Assembly: GCF_006345805.1 (NCBI RefSeq)
Contig: NW_021832227.1
Coordinates: forward strand, 310,001 to 374,000
Length of the DNA: 64,000 nucleotides
Source of the DNA: Octopus sinensis
Taxonomy: Eukaryota
Reading direction: 5' to 3'
The notes under the pieces are model-generated. The model saw only the letters and a list, made by a program, of their open reading frames with translations. It did no database searches and was not told the DNA's origin. Below, one piece after another: positions 1 through 64,000 of the stretch (positions within the stretch are counted from its first letter, which is position 1; every line of letters starts with the position of its first letter). Made by a program: the position numbers and the translations under genes.

Positions 1-299
1 AAAACTAAAAAAATAATTTATTTTTAATATTTTGAAAACTATTAAAAAACTAAAATTCTCATATTCCATCAGGTTATTATTGACTGTGATATTTTCAAAA
101 AGTTATAGTGCATTAACTTGTTTATCTATAAAATAAACAAGTAAAATGAGCGAACCAGAAATGTTTTATAAAACATTAAATATTGAATTAATAATTAAAG
201 AGCCGACGCTCAATACTATCTCAAAATCAATTTGAAAGATCTAATGAAACCTCGAAGAACTTACGTCTAATAACCTATATGCTAACTTTGTATAAACTT

Positions 300-1500
300 T
301 CACCAAATTTGTTAATCCCAAACTTGCCGATTTCGTCTAGGCATTTGGTTTAATCTCAGATAATCAGTTTGGAACGAGGAAGCAATGTTAAGGAGCAAAG
401 AGCAGGTCCTCAATGCTTAAATAAGGAGTGAGGTAATACCCTCTATTCCGCTTGGGTCCACACGAAAAAAGCATTTGACTCAGTTGATCATGAGTACTAT
501 TTTTTTCGTGATATCAATAATTTTTATTTTTAATTTTCTATTTATATATTTTTGTTTAATAAAAGATAATTTTTTTCAAAGCGAATTAATACTTCTTTAG
601 TTTCTTAAAAGTTGTAAAAAAACAGTCGACTATCTGTCTTATGAGTAATAAAAACAAGAAAATGGCACTTAGCCATAATCTCAGGATTTCTTGCCTCCAA
701 ATATGCAGCTGTCTGCATGAAAAATTTAGACATTAAGTCACTCAAGGACGCTGGAGGAAACTCTTGCTTAATCGAATCAACTGTAAATCACCACAATCGG
801 TTATGTTTAAATGTATGGAGGAATCAAATGTCGACATATTTAAATCTTTGCAATAGTTATCAAAAGGAAAACATGGTCCACCGAGCGAAATATTTTACTG
901 TGTTTTGAAGATAGAAATTTATTTTTCGTATACACATATTTATTGCAAAAAAGCAATCAAACTGTTACCATCTAACCACGCGGTGTGGTAAGAACTGAAC
1001 AGTGACTATTTCAGAAAACAGAATGAGGTGATAAAGTATATGAATTTTAATTTGTGTCGAATGTATGAAATCAAAAGAAGCAGGAAATTGAAAGGACATT
1101 TGGTTGGCACGTCAATTATGACTGAAGGAAAGTCCAATTCAATAAACCTGCCATTTTTGTTTACAAAGAGAGGAAAAAAGGAAATAACTTTAAATAGAGG
1201 TGGGGATTACCTTACAAGACTGCTTAAAGCAATTCAAAGTTGAGAAATTTCACAAATACAACCTACTTGCAAACGAACTATCGGTTTTCTATGAAGCAAA
1301 AGTAAAGATTATTCCGGTAGTCTCAAAGTTCTTTAAAAGTCATATGGATAAGTTATCAATTGAAGAAGGAACAAGGACATACATCAGTCGCTTGTTTAAG
1401 AAGAACTCTGGAGAGTACGCTGGAATAAATATAAACGACGACGTGTACGCCTCAGTCGCCAATCTACTTGTCGCGAGGATACTCAGCTGAACAAAAATTT
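300..1500 (+). mobile_element. Decayed R4/HERO-like RLE non-LTR retrotransposon
   Basis: Frameshifted remnants in the expected order: NQFGT..GAKEQ and KKAFDSVDHEY (RT, ~365-500), KDRNLF plus C..C/NEVIK zinc region (~890-1040), EKFHKYNLLANEL..VKIIPVV (RLE, 1240-1330). Colinear with the copy at 19260-20330. Confidence 0.8.
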
Positions 1501-1926
1501 TGACACAAAAATGGAAAATGAAAAGAAGTTTGTGGCATGCTCTTCTTCTAAACAAAGAAGGGAAATTACTGACTATTTGAACTCCTAATTAGACAATAGT
1601 TGAATATAATTAAGCGATTTGAATTGCATGATTTTTTACAAAATTTCCCAAATTTTCCCGATTTCCATTGAAAATTAGTTCAAAGCAATATTTAGCCCGT
1701 AGATGTCAAACTAGATCTAGAAATGTCTAGAGATTTCAAATAATACATCTGTTGTATTTTGTTTCATGTATATAAACAAAAAACTCGAAATTCCTCTAAA
1801 AAACTTCCAATTTAGTTTAAAACATATTTATTTATTATAAATATTATTTTACTCCAAATATTTTATAGCATGAAAACCCACAATCCGAGCTATTAAATAA
1901 ATATTCATTAAAGTAGAAAATTTTTC

Positions 1927-2916
1927 ATGATGTATAAACCGATTTCTGTTGCTCAAAAAACTTTCTTTTATCTCTCTTCTCTTAACTACAAAATAAACCT
2001 CTTAGTCAACTATATTATTCCTACAATGGGTTTATAGAATTGTAATTTAAATTAGCTCCAAATTTAATACCTAAAGTCGAGGATGTTTATAGTAACTATT
2101 CTCTATACATAACGCCACCTCCCTTTAACACCTACAGCATCTCGATTTTGATTTATATTTTTCAGGTAAATAATTATCTTATTACAATCCTAGGTTGCGT
2201 GGTTTGTATTCATGATCCTTGCAATGTATAAAATCAAAAAAAATAGTAATAATAATATATATGCAATGATGTTTCACGTTAACTCTACTCTTTCATATGC
2301 ATTCTTCCTTATATACAGCTTCTTTTCGTGGGGTAATTTATATATAGTTATATTTACAGTATGGATCGTGACATTTACCCACGGTTATATGCTTACCGCA
2401 ATGGTCTGTATAACGATTGCTGTGATTTCATCGATCTCATGGATTGTAATTTTGCTTTTTAACGTTGGAAAAATATCTCATGAAATGACAAACTATCAGA
2501 AAATTTTTACACATATTTTAATCAACGGACTAGCATTTAGCCCAGCATTTTTTTCATTTATTTTTAGCCTCCAATTAGGGATTGTTATATTTTATGTCAA
2601 AAATATTATTAACAATCTGAATGCGTCGATTTTATGTCTCGGTTTATCAATTACATGTATTATCGTCTACTACATATTTGACATATGTTCATCAAAAATC
2701 TACACAAAATACTTTTATTCGCCAATATTTATTTTTTTGTATGTATTCGGGGCAATTTTATCAAAAGGACAAAGTGCAGTTTATTCAACACTTGATAATT
2801 TTATCAAACAACTTGTGGTTGGAATTATTGTCTTGGTTATCATTGGTATGGCAATGAAAATAAGTCTTCAATTTTTTTACCGTAAAAACCTTGTTGGTTC
2901 TGAATCAAACCTGTAA
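1927..2916 (+). CDS. Multipass membrane protein of the uncharacterised ITPA..TFSIW..IY family
   Basis: Open frame from ATG 1927 through GT-AG introns 2030-2055 (26 nt) and 2166-2193 (28 nt) into ORF 2212-2916. Spliced motif YITPPPFNTYSISILIYIFQ, then HILINGLAF and several hydrophobic helices. Family assignment from memory. Confidence 0.65.
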
Positions 2917-3579
2917 CGAAAAATGATTAGATGCTAACTTTAACATTATTTGTTTTCTCGATTTTTTAATTCTATTAACAAAATTTTAATTTTCAATATA
3001 CCGAATAATCTAATGTTTTGCTTGTCACGTTATTGTAATAAAAATCGCATAGCAAACGATTTTTCATTTATTGATTCATTTTTGGTTTCTTTTATAAAAA
3101 TTTTTAGAATAGTTTAATAGTCGATTATTCATTAATTACTAAGAAAACTAGCATTTATTTCTCCTGTAGAAGAAAATAAGTTGCGAGGAATTCCCGGGAT
3201 GCCTAGAAATAGGTGGCTTATTCTTCTTAAGTAATTCAATCGACGATTTGTTGAGCTTGTGCAAAATACCGAATTTTCTTTTTTAATTTTTTAGACATAA
3301 GGAATTGAAATCAGAAACTTCTCTTAATCACATTACCAATGAAAAAATCTTTATTATGTAAAACCTTTCCGAAAACAAATGACGTGCGGTGAGCGACGGT
3401 AGGAGGCTGACAAATGGGAACTGGGCCAACCAGATATTCCCCACCTCTCTTTGGATCCGGAAGGCTGTATTGAAGATTTGGAGGCTAATGGTGATCGGCA
3501 CAGACAGTTCCTTTTTCCTTGGCTTCATTCATTCGATTAGTTAGCTATGACTGTTTTTGCTGGGTTTGCTTGGGAGTTA

Positions 3580-5310
3580 ATAATAATAAATCAGAAACAA
3601 GTAGAGCTATACGTGACCCGACGAAGACGCACTGCAGATCAAGAGGCAGAATAGAGACAGAGACGCGCTGGAAGAGCCATCTCGTCTCCCTTCCGGTCAT
3701 GCGTCTTCAAGGCAATTTTATCGCCGAGCATATGCAAAAACCTCTCTGCCTCCTTAAAGACACGCCAGTGGTCTCAAAAGCAAGAGGGCGAACTCGTAAG
3801 CCTCTGAAAGAAATAAGTATTTCGACCTCTTCCTCTTCTTTGCAAGCGTGCAAGCGTATCCTGGAAAACATGCTGTCCAGGGCAACAGAGTCTTAGATAA
3901 AAATTCACACAGGTCACTTCCCAAACAAGTGATCTACCTCCCCTGAAAGGTATTCCGATAGCTCGCAGAGTTCGAGTGAGTTATTGAGAACAAAGCGAAC
4001 GAAATCACTAGAAGCAGACATCGAGGATAGATACCAGGGCAAGGCAAGATCGGCACAAGAACAAACCCCAATTCCCCCAAAGCGAAGTGGGAGCGCAGCA
4101 AGAGAGCGACCATCTTCAGTGAACAAAGTATTTAGAAGGAGCTGTAACGACAAAGCGATAGCGTCAAACAAAACCAGAAGTTGCTCATGCGAACGGAAAC
4201 ACGGCGGTGTACGGAGCAGATAAGTCAGATGCGGGATGTATAAAAAAAAATTTATTAAAAACAGCCCCAATGAGACCCAAAAGCACTGATTCGAAAACAC
4301 AGATTCAAAATCTTTTCACTTTGCGATGCGATGGACTTCGCGACTCCCTTGTTACAAATTGGGAATAGCTCGGGACAGCGTTCTGCGACAATCTCGAGCA
4401 TGCGATCTCTCCTGACACTATTAAAAGCATTCTTAACATCAAGTTTGAGAAGGATTGGGACATCCTTAGGGTTCGAGATTGACAGCTGCCGAGAAGCGTT
4501 TGCTAGAGCTTCACAGGCCTCTTTGACACCAACGCCGAATTGAAAAGACAGAAACTCCTGGCTTATTTGCGGAATAACGCGATGTGACATAATTTTTGCA
4601 ACCAGACGTCTGAATACATTGCCAACTACAATTGGACCTAATCCACCATCGCCCTTGCGGAGAGCTGTTAGATTGGCAGAAAACAGAAGATCTCTTGCTA
4701 AGACAGAGATAGAGCCAAAAAGAATCTGAGAACAAAGCCAATTTATGGAACATAATAAGGCCCGGCCTGAATCGGCCGTCAGAGGGGATGTTAGGTCCCT
4801 CAGATGAATGGGCTTTATATCGTCAATCCCTCCACTGCTGTTGAGTGGGAAGGAAGCCAAAGAGACTGCGACTTCAGAAGTAGCTGACAACAAAACAGTT
4901 GCAATTCTTAAGTCCTCCGGGGCGCTTGGGTGCTTCCGACACAATTTCACGTGAACAGCCTCAGAAGGAGGTGCTACAGGCGTGTCAGACGGGATTACAC
5001 GAACAGCTCTACCGACGTCCCCTTGCAACAGTTTACTTTTAATGGCACGAATCATAGATAAGTAATCCACCTTGTGCGGGGCGGCACAGGGATTCACACT
5101 CAGAGGTTTGGGAGGAAGGGGATCACCAGATAACCAGTTCCGGTCAAAATCCGAATGCACAAAACAAGCGCAAGCGTCCTTGATCCGTTGCGCAGAAGAG
5201 ACTTTTGAGGCATCACGCGGACGGATAGAACTTGAACTCAAACAGCAGGAAGCAAAACAGAAGAACTTATACCAAGCTGAAGGAGAATCGGATGACAGAG
5301 AAAAGAGCTT
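3580..5310 (-). mobile_element. CRE-clade non-LTR retrotransposon, truncated and decayed
   Basis: ORF 4255-5241 has SSGGIDDIKPIHLRDL, LGPIVVGNVFRRLVAK, FQFGVGVKEACEA and LKLDVKNAFNSV. Downstream frames give LPLRFGGIG and PLAFETTG..WLFQRVSVSI. Homologous to the full-length copy at 26003-29137. Confidence 0.9.
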
Positions 5311-5314
5311 TCGA

Positions 5315-5790
5315 GACTGAAAGTCTGCTCCTTAGCTCCCTGGTAATCCCGGCCAGTACCTAACTGGTTCTTGGACAGAATTGGACATACAGGTAATCGA
5401 ACGATAATCTTTAGGAACGCAAATGTTATCTACTTTAGGAATCAAATAATTAACCCCAGTACGTAACCACTCTGGAATCGAGTCAGGATCAGGTGTAAAC
5501 TGTTCGATTGCTTGACAAATGCAGTCGTGGATTGGTTTCCAATTTTTTATAAAGAAATTATACATTTTATCAACCCCAGGTGTCTTCCAGTCAAAGAGAT
5601 GGACTACTGCCTCATTAAACTTGTTGTGGATGTCAGAGACGCCACAAATATCGGTCATCAAGGAAGCATCGGATCCACAAAACGGAAACGACACATCCTT
5701 GCGAGGACGTGTTTTCAACATACTCCCCCATGTGTCAAGCATTTTTGCCTTTTGCTGAGTACCCTCCTTCTTCTCTCCGTACAACCGCCG
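5315..5790 (-). mobile_element. R4/HERO-like RT N-terminal fragment
   Basis: WKTPGVDKMYNFFIK, PEWLRTGVNYLIPK, DYRSITCMSN, then KNQLGTGRDYQGAKEQ in a shifted frame. Abuts the CRE fragment at about 5310. Confidence 0.8.
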
Positions 5791-5989
5791 ATAGAACAGT
5801 CTGCATTGAACTCAAACAGGTTGTCTCTCCTCTGCACTGACCAGGTTTGTTTGATTTGAATCATTTGATTTTAATCAACGAAAAAATCAATGATTGACTT
5901 AACTATGAATATGGGTATTTCAATAGGAATCGTGGTGTGGTTGAAAGCCCTGCTTTATTAATCATGTCTGAGACGAGAAAGTGTGTAGT

Positions 5990-6300
5990 GGAGGGTATGC
6001 GTAGTAGGACGGACGCCAGTGAGTACGAGGTAATTAACCTCATTGTTCCTTCGAAGAGTACTCAGAAAGAATCACATTCAGGTGTTAGCAAGAAATTTGT
6101 CTCACGGCAGCTAGGACGTGGAATTAGTAATTCCGTTAACCTAAGTGAGCGAATTCTTATTAAGATATACGAAACCTTGTAGTAAGTCAAGTTTATCTCA
6201 AAGGAAGGCTACTGTCCTGGTAAACACTTTGAAACTATGAAAGGCTACGTGTCGGCTAAGTGTGGTTTAAGTGTAAAAAAATTAAACTCAAAAGAAATTC
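5990..6300 (+). mobile_element. R4/HERO-like fragment (post-RT region)
   Basis: FVSRQLGRGISN..SERILIKIYETL. 6100-6170 matches the reverse complement of 20150-20220 (taagaattcgct..ccacgtcctagctgcc). Confidence 0.7.
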
Positions 6301-6339
6301 CTAATTCAAAAGATCGACTTAAAAGTCCTTCGCAAGACT

Positions 6340-7470
6340 CTCTTTACCAGCCTGGGCAACCCGAATATTGACGTATCGTGGTCATGAACGTGGCTAATAT
6401 ATGGGAATAACGTTCCTCACACACAGCCTTGCGACTCTTTCCGCGTTGCGGTCGAAACACCTGAACCCCATAATGTCGTACCAATGACAGCATCCGCTTC
6501 GGAAGCCTCAGAGAACCTAAAGTTCTTCCGTCGCATTTCAACAGGATAAAATCGGGCCACATCTGTGATCTGATATACAGGGCTGTCGAGGAAAGTGCAC
6601 TAACCTGCTTGAAAAAATCGTTGGAAGCTTTAACATGCTCCTATCCAGCGAAATATACCCGTTTGTCCTAGAACTGGTCTTCTCTTCATGTTTAACGACA
6701 CTAAAGAAAACGAACAAAAAAGTCCGCTCGATCGCCATCAGGGACACTTTTCAAAGAATTGGCGCTGAAATAGAAAAGTCTACTTTAAGTCATCTGCATT
6801 TATTGTTGGAACATCCATAATCGAGTCTCCAAGTAGAGTTCAACAAATCGACTCTTTGGGGCCACTCCTATTCTTTACCGCAATCCACGAAACCGTAATA
6901 TCATATAAAACGGATTTTAACCCTTAATATTTAGCCGAAGGTGCAATTGGAGGAACCTCTGAAACCATCCTGGGAATGCTGGAAACACTTGTGTTAAATT
7001 TCTGAGCTCTCGGCTCAAATCCAACTGTGGGAAGTGGGAAATTGTAGACATCAACACAGATGAATTTATCTTACAAAAACTGTTTTCAGAATGGGACAAA
7101 CTGCTGCCTGAAAGGATTACCCCCTAAGGATGACTTGGTCTTTCCTGGATCCCCTATATTTGAGAATGGAGCCAAGGTTTCCAAATTCTCCCACCTTTTC
7201 GAAAAGATACGCTATGTCGACAGCCGCATTGGACTCTTTCTGCAGAGGAATTGCCTATCCATCCCAAAGCTAACCTATATGTTGAGAACGGCTAAGTGCT
7301 ATAAAAATCAGCTTAATAGAAGATTGCACTGAATGCCTTAAGACTATCTGCTTTGATACAAAGGCATAGATACAAGCCACTCTACCAGTCTCCCTTGGAG
7401 GCATCGGTCTGATTACCCCAACTGATTCAGCCACGGGGAGTACTTCTTCTCAGCGCTCTTGTCCACAGAA
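6340..7470 (+). mobile_element. CRE-clade remnant
   Basis: VRSIAIRDTFQRIGA, RVQQIDSLGPLLF, NCLSIPKLTYMLRT and QATLPVSLGGIG are degenerate versions of CRE RT and thumb motifs; many stops and frameshifts. Confidence 0.8.
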
Positions 7471-8517
7471 GTGATTGACATTGTTTTCTTTAATTACAAT
7501 GAACATAAAATATCATTTTTCCAACTGAAAGAAACTGGTAATGCATATTCCATCGACTACAACCCGCAAATCTCAATGGAAATTTCTACCCTACGCCAAA
7601 ACAAACCAAGATTTGAAGCTGTCATTCGTCGATATTGAGGATTAAGAATTAAAATCATTTTTAAAAACAAAAATATGTTTAAAATCACTTTGATTTCTAT
7701 CTTATTAATAACCTCAAAAACTGTACTTTATATATTCTTCGATCGAAATTAAAAAATTTTCTGCCTAAAGGTAATGAAAACTATTTTAAATTTGTATTGA
7801 ACAATATTCTGAATCAGAATATGTGTTTTTGGAGTTAAAATCTCAGAGAAATTAATAGAAATTAAATTTTGAGGAGAAAATATGATAAAATGTTGTTAAT
7901 AATTTGTTAAATTATACTATTCAGTGCAATAAAAATATTTTAGATAATTTTGAAAAAGTTTATTAAACTCAATTGCCTGAAAACAAAAGTGGTCGAAAAA
8001 ATAAATTAGGTCAGCCTATTGTTTTTCTCACCACGTCAGGCCATTAACAAACGCATAACAAAAGAATTTTTATTTTATTGACCACGATTCATTCTATTGG
8101 TTTCTTTTGTGATTATAGCATATTACTGGTAGAATTAATTAATTATCCAAAACCAAATATATTTTTATGGTTTTTATATGTATATAACCTCAATAATCAT
8201 TTTTTCTAAAGTAACTGTAATATTCATAGATTTTTCAGAGAGTTTTGTCAAATGTCATTTCAATAGCTTTAATGACAGGCTCTACTCGAGAATGTGATAA
8301 TAAATGCCAAAATATAACGTGAAGACAAGCCCTTGAGACGAAGAATGTGATAATAATTTTCTAAAAATCCAATAGCAGAGGAATTTTGAAGTGCAAAAAT
8401 GCGCTAGCGTTTAACGCCGTTATTTAGGCAATTCATTAGAACAAATGGTCATTGTTTCGCAAACAAAGTTGAGAAGGTGAAGAATTACAGTGTTTCTATT
8501 CATATATAATAAACAAA

Positions 8518-9474
8518 ATGGAACAAAATAATAAATCGACATACACAAAACAAAAATTGAACAATTCAGATCAAACCAATAATGGTCGACGTCCTGAATA
8601 TACAAACATATACACAAATCACGATTTCAACTCAAAAATACAGCAAAATCATTTTTATATAAATTCATCACGGGAGTTTGATGGAATTTCCAATAGAGAA
8701 AATTTGAATATGAAAAATTCTTCAGACACAAGATTTGAAGATGCAAGAATTAAAGGATGCAGCCCCAAAACTACTCCAGAAAAAATTGAAAAAAATCGAA
8801 TTAAGAGACCAATGAATTCTTTTATGGTTTGGTCAAGAGGACAGCGTAAGCAAATGTCCCAGGATAATCCCAAAATGCATAACTCTGAAATTTCAAAAAG
8901 GTTGGGATCTAAATGGAAAATGCTAACCGCAGAAGATAAAAAACCGTTTGTTGATGAGTCTAAGCGCCTAAGAACTCTTCATATAATGGAACATCCGGAC
9001 TATAAGTATCGGCCAAGAAGGAAAAATAAAAATAATGTTAAGAAAGACTGCCATTTGAATTTTGATACAGCTCAACAAGAAGTTTTACAACCTAGTTATC
9101 AAATTCCTATTAACTTCGGAGATGGATACTATGCAGATCCTAGCTATTTTATGAAAACTAATAACAATGAAAATTATAATCCGAATCAGTTCAATTATTC
9201 ACCATACACCAATTTTAGTAACGGCTTTCAAACTAATCAATTCACACCAAATGTCAACTCTATACTACAATATCAGCAAATACCAATGCAGAATTTGATT
9301 CATACATTAAACGGATCTGTAAATTCGGGAGTCAGACCGCAAATACCAGCCAGCTACGACTATTATAATGGAAATATTTCAAATTCCACAGGGAGTGGCG
9401 AACAAAATCACCAACTGCCGACTTATCGATTTCGAAACAATCTCAATTTTGTTGAAAAAACTGTATTTAAATGA
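8518..9474 (+). CDS. SoxB: Intronless SoxB-group HMG-box transcription factor, 318 aa
   Basis: HMG box [52 protein letters not shown] carries the SoxB-type RGQR and [14 protein letters not shown] signature; N/Q/Y-rich C-terminus. Confidence 0.93.
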
Positions 9475-10278
9475 TTGATTAAAAATAGTATCAACTAAAT
9501 AAACCATCCCAATGAAAGGATCCGTCTTTTTTCATTTAATGGTAGCTTTAGCATATTTTATTTGTACGAATTTTTTTAATAAAATTCGGAATTTAACTTA
9601 ATAATTAATTGAAAATCTGTTGTCATAAAACAACTGTTCACTACCAAAGCTTTGCATCGATAATAAAAAGGCACTGGTTAAAAAGTTGGACAAGCATTCT
9701 CTTAAATAACTTTGAATATGTACATAAGTTTAATTTAAAAATAATTTCAATTTATTTCTATAGAACATAATCTATAACATTTTTCCAGCATAAAAAAATA
9801 TTACTTTATTATTATTCCGGTGGAAACATGAAATTTTTCACAGTGTAAGTGCTATCTCGTAAATATTCTGTTAGACATATTTGACATTAAAATAAATTCC
9901 TTCAAAAATTGATTTCTTATATTTTTGTAACTTTTAAATTGAGAATTGCATTTTGTACTCAGTAAAGCTTTGGACGACATTAGACTTGGTACATACCAAA
10001 TGAATGCATTAAAATCTTTCAAATTTTTAAACTTCGTCAATTATGAATCGTCAATTATCGGTCTTAAAAATACCCAACACCAACCAGGCCATTTAAAACT
10101 TTATTCGAGTCTTCCGAAAGAATATATCTTGGTATTTTACTCATCCTACTTATTCTTAAAAATAATAAACTTAATTGATTAAAATAAATAATTGCTTAAA
10201 CAATCAGAGAATTAACTATATAAGAATTTACAAGTAATAAGAGAAGGCCCAATAACATTAAACCCAAAGTCCGCTAAT

Positions 10279-11790
10279 TTACAATTCAGAAGGGAGATCG
10301 TCCAAGATGACATCCGACAAGTCAATTTCCTCTTCATTTATTGGCTAAACAAATAGTCCCAAGAACGTTCTACCGGAGCATCCTGACCATCCCACGGAGT
10401 TGTCTCCTTGATTGTATATGTCCCGATAGAACTAGTCGACACTTTTCCCACCATAACTTGCCTAATAAATATAAAAAATAAACTAACCCAAGAATTCATT
10501 GATTCCAGTTTCGTCAAACCTTCCTTTGAGGACACTGAATCGATTTCGAATTCTGCTCACAATCACCATCGCCTAAACACAATCTTCAACTCCCGAATAA
10601 CCGGATATCCAAATCCTCCTATATCCAATGCAGCTTCCAGACTTGATTGAATACCTCCTTCCATCCACAGCCATCTGAATATTAATTAGACAAACCCATA
10701 TGAAATAGCTCGTGAGGAATCGGCAATTTTTTGTAAAAGATTTTGACTCTCGCGACGGCATTGTGAATTACAGTCAAGTAAGTGGGGTAAGAAAGAAATG
10801 ACACACAATGAACTACTACCGCATATATCATTCCAAACATTTTGAGATGTTAACTAGAAATAATTAAAATCTAAAAATATGACTTGAGTGAGTGTAGGAG
10901 GAGGTTTACTATTAGCGACTTGTTGTTCCGCCCAATTGACCATATCGTCCACAGATCGACTCCCTTCATAAGGAATGCCCTCAAATCCACCGGGCGGAAA
11001 AAATTTAAGTGTAGGAAACCCATTTATCTGAATAAGTAAATCGACAAACCGAGAAACGACTAGCAAGTTCTTTGTTGACAGTGGCATCGACTGCCGCAAC
11101 CGTAACTTTTCCTGCTAATCTGACTGCCACTTGTTCCCAAAGTGGCTCCAAGTTTTTACAGTGGCCACACCAGGGAGCATAAAATTCAACAAATGTGGGA
11201 TTGTTCCCTTTTAGTACAAACTGGTCAAATGAGCCATCACTGAGTTCTATTACTCTTCCATTAGACTAGAAATATAACAAATAAATCAACTTGTTCATTG
11301 TTATTTCCCGTTAATTTATCACGAGCATGTTTAGTCAAAAGTCTCATTACCTCTTCAACAATGGCAGAAGCAGAACGTTGGGCTATAATATGAATAATCA
11401 AATAAATACATGAAAACTGAATTTGTTCGTTGTTTAAAAATAAAACTATTGTAGGGAATCCTTTAATATTGTACATCTGCATAAGGTTTGGATTTTCATC
11501 ACTGTTTACAGCTCCTAATTTGACAATTCCCTAATAGATATTGAGAAAATTGAAACTTTCAAAGCAGTTGCTGCTTTTGCCCATTCTGGTGCCAAATTTT
11601 TGCAGTGACCGCACCTATGATTGTATAGTTTTATAATTTACCAGTCTGCGTAAAATTCAACCAGAACGGGAGATTTTGAACGAAATACAATATCGTCAAA
11701 ATTTTCTGAATTTAATTGTATTACATCGTTGGATTGAGAATATAAATTTGAAGAAATGAATTGGAATATAACAGAAAAGAAAAAAAACAT
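10279..11790 (-). CDS. PDIA6: Protein disulfide-isomerase A6 (P5), multi-exon
   Basis: Signal peptide [14 protein letters not shown], two WCGHC thioredoxin domains (FYADW|CGHC across a 27-nt intron; FYAPWCGHC), P5-type C-terminus [23 protein letters not shown]. Introns of 22, 26, 27 and 29 nt checked. Confidence 0.92.
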
Positions 11791-12317
11791 CAAACAAATG
11801 ATAGTTGCAACTAGAGAAACTAAACGTAATATATTTTATATGAAATAGAGCTTTTGTTTGACAATGTAGAATGTATAATATAATTAAAAATATAATTTAT
11901 TATATATAAACATTACCCCTGTGACATCCTCGTGTCAGGACGATGTACTTACCATGAAACTAAATCTTTCCCATACGAAATTCCACAGTCCATAAAAGTG
12001 CTACAAACCAACTCAACGTGGTCTTGGTAACATAATAAATAAAAAAATCTGTAGATTTTATAATCTATCTGCAAGACTTAAAGAATTTCTATCATGATAA
12101 AAATTACCAAAGTAGATCATCGAGGCAAAAAGTATTCGTCGTTGACAATAAGTAACAATGTAATGCATTACGATGTGATAGCTAATACGTAAGCAAAAAC
12201 AGAGGATTTTACTCTTTTGGTTGTTTCGAATGACTGAAATCTAGAATAGATATTATTTTCAATAGTCAAATTTTATTGTTCAAAAACAATAGTCAGTATT
12301 TTTCTAATAAACAGTCG

Positions 12318-13200
12318 TTAATTCTTTGATTGAGAGGACGAACAAATAGACAGGCAGTTTCCGCGCAATATCGCGAGCCAGTTAGACTCACGTCTCTCGT
12401 GACTCTTCCTCGAGATCATCAAACCAATCTCCGAAAGGAACTCCAGGGCTTTTAGGCCGATTATCCCACTTGTCTCGAAAGCCAGGGAGACGAAAAACCA
12501 GGTGTTCTCCAATGAGGCGTACTTTGCGATTTTTTTTCGTTTCGGCATGTGCGGAGGCTGAGCCAGGGCGGGAAGGAGAGTCGATGAGAGATGACGAGGA
12601 AAACGAGTCGACACAGGTGACGTCCCAAACGAGAGCGAGTCCCCCTTGAACGGGAATAGCGTGGACCCATCGGGACATTTTCCGTTACCACGATCTAACC
12701 CAACCGGCTCCAGGACCGAAAGGAATCCAGCGGTGTTGAGCGCGTGCTTAGCAATATCATTCAAGGCGGCATGTCTGGGTATTCGGCCGGCACTGAGGCG
12801 ACAAGAGAGGGGATGTAGCCCTCTCCTGTCAATGACTTTTCCGCATCTGCACTGATGTGACTGGCAAATCTCGATCCCAAGGCGTAGACACAAACCAATG
12901 CGGACGGATTCGTTGTCCAGGAACATTCCAGAGAGGAAATCGGCAAAGCGTCAAACCAATCGGCCGAGTGGGGTTGACAGCCACAATTAATGCTTGCCAA
13001 CTGAAACTGGTCAGCACGTAGGCGGATATCCACAAGAACATGTAAACAATGTATTTCATCCCAGTTCTTTTGAACTGAGGGGACGTCCGGAATTTTAAGC
13101 CCACAAGAAATTTACATGTTGGCACCTGCCGCGTATTCCAATAACTTGGGCTGTTCAGAAAAGGGGAAGGGAACAAAGTTGACGAAATTAGAGGAAGCAG
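12318..13200 (-). mobile_element. CRE-clade 3' fragment (CCHC zinc knuckle plus RLE)
   Basis: CRCGKVIDRRGLHPLSC, RHAALNDI, EPVGLDRGNGKCPDG, LVWDVTCVD, LAFETSG; two or more frameshifts. Confidence 0.9.
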
Positions 13201-13323
13201 ACAACGGTATTCATTTATACTCGAAGTAATATATTGAAAAATATGAAAGAGTGATCAGAAACCTATTTTAAACTGTATTGACAAATCACTGCAAATTTAA
13301 GACTCTTCAAAATAATTAACATT

Positions 13324-13639
13324 ATTTGACAATTCCCTAATAGATATTGAGAAAATTGAAACTTTCAAAGCAGTCGCTGCTTTTGCCCATTCTGGTGCCA
13401 AATTTTTGCAGTGACCGCACCTATGATTGTATAGTTTTATAATTTACCAGTCTGCGTAAAATTCAACCAGAACGGGAGATTTTGAACGAAATACAATATC
13501 GTCAAAATTTTCTGAATTTAATTGTATTACATCGTTGGATTGAGAATATAAATTTGAAGAAATGAATTGGAATATAACAGAAAAGAAAAGAAACATCAAA
13601 CAAATGATGGTTGCAACTAGAGAAACTAAACGTAATATA
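13324..13639 (-). pseudogene. PDIA6: Truncated 316-bp duplicate of the PDIA6 5' end
   Basis: Direct repeat of 11518-11833 including both mini-introns and the first WCGHC; about 3 substitutions seen by eye; stops abruptly after the GIVK codons. Confidence 0.85.
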
Positions 13640-14181
13640 ATTGTACGTGGAAACTGTTTCTCCATCTACGAGGCGGGGAAGTCCTCTTGTTAACTCTCTT
13701 TTCTCTCTGTTTTCTTTTAAGAAAAAAAATTTTTAGATTAAAAAAAAAAAAAATTAACATTATTCGATATATCAAAAATGGCTGTTCAGAAATCAGCTAA
13801 AATTAATATAGTTAGTCAAGTAGAATTCATGAGTTCAATGAAGGGAAAGCTGTTACAAGTAGAAATAAAACTTCATTTCAAGATAGACAGAAAAATCTAT
13901 TGGATTAGGTTTTTTAAAGAAAAGCTATCTTCAAAACGAATTTTGCGATACAAATGTATAAAATGTCATATAGTTAATCTAAAACGGCGTTTCTAGGAGA
14001 TCAGGTTCGCCATGATACTATGTTATTTTTATGAATATACAAAAGGAAAGAAAATGTATTAAAAATCAACTTTAGAAATATAAAAAATTTAATAAATATT
14101 TTGTTAAGTTTAAAACGGTTATTGTAATTATTTTATTTAAATGAATAAATAAAATCACGTTTAGCTTTGTGTTGGTTTTCA

Positions 14182-16756
14182 ATGTCGAGACTGATTATTA
14201 AAAATTTACCCGCTAAAGTATTGTTATTATTGCAAAAAACAATCAGATATCTGAAAAGGAGCTACATTCACTTTTCGCAAACTTCGGGACTATAACCGAC
14301 TGCTGCCTTAAGCGGACTGCAAACGGAAAAAGTCGTAACTTTGCATTTGTCGGTTTTTCTAATGAAAGCGACGCCGAGCTGGCAATTAAACACTTTAATC
14401 AATCCTACATTGGTTCGTCAAGAGTGAATGTAATCTTGTTTAGTTATTTTTAGGTAGAAATTTCTCTTGATTTACACAATATTCCTGAAACCAAAAAAAA
14501 CGGAATGAAACAATATGGTTAGTTCCGTTGCCTTTTTTGAATTGAAATAAAGTTTTATTTTTATAAAAAATCATTGCTTTTTAATATTTAATATAAAATA
14601 GAACATACCAGTGATGAATCAAAAATTCAGTCAAACATCAACAAATGTGTTGCTATTTTCGGAGCACCTTCTTATATTGATAAAGTTTGTTGAATATATT
14701 AATTCAGAGTCATTTGTGCGACTTTTTCAAACCGCTAACGGTGATCGGGGTGTCTAAAGAAAAGCAGAAAAGTAATTTTAGTTAATTATTTGGCAGCAAT
14801 TGTCGAGTTCGGTAGCAAGAAAGACGCGGAAGATGCGATTAAACGAACCAAAAAATATCTCGGTTTATTTAAATTGCAACATTAAAGGCGGTAAAAAAGT
14901 GTTGATTAAAATGCTGATTTTGGAATCGAAAAAAACGAATGTTCCCAACAAAATAAAACCTTTGTGCTCTGTATGTACCATTATTTGATTTTTAGATGAA
15001 TTCTGTAGCTGAAGAAGACTGTGAGTCCGGTCGTTTATTTCTGCGCAATTTACCATACGTTTGTACTGAGTCAGACCTTGAAAATAAGTTCAGTCAATTT
15101 GGTATTCAAACAGTAATATTGATATAGGTAAACTTGTGGAGACACTACTACCAATTGACCCACATACGAATATTCCTAAGGGTTATGCCTTCATAACATA
15201 CATGTTTCCTTCTGATGCGGTGACTGCTCTTAATAAATTGGACGGGTCTGTATTTATGGGAAGAATGCTCCACATTATTCCCGCTCAGAAGCCACTCGAT
15301 GATGAGGACAATGAAACGTTGGATTGGAAAGAGAAAAAGAAGAAAAATGCAAAGAAATGTGTGGACTCGTGGAATACTCTTTTCCTGGCTCCCAATTCTG
15401 TTGCTGATAAAATGGCTACTCATTTTGATACATCGAAGGATGGATTAGTTGGTTCTGAAGCAATGGTATCCTTTTTTCTCATTTTATAGCGCGATAAAAA
15501 CAGCGTCGGTGTGAAAATGGCACTTGGAGAAACGCAACTGGTCATTGAAACACGCAAGTTCTTATTAGACCACGGAGTTGCCCTGGATTGTTTTTCACAG
15601 GTGAATTAGTAATAGTTAACTGTGATAGCCGACTGGGGAAAGGAGTAAAACTGTGCTTTTGGTCAAAAATTTGCCTTCTGGAGTTACGAATGCAGATATT
15701 TTAAGTCTTTTTAAGCCTCTGGCCACCGTTAATCGAGTGATATTTCCTCCATCGGCAATCACTGCCATTGTCGAATTTGCAAACAACGCTACTTCGGTCT
15801 ACCGGAAATTGGCATATTCAAATGTTCGAATCTGATTTTCTACAATTAGTTTCGTGGCTCTCCACTTTTTTTGGAATGGGCACCCGTAGGTCTAGTACCT
15901 CACGTGGATATATGCAAGCAAGACACAGAAGATCTAGAAAATAAAGATGACGACTGTAAAAAAGTCGGTTGTTGCGTATTTGTAAAGAACCTGAATTTTT
16001 CGACAACCACAGAATCACTGCAAGAAGTTTGAATCTATTTTCATCAATTGCAGGTTTTTAGTTCTTGTGGTGAAGTAGCAAATGTTACAATTGCCCAGAA
16101 GATATCTCCTAAAGAACCCGGGAAGATTTTATCAGCGGGTTACGGATTTGTAACTTTCAAATCACCTCAATCTGCTCAACGTTCTCTCCGTGAATTACAA
16201 CTTCGGTTGGTCGATGATCATGCTATTGAACTTAAACTGTCAGAGCGTGCACCGACATAGTATTCAGGACATTATGATCTTTAGTGTTGAAAAGAGAAAG
16301 GATTTTTACTCAAAATCAACTGTTTGCTGCAATACGTTGCTTGTCAGGAATATACCATTTCAAGCACGAAGAAATGAACTTTATAAACTTTTTTGGTATT
16401 TTAATTATTTATATTTCATAGTGTATTTGGTGACGTCAAGACGGTGCGACTTCCCCGGAAAGTGAGTGCTAATTCCAGTGATCATCGTGGCTTTGCCTTT
16501 GTCGATTTTAGCGATGAGTCTTCTGCTCGGGTAGAAAATATTATGATTGATGTATAGAGAGCAATGGAGGCCTTGTGTCATAGCACTCACTTGTATGGGC
16601 GTAGATTAGTAATTGATTATGCAAGTCCAGAATCAGAGAGTGTGTCTAGATTAAGAAATAAAGCTTTTGAACAACAGAGTGATGATGTTTTGTTTATTTT
16701 TAGATGCATCTGAGGGGCTCGCTAAGAGTAAAAAACGTAAAATTAGTATTTTGTGA
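14182..16756 (+). CDS. RBM19: Multi-RRM ribosome biogenesis factor RBM19/Mrd1
   Basis: N-terminus MSRLIIKNLPAK|ISEKEL..FGTITDC..FAFVGF (introns 14218-14246 and 14430-14453). Last RRM LLVRNIPFQA..VRLPRK..HRGFAFVDF..LCHSTHLYGRRLV is diagnostic. Internal exon boundaries not all resolved. Confidence 0.92.
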
Positions 16757-16825
16757 TTTTTATTTTGTAAAATAAATTAAATTTTTAATTCGCCAAAATA
16801 TTTGTATATATGCCAGGTTTTACTC

Positions 16826-17165
16826 TTAATTGGAAATCAAAGCAGAAGGGCTTCTCTTTGGTTCTAGCTTCTTTCTCTTTGCTATTGATCCGCTTCTTTT
16901 CGCCAGATTTATGGGCCGGAATACAGCGTCTGTATCCTTGACAGGTTCCTCTGATGTCTCGTGGTGGCTGCTTCCTTCACTTGGTTGTTCATTGATTGCA
17001 TTCTTTGTCGTTGTAGGTAAGAGTTTGTACTCTAGGCGCATGCTCTCCACTGTTTTTTTAATCACGATCGTCTGAACATATGCACGTGTTGAGTCATGAA
17101 CTTGTAGGGAGTTTTGGTAGTGCTTGTGAAATTTGGATATTATTCCATCCCATGAATAAATAAAA
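16826..17165 (-). mobile_element. R4/HERO-like 3' end fragment
   Basis: SWDGIISKFHKHY..RAYVQTIVIKKTVESM matches the RLE C-terminal segment of the other copies. Confidence 0.75.
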
Positions 17166-17199
17166 TCAATAAAGGTACTAAAGCAGGAAAATTAATTGC

Positions 17200-18520
17200 C
17201 GGCATTTTAAGAAATTATTTAAATCAGAAAGCAACGCAATTGCAGCATTTACTGGCCATCCCAGGAAATTGGAGTTAGAAATAACTCCTGAAGGAGTTCA
17301 AAAAGCATGTGCTAAGCTCAACAACAATAAAAGTCCAGGACCAGATTGGCTAAAACCTAAACTACTTAAGTATAGGAATGAAAACCTACAAGTACTCATT
17401 GTAGACCTCTTTAACAGAATATTTGCCTGGAACAATACTGGTCACTGTTTGAAAACAGAACAAAGACAAAAGAAAAGTGGAGAACCTCAAACCAGTAATT
17501 TTTATGAATAGCATACGGAAAATGCTGGAAATTATTAGTCTTAAAAGAATAAAGCCTCGCACGTAACTATTTATATCTGCTTTTCATACCGGTTTTCTTA
17601 AAGGAAGATCGACTTCTAACATGGCGATTTTTTTACTATTAAATGGTTTAAAATGCGACAAAAAATTCTCGGAATCGATATTTCAAGAGCTTTTGACTCG
17701 ATCAATCGTAGAAATTGATGGATGTCTTTACAGAATTCCACGAAGAATCTTCTACCCAGATGATCAGGGAACTTTCATCAGGAACATATTTATCGGTCAG
17801 GGTACGAGACAAATGTTCTAAGGTAGTCTAAACAACATCGAAAAGACCTCAAGGGGATCTATTATTTCCTATGCTGTTTGTCATATAAGCTGCATTAAGA
17901 GAACAAAACCATACTATGAAAAAAATATCAATGTGGTAGCATTTCGCAAATGACTTTGATTTTATTTTAACCGACAAGAATGCTATAAAAGGCATAATGG
18001 AGGTGATGACAAATAAACTTGCTGAGTAGTTTTTCGATGTAAATGCGAAGAAAACAGAATTTACTGAACTTTTCAGATAAAATTCTAAGCTGCACAAACA
18101 CTGGAGAAAAGTTAAAAATCTTAGATCTCAATCGAGAGACGAACAAAACATGATTATGTGAAAAGCACATGCAAGCACCGCACTACGCAAAGGACTAAAA
18201 GAAAAATAGCTACAGAGCAAAGGACTCAGTAATAAAACACGAATAAGCCTATACAATTCACTGTGAAACCTATCCTCCTCTATAATGCCGAAACATGAGG
18301 ACTTTCTGATACCGACAAACAGTTTATCCCAAGACGTCAACCAAATCAATTTCTTAAAAAATTGCAGCTTACAGGTAGAGGCTATTCGGAGACATTCTAT
18401 GAATGGATTTGGAAGCAACGGAAAACACCCCAATGGAAAACTATTTCGAAGCTGACGCCCTCGTTTTTTTAGACGTTCGTTTTCGTGTATTTTTGTCATG
18501 ATACATGGCATCACAAAAGT
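17200..18520 (+). mobile_element. Decayed RTE-like LINE (RT region)
   Basis: KLNNNKSPGPD, GFLKGRST, DISRAFDSI and LYNSLVKPILLYNAE remnants; many stops. Confidence 0.75.
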
Positions 18521-18779
18521 GCATAAATAATGACAATAAAACAATGATTTTAAATTTAATTTGGGTACCATAAGTTTCTCCTCAGAATATCGAAAAAATC
18601 TAATTTTCCTAGTATAATTGTAATGTTCATTCCAAAACTTTTAAAAAATGTAAAATAAAGCTGACTTTTCAAGATAGACAATCTGAGAAGTCACGTTGAT
18701 ATTGAGCCATAGGAATTTTAACCCATTGAAGTGAAAATTAGTAACATTTTTATAGAAAATCGAATACACTGACAGTAGG

Positions 18780-18945
18780 CAGACAAAGACAAAGACTATA
18801 TTTACCAAGGACACATTGAAACGAGATCTTGAGTCTATAAGCGATAAAGTCGAACGAATGTTTCTAAATTTTTTTGAAGACTTTCAACAGAAAACTTCAA
18901 CAAAAAAAAAAGACAAGAGAAAACTCTCCCACCTCGGATTAATTA
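18780..18945 (+). mobile_element. Short R4/HERO-like remnant
   Basis: RDLESISDKVERMFL..SHLGLI resembles the RGLSN..SKRIL segment in the other copies. Confidence 0.45.
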
Positions 18946-19047
18946 GAATTAATAGTTACTTGTTCTCTCTTGCTCTTGTTCTTGTGTGGCTGGCACAAGT
19001 GAAGGCTCAGGTACATGCGTGCCTCTGTCTTCGCGGACGTTCCGCTA

Positions 19048-20330
19048 TTATTATTATTATTATTCAACAGAAAACCAGAAACTTTTGAAAAGATAAAAAA
19101 TTCTAAAAGTCATAGAAAAAACACATCTGCTTACCATTATGAATTTAGTTTTTTAAAAATACAACATTAGAAATGCGAAAGAATTAAAAAACTGAAGGAC
19201 ATTATGTATCTGCTAAACCAAATTGAAAAAAAGCCAACAATTGAGTATGAAAAGTCAGGGAAAAACTGGATTGGCGAGCATCAAATGAGACACTTTCCAG
19301 AATCCTCTTGAAAACATTTTACTGCATATAGAGACTGTAGAAACTTATCTCCACCCAGCTGTCTCAGTATCTCTTGTGGTATTTAGTGATCAGTCCATCC
19401 CATGTCATCACACACGAAATGAAATAGACTTTGCACTGGTGCATCAGCTCTAGCTCGTTTGCAAAGAGGTCATGCTTCCTCCTTTTCTCCACTTCCACTG
19501 TCTACAAACGATGTAGACATGTGATGCCCACTTCCACAATAACGATCTCTCCGGCAATCTTACCGTGAACAACAATATCGGGTTTTTTATGCTGGACAAC
19601 AATCGAGGTGCCTATGGGGTATTCATCATAATGCACACCTTTGAGGTCTCACACACCGATTGAACTCGATGGGTTCGCAACTTTCTGGACAACCTCAATC
19701 CATACTTATTGCAGAGCAGAAGATGGAGGGACCTCACCACCTCGTTATGCCTCCATGTGTAACTATTGTAAAGAATACTCCCACACTTCGTGTCTAAACG
19801 GTCAACGGTCATCGCCTTACTTTTACAGTGGTTACACTGTTTCCGTTGACCATTAAAAAAGTTTCTATCCTGCAAATATGAGAACAACCCTTCTGATCGG
19901 GGAGAGTTATTCCCATATTTCAGCCACGTTGATGACGTAAATGCGTCAATGTGCGGGTTGTCCAGACTATTAAAGAGAGTATTGTGAAGAACTTTTAAGT
20001 TGATCTCTTTTATTAGCAATTCCCTCCAGACCATACTTAGTCTACAAGTAGCCTTTTATGGTCCCTAGGTGTGTATCAGGGGTTTTTTCAACACCAAGGA
20101 TGGCAACCTTCCTTTGGAATACACTCTACCCACTCCACAAGATGTCATGCATCTTAGTAAGAATTCGCTTACTTAAGTGTGCGATGTTACTCAGTCCACG
20201 TCCTAGCTGCCCGTGAGACGAGTATAATCTCCCCTTATTGCTTGCCAACACGTGGACGTAATTCTCTCGGAGTACTTTTCGGACAATAAAGTCCATTTAA
20301 TCGTACTCACTCGCATCGAATTCAATCAGG
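19048..20330 (-). mobile_element. R4/HERO (Dong-like) RLE retrotransposon, 3' half ending at (TAA)6
   Basis: VSRQLGRGLS, GNNSPRSEGLFSYLQDRN, CNHCK..RHNEVVR, HKKPDIVV..IVEVGIT..EKRRKHDLFANEL..MTWDGLITKYH; then about 190 nt of non-coding sequence and a (TAA)6 tract at about 19048-19066. Confidence 0.88.
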
Positions 20331-20769
20331 CCAACCTAGTTTTATACGTAAAAATCATTTTGAACACCTACCTTAACAATAAACAAGATGTCAAAAATGA
20401 ATGACTTTTTAAATAACATTCCTCAAATTTTTTATCATGTAAAATATGAAAAGTTTAGTTAGAGGATTTTTACAAAATGAAAGATAAAGAGCATAGACCT
20501 TAAAACACTTTACCCAGTCTCATATCGCTTAACTTGTGATCAAAGTAACTGAGAGATAAATAACAGTCTAAATAATGTATACATAAGTTTAAATTTTAGT
20601 TAACTAGAATAATTGTGCTCCCTATCATTCAAAATATCGTAAAAATAAGACTAATGCGTATTTTGTCTTAGTTTTTTTTAGTAACTCAAATTATTGACAC
20701 CAATTAAAGTAACTAAAAGGATAATCAAGAGCCAATGACACCGCGTGGCACAAGTGACACTCAAAACAA

Positions 20770-21120
20770 AGAAGACCCTTTACCTAAAAGAAAAAGTCTT
20801 CATTTCTTCAGACGCTTGCCCTCGCTCCGGAAAAGGCTGATTTAGTCTAGAGTGGAAGGGAAACCAGCAACTTTAGAGTCCTTTTAACAATGTCATTAAG
20901 TTAAGTGTGGCGAGAAAGTCTACCAGGACTCTTTTTACACAACAAAGCATCGGCAAGTGTGGGGCTGGCAGATGTTCAACCCCAAGCAGATACCAGTCTG
21001 TAAGAATTCAGCGTCCAGTAGTAATATGATGCGGAGGATAAGGAGTGCTTTGAGCTTGTCTCCTGTATGCGGCTGACAAGTGCAGTTTGGTGAGGCCATC
21101 TAAAGTAGATCAGGCTTTAA
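20770..21120 (-). mobile_element. CRE-clade remnant
   Basis: LLDAEFLQTGICLGLNICQPHTCRC and LNDIVKRTLKVAGFPS..EGKR in broken frames. Confidence 0.7.
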
Positions 21121-21427
21121 GCAAAATTTGCGTAATTTATTTAAACAAAAAATTTTGTCCCAGATTCTTTGGACTAAAATAATCTTAGAGAAACTAACGA
21201 CAAGTGAGGACAAAACAAGACAGGCAGAGGAGTATTTTAAAAATTCGTCGAGTTCGAGGGAATTCATTTTTTAAAACGACAAACTCATTTTGCTTTTTTA
21301 TTAAAGTCAATCACTTTTTCCACTGCTGATAGTTTTAGATTCAGATTATTGAAATATAATAATAAAATCAATTCCCCAAAATTTTAAGTCATCCATTTCT
21401 TATTTTAACAATTAATATATATAGTCA

Positions 21428-21784
21428 TCCACCTTCCCATTCCGGAATGGCAATTTCCTGATCTGGGACGCCACGTGCGCAGACACGTGGTCCCCATCCG
21501 CTCTACTGTCATCTGCTTCTTCTTCCGGCTCGGTCGCGGCCCTGGCGGAAGCCCGCAAAGTAGAAAAGTACAAGAATCTTGCCACTCAGCATTCCTTCGT
21601 GCCTGTGGCTTTTGAGACATGAGGCGCTTCCGGTCCGCAGACCACATGCTTCTTAAAAGACCTCGGTATCCTCATCGCTCGGAAGAAGATGGATGCTCGC
21701 GAGTCCTCTTGGTTGTGGCAGAGGATCTCGCTCGCAATCGTGCGCGGGAACGCGCAAGCAATCCGTTCGGCTGGGTTAATTTAG
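21428..21784 (+). mobile_element. 5'-truncated CRE copy (RLE C-terminus)
   Basis: FPFRNGNFLIWDATCADT..EARKVEKYKNL..FVPVAFET*G..WLWQRISLAIVRGNA; one premature stop. Confidence 0.9.
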
Positions 21785-22731
21785 TTATCTGACAATTGCT
21801 TTGTTATTTACCTTTTAATTTGTTTAAAAAAAATATATATATATATAATATTAAAATTTTTATTAATAATAATTAATTTGAAAACCCAATTAAATTGGAC
21901 TTTCCGTAATTTGAGATTGGTTCAATTCCTGGAGTATAAGCCTAGCCTTCCTGATTGTATCCCTCATTTGCATCTCAATCTGTTCAATGACTACAAATCG
22001 GCGACGTATTTCTAATATTCTTAAAATGCGTTCGTCATTTCTTGACATTAAATTAATCATTTGTGACGTCATTGTTTTCTAAAAATCAGAAAAAATGAAT
22101 TTAGAAGTATTTTTTGCAATAAGCAAAAAGAAACTTAATATCGATATATTAGCAAATAAAATAATAGTTGAGTATTAGTGACAAAAGATAATAAAACTTG
22201 AGAAAGATTATATTTGAATGACCTGATATTAAATTATCAATAACCTCAAAAATGTGAATATTTTAGTTACTGTTTGAAATTTTATTATATCAATAAAATT
22301 CATATAAAATATTAAAAGACTAAATATACAAATAAAATTGTCATTTTTGTTAAAAATTACATAAACCATGATTTTCAATTTATTTTATACCAAAAGTATT
22401 TTATTATCTACAATTGAATCATATTCCTGCTAAACAACGACTTTATAATGATTAAAGTATGCTGAAGGCTTGATCTCAAAATATACCATCCAATCGTTCT
22501 ATTTTTGCAGAATTTTCGAGTCATCTCCTCTTGTGCTACCATAATGGTAAAGATCGGACAGTATCATGAAGATAGCACTGCTGGAAACTGGATTTCTTTT
22601 AATTTTTGAACTAAAATTATCAATATAGACCTCGAGGGAGATCTCTCTAATAATTTGATTGATTTAAATATTTTTTTATGAGTAAAGTTGATTTTATTTT
22701 TTTCGCAAAGAAATATAAAAAAGACAAGAGT

Positions 22732-23040
22732 TTAATTTAGAATAGTCGTCGAACAAATGAACAGGAAATTTCTACGTAATATCACAAGCGATATCCGTTT
22801 AAAAAACCTGTTCTTTTTGCGACTGTGGTAAATCCTCGATATGAATAAACCAATCTCTGAGAGGAGTCTGAGAGCTTTTGGGACAATTATTCTACTGTTT
22901 TCGAAAGCCAGGGGGACGAAGCAACAAGTGTCGACCAAGAAAGTATAATTTGCGATTTTCTTAGTTTCAGCAATAGCTTTTTGATGCTACTGTTCTCAAA
23001 GTCGATGAAGGAGTGAGCCAACTTCTGTTTCTACTTCCTA
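22732..23040 (-). mobile_element. CRE 3' remnant
   Basis: AETKKIANY..FVPLAFENS..LLSEIGLFIS..KRISLVILRRN; similar to the 12318 copy. Confidence 0.8.
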
Positions 23041-23305
23041 AAATAGGAAGTAACCTTATTTTGAATTTGTTGAATCTATGCCTTGTGAGACGGCCGAAAA
23101 AACAAATCAAAGTGAGCAATAAAAAACAGTATTTGACTTTTATGATTACCAGATTGCTTTGACCAGTTCTGTAAATAGAAGTTGAATTTTGTATTAATTC
23201 AATACAAGTTCGATTATTTATAAACTTAAAATATAAACAGTAAAAAATTAATTAAATGATACAATAGTATTTTGTATTTTGTTGTTCGATTACTTTAGTA
23301 TTACA

Positions 23306-24313
23306 ATGTCTACATTAAGAAAGGACGTTTTAAATAGAATGCTAAAATGCAACAAAAATATTTCAAATTTACCGGCTTCAAATGATTTGTCTCCTCTTGA
23401 ATGGGACTCATTTTTTTCTAAATACGAAGAATTGGAGATCAACTCAGGGAAATTTTGTGCATATTTCTCCGAACCACCTTGTGAAGAAATAGAAAACCTC
23501 AATTTTTTGCTTATTCATGGGGCTGGACTCACCTCCCTTTCTTGGGCTTGTTTTGTTAAAGAATTAACTAAATCACTAAAATGCCGTTCTGTAGCCGTTG
23601 ATTTGAGAGGTCATGGTTTTAGTTGTGTCCACGATGATTTGGATATTGAATCACTTTCCGGAGATATCATTCAGCTATTTGATATTTTATTTAACCCGGA
23701 TCAAAAAGTGGTTGTGATTGGTCATTCTTTGGGAGGATCAGTTGGTGTGAGAGTTGCAGATCGGTTCCCTGAGAGAGTTGTTGGATTGATTGTTTTGGAT
23801 GCCGTTGAAGGATTAATTAAAGAATTTAATAGCGAAGTAAATAAAGCAATTTCATCTAGACCAGTTCATTTTAAGTTTGCTTTTATATTTAAATTTTAAG
23901 ATCGTTGGAAGAAGCCATTTCTTGGAGACGTAATTCAATGGTATGTCGAAATATAATATCAAACAGGATCTCTCTTCCCTCGCAGGTGGAATAATTTATT
24001 ATAATTTTAGTTAATTAGAGTTAATAGTGATCTGGGGACTATATTTGAATGGAGGACGGATCTTAAAAAAACAAAAAAATACTGGATAAAATGGTTTGAT
24101 GGAATGTCGAATGGATTTTTGAGAGTTCGTGCCAAAAAAATGCTGATTTTGACAACTGCTGAGAATTTAGACAACTCTCTGATGATTGGGCATATGCAAG
24201 GGAAGTTTCAACTTGTTTTATTACACAATTGTGGGCACTTAATACATGAGGATGTTCCTGATCAAGTTGTTGAAGCTGTTTCTAAATTTGTGAAATGGCA
24301 TAAGTTTATTTAA
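23306..24313 (+). CDS. PPME1: Protein phosphatase methylesterase 1
   Basis: Alpha/beta hydrolase motifs LIHGAGLTSLSW, DLRGHG, GHSLGG and LDAVEG; PME-1-specific EWRTDL..YWIKWFDGMS and IGHMQGKFQL..CGHLIHED; 26-nt intron at 23874-23899 plus two more. Confidence 0.93.
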
Positions 24314-24820
24314 TTAGACCAAAAGTGTCAATAATATTCCAAAATATGATTTTTGATTTGTACAAACTTTTTATTTCAATTAGTTTGAACCGATTGTTTA
24401 TTCAGTTTGTGTTCATTTGCAGAGTTGGAGACTTTAGAATGTATCTCAAGATTAACGGGGTCAAAATTTTTTATTGATATTTTCCATTATTTTCAAAACC
24501 GTATCTTATTTTTAAGTCATGGAACAGTAGACGGGTCACTTTGATTGATACACTTATTCGAGAATTTTATATTTAAGATTTTACTTAACAGATCCATTAC
24601 TAGAGGAAAAAGCTAAAGAAAGAATGATTCAACTTGCAAGTTTGTTCAAAAAACAACAATAAAATCGGTTCGGTTTCAAATTAATTCGGGTATTGTAAAT
24701 TTTATTTCAAGAGCTACTCATATTTAAATTAGTTTGAATGCTGAATTGTTTATTATCATTCTTTAACAAAATAGTTTTGGATATTGAATAAAAACAATTC
24801 ATTAAAAAATGTGACAATAT

Positions 24821-25947
24821 TTATGAATGATGTGTTTTGGAACGACGAGGAATCAGTTTTGCTAGTAAAGCATTTGTTTTGCCCATAGAAATATAATAAC
24901 GCTGGACAAGTTCAAAAATAGTACCAGAAGACAAAAAATCAATCCAGTCAGAATTACACGTAAGCACAAGTCTTCCATCTTGTTGTAGAATATCATATGC
25001 TTTCGCGAGAAATCCATTAATGAAAGTTTCTGGATTGTAATCTTCAGGAATTTTAAAATTATGACCAAAGGGCAAATCGCATAATATCACATTGACGGAA
25101 TTTGACATTATCGGGGCGTTCATAAAATCCCATCGAACAAAATCTGCTTGTTTTTTATTATCAAAATTCGTGATTGCTTTATTAAGAGACTTACGACTTG
25201 AATCAGCTCCGATTAAAATCAGATTTTTGTTCAACGTTGAAGTCTCAAAAATGATAGATCCAACTCCACACATTGGATCGAGACAAATTTCTCCCTCGTT
25301 AAATTCAGCAAGCAAAGCCATTGCATGGCAAACAGTTGAGCGTAAACCACGAGGACCAGGACGCAGAGCCAAAGTACTACAATAGTCACGAAGTCCAAAG
25401 AGTAGATATTTGTCGGTATATTGCACGTATATCTCTATTTGAGGATTTCTCAGGTCTACAATCCAACCAAGCTCTACAAGTGAATTAGACACAATTTTGC
25501 TGGCGGTCTAAAATGATAGAAGATAATAAAACAGTGATTTCAATATACTGTCTGTATTTGGGCTTGCATTTAAACGAAACTCGAAAATGGACCGGAAAAA
25601 CAGGCGAAAAAAGAGCTGCATATTTTTGCCAGGTCTGTGAAGATACATTTTTCAAACGTGTTAATAGTCTGCGTTTCCCTACCACGTGAAATCAGCAATA
25701 AATACAATTACAAAAACTAAGTCTTGTTGAAGTGCTGTATAGAATGCTGCCCATCAATCTTTCGGCAACCTTTAATTTGCTAGCAATTATTTGAGGAGAT
25801 AGATCTGATGAAAAAAATACTTTTCCTTTGATGGCATCAAGCTGGTAGTATAATTACTTAATATACATTATATGCACATAATTTTGAGGATAGTTCGTTA
25901 CTCGAAATTTCTTCAAGACCTTTACTTACTGTGATGAAATATCTCAT
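24821..25947 (-). CDS. THUMPD2: THUMP-domain m2G methyltransferase, THUMPD2-type
   Basis: MRYFITVSKGLEE..|..KGKVFF..KLKVAERL (25-nt intron 25842-25866), FRVSFKC, WIVDLRNPQIEIY, GLRSTVCHAM, LDPMCGVG, IGADSS, CDLPFG. DLRNP and GAD favour THUMPD2 over THUMPD3. Confidence 0.8.
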
Positions 25948-26002
25948 AAAATGACACGAGACAATCTTATTTAATTTATAGAAAATATTTTTTTAATTAT
26001 TT

Positions 26003-29000
26003 AATTTTTTTGAATTTTTTTTTTTTGATAAAATATTAGTTTTTTTGGGCCAAGAAAAAAAAAATATCAGTTAATAAATTCGGAGAAGAGATTGATTTGA
26101 GAAATCAATTGAGGAAGCCCGCTGCCTGTATGGAAAGCGAGTTCCCTCGGAGTATGGCTATTCCGATCCTTTGTCTTAGCCATACTCCTTCACGAGGATC
26201 ATTCTTCTTTGTGGCGAGCATTCTTCCGAGTTCGCGCAAGAACTCGGCAGTCGCTGGGCCAACTGCTCCTGATGACTCAGCCGCAACAGGGGTGAATCTG
26301 TAGCGGTCCCCGAGGAAGGAATATTTTTTGGTTTTAAGGTTTTCCGCGATTGAGGCAGCTGCTCCAGGTGTCTGAACCGATTTAAGGAGATTCGTGCTTG
26401 AGTAAGTATCGACGCAAGTTGCGTCCCAGACCAAAGATCGTCCGGAGTTGAAAGGGAAAAGAGTCATCCCGTCAGGTCTCTTTCCATCACCTCGATCGAG
26501 ACCCACTGTTCAAGCTGTGCTGGGAAGCCTGCAGCCTTCAGAGCTCTGACGATCACGTCGTTCAGAGCGGCGTGACGTGGTCCTCTTCCGGCGGATCTCC
26601 TGCAGGATAGCGGGTGCAATCCCTTCGCATCGACCGTTTTCCCGCAGCGGCATCGGTGCTCCTGGCAAACGTCTAGTCCAAGTCTTTGTCCGATTCCAAT
26701 CCTCAAAGAATCGTCGTCCAAAAAAGTCCCGAGATTTGGGCAAGGGATTGCACCAAGCCATGCTCCGCTCCCTCCACTTGAGGCTGACACCAGGCAAGCA
26801 AGACGATGTTGATTTGCTTCTTTTTTAAGCCCTTCTGAAATTTTGGAGCAGACAATGTTATCCCAGTTCCTTTGTTTCGTTGTGTCTTCGGGGATTTTGA
26901 GTCCTGACCCGTTCCAATCCCGGCAAGCTTCATCAAATGACTCATTCCAGCGAAGTCCAATAGTGTGACGAAGGACTTGCCGTGTCAAATGGTTGCAGCT
27001 TGAGAGAGACGAAAGATATGCCGGGTACGCGACCTCCAGCGCCGATCTTAGACCGACACCCCCAAATCCAGAGGGAAGCTTACATTGCTTCCAACCGAGT
27101 TCGTCGAAGCGGACGTTGATTAGTGACTCAACAGTTTGTTTGAGAGATTTGTCTATCGAAAGTAGACTGTCGTAATGTTCGTGGCAGGGTGAACTTCGCA
27201 GTAGGTATAAAAGCTTGGGTAGTCCGATGTTGTTTCTCATCAGGAAGAAGGATGTGTGAGAGTCGAGGCATGACAATCTTTTTGCGAGGCGAGATAATTC
27301 TTCATTTTTAGAAAGTAGATGGTTCCTGAGTTCGTCTTCACTGAGTGGACATCCAAGGAAATATAGTTTATCAACTGGCACAGTCGGGATCCCGGGAAGC
27401 AGTTCGTTGAAAAACTCCTTGATAGAGAGAAAGTCGGTGTTTGAGTATGAGACATTTATTAACTCTGATTTGTTAATATTGATGTCCAATCCCAAGTGTT
27501 TTAATGCGGGAAGTGCTTGACGTAAAGAATTGTATGTTTCCTCGAATGATCCTCCAATTGTGGCATCGTCGAGATACCAGAGATTTAGTTGTGCGTCAAT
27601 TGATCTCACAACATCATCAATTGTCAGGGCAAATAAGAGGGGTCCGAGCGGATCTCCCTGCTGGACACCAGTTTTTGATTTAATGATTTCATCATCAAAA
27701 ACCAGAGACGTATCTTCTCCGTATGACAATTTAACAAGAGGGAAAAGCATGGGAGCCCTCTTCCAACACGTTTCCATAATGGAGTCTCTTCTGAGAGAAT
27801 TGAATGCATTGGTTATGTCCAATTTGATTCCAATGCATTCGTTTGCAGTATTCTTCTGTGTGAAGAAACGCCTTGCTGCATGAACCGCTGCCTCACATCC
27901 GTTCTGGATACTAACACCCATTTGTTCTGGGAAGAACTCCGCACCGAGTGGGCGGCTCACGAGGGTCGAAGCAATCTTCGCTGCGAGTCTTCTGAAATAG
28001 TTTCCGACCGCAATGGGGCGGATTCCTCCGTTGGGTTTTTTGAACGCGAGTAGCCTTGCGGAGAAGAGCAATTCTCTGGCATACTCCGGGATGTCGCCAT
28101 TCACCATTTTCCTTATTAGGTCCGTGATCGATTTAACAAGACAGCGTCCTGCTTCCGAGGTGTAGGTGGACGTTAGGTCCTTGATATGGCCGGGGCGTAA
28201 CCCATCCAAGCCTCCGCTGCTGCTAGCGGCAAAAGAAGCGATTCCGTGCCGCACTTCTGATTCGGTAATCATAATCTCTTGGGTTCCTTCAGGATTCGAG
28301 AACTTTACATAATCACTCGGTGCACTTGGGTGCTTCTGAATTAAGGTATTCAGGACCTCGGGGGTGCTAGACAGCACGGTGTCATCGGACGTGATAACCC
28401 GTAGGGCTGCCCGCACATCGCCCTCCAGAAGTTTCCGATTCACTCGCTCCTTCAGTTTGTTGGGGGCATCTTTGGTGAATGCTCCTCTGGTTTTGACCGC
28501 ATTGGCAATAAGTGGCTGTTCAAGTATTGCGTGTATGCTATGACTGCCGAAATTCAATATGCTTCCTTTCAGTTTCCCGGTTAAGTTTAGCCGGGGGTTT
28601 GTTTCTTTACTCTGGTTATCAGATTCCGTTGTAGGTGTTCCGAGTGCAACAGATGCGAAGCATATAAGTTTTAGCCAGGATTCCCAGCTGTCAGAGGACA
28701 GTGCGTTGTCAATGAGGTCTGAAAGGCACGTTGCTGCGGCAATACGTGCTCCTTTTGGGATTTTTACTGGGATTTTCCTGGCTTTCCGGAGGTTCGAGAT
28801 CTTCAAGAGAATGTGGTCAGTATGTGGTGATGTAAAGTTTGGCTGAGCTGTTGTTTCCCGCCTGGGGACCTCGTTTCCAATACAAGAGGGGCACTGCCAG
28901 CTTGACAGCGTCTCGGCGCAGGCTTTGCTCATTTTTATGCAGCCCAAATGGGCGAATGATTCACATGGCGTGCAGTTAATTCCAAATTTCCTGATATTCG

Positions 29001-29137
29001 ACTGCCCACAAAAGAGACATGCCCGAGTTGTCCTCAGTGGCTTTGTTCCTCGTACTTCGTCTTCGCTTCGTTCTTTATTTACCATCTGAGGTTTCCGTTA
29101 ATCACACCACAGCACACTTTTAAAATTTTTTTGAATT
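26003..29137 (-). mobile_element. Full-length CRE-clade retrotransposon: PHD-RT-CCHC-RLE, 14-bp TSD, poly(A)
   Basis: Identical aatttttttgaatt at 26003-26016 and 29124-29137; T-run to 26026 is the poly(A); ORF 29085-26105 broken only by a 1-bp deletion near 26509. C4HC3 PHD, QQGDPLGP, YLDD, CRC..H..SC, RPDG..WD..K.KY. Confidence 0.95.
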
Positions 29138-29477
29138 AAAGAAAAAAAGGGGTTTAAAAAAGTTTTGGAATGTTTGACAAAGCGTTGCTTCAATAATGGA
29201 ATGAAGATTTTTTGAAACACCTAAGAGTTTTCCCTAAGTTTTTTACTTTTCTTTGAAAGTCAACACTAAAAAATTTCCGAAATGAAATATGAGCCAAGTT
29301 AAGTAGAAATTTTAGTCTGAAAACATTGTACAGCGTAAAATATTAAAAAATATGAATAATCGCAGCTGCCTAAATAAAGATTTTCAGAATTTTATCATTA
29401 CATATTGTCACTTACACGTCTTTACTAAAATCAAAACACAGTGAAAAAACCAAATTAGTGTAACCAAGAAAGAATTA

Positions 29478-30769
29478 TTAGTTTTCCTGATTAGCATCGG
29501 CTACCCACAAACCAGAATCAACACACCTCTTCATGTGGTATTCTGCCTCATCAGGGTTCATAGAAGATATGACAGACTTTAACATCTCGACATCACGCGA
29601 TTCAAAACAACTTTGCAGAGCCTTAAATATAATAAAACTTAACACAACAGGTGGCAAAGTCTCAAAAACTTCTGCCGGGTCAAGTCCTCCTGGTCCAAGC
29701 ATTTCTCCCTTCTCAAGAACTCTCTCTTCGATAATTTCCTCCTCTGCTTCTTCCCGTCTTTCTAAAGCACGTTTTCGAATTCTGGCTCTAAAGGCTATCA
29801 ACTCATCGTCAAAAGATTTTTTGTAGACTTTTAAGCTTTTATCATTACTCACGTTGTCGTATCTCGTAATATTTCACAAATAATCAAACCGTTGGAAAAA
29901 CGGGCCAGCACATGAGCGCGGATCTCGCTTCAACTGAGTAGCCAATTGAAGAATAAACTGAAGGACGATCACTTGATGAGAAACGTGGTCTAACAAGTCG
30001 AATTTCTATGTTTAAAAAAATGTCCCTACTTCGTCCATTGCCAAATCAATGCACCAAATCACTAGCAAACTGCAAGCTTCGTCACAAATGAGGTGCGTGT
30101 TTTCTCTTAGAAATTCCCTGCTGTCGTTCGAACGACGAAGAAAGCCAAATTTCTTTACAAGTGGCATGTAATTTTCTTTGAAACTTTTCTGAAAGAGTAA
30201 AGAAAACTTATTTACAAGGCTCTCAGCTTTCTCTTCGTCTGTTTGTTGTTTAGGAATATATTCCTCCACAGAAGAAAATACCTAAATTTATAGGACTGAT
30301 AATAGCTACCGTTCTGGATGTTTTTTCCTTATTAATCGTGTCGACATTGAGAGGAGTTTTCTTCTTTTCGACGTCTAATTCGGCCTGTCTTTTGGCTAGA
30401 TCTTCTCCTTGTATTTTCAGTTCTTCAAATTTATTTTGCATCTTTTCTCTCTCCTAAAAAATCCAAAAAACGAATATTGCCTGACAGTCGGAAACAGATT
30501 CGATTTTATCCTTTAATTCAGCCAGTTTCTCTTTATGCCTGTCATTTTATCAACTATTACGACTTTACTTTTTGGTTTCGGTAGCAAGCTTCTGTTCCTT
30601 TATTTTCTGTTCTTCCATTCTCTCGAGCCTGGCTCGATGCCTCCATCTAAAGAGACTTGGAGTATCTATGTTTGGATGTGTGTCATCTTCATCATCGGAT
30701 ATCTTATTTTTACATTATTTGATCTATTACTTCTATGTTATTCCATTTAGAATAGTCAATATTTGACAT
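29478..30769 (-). CDS. CDC37: Hsp90 co-chaperone Cdc37
   Basis: [13 protein letters not shown]|[22 protein letters not shown] across a 28-nt intron; LVIWCIDL; [28 protein letters not shown]. Confidence 0.95.
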
Positions 30770-31179
30770 GATGGTATCACAAAACGTAATAATTATAAAA
30801 TTCAAATAATTAAAAATAATTAACAAAATATTTTTCCATTTTCAAAAAAATATCGCTATTTTAACTTAATTCATTTCATTTTTGTAAAATTTGTTTTGTG
30901 AAGTATTTCTTTTGTATCTTGATTGCCAAAAGTATTTTTGGGATTTCCAACGTATATTAATACAAAAATATTCGTAATTGCTAAAATCCTAGCTGCTAAA
31001 ACATCAGTATAAACAGATAAGACAGAAACAGAGTTTAAAGATTAATATGTATTGATCACAGTCAAAATTTTTGAATTCTAGGTTTTTTAATTGTTTAGTA
31101 TGTCGGCCTTAGGTGTGTCCTTCAGATCAAAAAGTAAATCGTGGAGCACCTAGATGACATGCCTGTCAGTGACCTAGAT

Positions 31180-32617
31180 CAGTGGTTCCCAACCTTAAGG
31201 TGCTCGCGGAACCCTTTTGGGCTAATTTATTTTTTGCGGAACCCCTCCAATTCAATTATTATAATTTCACTTAAAACATAATAGTAATAACCAAAAACAA
31301 TTTTAATGTGAACATTGAGGTAATTTTTTATCATAGCATAGTTGCGTAACGTTAGGAGTTATTGTTGACAACTGTATCCTCATATCAGCGGAAGCATTGA
31401 GTTTATTTCTATATTTTGTTTTGGTGGATGTATATATTGAAAACCCAGGCTCGCATAAGTAAGTCGTTGGAAAAGGTAATAGTTTACGTATAGCCTTTTC
31501 TGAGATATCTGGATATTTTGAAATGTATCCCCTCCAAAAATTAAAAAGGGATTCATTTTTATATAACTGATATGACGCTGATTCTGATGTCAAATCAATA
31601 AGATGTTCATATTCAATTGATGTTAGATTTGCTGGTATTACTTTAACTTTGAATGGGTTTTGAACCCAATCGTCATCAAATTTACCCGGAAAATATTTCG
31701 CAATGTTATCGTCCAAAATCATCAAATGATCTTTGATGTCCTGAAGAACTGTATTGTCCAATGATGATTTTGATTCTTCGAGATACTCTTGTATCGAAAG
31801 GGTATCGAACGAAAACCAATAAAACTGCCAATCCTTCAACATCAGTAGATTCATCAATTTGAATAGCGAAACCATTCGAATTATTCAAACGAATTAGTAA
31901 CTGTGTTTCAATATTTTCCGAAAATTCCTGAATTCGCCTTGAAATAGTATTATTTGACAAAGGAACAAGATCCAGTTTCTTAAACATTTGTTCGCCATAA
32001 ATACACTCGATGATTTTTTTTGAACACGGCTTTATAAGATTTTCGGCAATTGTATGTGCCTCTCCACAACGTGCTACAAGATAACTCACCTGTTTGATTA
32101 AAATAATTATATACTTCATAAGATGCTCTGGTCGATTTTAAATTGTCGTCTTTCGCAAAATTGGACATTTCCAACTTGCACCTTGTAGATGCATTTAATT
32201 TGTTTTGAAAAAAGAAAATATCTTTATCCTTTAAATGAGGATGCTTCATCAATAAATGTCTTAATAGTTTGGCAGAAGAAGAGATGTGTTAGATATTATA
32301 TGATGGCGTATTACACATTCTGCCGTATGTGGTAAATCAGATCCATTCTGAGAAAACCCATATGAGAGGTAGCTTTCATCATATTTTTTTTCTAAAATTA
32401 TAATTATAAAAAAACCTTTTTTGAATATTTTTTGAAATCTCTTATGCAATTATTGTTTCTCATTAAAAATCTTATAAAATTGACCAACTAACTCAAAAGA
32501 GAAACAAGATATAAGCGTGGATGTTTAATATATTTTAATAATTAAAAACTATTATTAAATAAATATAATAAATTTCGCGGAACCCCAAAACTGGCTCCGC
32601 GGAACCCCAGGGTTCAC
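31180..32617 (-). mobile_element. hAT Buster-type (ZBED5/SCAND3-like) DNA transposon, internally deleted, one end lost
   Basis: Terminus cagtggttcccaacc at 31180 preceded by accTAgat; subterminal gcggaaccc repeats at both ends; GEAHTIAENLIKP, LSNNTISRRI, FAIQIDESTD, LLPFPTTYLCEPGFS. Right TIR cut off at the adjacent retroposon. Confidence 0.92.
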
Positions 32618-32625
32618 CGAAATAG

Positions 32626-33130
32626 GCGATTTATTTTATTTATTTATTAATGACCAAGAGACCAGGGTAAGCCAGTAAATTATAATCCCCGTGAATCCCC
32701 GATCCTTTTGAAAGGTTCGATCTTGCCCACGTGATCGGACTGAGACGACAATGTCCCAGGGTCAGAGTTCTAGAAGTCCTTTTTCGGTAGGCATTAAGTG
32801 CCTCCTGAGCGTTTTCATATCTGATTGAAAATTATAACTGACATGGTGGACCCCATAATGCCACGCTAAGACCGGAAAGAAGGTAAGAGATGATTCAATT
32901 TAGGTTTGGGTAATGAGGACGTTGATTCAATGTAAATTTGATTGCGTCAATTTTAGCTTTGCTGGAAATGTAATCTCATTCCCATTGGCGTAAAATGTTG
33001 GATAGAATGGCCAAAAGTTCACAATCTCAAGAGATAACCCGGTCCTCTTCCAATCCGGAGGAGTAACGTAGGATTTGGGTAATGAGGACGTGGAAATTGG
33101 CGCTTGAGAAGAAAAAAGTTAGGGAGGGTC
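32626..33130 (-). mobile_element. 3' end of unclassified retroposon with (TAAA)n tail
   Basis: About 240 bp homologous to 34405-34655 (shared tttttcggtaggcattaagtgcctcctgagcgtt and actgacatggtggacccc); tail at about 32630-32648. Confidence 0.6.
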
Positions 33131-33149
33131 ATGTCTAGCGGCGAACGTA

Positions 33150-34380
33150 GTCTAACTCCACCAAAACGTAGAGGTAATTTGCACCAAGTCTATTTACCAT
33201 CATCAAAGCATATGTTTAGAATTTTTTAGCGGCCAATTTCAGAGAAGTATCGAGCAATTGAAGCATGTCAGATTGTATTGAGCAGTTTGATGTTCGCAGC
33301 AAGTATAGGAGTCCTGGAAACATAATCTTTACTCAAAAATCCGTAGTGAGTATCAGGCAACATGAGTTTATTTGTAAAATCAGTCACCCATGGGCGCGCC
33401 AAGGAAAAAACATAATCAATGGGTGTGGTTGTCAGTTTCGGTCGAACAAGATATATTTATAAGCTTGCACTTGCTGACGTTTACTCCCAGTCCGATTTCG
33501 CAATCGGCTTTTCGTACGGCGTAGATCGAGAGAGTCGCACTGCTTAACTCCTGTGCACGATTTAATGATTTCATTTCCAAAAAGGAGAGAGCTGTCTGAT
33601 CCGTATGCCAAGTGAACCAAGCCGATATTATCGGGGGCCTTTCCATGCAGGCTTTGAGGATCATATCTCTTCTCAGGCTGTTAATTGAATTCTTAATGTC
33701 TAGTTTTATAGCTAAAATTCCCGGATCATTTGAGTTTCTTTTTTACGAAAAGAATTCTCTGGTTGCATGAACATAAATCCATTTAGAATTTCCATACCCA
33801 GCTGAAGTGGCGAGAGTTGCAGCTGAATCTCTGTGATGCCCTCCGTGAAGTGATTTTGGCAGCAGGTCTTCTGAGAACGTTTCCAATAGCAATAGGACGT
33901 ATCCCACCGTCTTTTTTGTCGAAGGCAAGGAGATGGACACTAAAAAGGAGCTCCCTAGCGGTCAATGGAATGTCCCCTTCGATTATGCGGTGGACTAAAG
34001 CAGTAAGCGCTCCAGCCAGAGACCGGCCAGCCTCATGGGCGGAGGCCGAAACCAAGTCCTTTAGATGGCTAGGACGCAAGCCGTCGAAACCACCGCTGTG
34101 CCCCATTGAAAGAAGAAATGCATGCGAGGATCTCCTCCAGAAGTACTTTCACATCCAGCGAGGATTTTATGAAGTGGAACGGCCACACATTTTCGGGGCC
34201 GATGGGTGCTTGCGCTTGAGTAGATCCAAGGTGTCGTCGGCAATATTGTGCCGTCATTGGAGATAACCCGGAGTGCTCCCCGGAGGTCCCTCACCATGAA
34301 TTTATGAAAAACTTCTTCTCTGACCAACTCCTTTTCATCTCGCAACAGTGGGTGGACAAGTTCGTCTTGCGGATCAGGCT
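33150..34380 (-). mobile_element. CRE-clade RT fragment
   Basis: SGGFDGLRPSHLKDL, LLAFDKKDGGIRPIAIGNVLRR, GVKQCDSL, GVNVSKCKLIN. Confidence 0.88.
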
Positions 34381-34384
34381 GACC

Positions 34385-34790
34385 AATTATTATTATTATT
34401 ATTTAAAGACCAAACACGGGCAAGCCAGTTAATTATAGTTATTCCCGTGATCGCCGATCCAAACGAGGGAGATCCTTCTGAAAGGTTCAATCCTTCCCGC
34501 AAGATCGGCCTGAGACGACGATGTCCCAGGGTCTGAGAAGCTAAGAGTCCTTTTTCGGTAGGCATTAAGTGCCTCCTGAGCGTTGCCATATCCGAAGGAA
34601 TTTCCAACTGACATGGTGGACCCCGTAACGCCACGCTAAGCCCGGAAGGTAAGAGATCCCCATTTCCAACTGTGTCGTGGCAGAAGTACTCGTTGCCTCA
34701 CGGGCAGGGGAACGATAACGAGAATTTGCCCCAGGATGAAAACTGGCCTCCTTCGGAATCGAACTCACGACCGTCCAAATCCATTATCCA
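34385..34790 (-). mobile_element. 3' end of unclassified retroposon with (TAA)n tail
   Basis: Second diverged copy of the 32626 element; (TAA)5 tail at about 34386-34402. Confidence 0.6.
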
Positions 34791-34879
34791 TAGCTTAGTC
34801 TTAATTCATCAATAAGGCCTTCAAGAAGGGATTTTAAATTTGTTTTATCTGGACTACAACAGTGTATAATTTTCTGGCC

Positions 34880-35285
34880 ATTAGATGTAAAATTTCAAGT
34901 ATCTGAAGTGGGAATTACATCGCAAAAAAACTCAGGTGGAAAAATTACATAAATGCAATCTTCTGGCTGGAGAACTAAGAATATTTTACGGGGCACCTGT
35001 GAAGATTATTCCAATTGTGCTGACATGGGATAGGGTGGTTTCAACGTGCTACAAAGCCTATATGGAAAATTATCCGTTGAAGGCCCGACGAGAACATATA
35101 TTCAGGCACCTGTGACAAAGAAAACACTAAAAAGCATGGTGGTGAAACATAGGCATGACATTCATACGACTCAAGAAGAATTCATTACGGCAACCGGAGT
35201 CCAGCAAAACTTAAGGATATATCCAGCCCAAACAAAAACAATACGTAAGTTCCTAGATATAATGATGCAAATCAATTAGATCAAT
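34880..35285 (+). mobile_element. R4/HERO-like RLE 3' fragment
   Basis: EVGIT..QVEKLHKCNLLAGEL..VKIIPIVLTWD..RTYIQAPVTKKTLKS. Confidence 0.8.
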
Positions 35286-35291
35286 AATATA

Positions 35292-36950
35292 CAGTCCGAC
35301 CTCTAAATGGGGCACTAAGTGCCTCAAATCAGAGGTTTCCCCAAAAAAGAGGTTTTTCAAAAAGCTCAATAAATAAAGAAAAAGAACATTATTTTTAAAA
35401 TAATCAGTTAATTTTTCTCCATATTTATATTTATTTTTAATTCCTAACGACACTTTCTTTCTGAATTCATAAAAATCATGAAGAGAATCTGGAATCAAAT
35501 CAAAGATGTTTGTCTCTAAGTTTTCCATCAAACTTAAAATTTGTGATATTGATGTTCGCAGCTTATATTCTCATAGATATTTGGATCATTATCTTCTATT
35601 TCATCAAAACATTTATCAATAACATTATTAAATATTTCTTCAGATGATTCATTTATGCAACTCGAGTCTGATGGAGATTGTCGAAAAACCTTTTGCCAGC
35701 AGTTATAAATAATATCCGCAGATACATTATTCCAAGCATCTGAGATTATTGTTACCACTTGCCGCAAATTTAATTTGGATAAAGACTCTATAAACAAATC
35801 CTGGTCGTCTTGAAAACATAAAAAATCAATTAGACAATTCAAATAATTATCCTTGAAATTTTTAATGATTCCAGCATCCAATGGTTGAAGTATTGGTGTC
35901 GTATTTTTTGGTAAAAATAAAAAATCAACGTTGCTAAATGTCGATATTTTGTGGCAAGCAGCGTTATCTAATAACATTAAGATTTTTCTTTTTTGAATAA
36001 TCATTTTTTCATTAATTTTTTTGAGCCAGGATATAAAAATGTCTCTTGTCATCCACGCATTTTTGGACGAAGAGTATAAAATTCCATAAATTTCGGGAGA
36101 AAATTTTTGAAACATCTAGGATTTCTATATTTTCCGATTATTAATGGTTCAAATTTTTCTCCAGTGTAACTACAGCATAGATGAAGAGTAACTTTATCTT
36201 TACTCCTTTTAAAGCCCCGTGCCGAATCACCAGTTTTCACGAATGATTTACATGGGGTAAGTTTGATAAAAAGAGAAGTTTCGTCACAATTAAAAATGTT
36301 CTCCTTTCCATATTGTTCAACTTTGATATTTAATTCTGATAAAAAATTGAAAATTATCGCATGATCAGCAGATGCGGATTCGCCTGACAATGTTCGGAAT
36401 TTTAATTCATGCCTCTGCTTGAATTTTTCTAACCATCCATTTGAAGCTTTAAACTTGTTTAAGCCCATTCTCGAAGAAACAGTTAGGGAAATTTTTTTTA
36501 AAAGAGTTCCAGAAACTGGAACATTCTGATCCCTTAGACGCTGAAAAATATCAAGGACTTTTTCATCAGATCCGTTTTTATTTTCACTTAATGATGAGGA
36601 AAGAAATCCTTTTTTGATAAATGGAAGAATATTCTTTTTTATACGAAAAATAGTTCCCTTGCTAGTATTGTACATTATGGATAATCTCCTCTCAGAATGT
36701 TCTTTCTTTAAAAGATGATCAGCAATCTTCAACTTGGTTTCATAATTCAAAGGCATTACACAAGAAATTTGAAATGAAACGTGTCTTAAAATATTAATTT
36801 TTTAAATTGGTATAATTAATTTTATTTAATAAAAAATCAATGCCCCAAATAGAGATGTTAAAATTAATTGATTTTTTATAATTTGGTTAAAAAAATTTAT
36901 AATGCCCCAAAACAGAGTTTTCCCCAAAAAAGAGGTGCGTTATCCTGATA
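35292..36950 (-). mobile_element. Tigger/pogo-like DNA transposon, near-complete transposase with one frameshift
   Basis: TA|cagtccgacctc terminus at 35292; HTH FKASNGWLEKFKQRH; DDE region IFNCDETSLF, NAWMT, LLDNAACH, QPLDAGII; frame switch near 36100; right TIR degenerate. Confidence 0.92.
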
Positions 36951-37081
36951 GACTACCCAAATTTTATGAGGAATCTTTCTAGAGGAGACCACGTGCGTAC
37001 TATGCTAATGATGATTTAATCCAAAATCTTTGAAGGTATTACGCTCAATTAAACATATTTAAAAGAAGTATAAAACTATTT

Positions 37082-37751
37082 TTATTGACTTACTAAAGGA
37101 AACTTTAAGGATAATTTCCTCCTTAAGTGAGAAGTGTCGATTAAGGAGAGACTTTCTGTGGTGTTTTGTCCCCCACATGCCACCCACATGTTACCCAAAG
37201 TTCCTTCAAATCCATTAGTCTGTCTATGAGACTTAGTAACATATTCCCTAGCTTCCCAATAGAATGGAAGTGTTTCATTTCCATCAAAAAATTGAAGAAG
37301 TCCGAGTCGGTTTTCTTCTCTCATGACATTCAATTTTTCGATTATTGCTAAACTAAGATCCGAAAAGTCTGAATCTGAATTCAAAATGCGTTCTATCCTT
37401 CGCATGACTTTAGCGTCTTGAGATAAGAAACGAACGAGGGATTTAATTGGGACATTTATCATTGCAATTGAAGATCGAATAAAAATTATTTCTTGTGGAG
37501 AAACTGGAAAGAATGTAGAAAGAAGTTGATCAGACCATTCCTCACAATTTCTGTGATTAAACTAAATTGACACCTTTTCTTTAGCATCATTAGCTGCCTT
37601 TTAGCACAAGATGTGATCAAACAAATTGAGCGTGATCCAACAAAATTTTTATGTTCAATAATAGAAGGCAGGCTTACTTTCTTTTTTATGATACTAAAAA
37701 AATATAAAACAAATTATTTTACGGGTCCCAATGTATCTCGTCATAGTCCAT
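37082..37751 (-). CDS. Spliced orphan gene, about 205 aa
   Basis: ATG 37751, a 29-nt intron (37694-37722) and a 23-nt intron join in frame to ORF 37082-37462: MDYDEIHWDPIIKKK..LPFYWEAREY..GTLGNMWVACGG. No family recognised. Confidence 0.6.
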
Positions 37752-37944
37752 TTCATCTTTGTATTTCAAGGGTTTATTTATAGTCGGTAGAAATCTTGCA
37801 CTTTTATGATTTGAAAAAAACACGTTTCTGTATTTAATAAAAGAGTACCACATAGACTTGTTAAAAAATTAATTAAAAATACTTTAATAAAATCATTATT
37901 TAAATAAATTAATATTTAACCTTCTAGAGAAAATAATTTCATAT

Positions 37945-38060
37945 GGAAGAGTGAGAAATACGCTGGAATTGGGAATGGCAGAGTGTTTGTCCCCCTGGCT
38001 GTTGAGACGTCAGGAATACAGGGGCCTTCTACTCGGAGTCTACTCCAGCGGATTCCTTAA
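37945..38060 (+). mobile_element. Tiny CRE RLE remnant
   Basis: KSEKYAGIGNGRVFVPLAVETSGIQGPST. Confidence 0.65.
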
Positions 38061-38267
38061 AAAGTTCAGAATGATGAAACTATCTGAATCATTTAAATTT
38101 GAAAATTAATTTGTATTTATTAATATAACTGGTCTCAGATTACGTTTTTGGCGAGGACCAAATGGAGCTCAAGTACAGAGGTTATATCTTAATTGTTTTT
38201 GTAATGTGAATTTAATCAAAGTATAAACCAATGGACCTTTTTTATTATGCGCTTCAAATATATTTTT

Positions 38268-38445
38268 TGGAAGATACGTTGCATTTATACGTTGCGTTTC
38301 GACTACAACAATACAGTATACTCGAAACGATTGTTATTTTAAGAATGATTTTTATTTTCATTTTGACCTAGAAAAATAGAATATATAATGAGTTTATTGG
38401 AGAAATTTACCCAACAAGAAAGAAGAGGAAAAGTCAGAAAAGTAG
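38268..38445 (+). repeat. Dispersed ~170-bp repeat, second copy at 56715-56868
   Basis: Shared aagatacgttgcattta..ttcgactaca..cagta.actcgaaacgattgttatttt..ttttgaccta..tttattgga..gaaaagtca. Confidence 0.75.
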
Positions 38446-38692
38446 GGTTTAGAGGGCATGAGGACAACAAGGTTCTTATCTGTGGTATATAGAAAACATT
38501 TTTTGCAGAAGCTTTTTTCAAATTTTTAAAATCATTCCTGGCATTCCCTAAAAAATTTCTAGCATCCAGAATTGGGGAACACTACTCTAAAGGGTAGACT
38601 TGCTTGAGTTGGAAATCCTACCAAATCCAAAGGGTGGAAGATAAAAAAAATTATAAAGCGAATAAATCTTTGAAATTTAAATTACTCTGTAT

Positions 38693-39579
38693 TTAGATAT
38701 AATTTTCAATCATTTCTAAATTTTCAGACTCTCGGGTTGCATCAATAATAGAAAAGGTCAGTGCGATGGAAATGCGTCTCAGTTCTGAAACAAACGTGAG
38801 GTTAAACGCAAGACATAAAAGCAGAGTCATAACTTCGCAAAATCCAGCAAAAGACCAAAATTTTTTATTCTGTGGTAAATTGACAGAAAATCGAAACCTG
38901 AGATATTCCGTCAATATCTACCATCGATGTCCCAAAAAAGGCTAAAATATGGATAATCGAATATTCTTACTTATAATACCTCCCAAAACAACGAAAATTG
39001 TTATCACAATTCTCCAAAATGTCGCCTTTCCGTCCTGCTTAGACACCCTTCCCAAATACGTTTGCAAAATACAGTAAACGGGCTGACTTGTGAAAACAAT
39101 AATCGCAGCCACATAATGTCCAGTTTTCATTGAGCTAGACTAAGACATTAAGACTTAACCTAACTTTAAAATTAGCAGTTAAAAAAGTCCCAATCGACAC
39201 CATAAATCCCACAAAAAATGCAAATCTGTTAATTTTTTGAAATAATGAATTCCTCGTAGAAATTCGGCTCTTTATGTAAATGTAACGAAGGAAAAATGTA
39301 AAAAAACCTCAACATTAAATAACAGATTATCACTTATTATAGAGATTATTATGAGGGAAATTGAGAAAAGAATACTTCCAAAACCAGCGTCCGTTACTTC
39401 ACTAAAATATTTAATTATCAAAATTAGGACCTTAGATATGGAAAATATCCATTTGAGTTGTTATAAAATAGAAAGGTTGGATAGATCAATGCTAATGATA
39501 CAACAAAGATCACAAAGATTAAATATGGAGCTAAATACAACTTAGAAGTTTTAAATGAATGTAAATTGTGACTCGCCAT
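38693..39579 (-). CDS. DRAM/TMEM150 (Frag1/DRAM/Sfk1 family) membrane protein
   Basis: Five mini-introns (25-29 nt) give one frame: YFPYLS|EVT..FLRYIYIK..NRFAFFVG..ANFK|..GHYVAAIIVF..YCILQT..FWRI..CEV..LTFVSELRRISI, matching the family's PYIS, ANFQ, H..GA, QT and EW..F.LTF motifs. Confidence 0.85.
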
Positions 39580-40456
39580 GGAAAGACGAATACGCAACCT
39601 AAATGAATAATAAATTTTTATTAAATTTGTAATATCAATTTTTTTAAAAAATTTAAAAAAATATAATCAAATGAATTATATACTAGACGATCAATTTTTA
39701 ATGTCTTACCAGATGTTTTAGGTATATTGATAAAACTTAACATAACTACGGATTATATAAAATAATTAGAAACCTTATTTAGATTCAAATCACGGCTCAT
39801 TTTTTATTAATGATTATTCTGAAATTTCTATTTTTGTAATTAAATGAGTTTAAAGGGGTTTAAAAATAAAAACAAATACGTCATAGATTTTTCCATAAGA
39901 GTACAGGCCTCAATAAATCACATATATTACGTCATATCTAAAATCATTTTTAAATCCAGGTGGGCTGTTACAAATCTTCGTCACTTGTCACATATTTGTA
40001 AACGTTTGTAAACTATCAAAAATAATTTAAAGTTTATCAATATATCATGATTGAAATACCTCAAATGATTAAATTATCATTAATTGATTTAAAATTAGAT
40101 CGAATCAGCTAATTAGGGTCATTAATAATTTTTCTTCCATTACTAAGCTGCAGAGGCAAGAAAGTTAAATAATTGACAATATAAAACAATTTTTGGATAA
40201 ATTTACAACTTTAAGCCACTATTAAGAAATAAGATTAATAAATCTTGTTTTAAAATTTTTCAATATCAATTTTATTAAATCTTAACAAAAAATGCAACTC
40301 CAGATACTTTTTCCTATAAATTAAAATAATCAAATATTTTTTTACAATTTTAGAACCATCGAAAATTTCTTTAACATTATTCAGGTTTGTCAATTTCAAA
40401 CAAGTATTATTTTTTTGCTTTTTAATTTTTAAATTATTTATCCTGCAAGAATAAAA

Positions 40457-42424
40457 TCATTCAAAAAACTTTTTTATATTCAACACGTCAGATTCCAAAC
40501 AATGCATTTGATTCTTAGATTTTTTTATCTTAACTAAAAAATTATTATTGTCAACCTTTAGAGGAAGATTTGGAGAGGTTTTTTTATTTAAGTGGTTAAT
40601 TTCTGAAGTATTTTTTCTTTCTGATTCTAATTCTTCGACTGCTTTCAGCTTTAAAAAGTTGTTTAAAACTAAGTTATAATTAATAATAAGAACAGTTCTT
40701 TGAATTGATTCTCTTTTCATTGGCCTTTTTTCTTTGAACTGCCACACATTTTGACAAGCAATGCTTTACACCTAACAAATTTTTATATTTGGAATTTGGA
40801 AGACGAGAGCAAGCGTTAATTCCATAGTAATCGAGAATAGATAAACCAATTTCTTTACCAATCTGTACAATCAATAAAATTCATTTTTTTACTTGACTGA
40901 AATCATTTTTTGTAAATTTCTGTCCCATTATTAGCGGAAATTCGTTTGATATGCGATTTGTGTTATAATTGCATTCGAATGTATAACTACGTACTATTCC
41001 AATGGACTGATAAAGTGACACTCGTCCAGATCCCTGTCGAGATTGACCTCTTCCATCGCTACAGTTCATCATACGCTCAGAGAAATTACAGCTTTCCATG
41101 TCAAAATAAGGACAATTTATTGATATAAGTTTTGCCAACAACATGTTATCAATCTATAATTTGAATAATACTTTAAAACCTGTGTTTTTTCATCTTTAAA
41201 ATAATTTCCATATAAAAAGCAGCCTCGTTTCGATACGTGACCATGAAAGTCTATGTAGAAAGCTATTCCACTTTCATTAGACGAAATAGTTAATAGCTCG
41301 GGATGATTTAGATCGTCACTCGATTGAAGAAATTCGTCCATTTCATTATCATCTTGATATTGTGGAAAAACTTTGTTTAATAATTTTGAAACACTTAATT
41401 TTGATAAAGATGAATTTGCAATGTGATGATATATCGCAAGACTTTTTACAGAGTAAATTGATGGATGAATGAGAGGGTCGGGATTATTGTAAACTCTGTT
41501 CAAATTTGACCCCAAGCAATCCATTCTATAATTTCCAACTAAAATTCCATCGGGATTAAGCATTGGCACAATTTTAAACACAAACTCCTTGCGTAGTCTG
41601 GCAGCATTTTTATCGTTTGATAACAAAAATCGTACAAGACCTAAGAGAACAAGGCTCCCCGGGGTTTCTCCGGGATGCACCCGGGCACTTAGAAGAATCA
41701 CTTTTTTATTGAAAGCTGCGCATCGGGGAATTTTATTATCAAAAATTCTGCAATTGAATCTTTTTTCTTTTTCTTTTTTGAAACCATTTTGTCCACTTAT
41801 TGTAATTAAGTCAACATTATTCCCTCCAAGTGAATAACAGAGAACTTCTCTGTGAAAGTAAATAGATGGATGTTTTGAGTATAATTCTTGTAATCGAGCA
41901 AAAAATGTTTGGTCATCTTCGTAGGTCCATGGATATGTAAATGCAAATTCAGTTGAAGAACTAAACTCTTCGGGAAATGTATAAGTAAAATATAACGAAA
42001 ATCCTTCTTTGCTCGGCTAAAAATGAAATATAATAAATATAGATTTATACTTCAAAATCTACATTTGATTGAATTCTTTCCCACGTAGATTTGCATGGTA
42101 GATTACGCACCATCGGTACATGACCAAGCTGAAATAATTTTTTTTGATTTTGCATATTCATAATTTTAAGAGAAATTTTCTGCAGTGGCTGATAACAACT
42201 TACAGAAAAATAAAACCAGGTTCTTTTTTAATCTTTTAAAGCTAAATATACCTATTATTTGTTTCAAATGGAGTCCCTTCACAGTCTTTGTTGAGCCACA
42301 ATGCAAAATAATGAGTTTGATTATTCAAACTATCGTCTTCCGTATGATTTAGGAACTCGACTTTCTTCAAGTTCCCAGATTGTATTTTTGAAGAAAATTT
42401 CAAGCCTTCGCAAATAGTTTCCAT
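40457..42424 (-). CDS. AGBL5: Cytosolic carboxypeptidase 5 (tubulin deglutamylase)
   Basis: METICEGLKFSSKIQSGNL start; SARVHPGETP, PMLNPDG, NLNRVY, ESGIAFYIDFHGHVSKRGCFLYGN, CNFSER..GSGRV..SYTFECNYNT. Zinc ligands HxxE and H intact. Confidence 0.92.
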
Positions 42425-43080
42425 GATCTATTAACAGAATGAATTTTCATAGCAACAAATTATTTAAATAAAATGTTAAACATTTATATATAATATAAGT
42501 AACTAATAAAGTTAGTACTTCTTTTTTAAAGAAAATCTTCAATTGAACGCTGATGAATGTTTTAGCAAATCTTGTTATAGCAATTCCGCATTTTTTATAG
42601 TTTTTATTCAAAAAAAGCAATAACAACAGCACGTCCGCGTTGCTATAAGCACGTAAGTGTCTAAGGTTTCCCTTGAAACAGCAACAGAATTTGTATTCAA
42701 GAGCAAGAACAAGTAAGTTAATTATTTTAATTAATTCAAAATTGAGACATGAATTCAAAACTCTCTTGTCTTTTAAGTTTCTTTTCATTGATGTACGGCT
42801 GATGAATACTAGAAATCTCATAATATTCCACCCCAAATCCATCCATATTAGAAATCCCTATGTAAAAAAATTATCTATGACGGCGTAACTCGTCAAACAC
42901 GAACAAAGCTTCCGACACGGACAGCCACTATAAGTCGAACCGGCAAAGTTAGCAAGGTAAATTTACTAAAAATGGTCACTACTGATAGAAAAGTTATACT
43001 TCATCTACAACTGAGTGCAGTTTTAAGAATTATTAATTAATACTTGAAAATATGTTATCATGAAATAGAAATTGGATGAG

Positions 43081-43521
43081 TTAATGAGTTTTAATAATAA
43101 AATAAATATCGGCTACAAAAACGACAGCAGCCAATACGAGACCATAACACAGTTTCTAAAATAAAATTATAGAAATAACCCTCAATAAATCTGTTTCGCC
43201 AAAGAGCAAATTTGCTGCAAAAAAACCAAAAAAAAATCCAGACAAAACAGTTGTGATAAAATTAAAAAAACTTACAAAATGCCTATCGATTACCTTTACT
43301 AAAAACGTTATAAAATTGGCAAAAACTGTCTTGAACAAGTGGAACAGATTTATTTCTCTGCGGTCTGACATTGCTTGTCATTTTCTTATATTCTCTTTCT
43401 AATTGCCGTTTCTTAAAGTCAATCAATCTTTTTTCAAGCTCAGGATTCTTAATTTTATTATTTTATATCTTTAAACTACCTCCCTGCGAAGATCCGCGAA
43501 AGGATCACTCAAATCCTGCAT
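43081..43521 (-). CDS. TMEM199: V-ATPase assembly factor TMEM199/Vma12
   Basis: Introns 43448-43479, 43299-43326 and 43156-43179 give NPELEKRL..EYKKMTSNV..FNFITTVLSGFFFGF..GLVLAAVVFVADIYFIIK. About 116 aa, so the N-terminus may be shortened or upstream exons missed. Confidence 0.85.
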
Positions 43522-43659
43522 ACCTCACCACAATTATTTTATTAAATTATATATCATTATCATAATATTTAAGTTTATTATAATTCAAATAATCTTAAAA
43601 ACAAATACTATAAATTTGAGAAACATATTAGCCTCTGGTCTCTAAAAATACTAGAGAGC

Positions 43660-44220
43660 TTCTACATGCAAGATTCTGAGATAAATGAAAAGCAATTCCT
43701 GCTAAAAAACAAAATTTCAAAAGTGAAAAATAAGTCAACAATAATACAAAATCAAATAGAGAATCATTGACAAAATTTAAATAATTTACTGTACATTATT
43801 GAATTATATTGATTTTCAATACTTTGATTTTCTTCCAAAAGCAGCTAAGAAATCATAAAAAGAAAAAATACAAAAACTGTTCTATTCAAATAATCCAGAC
43901 GATTAAGGCCCGAAATAATGTTAAATGCCTCTGAAAGTTTTTTTGTATTTGATTTTAGTTTCTATGAGAATATTAATTTATGATATACCAAAGCAATAAT
44001 CTTGAGATGGCTCAGTCTTTGCCTTAAAAATTCAACTTTAGGTTTGAAACTCTCTGCAATGTCTTTTTGAACGTAAAGTTGGTTAAGAATTTTCGAATCT
44101 TTGTTATTACATGGAGCTTCAAATATTAATTGACCTCTAATGAATTATAATAATTGATTACATCGAGTCTTCAACGTTATCTTCACAAATAGTAGATTCA
44201 GAATCAATTTGTTCGCACAT
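43660..44220 (-). CDS. Spliced orphan, coiled-coil-like
   Basis: ATG 44220; three GT-AG introns (24, 27, 32 nt) keep one frame: MCEQIDSESTICEDNVEDS|IGQLIFEAP..LKIIAL|KLKS..LNRT|LLLEENQ. 3' end uncertain. Confidence 0.55.
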
Positions 44221-44449
44221 ATACTATTATAAATTACTTTACACCACCAAACAATTTCAATTTTAAGCCGCCCTTTATTTTTATAAAATATATCAAATTC
44301 ATTTTAAATAAAAAATACTAAAATCATTAGCTAAAATACATATCTTATATCTTTAGATTTTTTATTCAGAAGGCCTTTGATTTAGTCTCCAGAAAGATAC
44401 TGACTCAAAAAATATTTGATCTATCCATCGACTCGAACATAAAACTTTG

Positions 44450-45414
44450 GCTTTCGAATTTCCTTAGCGGAAGGAGAGGGCGTGTATGCCTGAATGGAAT
44501 CATATCAATCTCAAGATTGCTCCCAAATGATGTTCCCCAAGGCTCCCCCTTTTTCCTGCTCTATTCAATTTATACCTATCCGGCATTCCTAATCCTGAAA
44601 TGGAAAACTCGATCATTTTCGCCTACGCCGACGATCTACTCATTGGATCACGTGATCAAGACTTCTCGAAAGCTGCCAAAAGAGCACAAGATCTCTTGTT
44701 ACAAATTCAAACTTGGCTATATCAAAACAGGATGGCATCTCCCCCGAAAAATCATCCATTACTCTATTTACGTCGGACAAGAGACTCGGAAGATGTACCT
44801 TTGATCTTTTTTCTGGACAACGAAAAGATCCCATTCACGAAGAACCCTAAAATTCTGGGGGTCACTTTTGACACCCACATGTGTTTTACTGCCCATCTAG
44901 AGAAGGCCACCGGATCCAGTCAGAAAAAGATTAAACTAATCAAATCGATATTTGGCGTACTAAAGAAACCGTTCCCGGATCCCGACACTCTTTACAAACA
45001 ATTCATCGAACCGACAATTGGCTATGCCTGCGCCGCATGGAATACTAATCTCTCATGGTCTAACCGCCTTAAAATTGAGACTACACTATGCCGAGCCGTG
45101 CCGAGCATAACGAAAATTTCCAATTTGAACAACATTATTCCAACTCCGCTTGACCACCTAATTAAGAAAGACGGAAAGGGCTTCTTTGCCATTCAACAGG
45201 ACCACCTGCCAAAAGACCAAGACCTTAGCAACCAGAAGCACATCACCCCGATTCAATTCCTCACAAAAACTGCTCTCCGCCCGTCTCACACCTGCGTTGG
45301 GTCCAGAGTCCAACATCGGGAAAACCTGAGAAAGATCTTGAGGATTGTTGGAATCACCTAATTAATTACCCTAATTAACTGTTGGTGATTCTTGGGTTAA
45401 AATAAATAAATAAA
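44450..45414 (+). mobile_element. jockey/I-like LINE, 3' RT portion with (AATA)n tail
   Basis: VPQGSP, AYADDL, KILGVTFD, LYKQFIEPTIGYACAAW; tail aataaataaataaa at 45401-45414. Confidence 0.88.
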
Positions 45415-45630
45415 GATTTTTTATGCAATATGAAGCCGGAAGATTCTACAGAATGATGTGCTAAACTATAAGCAAGAACCAATTATTCAAAGAATTAGAG
45501 CAATTATTTCAAGTAATGATGTTAGAATTGTGTTATTTGTAGTTCTAAGTGTTAAATTAAGTTTTATCGGTTTGAGGTTTTAACTCTTCATATTTGTCAT
45601 CTTTAGACATTCTTTTTAGTTTTTTATTAT

Positions 45631-47452
45631 TCACGGATAATTCTGTTTTGTTTCCAATTGAATTGGAATCATATGTTGCTTGAATTTTTTTTTGAATTCG
45701 ATTTTCTAATTCACTTTTGCTGAGAGGTCTAATTTCATAGTGAGAAACATTGTCGTCTAAAATTTTTAAAATAAAAATTTTTAACCATCTCCTTGAATAT
45801 CAATATTTGGCAATTGTGGAGGACTTTGTTGAGATCTGATAGATTTTTTTGCAGAAATCGGAATATTTCTTTTAGAATGTCCTATCTCTTTCACTTGAAT
45901 GGCATTGCTAATGATTATTAATTGATTAAGTCGTTTTTCAATGGCTTGCATATATTTTACAACGTTTTTCTTCGTAATTTTATCTAATTCACCGAATGAA
46001 TTTGGTGGCATGTATTTATTGCAGTCCATGCATCCAAATAGGCTTTCAATTTCTTAAAATTATAAATATTTTAAATTCAAGTTACCATTGATAAAAATTT
46101 CAGTTGAATTTCCAATTTTCTCTATTTCTTGTTTGTATGTATCATTTACATTTTTAAATCGTGATAATTGAGATTCCATTGCAGTCAATTCATTTTGGCG
46201 TTTTTGTTCTAAATTATTAAATTCTTTTTTAGAAATTTCCGTATTTTTCGTAATCTATTATAAAGTATGAAATTTTACTTCTTCAATTTCATTGGCTAAT
46301 TTGTCCAAATTGCTGTTTTGTTCATTTACAAATTTGAAAAGAACAAAATTAGATTCTTCTTTTTCATCAAATTTTTTGATTATTTGTTCGACATTGTCAG
46401 TTTCCATTAATTGAATTATTTTCATTGAAGCTTCTTCTAATGTAGCGGGTGAATCCTTTTCGCTTAATTTTTTATGTTCTGCTTTAGAGACTACACAATA
46501 GGTAATTTATCTACTCACAAACCTTTTTCCTGTCTCCATGCAACCATTTGACTATCATCGTGTCTTTCTGCTGTTTTGTCAGACATGAATTTCTTTAATT
46601 GTTTTTCATGTTCTATAATTCGACTGAGTTCTTTCATTTCCGCTAAATGCTGTTTTTCGTCTCTTTCGCACTTTTCTTTCAGATATTGCGTTTTTGTAGA
46701 ATAGTCATCTCTTTACATATTAAATGAATTATTTAAACTTTGTTTCGAGAGCAGAGGTAGATGCTGCAATGGCTTGATTAATTTCATTTCGACAATTTGT
46801 GATAGATTCCGCGATTTTAACTCTGTGAGCTTCGAATTTCTTTTGCTGAAAACATAAATCTGCCAAATGGCGTCGATTGTTTTTGTTTTTTGTTAACGAA
46901 GTTCCATAATCCTAATAATTTTTATTGCTATTGTAAACGTTAATCATTTTTTGAAGTCTTGATTCTAGATTTCTTATTTTGTTTTTAGAAGTTTGATTTA
47001 TTAACTTCTTTTCTGTGCGGTTTATATTTTCTTGTCTTTCTAAATCAGCAATTACTTGATTTAGTTCTTTCTGCTTTTGCACTTCGTCGGAAATTTCTTT
47101 TTCTTTTCTTTCTAACAATAAGTTTTCTTATAGACCTATTATTAGTAAAAGCGCTTTGATTTCATCTATTATTTTATTATCCATCATTTCATTTTTTGCT
47201 GACTGTGTTAGATAAAGATTTGCATTTAGTTCACGTTTTTCATTTTCGAGAAAAGCTAACTCATTCCTAAGATAAGAAACTAAACAGACTTAATACTAAC
47301 ATTTGACGAAATAATATTTTTCTATTTGCAATAGTTGAAATTGATTTACTTCCATCAATGATATGATATTGTTTAAGCAACTTTTCAAGTTCCTCTTGCC
47401 TTAATTCATCAACGTCAAGGTTTGGTGTGTTTGATATAGATTTCATCAACAT
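45631..47452 (-). CDS. Outer dynein arm docking complex subunit, ODAD1/CCDC114/CCDC63-like
   Basis: Multi-exon coiled coil: N-terminal ELEKLLKQYHIIDG, C-terminal ITKKNVVKYMQAIEKRLNQL, and RPLSKSEL after an intron, resembling family motifs EL.KLQRQFRIMEG, VT..N...YLG.IEQ..NEL and RPLT.EEL. Confidence 0.7.
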
Positions 47453-47559
47453 AATTGGTTTTATCACTGTTACAGTCTTATAAAATTATATAATTCCATG
47501 GCAATACTATTCAAATATTAAAATACAAAAAATTTAATGTATATTATTAAATAATACCC

Positions 47560-47990
47560 TGGAGATTATGCGGAATTTATATTAGAATAAATTATAAAAA
47601 ATTCTTTGATTCCGTCCCAGGTCATAACAACAGGGATGATGTCCACTTTTACCCGGCTAATTATTTTAACATTATTTAACCATTTTAGGCATGGATTTAT
47701 TTTACTGAATTTGAGATTTATTTTTTAATATCTTTCAGAACTGGCCTCGTTGGACTGAATGTAGAGAAATTTTATTACTTTAAGCTGATTTTTTATGGAT
47801 TAACTATTTTAAAGTTGAATAATTTTTTGTTATTTGATTGTTCCGTAATTCTTTGTGAACGATTATTTTGTGGTTATCTGTGAATATTTTTAATATAAAA
47901 TTATCCACGAGAAGACTTGTACAAAGACCTTCAAACTATCTCCTCAGCTTGATGTAAACAGATTAATCGATTTATAATCATAATCTATAG
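47560..47990 (-). mobile_element. R4/HERO-like RLE remnant
   Basis: VKVDIIPVVMTWDG plus a degenerate EEIV.RSL segment. Confidence 0.6.
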
Positions 47991-48129
47991 CTATAAGAAA
48001 AAGAATTGTATAGTTGTTAAACAACATAACCTTTCATTGATTATTCTGAAATGAAATACAGTAGAAATCGGTTAATTGCATAAAATTTTGCGTGGACAAA
48101 TGTTTTAATAAGGAAGAAAAGAAAATAAT

Positions 48130-48700
48130 TAAAAACGTTTAAAAAAATTATTAATTTTAGACTGCTTAGGCCGGTTTTTTCTAGTTCATGAAAGTTGTCC
48201 ATATCTATTTCACTTGTTAAATAGCTGTTAGTAAGAAACTGGCGTATCAATCTGATGCACCCATAGCTTTCGAACTGGTTATTTTCATGGGTATGAAATC
48301 TTCATTATCCTCATCATCTTCACAAGAAATATCTCTTGACATTAAACATATTTCATCATCGGACATGATTCCGATACATTCGTCGTCCTCATTAGCAACA
48401 TCCATTGCTATTTCATTTTCAATATTACTAAATTCTTCCCAGACTTCTTCATGGAATATGTCTTCGCCGACTTCCTGATAGAATCCAGCCTTACGAAAAC
48501 AGTTGTATTGTTTTTTATTAAACATCTTAAAAAGCAATCAAAAAATAGCTAGATTTAGCACCTTTGAAATCATTTTAAAAATTTAGGTTTGTTAGCATAA
48601 GAAAATTAAAAATCTTTTATTGAAAATTTGCGAATTGACTTAACAATCCCAATAATGGAGCCAGTCGCCCATTTAATCATTTACCACAATACGTCATTAA
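48130..48700 (-). mobile_element. Tigger/pogo transposase C-terminal remnant
   Basis: NCFRKAGF..W..SDDEI..acidic tract..SKAMGA pattern typical of Tigger C-termini. Confidence 0.6.
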
Positions 48701-48851
48701 TTTTTCGGACACGCGTCACTTGATAACAAAAGGTCTGGACAATAGCTAACAACTTTATTAGTACTGAGAATAGTTCGCAATATAAGGAATAATAAGGATG
48801 TTATAAATAATGCACATATTATTGAATTTTTCTAATCAAAGTAAAATCTAA

Positions 48852-49381
48852 TTAATGATTTCCAATTAAGGATTTGATGTGAACCCGGACACCGTGCATC
48901 TGAGGAATTTTTGGAATAACAACAAGCAGCATGAATGCAGAATTAACCAAAAAATAAAAAAAAGAGTCTTTCGTGTAAAATGAGGTCAATAGAAATCTTA
49001 GAGAATATTAATGTAAAAAAATTACAGAATAATTGGCATTACAGAAAGGAATTTTCGAGTAAATGTAAACTGTCTCCCATTATTAATCTGTTCCCATTGA
49101 GTCAGGTAGAAAGAATCGGTGTTATCATGCGGAGACAACCAAGGGGAACCAAGCAAGTAATGGAAAGTGTAAAATGTAATCTAAGTATATATAAATTGAA
49201 ATAATTAACTAACAAGACTATGAATAGCATTGGTTAGTGTCCAAGCAAATGCGACTGAAAAAACAGGAATGCTAATGCATAAGAAGTGAACAAGTGTCAG
49301 AACAATAATATATGCGATAGGAAATCCATTATATTCAAATACAGTTGAATTGAAATTTATTTCATCAAAACTCGATCCCAT
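48852..49381 (-). CDS. ORMDL: ORMDL sphingolipid biosynthesis regulator
   Basis: Introns of 33 nt (49181-49213) and 29 nt give EINFNST..SIPVFSVAFAWTLTN..LTQWEQINNGRQFTFTRKFL..IPKIPQMHGVR. Confidence 0.93.
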
Positions 49382-49689
49382 GTTCTGGAACACAACAACT
49401 AGTTTAAACAAATATTTGATATAAAAATAAAAATATAATTTAATATTTTTTATATAATATTACTTTAATATTTTTTTATCTCCTAAAAAGATCCCCAGTA
49501 TCTGCTTGCTTCAATAAGAAACTTAAATTTAGTATTGAAATTGCAAAATAGAGCTTAAAATACCTTTATCCAATTTAAATGATTTTATCAATGATAAATG
49601 CGGTTTTGCGCAGTTGCCAAAGTAGTCGCAAAGTATGGAACATCATTATCATCTCAATAATCGGTAATATGTTACCACAATGTTGTTTT

Positions 49690-51760
49690 ACTTTTTTCAA
49701 ACTCTCTAAAAGGGGAGTCACTCTGCAAGGATCTGAAACGATACAACATTACTATCTGCTGCCTGCAAAAGACCAAAGTTAAAGAAGGACTCAACCAACA
49801 AAATAATGACCACGAACTTATCCTGCTTCCTTCGGACTGCCAATACTACGGGATGGGCTTTGCGGTGGATAACAGACTAAGAGAATATATCAAAAGATTA
49901 TGGAAAGCGAATTGCAAAATTTTAGTAATTCAACTGGAAATTAAATCTAAATTTACAAGTTTGTTGTCCGTCCTTCTGTAGAATAAATTTTCTTTTCTGA
50001 GCATCCCACATACAGCTATCCATGTGAAAAAAACTCGCTCTCTAAAAATAAGCCAGCTACCTTTAATGACCGTTCTTGGGTCATGTTTATTGTCATCGCG
50101 AAATTCATCTTCAACGGAAATTGCAGTTTTTTAAATCTTAACGGTAATTCATCAGAAATCGTGGGATATAAACATCCTCACCTCTATACTTACCTATAAT
50201 ATCGTATCTTCTATTATGTTAGCAATCAAATTTTTGATAACCAACCTCGCCCCGTCGCATAATTTAGGTAGTGCATGATTTCGTAATAAACAATTATTGT
50301 TTTTCATTTTTAATTTTTTTGTGTTTATTTTTTTACTTTTTTTGTTTTAAGCTACGCGGAGCCGTTTTCCTTAGGTATTCTTCCGAAGTTTTAAAGATCT
50401 CATCATATGAATCGCTGACATTTTTGTTGTTCATTTTACCCAAAATACAGAAAATAATTTTTTTGTGGGAAGGAACACTCTAGAATTAGCATTGGAATCG
50501 GAAAATTAATCTCCTTACATAAAACAGGAAAGGAAAGACGAAAGCTAAATAGATTAAGACCAATCATACTACTCAAATCACTACGCAAAATCTTAATGCT
50601 AATTGTACAGAAAAGAATAAAAATGCTACTACATGGATTTATTTAACCCTATTCCTCCTGAAATTGGAAGGAATGCGGCACGAAGAAAACCGACGACCTC
50701 CTAGGGTCACACCACTACATGGATATATCGGAGCCAGCCAAAGTGGATTTCTCTCTGAAAGATCAACTTCCAATTCCGTTTGGAACCACAAATGGATCTG
50801 TGGTTATGTCTAAAATATAAAGAATGAGAAATCAAAAAAATATAAATAATGGGAATCGACCTATCTAAAGCATTTGACTCAACCAGGAGAATCAAAATGA
50901 TACAAGTATTAACACCATTATTCGAAGAAGATTGCATTTGAATAATTCCTTATCTACTTTTCTCCACTTAACTATTTATTGAATTGGGAAAACAAAATTT
51001 GCAGCATTCAAAACAAACAAGGGCACCCTATCACCGGCTTTGTTCATTGCATATCTTGAGACAACCATACGAGAAGCTTGGAATAATATCCCCAGACATA
51101 TAAAAAAATTATCTACGCATATGACAGATCTCACGACAACAGACCAACAATTAGAAGGTATTGTTGACAAACTGGCCAACACATTTGAAAAATTATTCCT
51201 AAAAATTAACGCTGAAAAAATAGAATATACAATAGTTAGGCGATGTGAACAACGACAAAAAGAGGACATACTAATTAGAAAATCAATAGCAATTTTCGCT
51301 CCCAAAAGACTAAACAATGTATGGTTATGAGATAAACAAATTGCTGCCTCTTTAAAAATCGAATATTTCGTCCAAAGCACATCTCACCTCTACTCTTTTT
51401 ATAATAAACACCCCCAAGACAGAGAAATAAGAAGTAACAGATGAGGCTTATTCGGTCACATCTTAAAAATGGACAGGAACACTCCAGCTAATCTCGTGAT
51501 GGAACACCACTACGCTCCTTATCCGGGATCGACCTTCACGGGAAGACCGAGGATTACGCTCCCAACCCTTGTAATCAAAACCTAATCTTGATTAGAAAAG
51601 GGCTGAAATCGGCAGACGACCTTGAACTTTTAAGGAAACTATCAAGGAAGAAAGGGAACTTGAAGCGATTAATAAAACGAATCTAAGAGAGAGTGGTACA
51701 AGCGAGATAACTTCAATGACGTTGTTTTGCGGTGTGGTTATTAATAATAATAAATAATAA
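49690..51760 (+). mobile_element. Decayed RTE-like LINE (APE plus RT), interrupted
   Basis: APE remnant ICCLQKTKVK..YYGMGFAV (49750-49900); RT remnants IDLSKAFDSTRR, FIAYLETTIR, LKINAEKIEY, RLFGHIL; (TAA)n-like tail at about 51742-51762. Confidence 0.75.
49968..50285 (-). mobile_element. Helitron PIF1-helicase remnant
   Basis: PKLCDGARLVIKNL..GEDVYIPR..FKKLQFPLKMNFAMTIN..SLKVAGL..FSHG*LYV match the Helitron helicase C-terminal motifs. Confidence 0.8.
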
Positions 51761-51901
51761 TACTAAACCGGATTGTTGTTAAGGAAACTTTAATTTGTCA
51801 ACATAAATGATCACTTTTTATGACCGCAGCGCTATTCTTATGTTTAAAATTCTCCTGACCATAGCCTATTCATTAATTATTAACATAAAAGTTGAACGGT
51901 A

Positions 51902-52117
51902 ATGAGTCATTTAAACGAAGAAACTTTTACAATTGTATTAAAACATCCCATGAACTTAAATATTGATAAAATTAAAATGGGTGTGGTTTCAAAAGTTGAT
52001 GATTCTGATAAAATAAAATATTCAAGAAAAATTTTGAAAAAACCAAGTGGGCATGCACCTCTTGCAACGGATGAAAATATACTCGAAATAGTGTCGAAAC
52101 TAAAATCTAATGAGTAA
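51902..52117 (+). CDS. Possible 71-aa orphan ORF
   Basis: ATG-initiated, non-repetitive ORF in AT-rich surroundings; no family recognised. Confidence 0.3.
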   Translation: MSHLNEETFTIVLKHPMNLNIDKIKMGVVSKVDDSDKIKYSRKILKKPSGHAPLATDENILEIVSKLKSNE

Positions 52118-53619
52118 TAAATAATTTTAATGAAAAATTTATTAAACTGCCTTCTAATTATTCTTTTTTATCGCCATAAACAATTTAGTACATGTTCTTT
52201 AATTTATTAAAAAATTGAATGATTTCCTACAAAATGAAATGGTGAATAACTAAGTTAAGGAACTAATTATCGGACCTACATAAAGTCAGTTTTGTTAAAG
52301 AAAACATTGAAAAATATAATAATAAAGCAGAGGCAAGGATTAAATCACCGAGGAAGAAAAAAATTCAGCCAGTAGCCTCGAAATTGAAGTAAATCATTCG
52401 TATGAAGACAATTTTGGTAGTGCTGGATAAGGTGTTGTAACTGATTTGGAGACAGATAATAAAAATGTTGTTATTTACTTTCTCCTCTAAAAGAAGAAGA
52501 TTAATTTCTAGCCGATAAAAAGCAGATTAATGTCTTTAATTAGCATATGCATAATTTGTTGTTGTGTTTAATAATTTGATAATTACTAACACAGTATTAC
52601 ATAACAACTAAAAAATTGTCAGTTTTTATTAATAAACCTTAACGTCTTTTTATTTTACAGAATACAAAAGAATATCAAAAACTAAATGTATCAAGCAATT
52701 GTGTTAGGTTGTCAATTCAATTTAATTTTTTCTTTCGATAATCTGGATACGCTCATAAACCTCTTTTCACCATTTCTCATCACTTTGGTGCGTTCAGTAT
52801 CCAAGTTTGAAATCTTTCCGCATTGGATTTGTGTAAAATGCCAAAGTTTGCTGAAAAAATTCAAAAGTAAACTATTAATTATGAATTACTATGCCTAAGT
52901 ATTAAAGAAGAATACCAGGATTATGCCCTCGAATAGATAAGCTACCCCTAAAACTGAACATTTTTAAATTGTACCCTGGTTAATTTCGAACTAAAAAATT
53001 AAAAGAAAAAAAATCCGAAAGATTTGAAAACGTGAAATTTGTTATGAATATAAAAAAGTTTTTATTCTAAGAAACCAGAAAAAATTGATTCTCCACAGTC
53101 GTTATCACTTTTTTAAATAGATGTTAAATTTGTGATTTTTAGATATTGCTCAGATGCTTAGAAAGGTTTTTTTAGTTACCCAGAAGATTATTGTGATCAG
53201 AAATTGTAGGGAAATAATTTAATTATCTTTTTCGGTTCATCATAAATGCTATTAAATTCTAAATTAAGTTTTTTCCGTTTTTAAACAAATAAGAACTAAC
53301 AATTATTTTATTTATAACTGTGTCTTGACTAAAGCATCGATTCTCAACAAAGATTATGCAGTGTGGAACACTCACCAAAGGGGAGCTAACTCGATGAAGA
53401 GGAGACATGATGAGGTGACAGAAAACGAATACTCTGAGGAAGGACAAAATAATAGCAAGAAGATCACGAAATGTGATAGCGCTCTTCAGGGAGGTCCAAG
53501 ACCACTAAATTGAAAAATTTAATTAATCTAACTTTTAATTCACGCTTTATTTCTAAATAATAATAACTGTGTTTTGAAATTTTATTTATTTGGGTTCAAC
53601 TGTGAGTACTCTTAATGCA

Positions 53620-54300
53620 TGACAATATTCAATCTTAACAAAACCACTTATGCTCAAACCCACAACCTAATGGAATGACAAAAACTGGAAGTATATAAAG
53701 AAACTGTGATCATTAATTGGGGAATCGGAGGATATTAGCAGAAGAAAAATACTTTCTACCGTCTTTTTTAAAAAGTATGGAAGATACGGATAAGAAAACA
53801 TATCGCATTAAAACTGCATCTGCGACTATTTGAAACGTTTATTCGCCTTAGTCTCCCATACAACTCCGGCACTCGGAAACAAGTAGATTAGTGACAGCGA
53901 AAATCGTCGATGCATGGTTCAACAGAAATTAACCGAGTTTGGGCAACGCAATTGAGCTTCTAAGTAACTAATATTTTTCTTCATATTGCGAAAATAATCA
54001 CAAATCTATTCCAGCACGTGTCAGGAGGTCCTGTCATACTCATATGATTTGGCAACAACAGATTTCCATATTTTTGATAGCTTTCAAACGCAACGAGTGG
54101 AGTTTCGTTTAACAGTGATACAGAACTGAGAGCTTGATTGGATAAATTTTTCAAGTAAAAATCAAATGATTTCTACCGAAAATCTGTTGATAATCTTGTT
54201 AAACTTAAGGAAAAAGTCGTAGACTTGGATAGAGAATACATCATTGATTAAATAGTCGCCGGTTTTTATTTTTCTTAAAAAAATAAGAATTTAGTTGCCA
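53620..54300 (+). mobile_element. Mariner transposase remnant
   Basis: LSNATSGVSFNSDTELRA*LDKFF..DFYRKSVDNL..EYIID* matches the mariner C-terminus; upstream SHIAK and VQQKLTEFG remnants. Confidence 0.8.
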
Positions 54301-54919
54301 TACCTTTTTTTCGACTTAGATTAAAAAAATCTGATTCATTAAAGAATCATATTTAGCTCTCAACGAATGATTTTTATCAGTCATCTTTGCTTTGGTGTGA
54401 ATATTTACAACTTTTCAAAAGTATTAAGAAGAGTTTTCTTTTATAATTTTTCTCAGAACAATAGAGAAACTTCTTTTGTATGTACTTCTTGGTTTTAAAT
54501 TATCAATTTTATATTAAAATGATTTTATTTTTATCAAAGATACAATGCAATTGATAGTATATTACACTTTTTCGTTATTACACTACTTGTAGACCTCTGC
54601 TGTGGACTAAACACTTCAAGCACAGTTAGACTGTGAGTATACTAAACATTATATTTTGCAAACAATATTCACATTATTGTCTTTAATCGCAAAAAATATG
54701 TTTTTTTGATCAAAGGACATCAAGAAAACCGAACATTTAAAATAAAAAATTTAATTATAAAATTAAGTGCTCAAGTGGATCCAATCGATATAATTTTATT
54801 ACAAACAATAAATCAATTTCATCGGATAAAAAAGATAATAAATGGTCTAAATAATAAAAAGACGCATTTCTCTTTAAGATTCGGAGGTTAATTGACCTGT
54901 TTTCTAATTTGATAGGCTA

Positions 54920-55284
54920 ATGAGTGAAATTGACGAGGAAGACAAATTGCGGTATTGAATTTAATGTTCACATTTTAGTGTCCGAGAAATTGCCATTACT
55001 TTATGTCAATTGGCGGAAATTATAGAATATGACCTAATTGCTATACAAATGGAATCTTCAGGGTCAATCATATATTTTATACTTTCCAAAGCGAAGATGT
55101 TTTTAATGGGGTTTTTCTCAATAACCTTTAAAGTATTGAATTTTTAATAATTTTTAAGATAAATATAAAGCTAAAAAGAATGTTTTTTAATAAAACAACT
55201 TTTTTAGCATTCTTCACAACCGTGGGTATTTCAGCTGTTTTAGTTGTGGCCTATAATCTTATAAAATCGAATTCTTTTGGCTAG
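54920..55284 (+). CDS. Small tail-anchored orphan, 103 aa, with a BH3-like helix
   Basis: Introns 54952-54978 and 55133-55158 give MSEIDEEDKLRVREIAITLCQLAEIIEYDL..TTFLAFFTTVGISAVLVVAYNLIKSNSFG*. An alternative 29-nt intron in exon 2 would end the frame early. Confidence 0.55.
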
Positions 55285-55466
55285 TCATTTTAAATAAAAT
55301 TTTTCTTTTTTTTCTGTAATTAAAAAGTAATTAATTTTATTAGTCAGACAAATCGATAAAGTTGTTTTTTGCCGTTGTCTTGCTGTCACGTGATTTGATG
55401 ACATTATTAATTAATATTGTATGCTTCATTGATTTTTAAGTGTTGTCTTATTGTCTGTCTGTGTTA

Positions 55467-55820
55467 ATGAAAGAGATGATATCTGATACCAATTGTATTA
55501 TACCTGCCACTTTATTACAGAGAATGTCAAAGATAAACAGGTGTTTACATCAAAGCTCATTAAACTAGAATATGCACTTATTTATCTTGGACGTGAGTTA
55601 AATGGTAAGGAGTCACGTATTTATTCTCAAAAACCATTCAAGTACTACTTAAAAAGATAACAGTGTACTTAATGGACAAAAGCATGACAAAAGTAATAAT
55701 TGGCGAAACCCACAATTTAGTTTTTACGGTCAAAAATAAAAGGTAAATAAATTTTTTTTGAAAGGAAAAGAAGGCCCAAATTTTAGAACTAGGATTTATA
55801 ATCGAATATTTTTAACATAG
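55467..55820 (+). CDS. Possible multi-exon orphan
   Basis: 26-nt and 22-nt GT-AG introns join EYALIYLGRELNGKES|LLLKKITVYLMD..FTVKIK|GKEGPNF in frame, but no clean start could be built. Confidence 0.3.
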
Positions 55821-56559
55821 TTATATTTGAAATACTTATAAGCCCAGGTTAGGTTATAGAAATAAGTTGTCCGACCATTGGAGATCTTATAATTCAATTT
55901 TCTCCACTATTTTTGGTTATTCACAATTTTTAGAAACCTTGATAAAGGAAATCCCCTGACATCTTCTACCGTTGAGAGCCATCAAGTTCTCGGTCGGCCA
56001 ACTTCTCTTTCCAGTACATATTGCTTAGTATACTGAATCTTACCAATGAATTATTTAACAATCTATTTATTCCATAAATAATTGGGATAAAATTTAAAAA
56101 ATGAAAAATTAAACAGAATATCTCATTTTTGAACTAGTTTTGTTGAAAATTTCTGTTCTAAAAATCTAGAAATAAACGAAATGATACAAATAAATTATGA
56201 GACTATGATAGATTCTGATTTTTTCAATTTATTATTTTATAAAAATCACATCTATTCTATTTAATACGTTTAAAGAAAATCTGCCAATTTACTTATCCAA
56301 AATGGTTCAAAAAATAGCCGTATTCATTAAGATAGCATAAAAATTATGTCATATTCTAGGAATATCAGTTATAGAATGAATTTTACTTCAAACTAAACTA
56401 GCTTGAAAATCGCGTGCTGCTCATGATTACTAAATATGATTAAAGGCTGTGGTTTTAATGCCAATTTTAATTACATATCTAAGAGAAATTTAATAACTGT
56501 AATTATTATTTTTACTCTTAAACTGGTTCATAAACAAGAGTTAGTGAAGCATTATTTAG

Positions 56560-57880
56560 TTGCGAAAAGAATTGCTTTTATGTTTCCGCAAAGAATGGCA
56601 ATCGAAATTTTTTGCCAGAGCCACGATGGTTCTTGTGGGTCAAGCAATCCTTCTTCCAATGTCATAGATCAATGCTTCCCGATTTGTTTTAAGTTTAAAT
56701 TTCCAAAACTTTGAAAGATACGTTGCATTTATCAAGGATATTGTTTTCGACTACAAAAATACAGTACACTCGAAACGATTGTTATTTTTATTTTGACCTA
56801 TAAAATAAAGAATAGAAAATGGGTTTATTGGAAAAATTTAGCCAAAAAGACAAAAGAAGAAAAGTCAAAATCTTCTCGGGCTAAACCGCAGATGAAACTT
56901 TATGTCCAGGCCGAATCGAAAAGAAATTCCGATTCTTAAGCACTCTGAATCTAGCAAAGTTCCAACTACAGGAAAAGGATAGGCGTTAATCCAAGCGCCA
57001 GTCCGTGGAGATGGTCCGGGCAACAGCCAGGCACGCCGGTGTTGATCTCCGTGAGACAGTAAGTACCGGAAAGACTGAGAGCTGCTGGCCTCCGCTCACT
57101 TGCGCATTTGGCTTCGGGAGTTTTGAGTCCGCTAACTGTCCACAACGATGTATCTTATGAAAGCTCTTCGTCCGTGAACGATCCGGAGGAAAGAGGAAGG
57201 ATTTTGACTACGAGAGGACTGAATCGGTGAAAGGAGGAAAGAAAGCATGGCAAGAAGAAAACAGAGGGGATGGAATCCGAGACCGCTGTGCCTAATAGGC
57301 AGGATAGTCTGTTTCCAGCCTATATCGTCGGAATGTATGTTAAAATTTGAACGAAAGTATTTCTCAGCAACGAACTTGCGTCGATGGATTTAAGAGTGTC
57401 GAATAATTTTTTCATTATGAAAAGTTTAGGGTGGAGGAATGATGGAATTCCTGAAGAGAAAAAAGGCGTACCAAGAAGAGTGAGATTTTTGGGAAAAGCG
57501 GTGGGTATTACTGGGATATGATGGTCAAACAAGGACCGGATTTCTGATGTAAAGATTGCATGGTCTTAGCTAATGTTGAAAATCTCTGATTTTTGTGAAT
57601 TCACCGTTAGATCTATAGAAGGCTGAATTGGAGCCACTTTATTCAAGTCTTTTACTACGCTATCAGCCGGGTCGCCAATGGAGTCGTCGTCGAGGTACCA
57701 AACGTTGAACTCAGAAGTGCAAGTGTGGACCGAGTGGATCGTTTTGTTGTACATCGGTGGCAAAAATAATGGTAGAAAAACCGGAAATAAGAAGGGATGG
57801 AGAGCCGTAGGTTTGGTGCACGAACTGATAAATAAGATAACCTTAACAGATGTCATCACTCTTCAAAACATGGAAAATAT
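56560..57880 (-). mobile_element. CRE-clade remnant with the 170-bp repeat inserted
   Basis: WYLDDDSIG, LTLLGTPF, GAWINAYP..LLDSECLRIGI, SWLWQKISIAILCGN. Confidence 0.82.
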
Positions 57881-58046
57881 TCATTTACTAAAACTCCCCA
57901 CTGTCTTACTGTGGAAAAAACAATTAGATGATTCTTTTATCATATACTAGGATTAATGATATTTATTCAAAAATTCCTTTTATGTGTATTAAATTAATTA
58001 AATAAAAATTATATATAATTTTATTTAATTAAAAAATCTGAATTAA

Positions 58047-58946
58047 TGGAAGCTTTCTTGTTTGGTAATGCTTCATGTTTCCGCGATTCGATATCCTAAA
58101 GACGTGTCTATGTCATTCTCAAAGTTGCTGGAGATTCTGAAAAGTCCAAACGGCAAAGAAGTAACCCGGCTATTGACGCAGGAGTTTAACGTGATTCTGG
58201 AATGCCAAACATGCAAAGACTTGTATCGGTCTGCGATGATATTTTTACAGCATGAGTGTTTCAAAAACAAAATAATGTCACAAAAACAAATTACTTTTAT
58301 AGTGATGAAATTCCAAGACGTTCCATAGTGTTAGAAGAGAGAGAAATACCCTCAAATGATATTGCGGTTACTCAAAATGTGCAGATTGATGTTTGTCCGA
58401 AACCGAAAAAGAAGCTTGAAAAAAAAGATGTGTTTAGGTTTTTGAAAAAAAATATCCATACTAGTTGTCCGAGTTGTAAAAAGTGTTTTCCTCTACTCTC
58501 ATCTTTGAGGAAGCACAAACATTGGTGTTTAGTATACAATACTATAGTGAATGGAATGTTGGAGGAGACTGACAAAGAGGATATTATTCTTCTTAAAGGA
58601 ATTGTTGAAATTGATTCATTGAGGTGTATTCCATGCTCCCGTCATTTTACTTCAATAATCAGACTTATTAGACATGGGAGACTTCATTTAAAGAAAAGGA
58701 AGTTTTGGTGTCCTTACTGTGAAGCATGTCGATCACACCAGACCGAGATTAGGTATATCGGTATCTTATACAATTAGACATCATATTGTGGAGAGACATC
58801 CTCATGTAGATATTCAAAACCTGGAGAAAAGTCAATTTTTCGATCCGAAGATGGAGTCAGAATTATTTAAAAATACTGATCATGGACGCTCTACTGATAA
58901 GAAATTTCAGATTTCTAATTTTTATCGAATTATTAACAATCTTTGA
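58047..58946 (+). CDS. ZNF800-like C2H2 zinc-finger protein
   Basis: LLEILKS..VTRLLTQEFNVILECQTCKDLYRS resembles the ZNF800 N-terminus; fingers CPSC..H, CIPC..HFTS..H..LH, CPYC..IRHH..H. Frame change near 58256-58302 is an intron or an indel. Confidence 0.7.
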
Positions 58947-59049
58947 TTGTTTCGTTTAATGACATTTTTATGACCGGAAACACTTTTTTATTGTCAAATT
59001 CTTATTTACATAAACTAAACTTAATTCTATGTTCATGGCGTAAGCTAAT

Positions 59050-59372
59050 TTATTTTCTTCGTGAATTTTTTCTGAAGCGGAAATTTATTTCTTGGAATAT
59101 CTTCTCTTTATCAACTAATGAGCTCCGCGACGTGAATTCGTCCAAATAAGACTCAAATAACGATCGCGATGTTCCTAAAATAAATTTACGAGTTTTACCA
59201 AACTTCCTCTTTAGCTTTCTCTGTTAAAGATCAACCGCCTCTCTGCGCACCAAATTACACACTCTTCTATATTATCGCCGAAGAGCCTTTTTAGTGACAA
59301 TAACCGGTTATATTCCTGCATTATTTGCTCATCAGACTTGATTGCAGCCGCATCAACAATAGACAATCCCAT
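59050..59372 (-). CDS. Possible small basic spliced orphan, about 86 aa
   Basis: ATG 59372 with 38-nt and 24-nt GT-AG introns gives MGLSIVDAAAIKSDEQIMQEYNRLL..SLFESYLDEF..RKNSRRK*; other splicings are possible. Confidence 0.3.
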
Positions 59373-59679
59373 TTAAAATTAAACAATCCCATTAAAATTA
59401 AATTAAAAAAATAATGAAAAAATAATTTAAGTCTATTGTTTATACATCGAGATTTATACATTGACTAAAATTGTAGATTACCCATTTTGCTTGAAGAAAA
59501 AATTTTAAAACACAGATTGGCGTTCTTTGGACATGTCGCCCACTCTGATTCAGCGGAAAGAACCATTATGATGAGTAGGGCAAACTAAGCTAAAAAGTTA
59601 AAATTTAATAATAGTAATCATTAAAATAATTTGTAACAAAAGTTTATTATAAATTAATGTATATTAAACAAGATTATTA

Positions 59680-60470
59680 GGTTAAAAGTTAAAATTTATG
59701 ATGTTACTAACATCAAATGAAGCCCGAACCAGGCTCGAGATAAAACATGGCTGGCCATGATCATGACTATTGCTTGAGGGACACTGTTTGGTAACGGTAT
59801 AGAAATTTATTCGGCCATGATTTGCAAGGCCTCGACGTCGACTTGAAAAGTTTGCTAGCCATAGTTTGAGGTTCGAGTGGATATTTGAGGTAAACATCTT
59901 ACGGATGAGGCTTTGTCTAAAGACTAAATCAAACGCCTTTCGTATGTCTACCTAGGAAAGGGTTGTTTTTTCTGGATAGGCATGGTTTTAAAGCCTTCGT
60001 GGATAAAATTAGAGAGTTTTTTTTCAAAAATGAAGATATAAATAGTTTTTTCTTAAAACTATATTGGAACCGTACAAGTGGGAGAGATGGTTAAATCAGT
60101 TTTAATTTTGGATGAGACAAATAATAAAAAGATGGGTCTATATAAAGCAAGATTGTCCTTAGGCTTCCTAGGCTCCAGAATTGGATGAACCTGTGACATT
60201 TTCCATGTTGTTTTGGATTATATAATAATTGATAAAATAGTTGTAAATTTTTGTCAGCGTCATAATAGCCACAGGTTTAGGATTTTTTTAGAATGGTGAG
60301 GATTTTGCCAGGTCCTCATGAATGTGTATTTTTTAGTAGCATGATACGTCATAGACTTTATTAGGATGTATATATGGAAACCTAGAGCTTGTTTTCTTGG
60401 TTTAATCTCTGAAATCGGTGCAACTATGATTTTTTGTGAGGAATGCGACTGATTTGACAATATTGTTTTA
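59680..60470 (-). mobile_element. jockey/I-like LINE RT remnant
   Basis: GFKP, VDIRKAFDLV, NLKLWLANF remnants. Confidence 0.65.
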
Positions 60471-60547
60471 TTAGTCTGTTAGATTTATTTTGTGTAAGAT
60501 CAATTCATTTTTATTAGTTTTTTTCCGAATTTTTAGTTACTCTAAGC

Positions 60548-61816
60548 CAGACGTCACCAAACTACGGCCCGCGGGCCGGATCCGGCCCGCGACAACATTT
60601 TATCCGGCCCGCGCACTATTTCGAGATATTCAATTAATACCTTAATAATTAACTTAAATAAAAACTTTAATTAAAAAATTAAACTATTTTGCAAGATTTA
60701 ATTCGAAAAAACTTATCAGCATTAACGTTAAATTTTTCTTTGTTGCTATGTCTAATATGAAAAGAAAGGTTGACCGCGAATGCCGTGTATTCAATAAATT
60801 ATGGGAATTGAAGTATTTTTTTGCGAAAGATGAATTAAAGCGAAAGCTTATTGTTTAATATGCCACGAACATCTCTCTGTTATGAAGGAGTATAACATTC
60901 GACGTCATTATGAAACGAATCATGCTCCGATATATTCCAAGTACACTGGAAAGCTACGTGAGGATAAAGTTGAATCACTGAAACGCACTTTACAAATTCA
61001 ACAAGGCCTTATAAAAAAAAATTTTGAAAATAATGAAAATGTAACAAGAGCTGGATACGAGATAACGAAAATTATTTCACAACACGGGAAACCCTTTAGT
61101 GATGGGATGTATATCAAAAATTGCATTATTGAAGCAGTTAATTGTTTGTGCCCACTAAATTCTTCCTTGTGAGGCAAACTGTAATGAGATCGACATTACT
61201 TTCCAAATTGGAATTATCAAAGAATTAAAACATTATTTTTTACATAAGTTTTCTGAACTTGACAAAATTGAAAGCGATATAATTTTGTTCGAAAATCCAT
61301 TTTCTTGTAATGTTGAAAATGTTCAACATGAATTACAATTAGAAGTTATTGACTTACAATCAAATGAACAGCTCAAAGATTGTCACAGACGGACCAAACT
61401 CGCTGAGTTCTACGAATATCTCAAGGATGATGAGTTTCCGAGACTAAAGAATTTTGCGATAAAGATGATTTCTATATTTGGCACAACTTACCAATGTGAG
61501 CAAACGTTTTCGAGGATGAAATATGTTAAGTCTGCCCATCGTGCAAGATTGACTGACGGACACTTAAAATCAATTCTCATGATAGGATGCAGCAATTTAA
61601 AACCAAATATTGATGAACTTATCAAAAAAAGATCACAGTTCCATAGCTCTCATTAAAATTTTTTGTTTACTTTATTTTTGTTTAAATTAGTTTTTATTGT
61701 AAAAAACACACTTATGAATTTCTAGTAAAATTATAATCCTATGCACGTGCTCCGGCCCGCGTTCATTGTGTTGGGGTCAATCCGGCCCGCGAGTGCAAAA
61801 AGTTTGGTGACCCCTG
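60548..61816 (+). mobile_element. hAT (SPIN/GTF2IRD2-like) non-autonomous deletion derivative with TIRs and 8-bp TSD
   Basis: TIRs cagacgtcaccaaact and agtttggtgacccctg (14/16); TSD ctcTAagc at 60540-60547 and 61817-61824; ggcccgc subterminal repeats; KEYNIRRHYETNH N-terminus joined to FGTTYQCEQTFSRMK C-terminus. Confidence 0.95.
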
Positions 61817-61959
61817 CTCTAAGCGAATAGGAATTGTGCTCCTCTCTTATTTAAATGTTCTTCTATCCGGGAAAAGGATTATAGTAAAGATTTATGATTC
61901 CTAATGACGGTACACTATATTGTCGACTCTGTCTGTGTATTATTTATTTTATTAGGACC

Positions 61960-62760
61960 AAAAAAACCGTCATAACCATAATTAACTATTTCAGGTGATC
62001 CCAGCCTCTTTTAGAAACCTTCGCATCTTTTCTATGTGTTCTACAGCGAATTGTCTAAGAGGTCGGGGATCCCGAACATGGACTTTTTCCTGAGGTCTCC
62101 ACCGTTTTCTTTCACAATTTCTTCTAGTCCCTTTGGTTGAATTTTGTTCCCCGTGACATTCGCTAGGAGGTTTACAATCTCCATTTGAATATTGTCGATT
62201 TTTTGACATTTTTATATGCTAGATTGCTTCCCCATACTGTACATCCGTAACCAATTGTCGGTTTAATATATTGGGAATACAGAGACTCTAATCCGCAAGT
62301 TCCTTTGGCGTCTTCTAAGTTTCCTAGAAATGCTTTAAGAACGTTTAGTTTCTTATTGCATTTCGTCAACACATTTTCCGTATGGGGAGTAAAGGTTAGA
62401 AAGGTGTCAAAGGTGATCCCGAGTATCTTTAGAGTTTTATTTTGATAAATTGATTTCCCTTCCATGGTCACATTTATCGACAAATAACCCCAGTCTTTTG
62501 TTAGTTGTGAAAAAATTAGCTCAGACTTTCCGGGCTTGCTTTCAACAGATTGGGATTGAGGCATATACACAGGTTGTTTATATTTTTCTGTAATCTTCTT
62601 GTAGCTTCGCTGACACATATATCCCTCGATGCAACGATTATATCATCCGCATATGATATTAAAGTGTCATTCTTGTTTTCAGGAAGAGGCATATCGTTCA
62701 ACATTAGGTTGAATAATATGGGGGATAGAAGGAACTTTGTGGCACTCCATTCGGTAGTAA
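61960..62760 (-). mobile_element. jockey/I-like LINE 3' portion
   Basis: SYADDI, KILGITFD, LYSQYIKPTIGYG, C-terminus MRRFLKEAGIT paralleling the 44450 copy (LRKILRIVGIT). Confidence 0.85.
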
Positions 62761-62999
62761 CCTCGATGCAGATCTTCGATTGCTCCTGTAGACTTTATAA
62801 AATGCAAAAAAAGGCATTTGGTAAATTCTCATTGAGTCTCACAAAAACATCAAAATTCATTGAGTTTAAGGAAAATAATAATAATTTTTTGTAGATAATC
62901 TGATCGAATCGCAACAAACACACATTAACAATTATTCCATAAATGATGATTGGGCTTACATTATAAAATATGATATTTCATTAAACAAACTATTTATGC

Positions 63000-63600
63000 C
63001 GTGGCTTGGAGAATTGTTTTACGGAGGCTCTATGCGAGTTAAATCACCATCAAAAGCTAGAAGTTGTGTCGATCAAATCATAATGGATCAAAACCGAAGT
63101 GTCTTTTTCAATGCTAACCACAATTATAGTGATCAACAAGTGTTCTTCAGGACCATCCTGATTGTAGGCACAGAGATTCTTTTAGCCTTTAGTCAAGTTT
63201 TGCTCCATAAGCCAATTTCAATGCTAAACGTATTGTTTTTGTTAACTTTTCGATTAGGTAGTCACTCTCATCCGTACCGAACCAGCCCTTGTAGCCATGT
63301 GTGATGACTGGCTGTATACACGTTCTGTACACGCAGATGTACGTATCCGGACCCAGATGAAACCTGGTTAAACTTTTAAGGATCTTTACACTTTTCTTTC
63401 TCTGATTTATTACGTTCTCAAAATACGAGAAACCACAGTTGAAAATTATTCCAAGCTAGTCGAAATTAAAGCTCTTGGAGAGATTCATAGCATAACGACT
63501 TAGCATCAAAGCACAAAGGCTTCCTCTTCGCATCCATAAAATGGTGCTTTTTTAGGTGCTAAGGTCAAACCCTTTTCTACTGTCAACTTATTTAGCGTAA
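63000..63600 (-). mobile_element. LINE RT C-terminal remnant
   Basis: LGIIFN..VKILKSL..VYRTCIQPVITHGYKGW pattern. Confidence 0.6.
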
Positions 63601-64000
63601 AAAGGTATTACTCAAATTAAGACTGGGAAATCCTTTTTAATGTATCCATGACCAATCTTTCATCAGCATATATACAATATGGTCCAAAAATATTACACCC
63701 CTTATTTTTTTGTCGAAAAAATCTTATATCTGTTAGAATAATACATTTATTTAATTATTGTATGACAAGTTTGTCAGTATAACGGGCGGCGACGAAATGT
63801 TCCCAAGAACGAGCTTAGAAAGAAGTAAACTCACGATCCTCGCGGAGCGCGCCTTATAAGCTCTACATATCCTGATAGAGAGTTTCTATAGCAAACAAAA
63901 ATTTTCTTCCAGACAAATTGCTCTCCAGACATCGATAGATTTTCATTTTGAATGAGAATTATTAAGAAATCATAAAATAATTTAAAGAATTTTTTATTGA

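Follow-up and report, generated by a model that had tools for sequence, protein, structure and literature searches.

A CRE-group retrotransposon headed by a PHD finger, inserted between two genes of Octopus sinensis

LINEs with a restriction-like endonuclease (RLE) are the textbook site-specific retrotransposons, and one of them, R2, is now under engineering for gene insertion; this makes the way in which the N-terminal modules of these elements determine the target a question of current interest. The stretch of DNA analysed here (64 kb of Octopus sinensis contig VCDQ01001820.1, hereafter the window) raises this question in a particular form, as it carries an RLE-type element whose ORF opens with a C4HC3 zinc motif and which lies immediately ahead of a host gene. 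The initial annotation read this motif as a canonical PHD finger and proposed that the element may choose its sites by chromatin mark rather than by sequence. Is the motif indeed a PHD finger, and if so, would it be a reader of chromatin or serve the element by other means?

The element comprises the following features, given in window positions from its 5′ end to its 3′ end:

26017-29123, minus strand: entire copy of a non-LTR retrotransposon, 3,107 bp, bounded by a target-site duplication (TSD)
29124-29137: TSD copy at the 5′ end of the element, AATTTTTTTGAATT as read on the plus strand
29086-29123, minus strand: 5′ leader, 38 nt, with the ATG at 29085
26509-29085, minus strand: ORF part A, running from the Met (codon 1) to ...PAQLE (codon 859)
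28882-29019, minus strand: PHD finger, residues 23-68, C4HC3 with conserved Trp63, identified by HMM, match to solved PHD fingers and predicted fold
28732-28764, minus strand: conserved N-terminal motif KIPKGARIAAA (in the family, R-I/V-P-K-G-A-R), with a predicted helix just before it
27427-28041, minus strand: reverse-transcriptase (RT) domain, residues 349-553, Pfam RVT_1 E = 6.8e-18
27559-27579, minus strand: RT active-site motif WYLDDAT
26602-26652, minus strand: CCHC knuckle, CRCGKTVDAKGLHPLSC
26321-26580, minus strand: RLE core of PD-(D/E)XK type, PRHAALND...QLE...GKRPDG...WDATCVD...AENLKTKKY
26507-26509, minus strand: frameshift site, one base gone from the Pro codon of LE-P-VGLD by comparison with relatives
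26105-26509, minus strand: ORF part B, 134 codons and the stop codon
26105-26107, minus strand: stop codon
26027-26104, minus strand: 3′ UTR, 78 nt
26017-26026, minus strand: A10 tail
26003-26016: TSD copy beyond the poly(A), AATTTTTTTGAATT

The TSD is a perfect 14-bp repeat with no extension on either side. Throughout the 64-kb window its 14-mer is found at two places only, both of them the TSD copies; identical 14-mers at the TSD spacing occur at 1 of 60,865 positions, and 6 of 20,000 shuffled flank pairs had any 14-mer in common. The TSD, poly(A), 38-nt leader and 78-nt 3′ UTR of the initial annotation were all recovered on the minus strand. Its description of a complete element with an ORF of roughly 1000 residues holds for the length, which amounts to about 993 codons with zero in-frame stops, but not for the frame, which is broken by a 1-base deletion near 26507-26509. 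As listed, the ORF spans 26464-29085 (873 aa), being read out of frame past the frameshift as far as 26464. All of the relatives continue across this point as ...LEP(V/P)GLDRGDGKRPDG..., so that in the window copy the Pro codon is short of one base; alternatively, an error of the assembly could account for the frameshift. Exact-protein look-ups with the element ORF and with the Sox ORF matched no record.

Since the TSD is perfect, the A10 tail is pure, the reading frame is free of stops and the G+C content of the element lies 15 points above that of its flanks (47.9% versus 32.7%), the full-length insertion is apparently a recent one, an age that, like its target preference, is judged from one copy of its family. 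Shuffled sequence gave folds as good as that of the 5′ leader (z = +1.2), which also had no match in Rfam; the 3′ UTR likewise showed no significant fold by this comparison (z = -0.4).

The ORF encodes PHD, RT, CCHC and RLE in that order, as a single frame with the one frameshift of the window copy. Pfam, motif alignment and fold search agree on the RT-CCHC-RLE order that had been annotated initially. The CCHC and RH...E...PD...D...K motifs fall at matching positions in an alignment to R2Bm, and the family RLE profile is in register with R2Bm residues 933-997, the match by sequence only being weak (E = 0.026). When the predicted C-terminal structure of a relative was searched with Foldseek, the six best matches were R2 proteins (E = 3.6e-5 to 1e-3); Hjc and further nucleases of the PD-(D/E)XK type ranked next. 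Pfam gave no Exo_endo_phos match, and hence no APE nuclease, in the element ORF.

Comparison with reference RLE-LINE sequences (file S5B of PMC5678591) places the element, by sequence, in the CRE group and within it in the animal Cre-1_BM ("CRE-II") branch. By BLASTP, the best reference match was Cre-1_BM, with 365 bits and 36.7% identity over 564 aa (RT to CCHC), whereas the other CRE elements scored 107 (SLACS), 89 (CRE2), 84 (CZAR) and 74 bits (CRE1), and the other clades at most 66 (R2), 47 (NeSL), 31 (HERO) and 25 bits (R4). In a neighbour-joining distance tree (Poisson distance, 535 columns, 300 bootstraps), the window element, 16 homologues and Cre-1_BM grouped together in 300/300 replicates; this group joined SLACS, CZAR, CRE1, CRE2 and Cre-1_HM, again in 300/300, with the other clades outside. 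The initial assignment to CRE is thereby confirmed by both the BLASTP ranking and the RT tree. The RT active site is of the same kind, reading AYLDDVT in SLACS, CZAR and CRE2, AYIDDIT in CRE1 and WYLDDGT in Cre-1_BM, as against (Y/F)ADD in R2, NeSL and Utopia; this YLDD signature comes from inspection of the aligned references and does not formally define CRE. Membership in NeSL/Utopia, HERO or R4/Dong was rejected, these scoring at most 47 bits against 365 for Cre-1_BM and falling outside the CRE clade in 300/300 replicates. The R2 clade was rejected as well: the element has no Myb or C2H2 domain, its RT matches that of R2 at only E = 1e-8, R2 lies elsewhere in the tree, and the window contains no rDNA.

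Cre-1_BM, a Repbase element of Bombyx mori labelled LINE/CRE-II in the RepeatMasker-style header of the published alignment, shares with the window element the motifs GGLDGL, GGIRPIAVG, GCEAAVHAAR, LWYLDD and CxCG...H..LSC; the two are nevertheless different families from a moth and an octopus, at about 37% identity in a comparison that covers RT onward, where the published alignment begins. The classical CRE elements of trypanosomatids (SLACS, CZAR, CRE1 and CRE2) are the next-best RT matches at 74-107 bits and 24-27% identity, belong to the same 300/300 super-clade and are similarly built, with a single ORF for RT and RLE and an A-rich tail. Their insertions occupy a single fixed position within spliced-leader RNA genes, and they bear one or two simple zinc-finger motifs (PMC12278014), whereas the window element lies outside any RNA gene and has a PHD finger instead. 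Finally, R2 (R2Bm and vertebrate R2) has the same order of RT, CCHC and PD-(D/E)XK, but its Myb/C2H2 N-terminal domains, 28S rDNA target and HDV-like ribozyme have no counterpart here.

The absence of an RNA-gene target was consistent across searches. Rfam gave no match in the whole window at the gathering score and none in 25900-29500 at E ≤ 1, so that neither a ribozyme (HDV-like or other) nor a spliced-leader RNA, snRNA or rRNA was found in the window or in the element with its flanks. No tRNA was found in the window, and no RNA genes were found near five relatives. The classical trypanosomatid target, the spliced-leader RNA gene, is therefore not the site of this insertion. The 3′ flanks of metagenome relatives had nothing in common, and for the relative in L001 no TSD could be defined.

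Instead, the element is flanked by two unique genes: Cdc37 on one side and, on the other, a gene for a THUMP-domain methyltransferase, whose ATG follows 56 bp downstream of the element in the same orientation. The initial annotation named this gene THUMPD2; the distance and the THUMP-domain methyltransferase are borne out, and the gene may be either THUMPD2 or THUMPD3. When the THUMP-methyltransferase exon was used as a query, no homologue was recovered. An operon of Cdc37 and the THUMP gene resolved by trans-splicing was considered and dropped, as the host is an octopus and no spliced-leader RNA was found; molluscs are not known to use operons.

The N-terminal domain itself is, on sequence and modelling grounds, a true PHD finger with the cross-brace fold. 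Residues 23-68 follow exactly the pattern CLFC-x11-CTPC-x4-H-x2-C-x15-CPSC that had been called canonical C4HC3. PF00628 scores 26.1 bits on the isolated 80-aa N-terminus against a cut-off of 24; on the whole 873-aa ORF it scores 21.5 bits against the same cut-off, and among relatives it reaches 34.3 bits. The best match by sequence to a solved PHD finger has E = 1.3e-5. An AlphaFold2 model of residues 21-70 has a pLDDT of 94-97, and its top 45 Foldseek matches in the PDB are all PHD fingers (best 5yc3, E = 5e-5). Furthermore, an alignment of 33 N-termini of the family shows no variation at nine residues (C23, C26, C38, C41, H46, C49, W63, C65 and C68), the conserved Trp lying two residues ahead of the seventh Cys. 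The HMM and fold evidence together rule out the RING or RING-CH reading of a C4HC3 motif.

This finger is a family trait, common to hundreds of related elements and not special to the window copy. Of the 120 best homologues, 47 carry it, and the N-terminal module is matched by about 505 representative protein clusters (E ≤ 1e-10). In this respect the element stands for a large animal branch within the CRE group, unannotated for the most part, that has a PHD finger in the N-terminal position. Close relatives have other modules, instead or additionally. The lepidopteran relatives retrieved (Cydia, Tuta) have a C2H2 finger in place of the PHD; two others (P0086 and P0093) have the PHD plus a separate nuclear-receptor DNA-binding domain (zf-C4), so that the PHD is not the sole possible targeting module; and deubiquitinases occur as a C-terminal UCH/USP domain at residues 1172-1500 (P0011 and P0065), as UCH in a separate ORF (L005) or as an OTU domain (P0105). 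This amounts to natural module swapping on one RT-RLE chassis.

The initial annotation knew of no PHD-bearing CRE element, and a search of the accessible literature likewise found no paper on PHD fingers in CRE or other RLE-type LINEs, nor anything pertinent in a search for the STITCHR retrotransposon inventory. A passage of PMC8557442, citing Kapitonov and Jurka 2003, does state that PHD fingers have been captured repeatedly by transposons, and names CR1-like LINE ORF1, Rehavkus DNA transposons and Chlamys Penelope-like elements as carriers. In these unrelated classes, as that passage describes them, the PHD sits in a separate ORF1 or within the RT/endonuclease, whereas in the window element, a member of CRE, it stands at the start of the one polyprotein that also contains RT and RLE.

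The reading that we favour, and consider probable, is that the window holds a very recent full-length CRE-II insertion, disabled by the 1-base deletion, in which the PHD finger is a general tether. The steps of target-primed reverse transcription in R2 are summarised in PMC13580325, and a single protein would act here as in other RLE LINEs. The C-terminal PD-(D/E)XK nuclease would nick one DNA strand after ...GAATT in the A/T-rich spacer between the genes; the RT would then copy the element RNA from the 3′-OH of the nick, beginning at the A-rich tail, and a second nick on the other strand, 14 bp away, would give rise to the 14-bp duplication. The PHD would be an ancestral conserved module of a large CRE sub-lineage, holding the place where relatives have C2H2 or other fingers. 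Since the finger is basic, has a conserved N-x-R-K-[K/R] loop and does not conserve the cage for methyl-lysine, a tether to nucleic acid or to the nucleosome surface is likelier than an H3K4me3 reader; its positive charge would point indirectly to nucleic-acid binding, and it may in addition serve as a nuclear-import patch. The expected outcome would be dispersed and weakly sequence-selective insertion rather than one fixed target gene.

The principal alternative is that the PHD reads a mark of active promoters on histone H3 (H3K4me2/3), so that the endonuclease is guided to promoter chromatin, where host transcription would then drive the promoter-less element. The fold speaks for this. The closest solved PHD fingers, at 36% identity, are the H3K4me2/3 readers Alfin-like and BPTF, and the best matches by sequence and fold (Alfin-like, BPTF, PPS, PHF8, TAF3 and CFP1) were mostly solved with H3K4me2/3 peptides. 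The window PHD has the same fold as those of Alfin-like, BPTF, TAF3 and PHF8, with the same C4HC3 spacing and a Trp before the last Cys pair, and structural comparison with reader PHDs gave target-normalised TM-scores of 0.77-0.81 at an rmsd of 1.3-2.0 Å (identity to AL1/AL3, 36%). Conversely, the cage residues and the charge differ. At the positions that we take to form the methyl-lysine cage (Y10, Y17, Y23 and W32 in BPTF numbering), the residues of the window copy are A, S, G and F, and aromatic residues occur in 1/48, 3/48, 3/48 and 16/48 family members, respectively. The family residues are T/S/V at Y10, V/S/I at Y17 and T/G/A/S/R at Y23, and the W32 position is non-aromatic in 32/48 members, the other 16 having W, F or Y. 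An aromatic cage of the H3K4me3-reading type is thus absent from the window PHD and not conserved in the family. In addition, the net charge of this finger lies between +2 and +9, which should disfavour the basic H3 tail, as against -1 to +1 in the Alfin-like readers; reader PHDs are caged and near neutral or acidic, unlike this basic family. As the window copy does retain an aromatic residue, Phe, where BPTF has the Trp of its cage, histone binding stays conceivable.

The insertion site can be read in two ways as well. In a genome of a few gigabases, it would be improbable by chance for a single young copy to land 56 bp upstream of an ATG in the same orientation; the 38-nt leader is, moreover, too short for a large internal promoter. 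Yet this is one insertion, and the 3′ UTR of Cdc37, the gene upstream, is an equally good reading of the site: what the initial annotation took for probable promoter chromatin also lies downstream of the Cdc37 stop codon, with no AATAAA or ATTAAA ahead of the insertion point. Furthermore, none of three other O. sinensis CRE-II copies lies near a host gene start, and two of the three have no annotated gene within 10 kb. Given the unconserved cage and the strongly basic finger, targeting by a chromatin mark, as proposed initially, would be possible but is not supported beyond analogy, and we regard steering by the H3K4me2/3 mark as rather unlikely. That the PHD is a true chromatin reader in the wider sense, recognising histone state or the nucleosome surface at gene ends or promoters and so directing the endonuclease, is unlikely too. 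If a chromatin reader it were, promoter-less elements would be co-transcribed with host genes, the family would be a LINE counterpart of the chromodomain-guided LTR retrotransposons, and it would exemplify a natural RLE LINE retargeted by N-terminal swap (PHD, C2H2 or nuclear-receptor DNA-binding domain).

A different possibility is that the PHD has no part in targeting but is a protein-interaction or regulatory module, engaging for example ubiquitin/SUMO or the chromatin-silencing machinery of the host and so shielding the protein or RNP of the element, while the nuclease picks the site. The acquisition of deubiquitinases by relatives of the same clade would fit such a function, as would the presence of the PHD alongside a dedicated zf-C4 domain; PHD and RING also share the cross-brace zinc fold, and a weak zf-RING_16 match (E = 0.47) was obtained. 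However, there is no meaningful RING or RING-CH score, all of the strong sequence and fold matches being to PHD fingers, and the domain occupies the position of the R2-type DNA-binding fingers. Most PHD-bearing members, the window element included, are also without a deubiquitinase. A purely regulatory module thus appears quite improbable. Least probable is the reuse of the PHD as a sequence-specific DNA-binding finger for a short A/T-rich recognition sequence: although this basic finger stands in for the C2H2 fingers of the lepidopteran relatives and the trypanosome cousins are site-specific (PMC12278014), the window has no further occurrence of the TSD 14-mer, neither a repeated RNA gene nor a common flank was found in it or around relatives, and related fragments lie at many unrelated sites.

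The near-intact copy between two housekeeping genes provides a concrete sequence for binding and retrotransposition work. Should the PHD guide integration through chromatin, it would represent a new principle of LINE targeting; should it merely bind nucleic acid, it would be an unusual use of the PHD fold.

The window also holds older material of this kind, at least eight fragments of related families being scattered along it, and further related fragments are present in three other octopus loci.

The octopus element is bracketed by a perfect 14-bp direct repeat, AATTTTTTTGAATT (copies at 26003-26016 and 29124-29137), which encloses 3,107 bp on the minus strand with a G+C content of 47.9%, versus 32.7% in the flanks. 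This 14-mer has no further occurrence anywhere in the 64-kb window. Identical 14-mers at this spacing were found at one of 60,865 window positions, and in a shuffled control any shared 14-mer arose in 6 of 20,000 flank pairs. The target-site duplication (TSD), leader, 3′ UTR and poly(A) reported in the initial annotation are all present:

5′ leader, minus strand: 38 nt, preceding the ATG at 29085
29085, minus strand: ATG that starts an 873-codon ORF
26507-26509, minus strand: frame change, with 134 more codons beyond
26105-26107, minus strand: stop codon ending the 134-codon second part of the ORF
3′ UTR, minus strand: 78 nt, followed by an A10 tail

The sequence LEP(V/P)GLDRGDGKRPDG spans the frame-change point in all relatives, and is also intact in an older fragment of the window (12318-12926); the Pro codon of the window element is therefore short one base. 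The element is thus either disabled by one frameshift or misassembled at this site. Its description as complete and young holds as far as the perfect TSD and the lack of any in-frame stop over ~993 codons are concerned, but must be qualified by this single frameshift or assembly error.

In the coding region, Pfam identifies a reverse transcriptase (RT) domain (RVT_1, residues 349-553, E = 6.8e-18) and a PHD finger at residues 23-68, the latter scoring 26.1 bits when scanned alone and 21.5 bits in a scan of the complete ORF, relative to a cut-off of 24 bits. The first 80 residues match solved PHD fingers, with Alfin-like 3 as the top match (E = 1.3e-5), and when 33 N-termini of the family are aligned, the only invariant columns are the eight zinc ligands and Trp63. 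Furthermore, an AlphaFold2 model of the finger has a pLDDT of 94-97 over residues 21-70, and its best Foldseek matches in the PDB are exclusively PHD fingers, in the order AL3 with H3K4me2, AL1 with H3K4me3, and then BPTF, PPS, PHF8, TAF3 and Pygo. At the other end of the protein, the family profile lines up with R2Bm 933-997 (E = 0.026), the CCHC knuckle and the RH...E...(K/R)PD motifs both falling in register. The C-terminus of a relative was modelled with a pLDDT of 88; the six top structural matches of this model are R2 proteins (E = 3.6e-5 to 1e-3), followed by Hjc, lambda exonuclease and cap-snatching PD-(D/E)XK nucleases. Sequence and fold therefore agree with the proposed architecture of PHD, RT, CCHC and restriction-like endonuclease (RLE).

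For clade placement, references spanning the RT to the CCHC knuckle were taken from the supplementary FASTA of PMC5678591 (R2, R8, R9, R4/Dong, SLACS, CZAR, CRE1, CRE2, Cre-1_BM, Cre-1_HM, HERO, NeSL and Utopia). By BLASTP, the window ORF scored highest against Cre-1_BM (365 bits, 36.7% identity over 564 aa), followed by the other CRE references (SLACS 107, CRE2 89, CZAR 84, CRE1 74 and Cre-1_HM 74 bits) and then by R2Dm (66), NeSL (47), Utopia (45), Dong (37), HERO (31) and R4 (25). In a neighbour-joining tree (535 columns, 300 bootstraps), the element, 16 homologues and Cre-1_BM formed one group in 300/300 replicates, and this group joined the trypanosomatid CRE elements and Cre-1_HM, again in 300/300, with every other clade outside. 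The RT active site is YLDD, as in the CRE references, in place of the (Y/F)ADD of R2, NeSL and Utopia. Scores, tree and active site therefore uphold the CRE label, and by these comparisons the element belongs to the animal Cre-1_BM-like branch, termed CRE-II in RepeatMasker-style headers.

Homology searches returned over 1,900 proteins, many of marine metagenome origin and none above 49% identity. The PHD finger is also present in 47 of the 120 best, with the consensus C..C...N.RK....C..C....HL[ST]C[VA].[LI]T..Q[AS]......W.C..C, and several seemingly PHD-less homologues are 5′-truncated gene calls. A profile of the N-terminal module retrieved 505 clusters at E <= 1e-10 from 1.84 billion representative proteins. 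To judge from these sequences, the finger is a trait of the family, and modules differ among clade members. Lepidopteran members carry a C2H2 finger, and those from soil metagenomes a CxxC...HGHG...CPGS finger. In two homologues, P0086 (residues 13-80, E = 4e-15) and P0093 (residues 3-71, E = 3e-8), a zf-C4 domain, the DNA-binding domain of nuclear receptors, precedes the PHD, which looks like the capture of a host transcription-factor domain by a LINE. Two others, P0011 and P0065, possess two PHDs and, after the endonuclease, a C-terminal UCH/USP deubiquitinase (residues ~1172-1500); at locus L005 the deubiquitinase is a separate downstream ORF (9233-10615), and homologue P0105 has an N-terminal OTU protease with C2H2. 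The Ulp1 protease is known from NeSL elements; for CRE elements, the literature yielded no account of a deubiquitinase. Among relatives on long contigs the closest, with 48% identity, is P0009, whose contig in ERZ21736675 spans 2.66 Mb. At its locus, L001, a PHD finger (3583-3750) lies upstream of the called gene, and the database protein hides it because a frame break separates the two.

PHD fingers are already known from CR1 ORF1 proteins, Rehavkus transposons and Chlamys Penelope-like elements, and CRE-II elements are already in Repbase. In a search of papers rather than of Repbase/Dfam entries, none was found on a PHD finger in a CRE or other RLE LINE.

The initial annotation further suggested that the element may choose its sites by chromatin mark, PHD fingers being readers of histone H3 tails. 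The nearest solved relatives of its finger, by sequence and fold, do read a histone mark. The methyl-lysine cage of BPTF (Y10, Y17, Y23 and W32; PDB 2F6J) is replaced by A, S, G and F in the window element, and aromatics occupy these positions in 1, 3, 3 and 16 of 48 family fingers, respectively. The net charge of the finger core ranges from +2 to +9 (mean +5.1), unlike that of Alfin-like readers, which, counted in the same way, is -1 to +1, and the loop with the conserved N-x-R-K-[K/R] motif resembles a patch for nucleic-acid binding or nuclear import. The finger most likely serves to tether the protein to nucleic acid or nucleosomes, and binding of another chromatin feature is possible. Since the cage aromatics are not conserved, the charge is strongly positive and the loop is basic, H3K4me3 reading is, on sequence grounds, unlikely.

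The element sits between two genes, all three on the same strand:

29478, minus strand: stop codon in the last exon of the Cdc37 gene (Pfam CDC37_C)
25947, minus strand: ATG (MRYFITVSKGLEE...) in the first exon of a THUMP/UPF0020 methyltransferase gene

With the element removed, the Cdc37 stop and the THUMP ATG are ~400 bp apart. AATAAA/ATTAAA is absent from the Cdc37 stop to the insertion point; the first such motifs lie beyond it, 20-45 nt upstream of the THUMP ATG. Given this spacing and these hexamer positions, the site can be read either as the THUMP promoter/5′ region or as the Cdc37 3′ UTR, and the two may overlap. The earlier placement in probable promoter chromatin is therefore right in that the element lies upstream of the THUMP ATG, but the Cdc37 3′ UTR fits the site equally well. 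That a lone young copy lies beside the ends of two genes is suggestive, but as a single case it is anecdotal.

Neither the window nor the loci of five relatives contain an RNA gene of any Rfam family, and the 3′ flanks of metagenome relatives have no sequence in common. The window also holds at least eight degraded CRE-II-like fragments, of other, related families, which at the amino-acid level are 25-64% identical to the intact copy:

3897-5301, minus strand: CRE-II-like fragment
6781-7308, plus strand: CRE-II-like fragment
12345-13102, minus strand: CRE-II-like fragment
20871-21171, minus strand: CRE-II-like fragment
21434-21781, plus strand: CRE-II-like fragment
22735-22977, minus strand: CRE-II-like fragment
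33112-34342, minus strand: CRE-II-like fragment
56570-57760, minus strand: CRE-II-like fragment

Further related fragments occur at three other octopus loci, and this genome contains the superfamily in abundance and at dispersed sites. Of the three annotated octopus copies at these loci, two lack any annotated gene within 10 kb; being 5′-truncated and members of other families, the three copies carry little weight for the PHD question.

By analogy with R2, whose retrotransposition steps are summarised in PMC13580325, the nuclease would nick the strand reading ...GAATT^AAAG, the RT would prime at the 3′-OH of the nick, starting at the A-rich RNA end, and a second nick 14 bp off would yield the TSD. 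Neither a ribozyme nor a stable fold was detected in the 38-nt leader (Rfam; fold test). Transcription probably proceeds from a very compact internal promoter or by read-through of a host gene, the latter fitting the sense orientation downstream of Cdc37. The tails of relatives at three loci (L002 ~4040-4060, L003 ~10518-10545 and L009) consist of A8-9 followed by (TAA)2-5, which suggests that they are templated or made by slippage; the tail of the octopus copy is A10 alone.

Elsewhere in the window, two ORF fragments (5332-5784 and 19612-20034, both minus strand) resemble a different, Dong/R4-type RLE LINE: one contains ...WKTPGVDKMYNFF...PKDYRSITCM, and the other has a CxxC...H...C knuckle followed by RHNEVV. 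Further transposon remnants (35534-36756, 31303-32119 and 62172-62618, minus strand; 61285-61656 and 44600-45361, plus strand) comprise pogo/Tigger-like DDE transposase ORFs, hAT-like ORFs and two LINE RT fragments of another type. A carboxypeptidase exon (41117-41701), annotated as cytosolic carboxypeptidase-like protein 5, is 99% identical to an Octopus sinensis protein, whose 21,045-bp locus agrees at 100% identity with window 31117-52161; this places the window on O. sinensis GCA_006345805.1, contig VCDQ01001820.1, at ~310001-374000. An intronless, Asn-rich ORF of 318 aa (8518-9474, plus strand) encodes a Sox-type HMG box.
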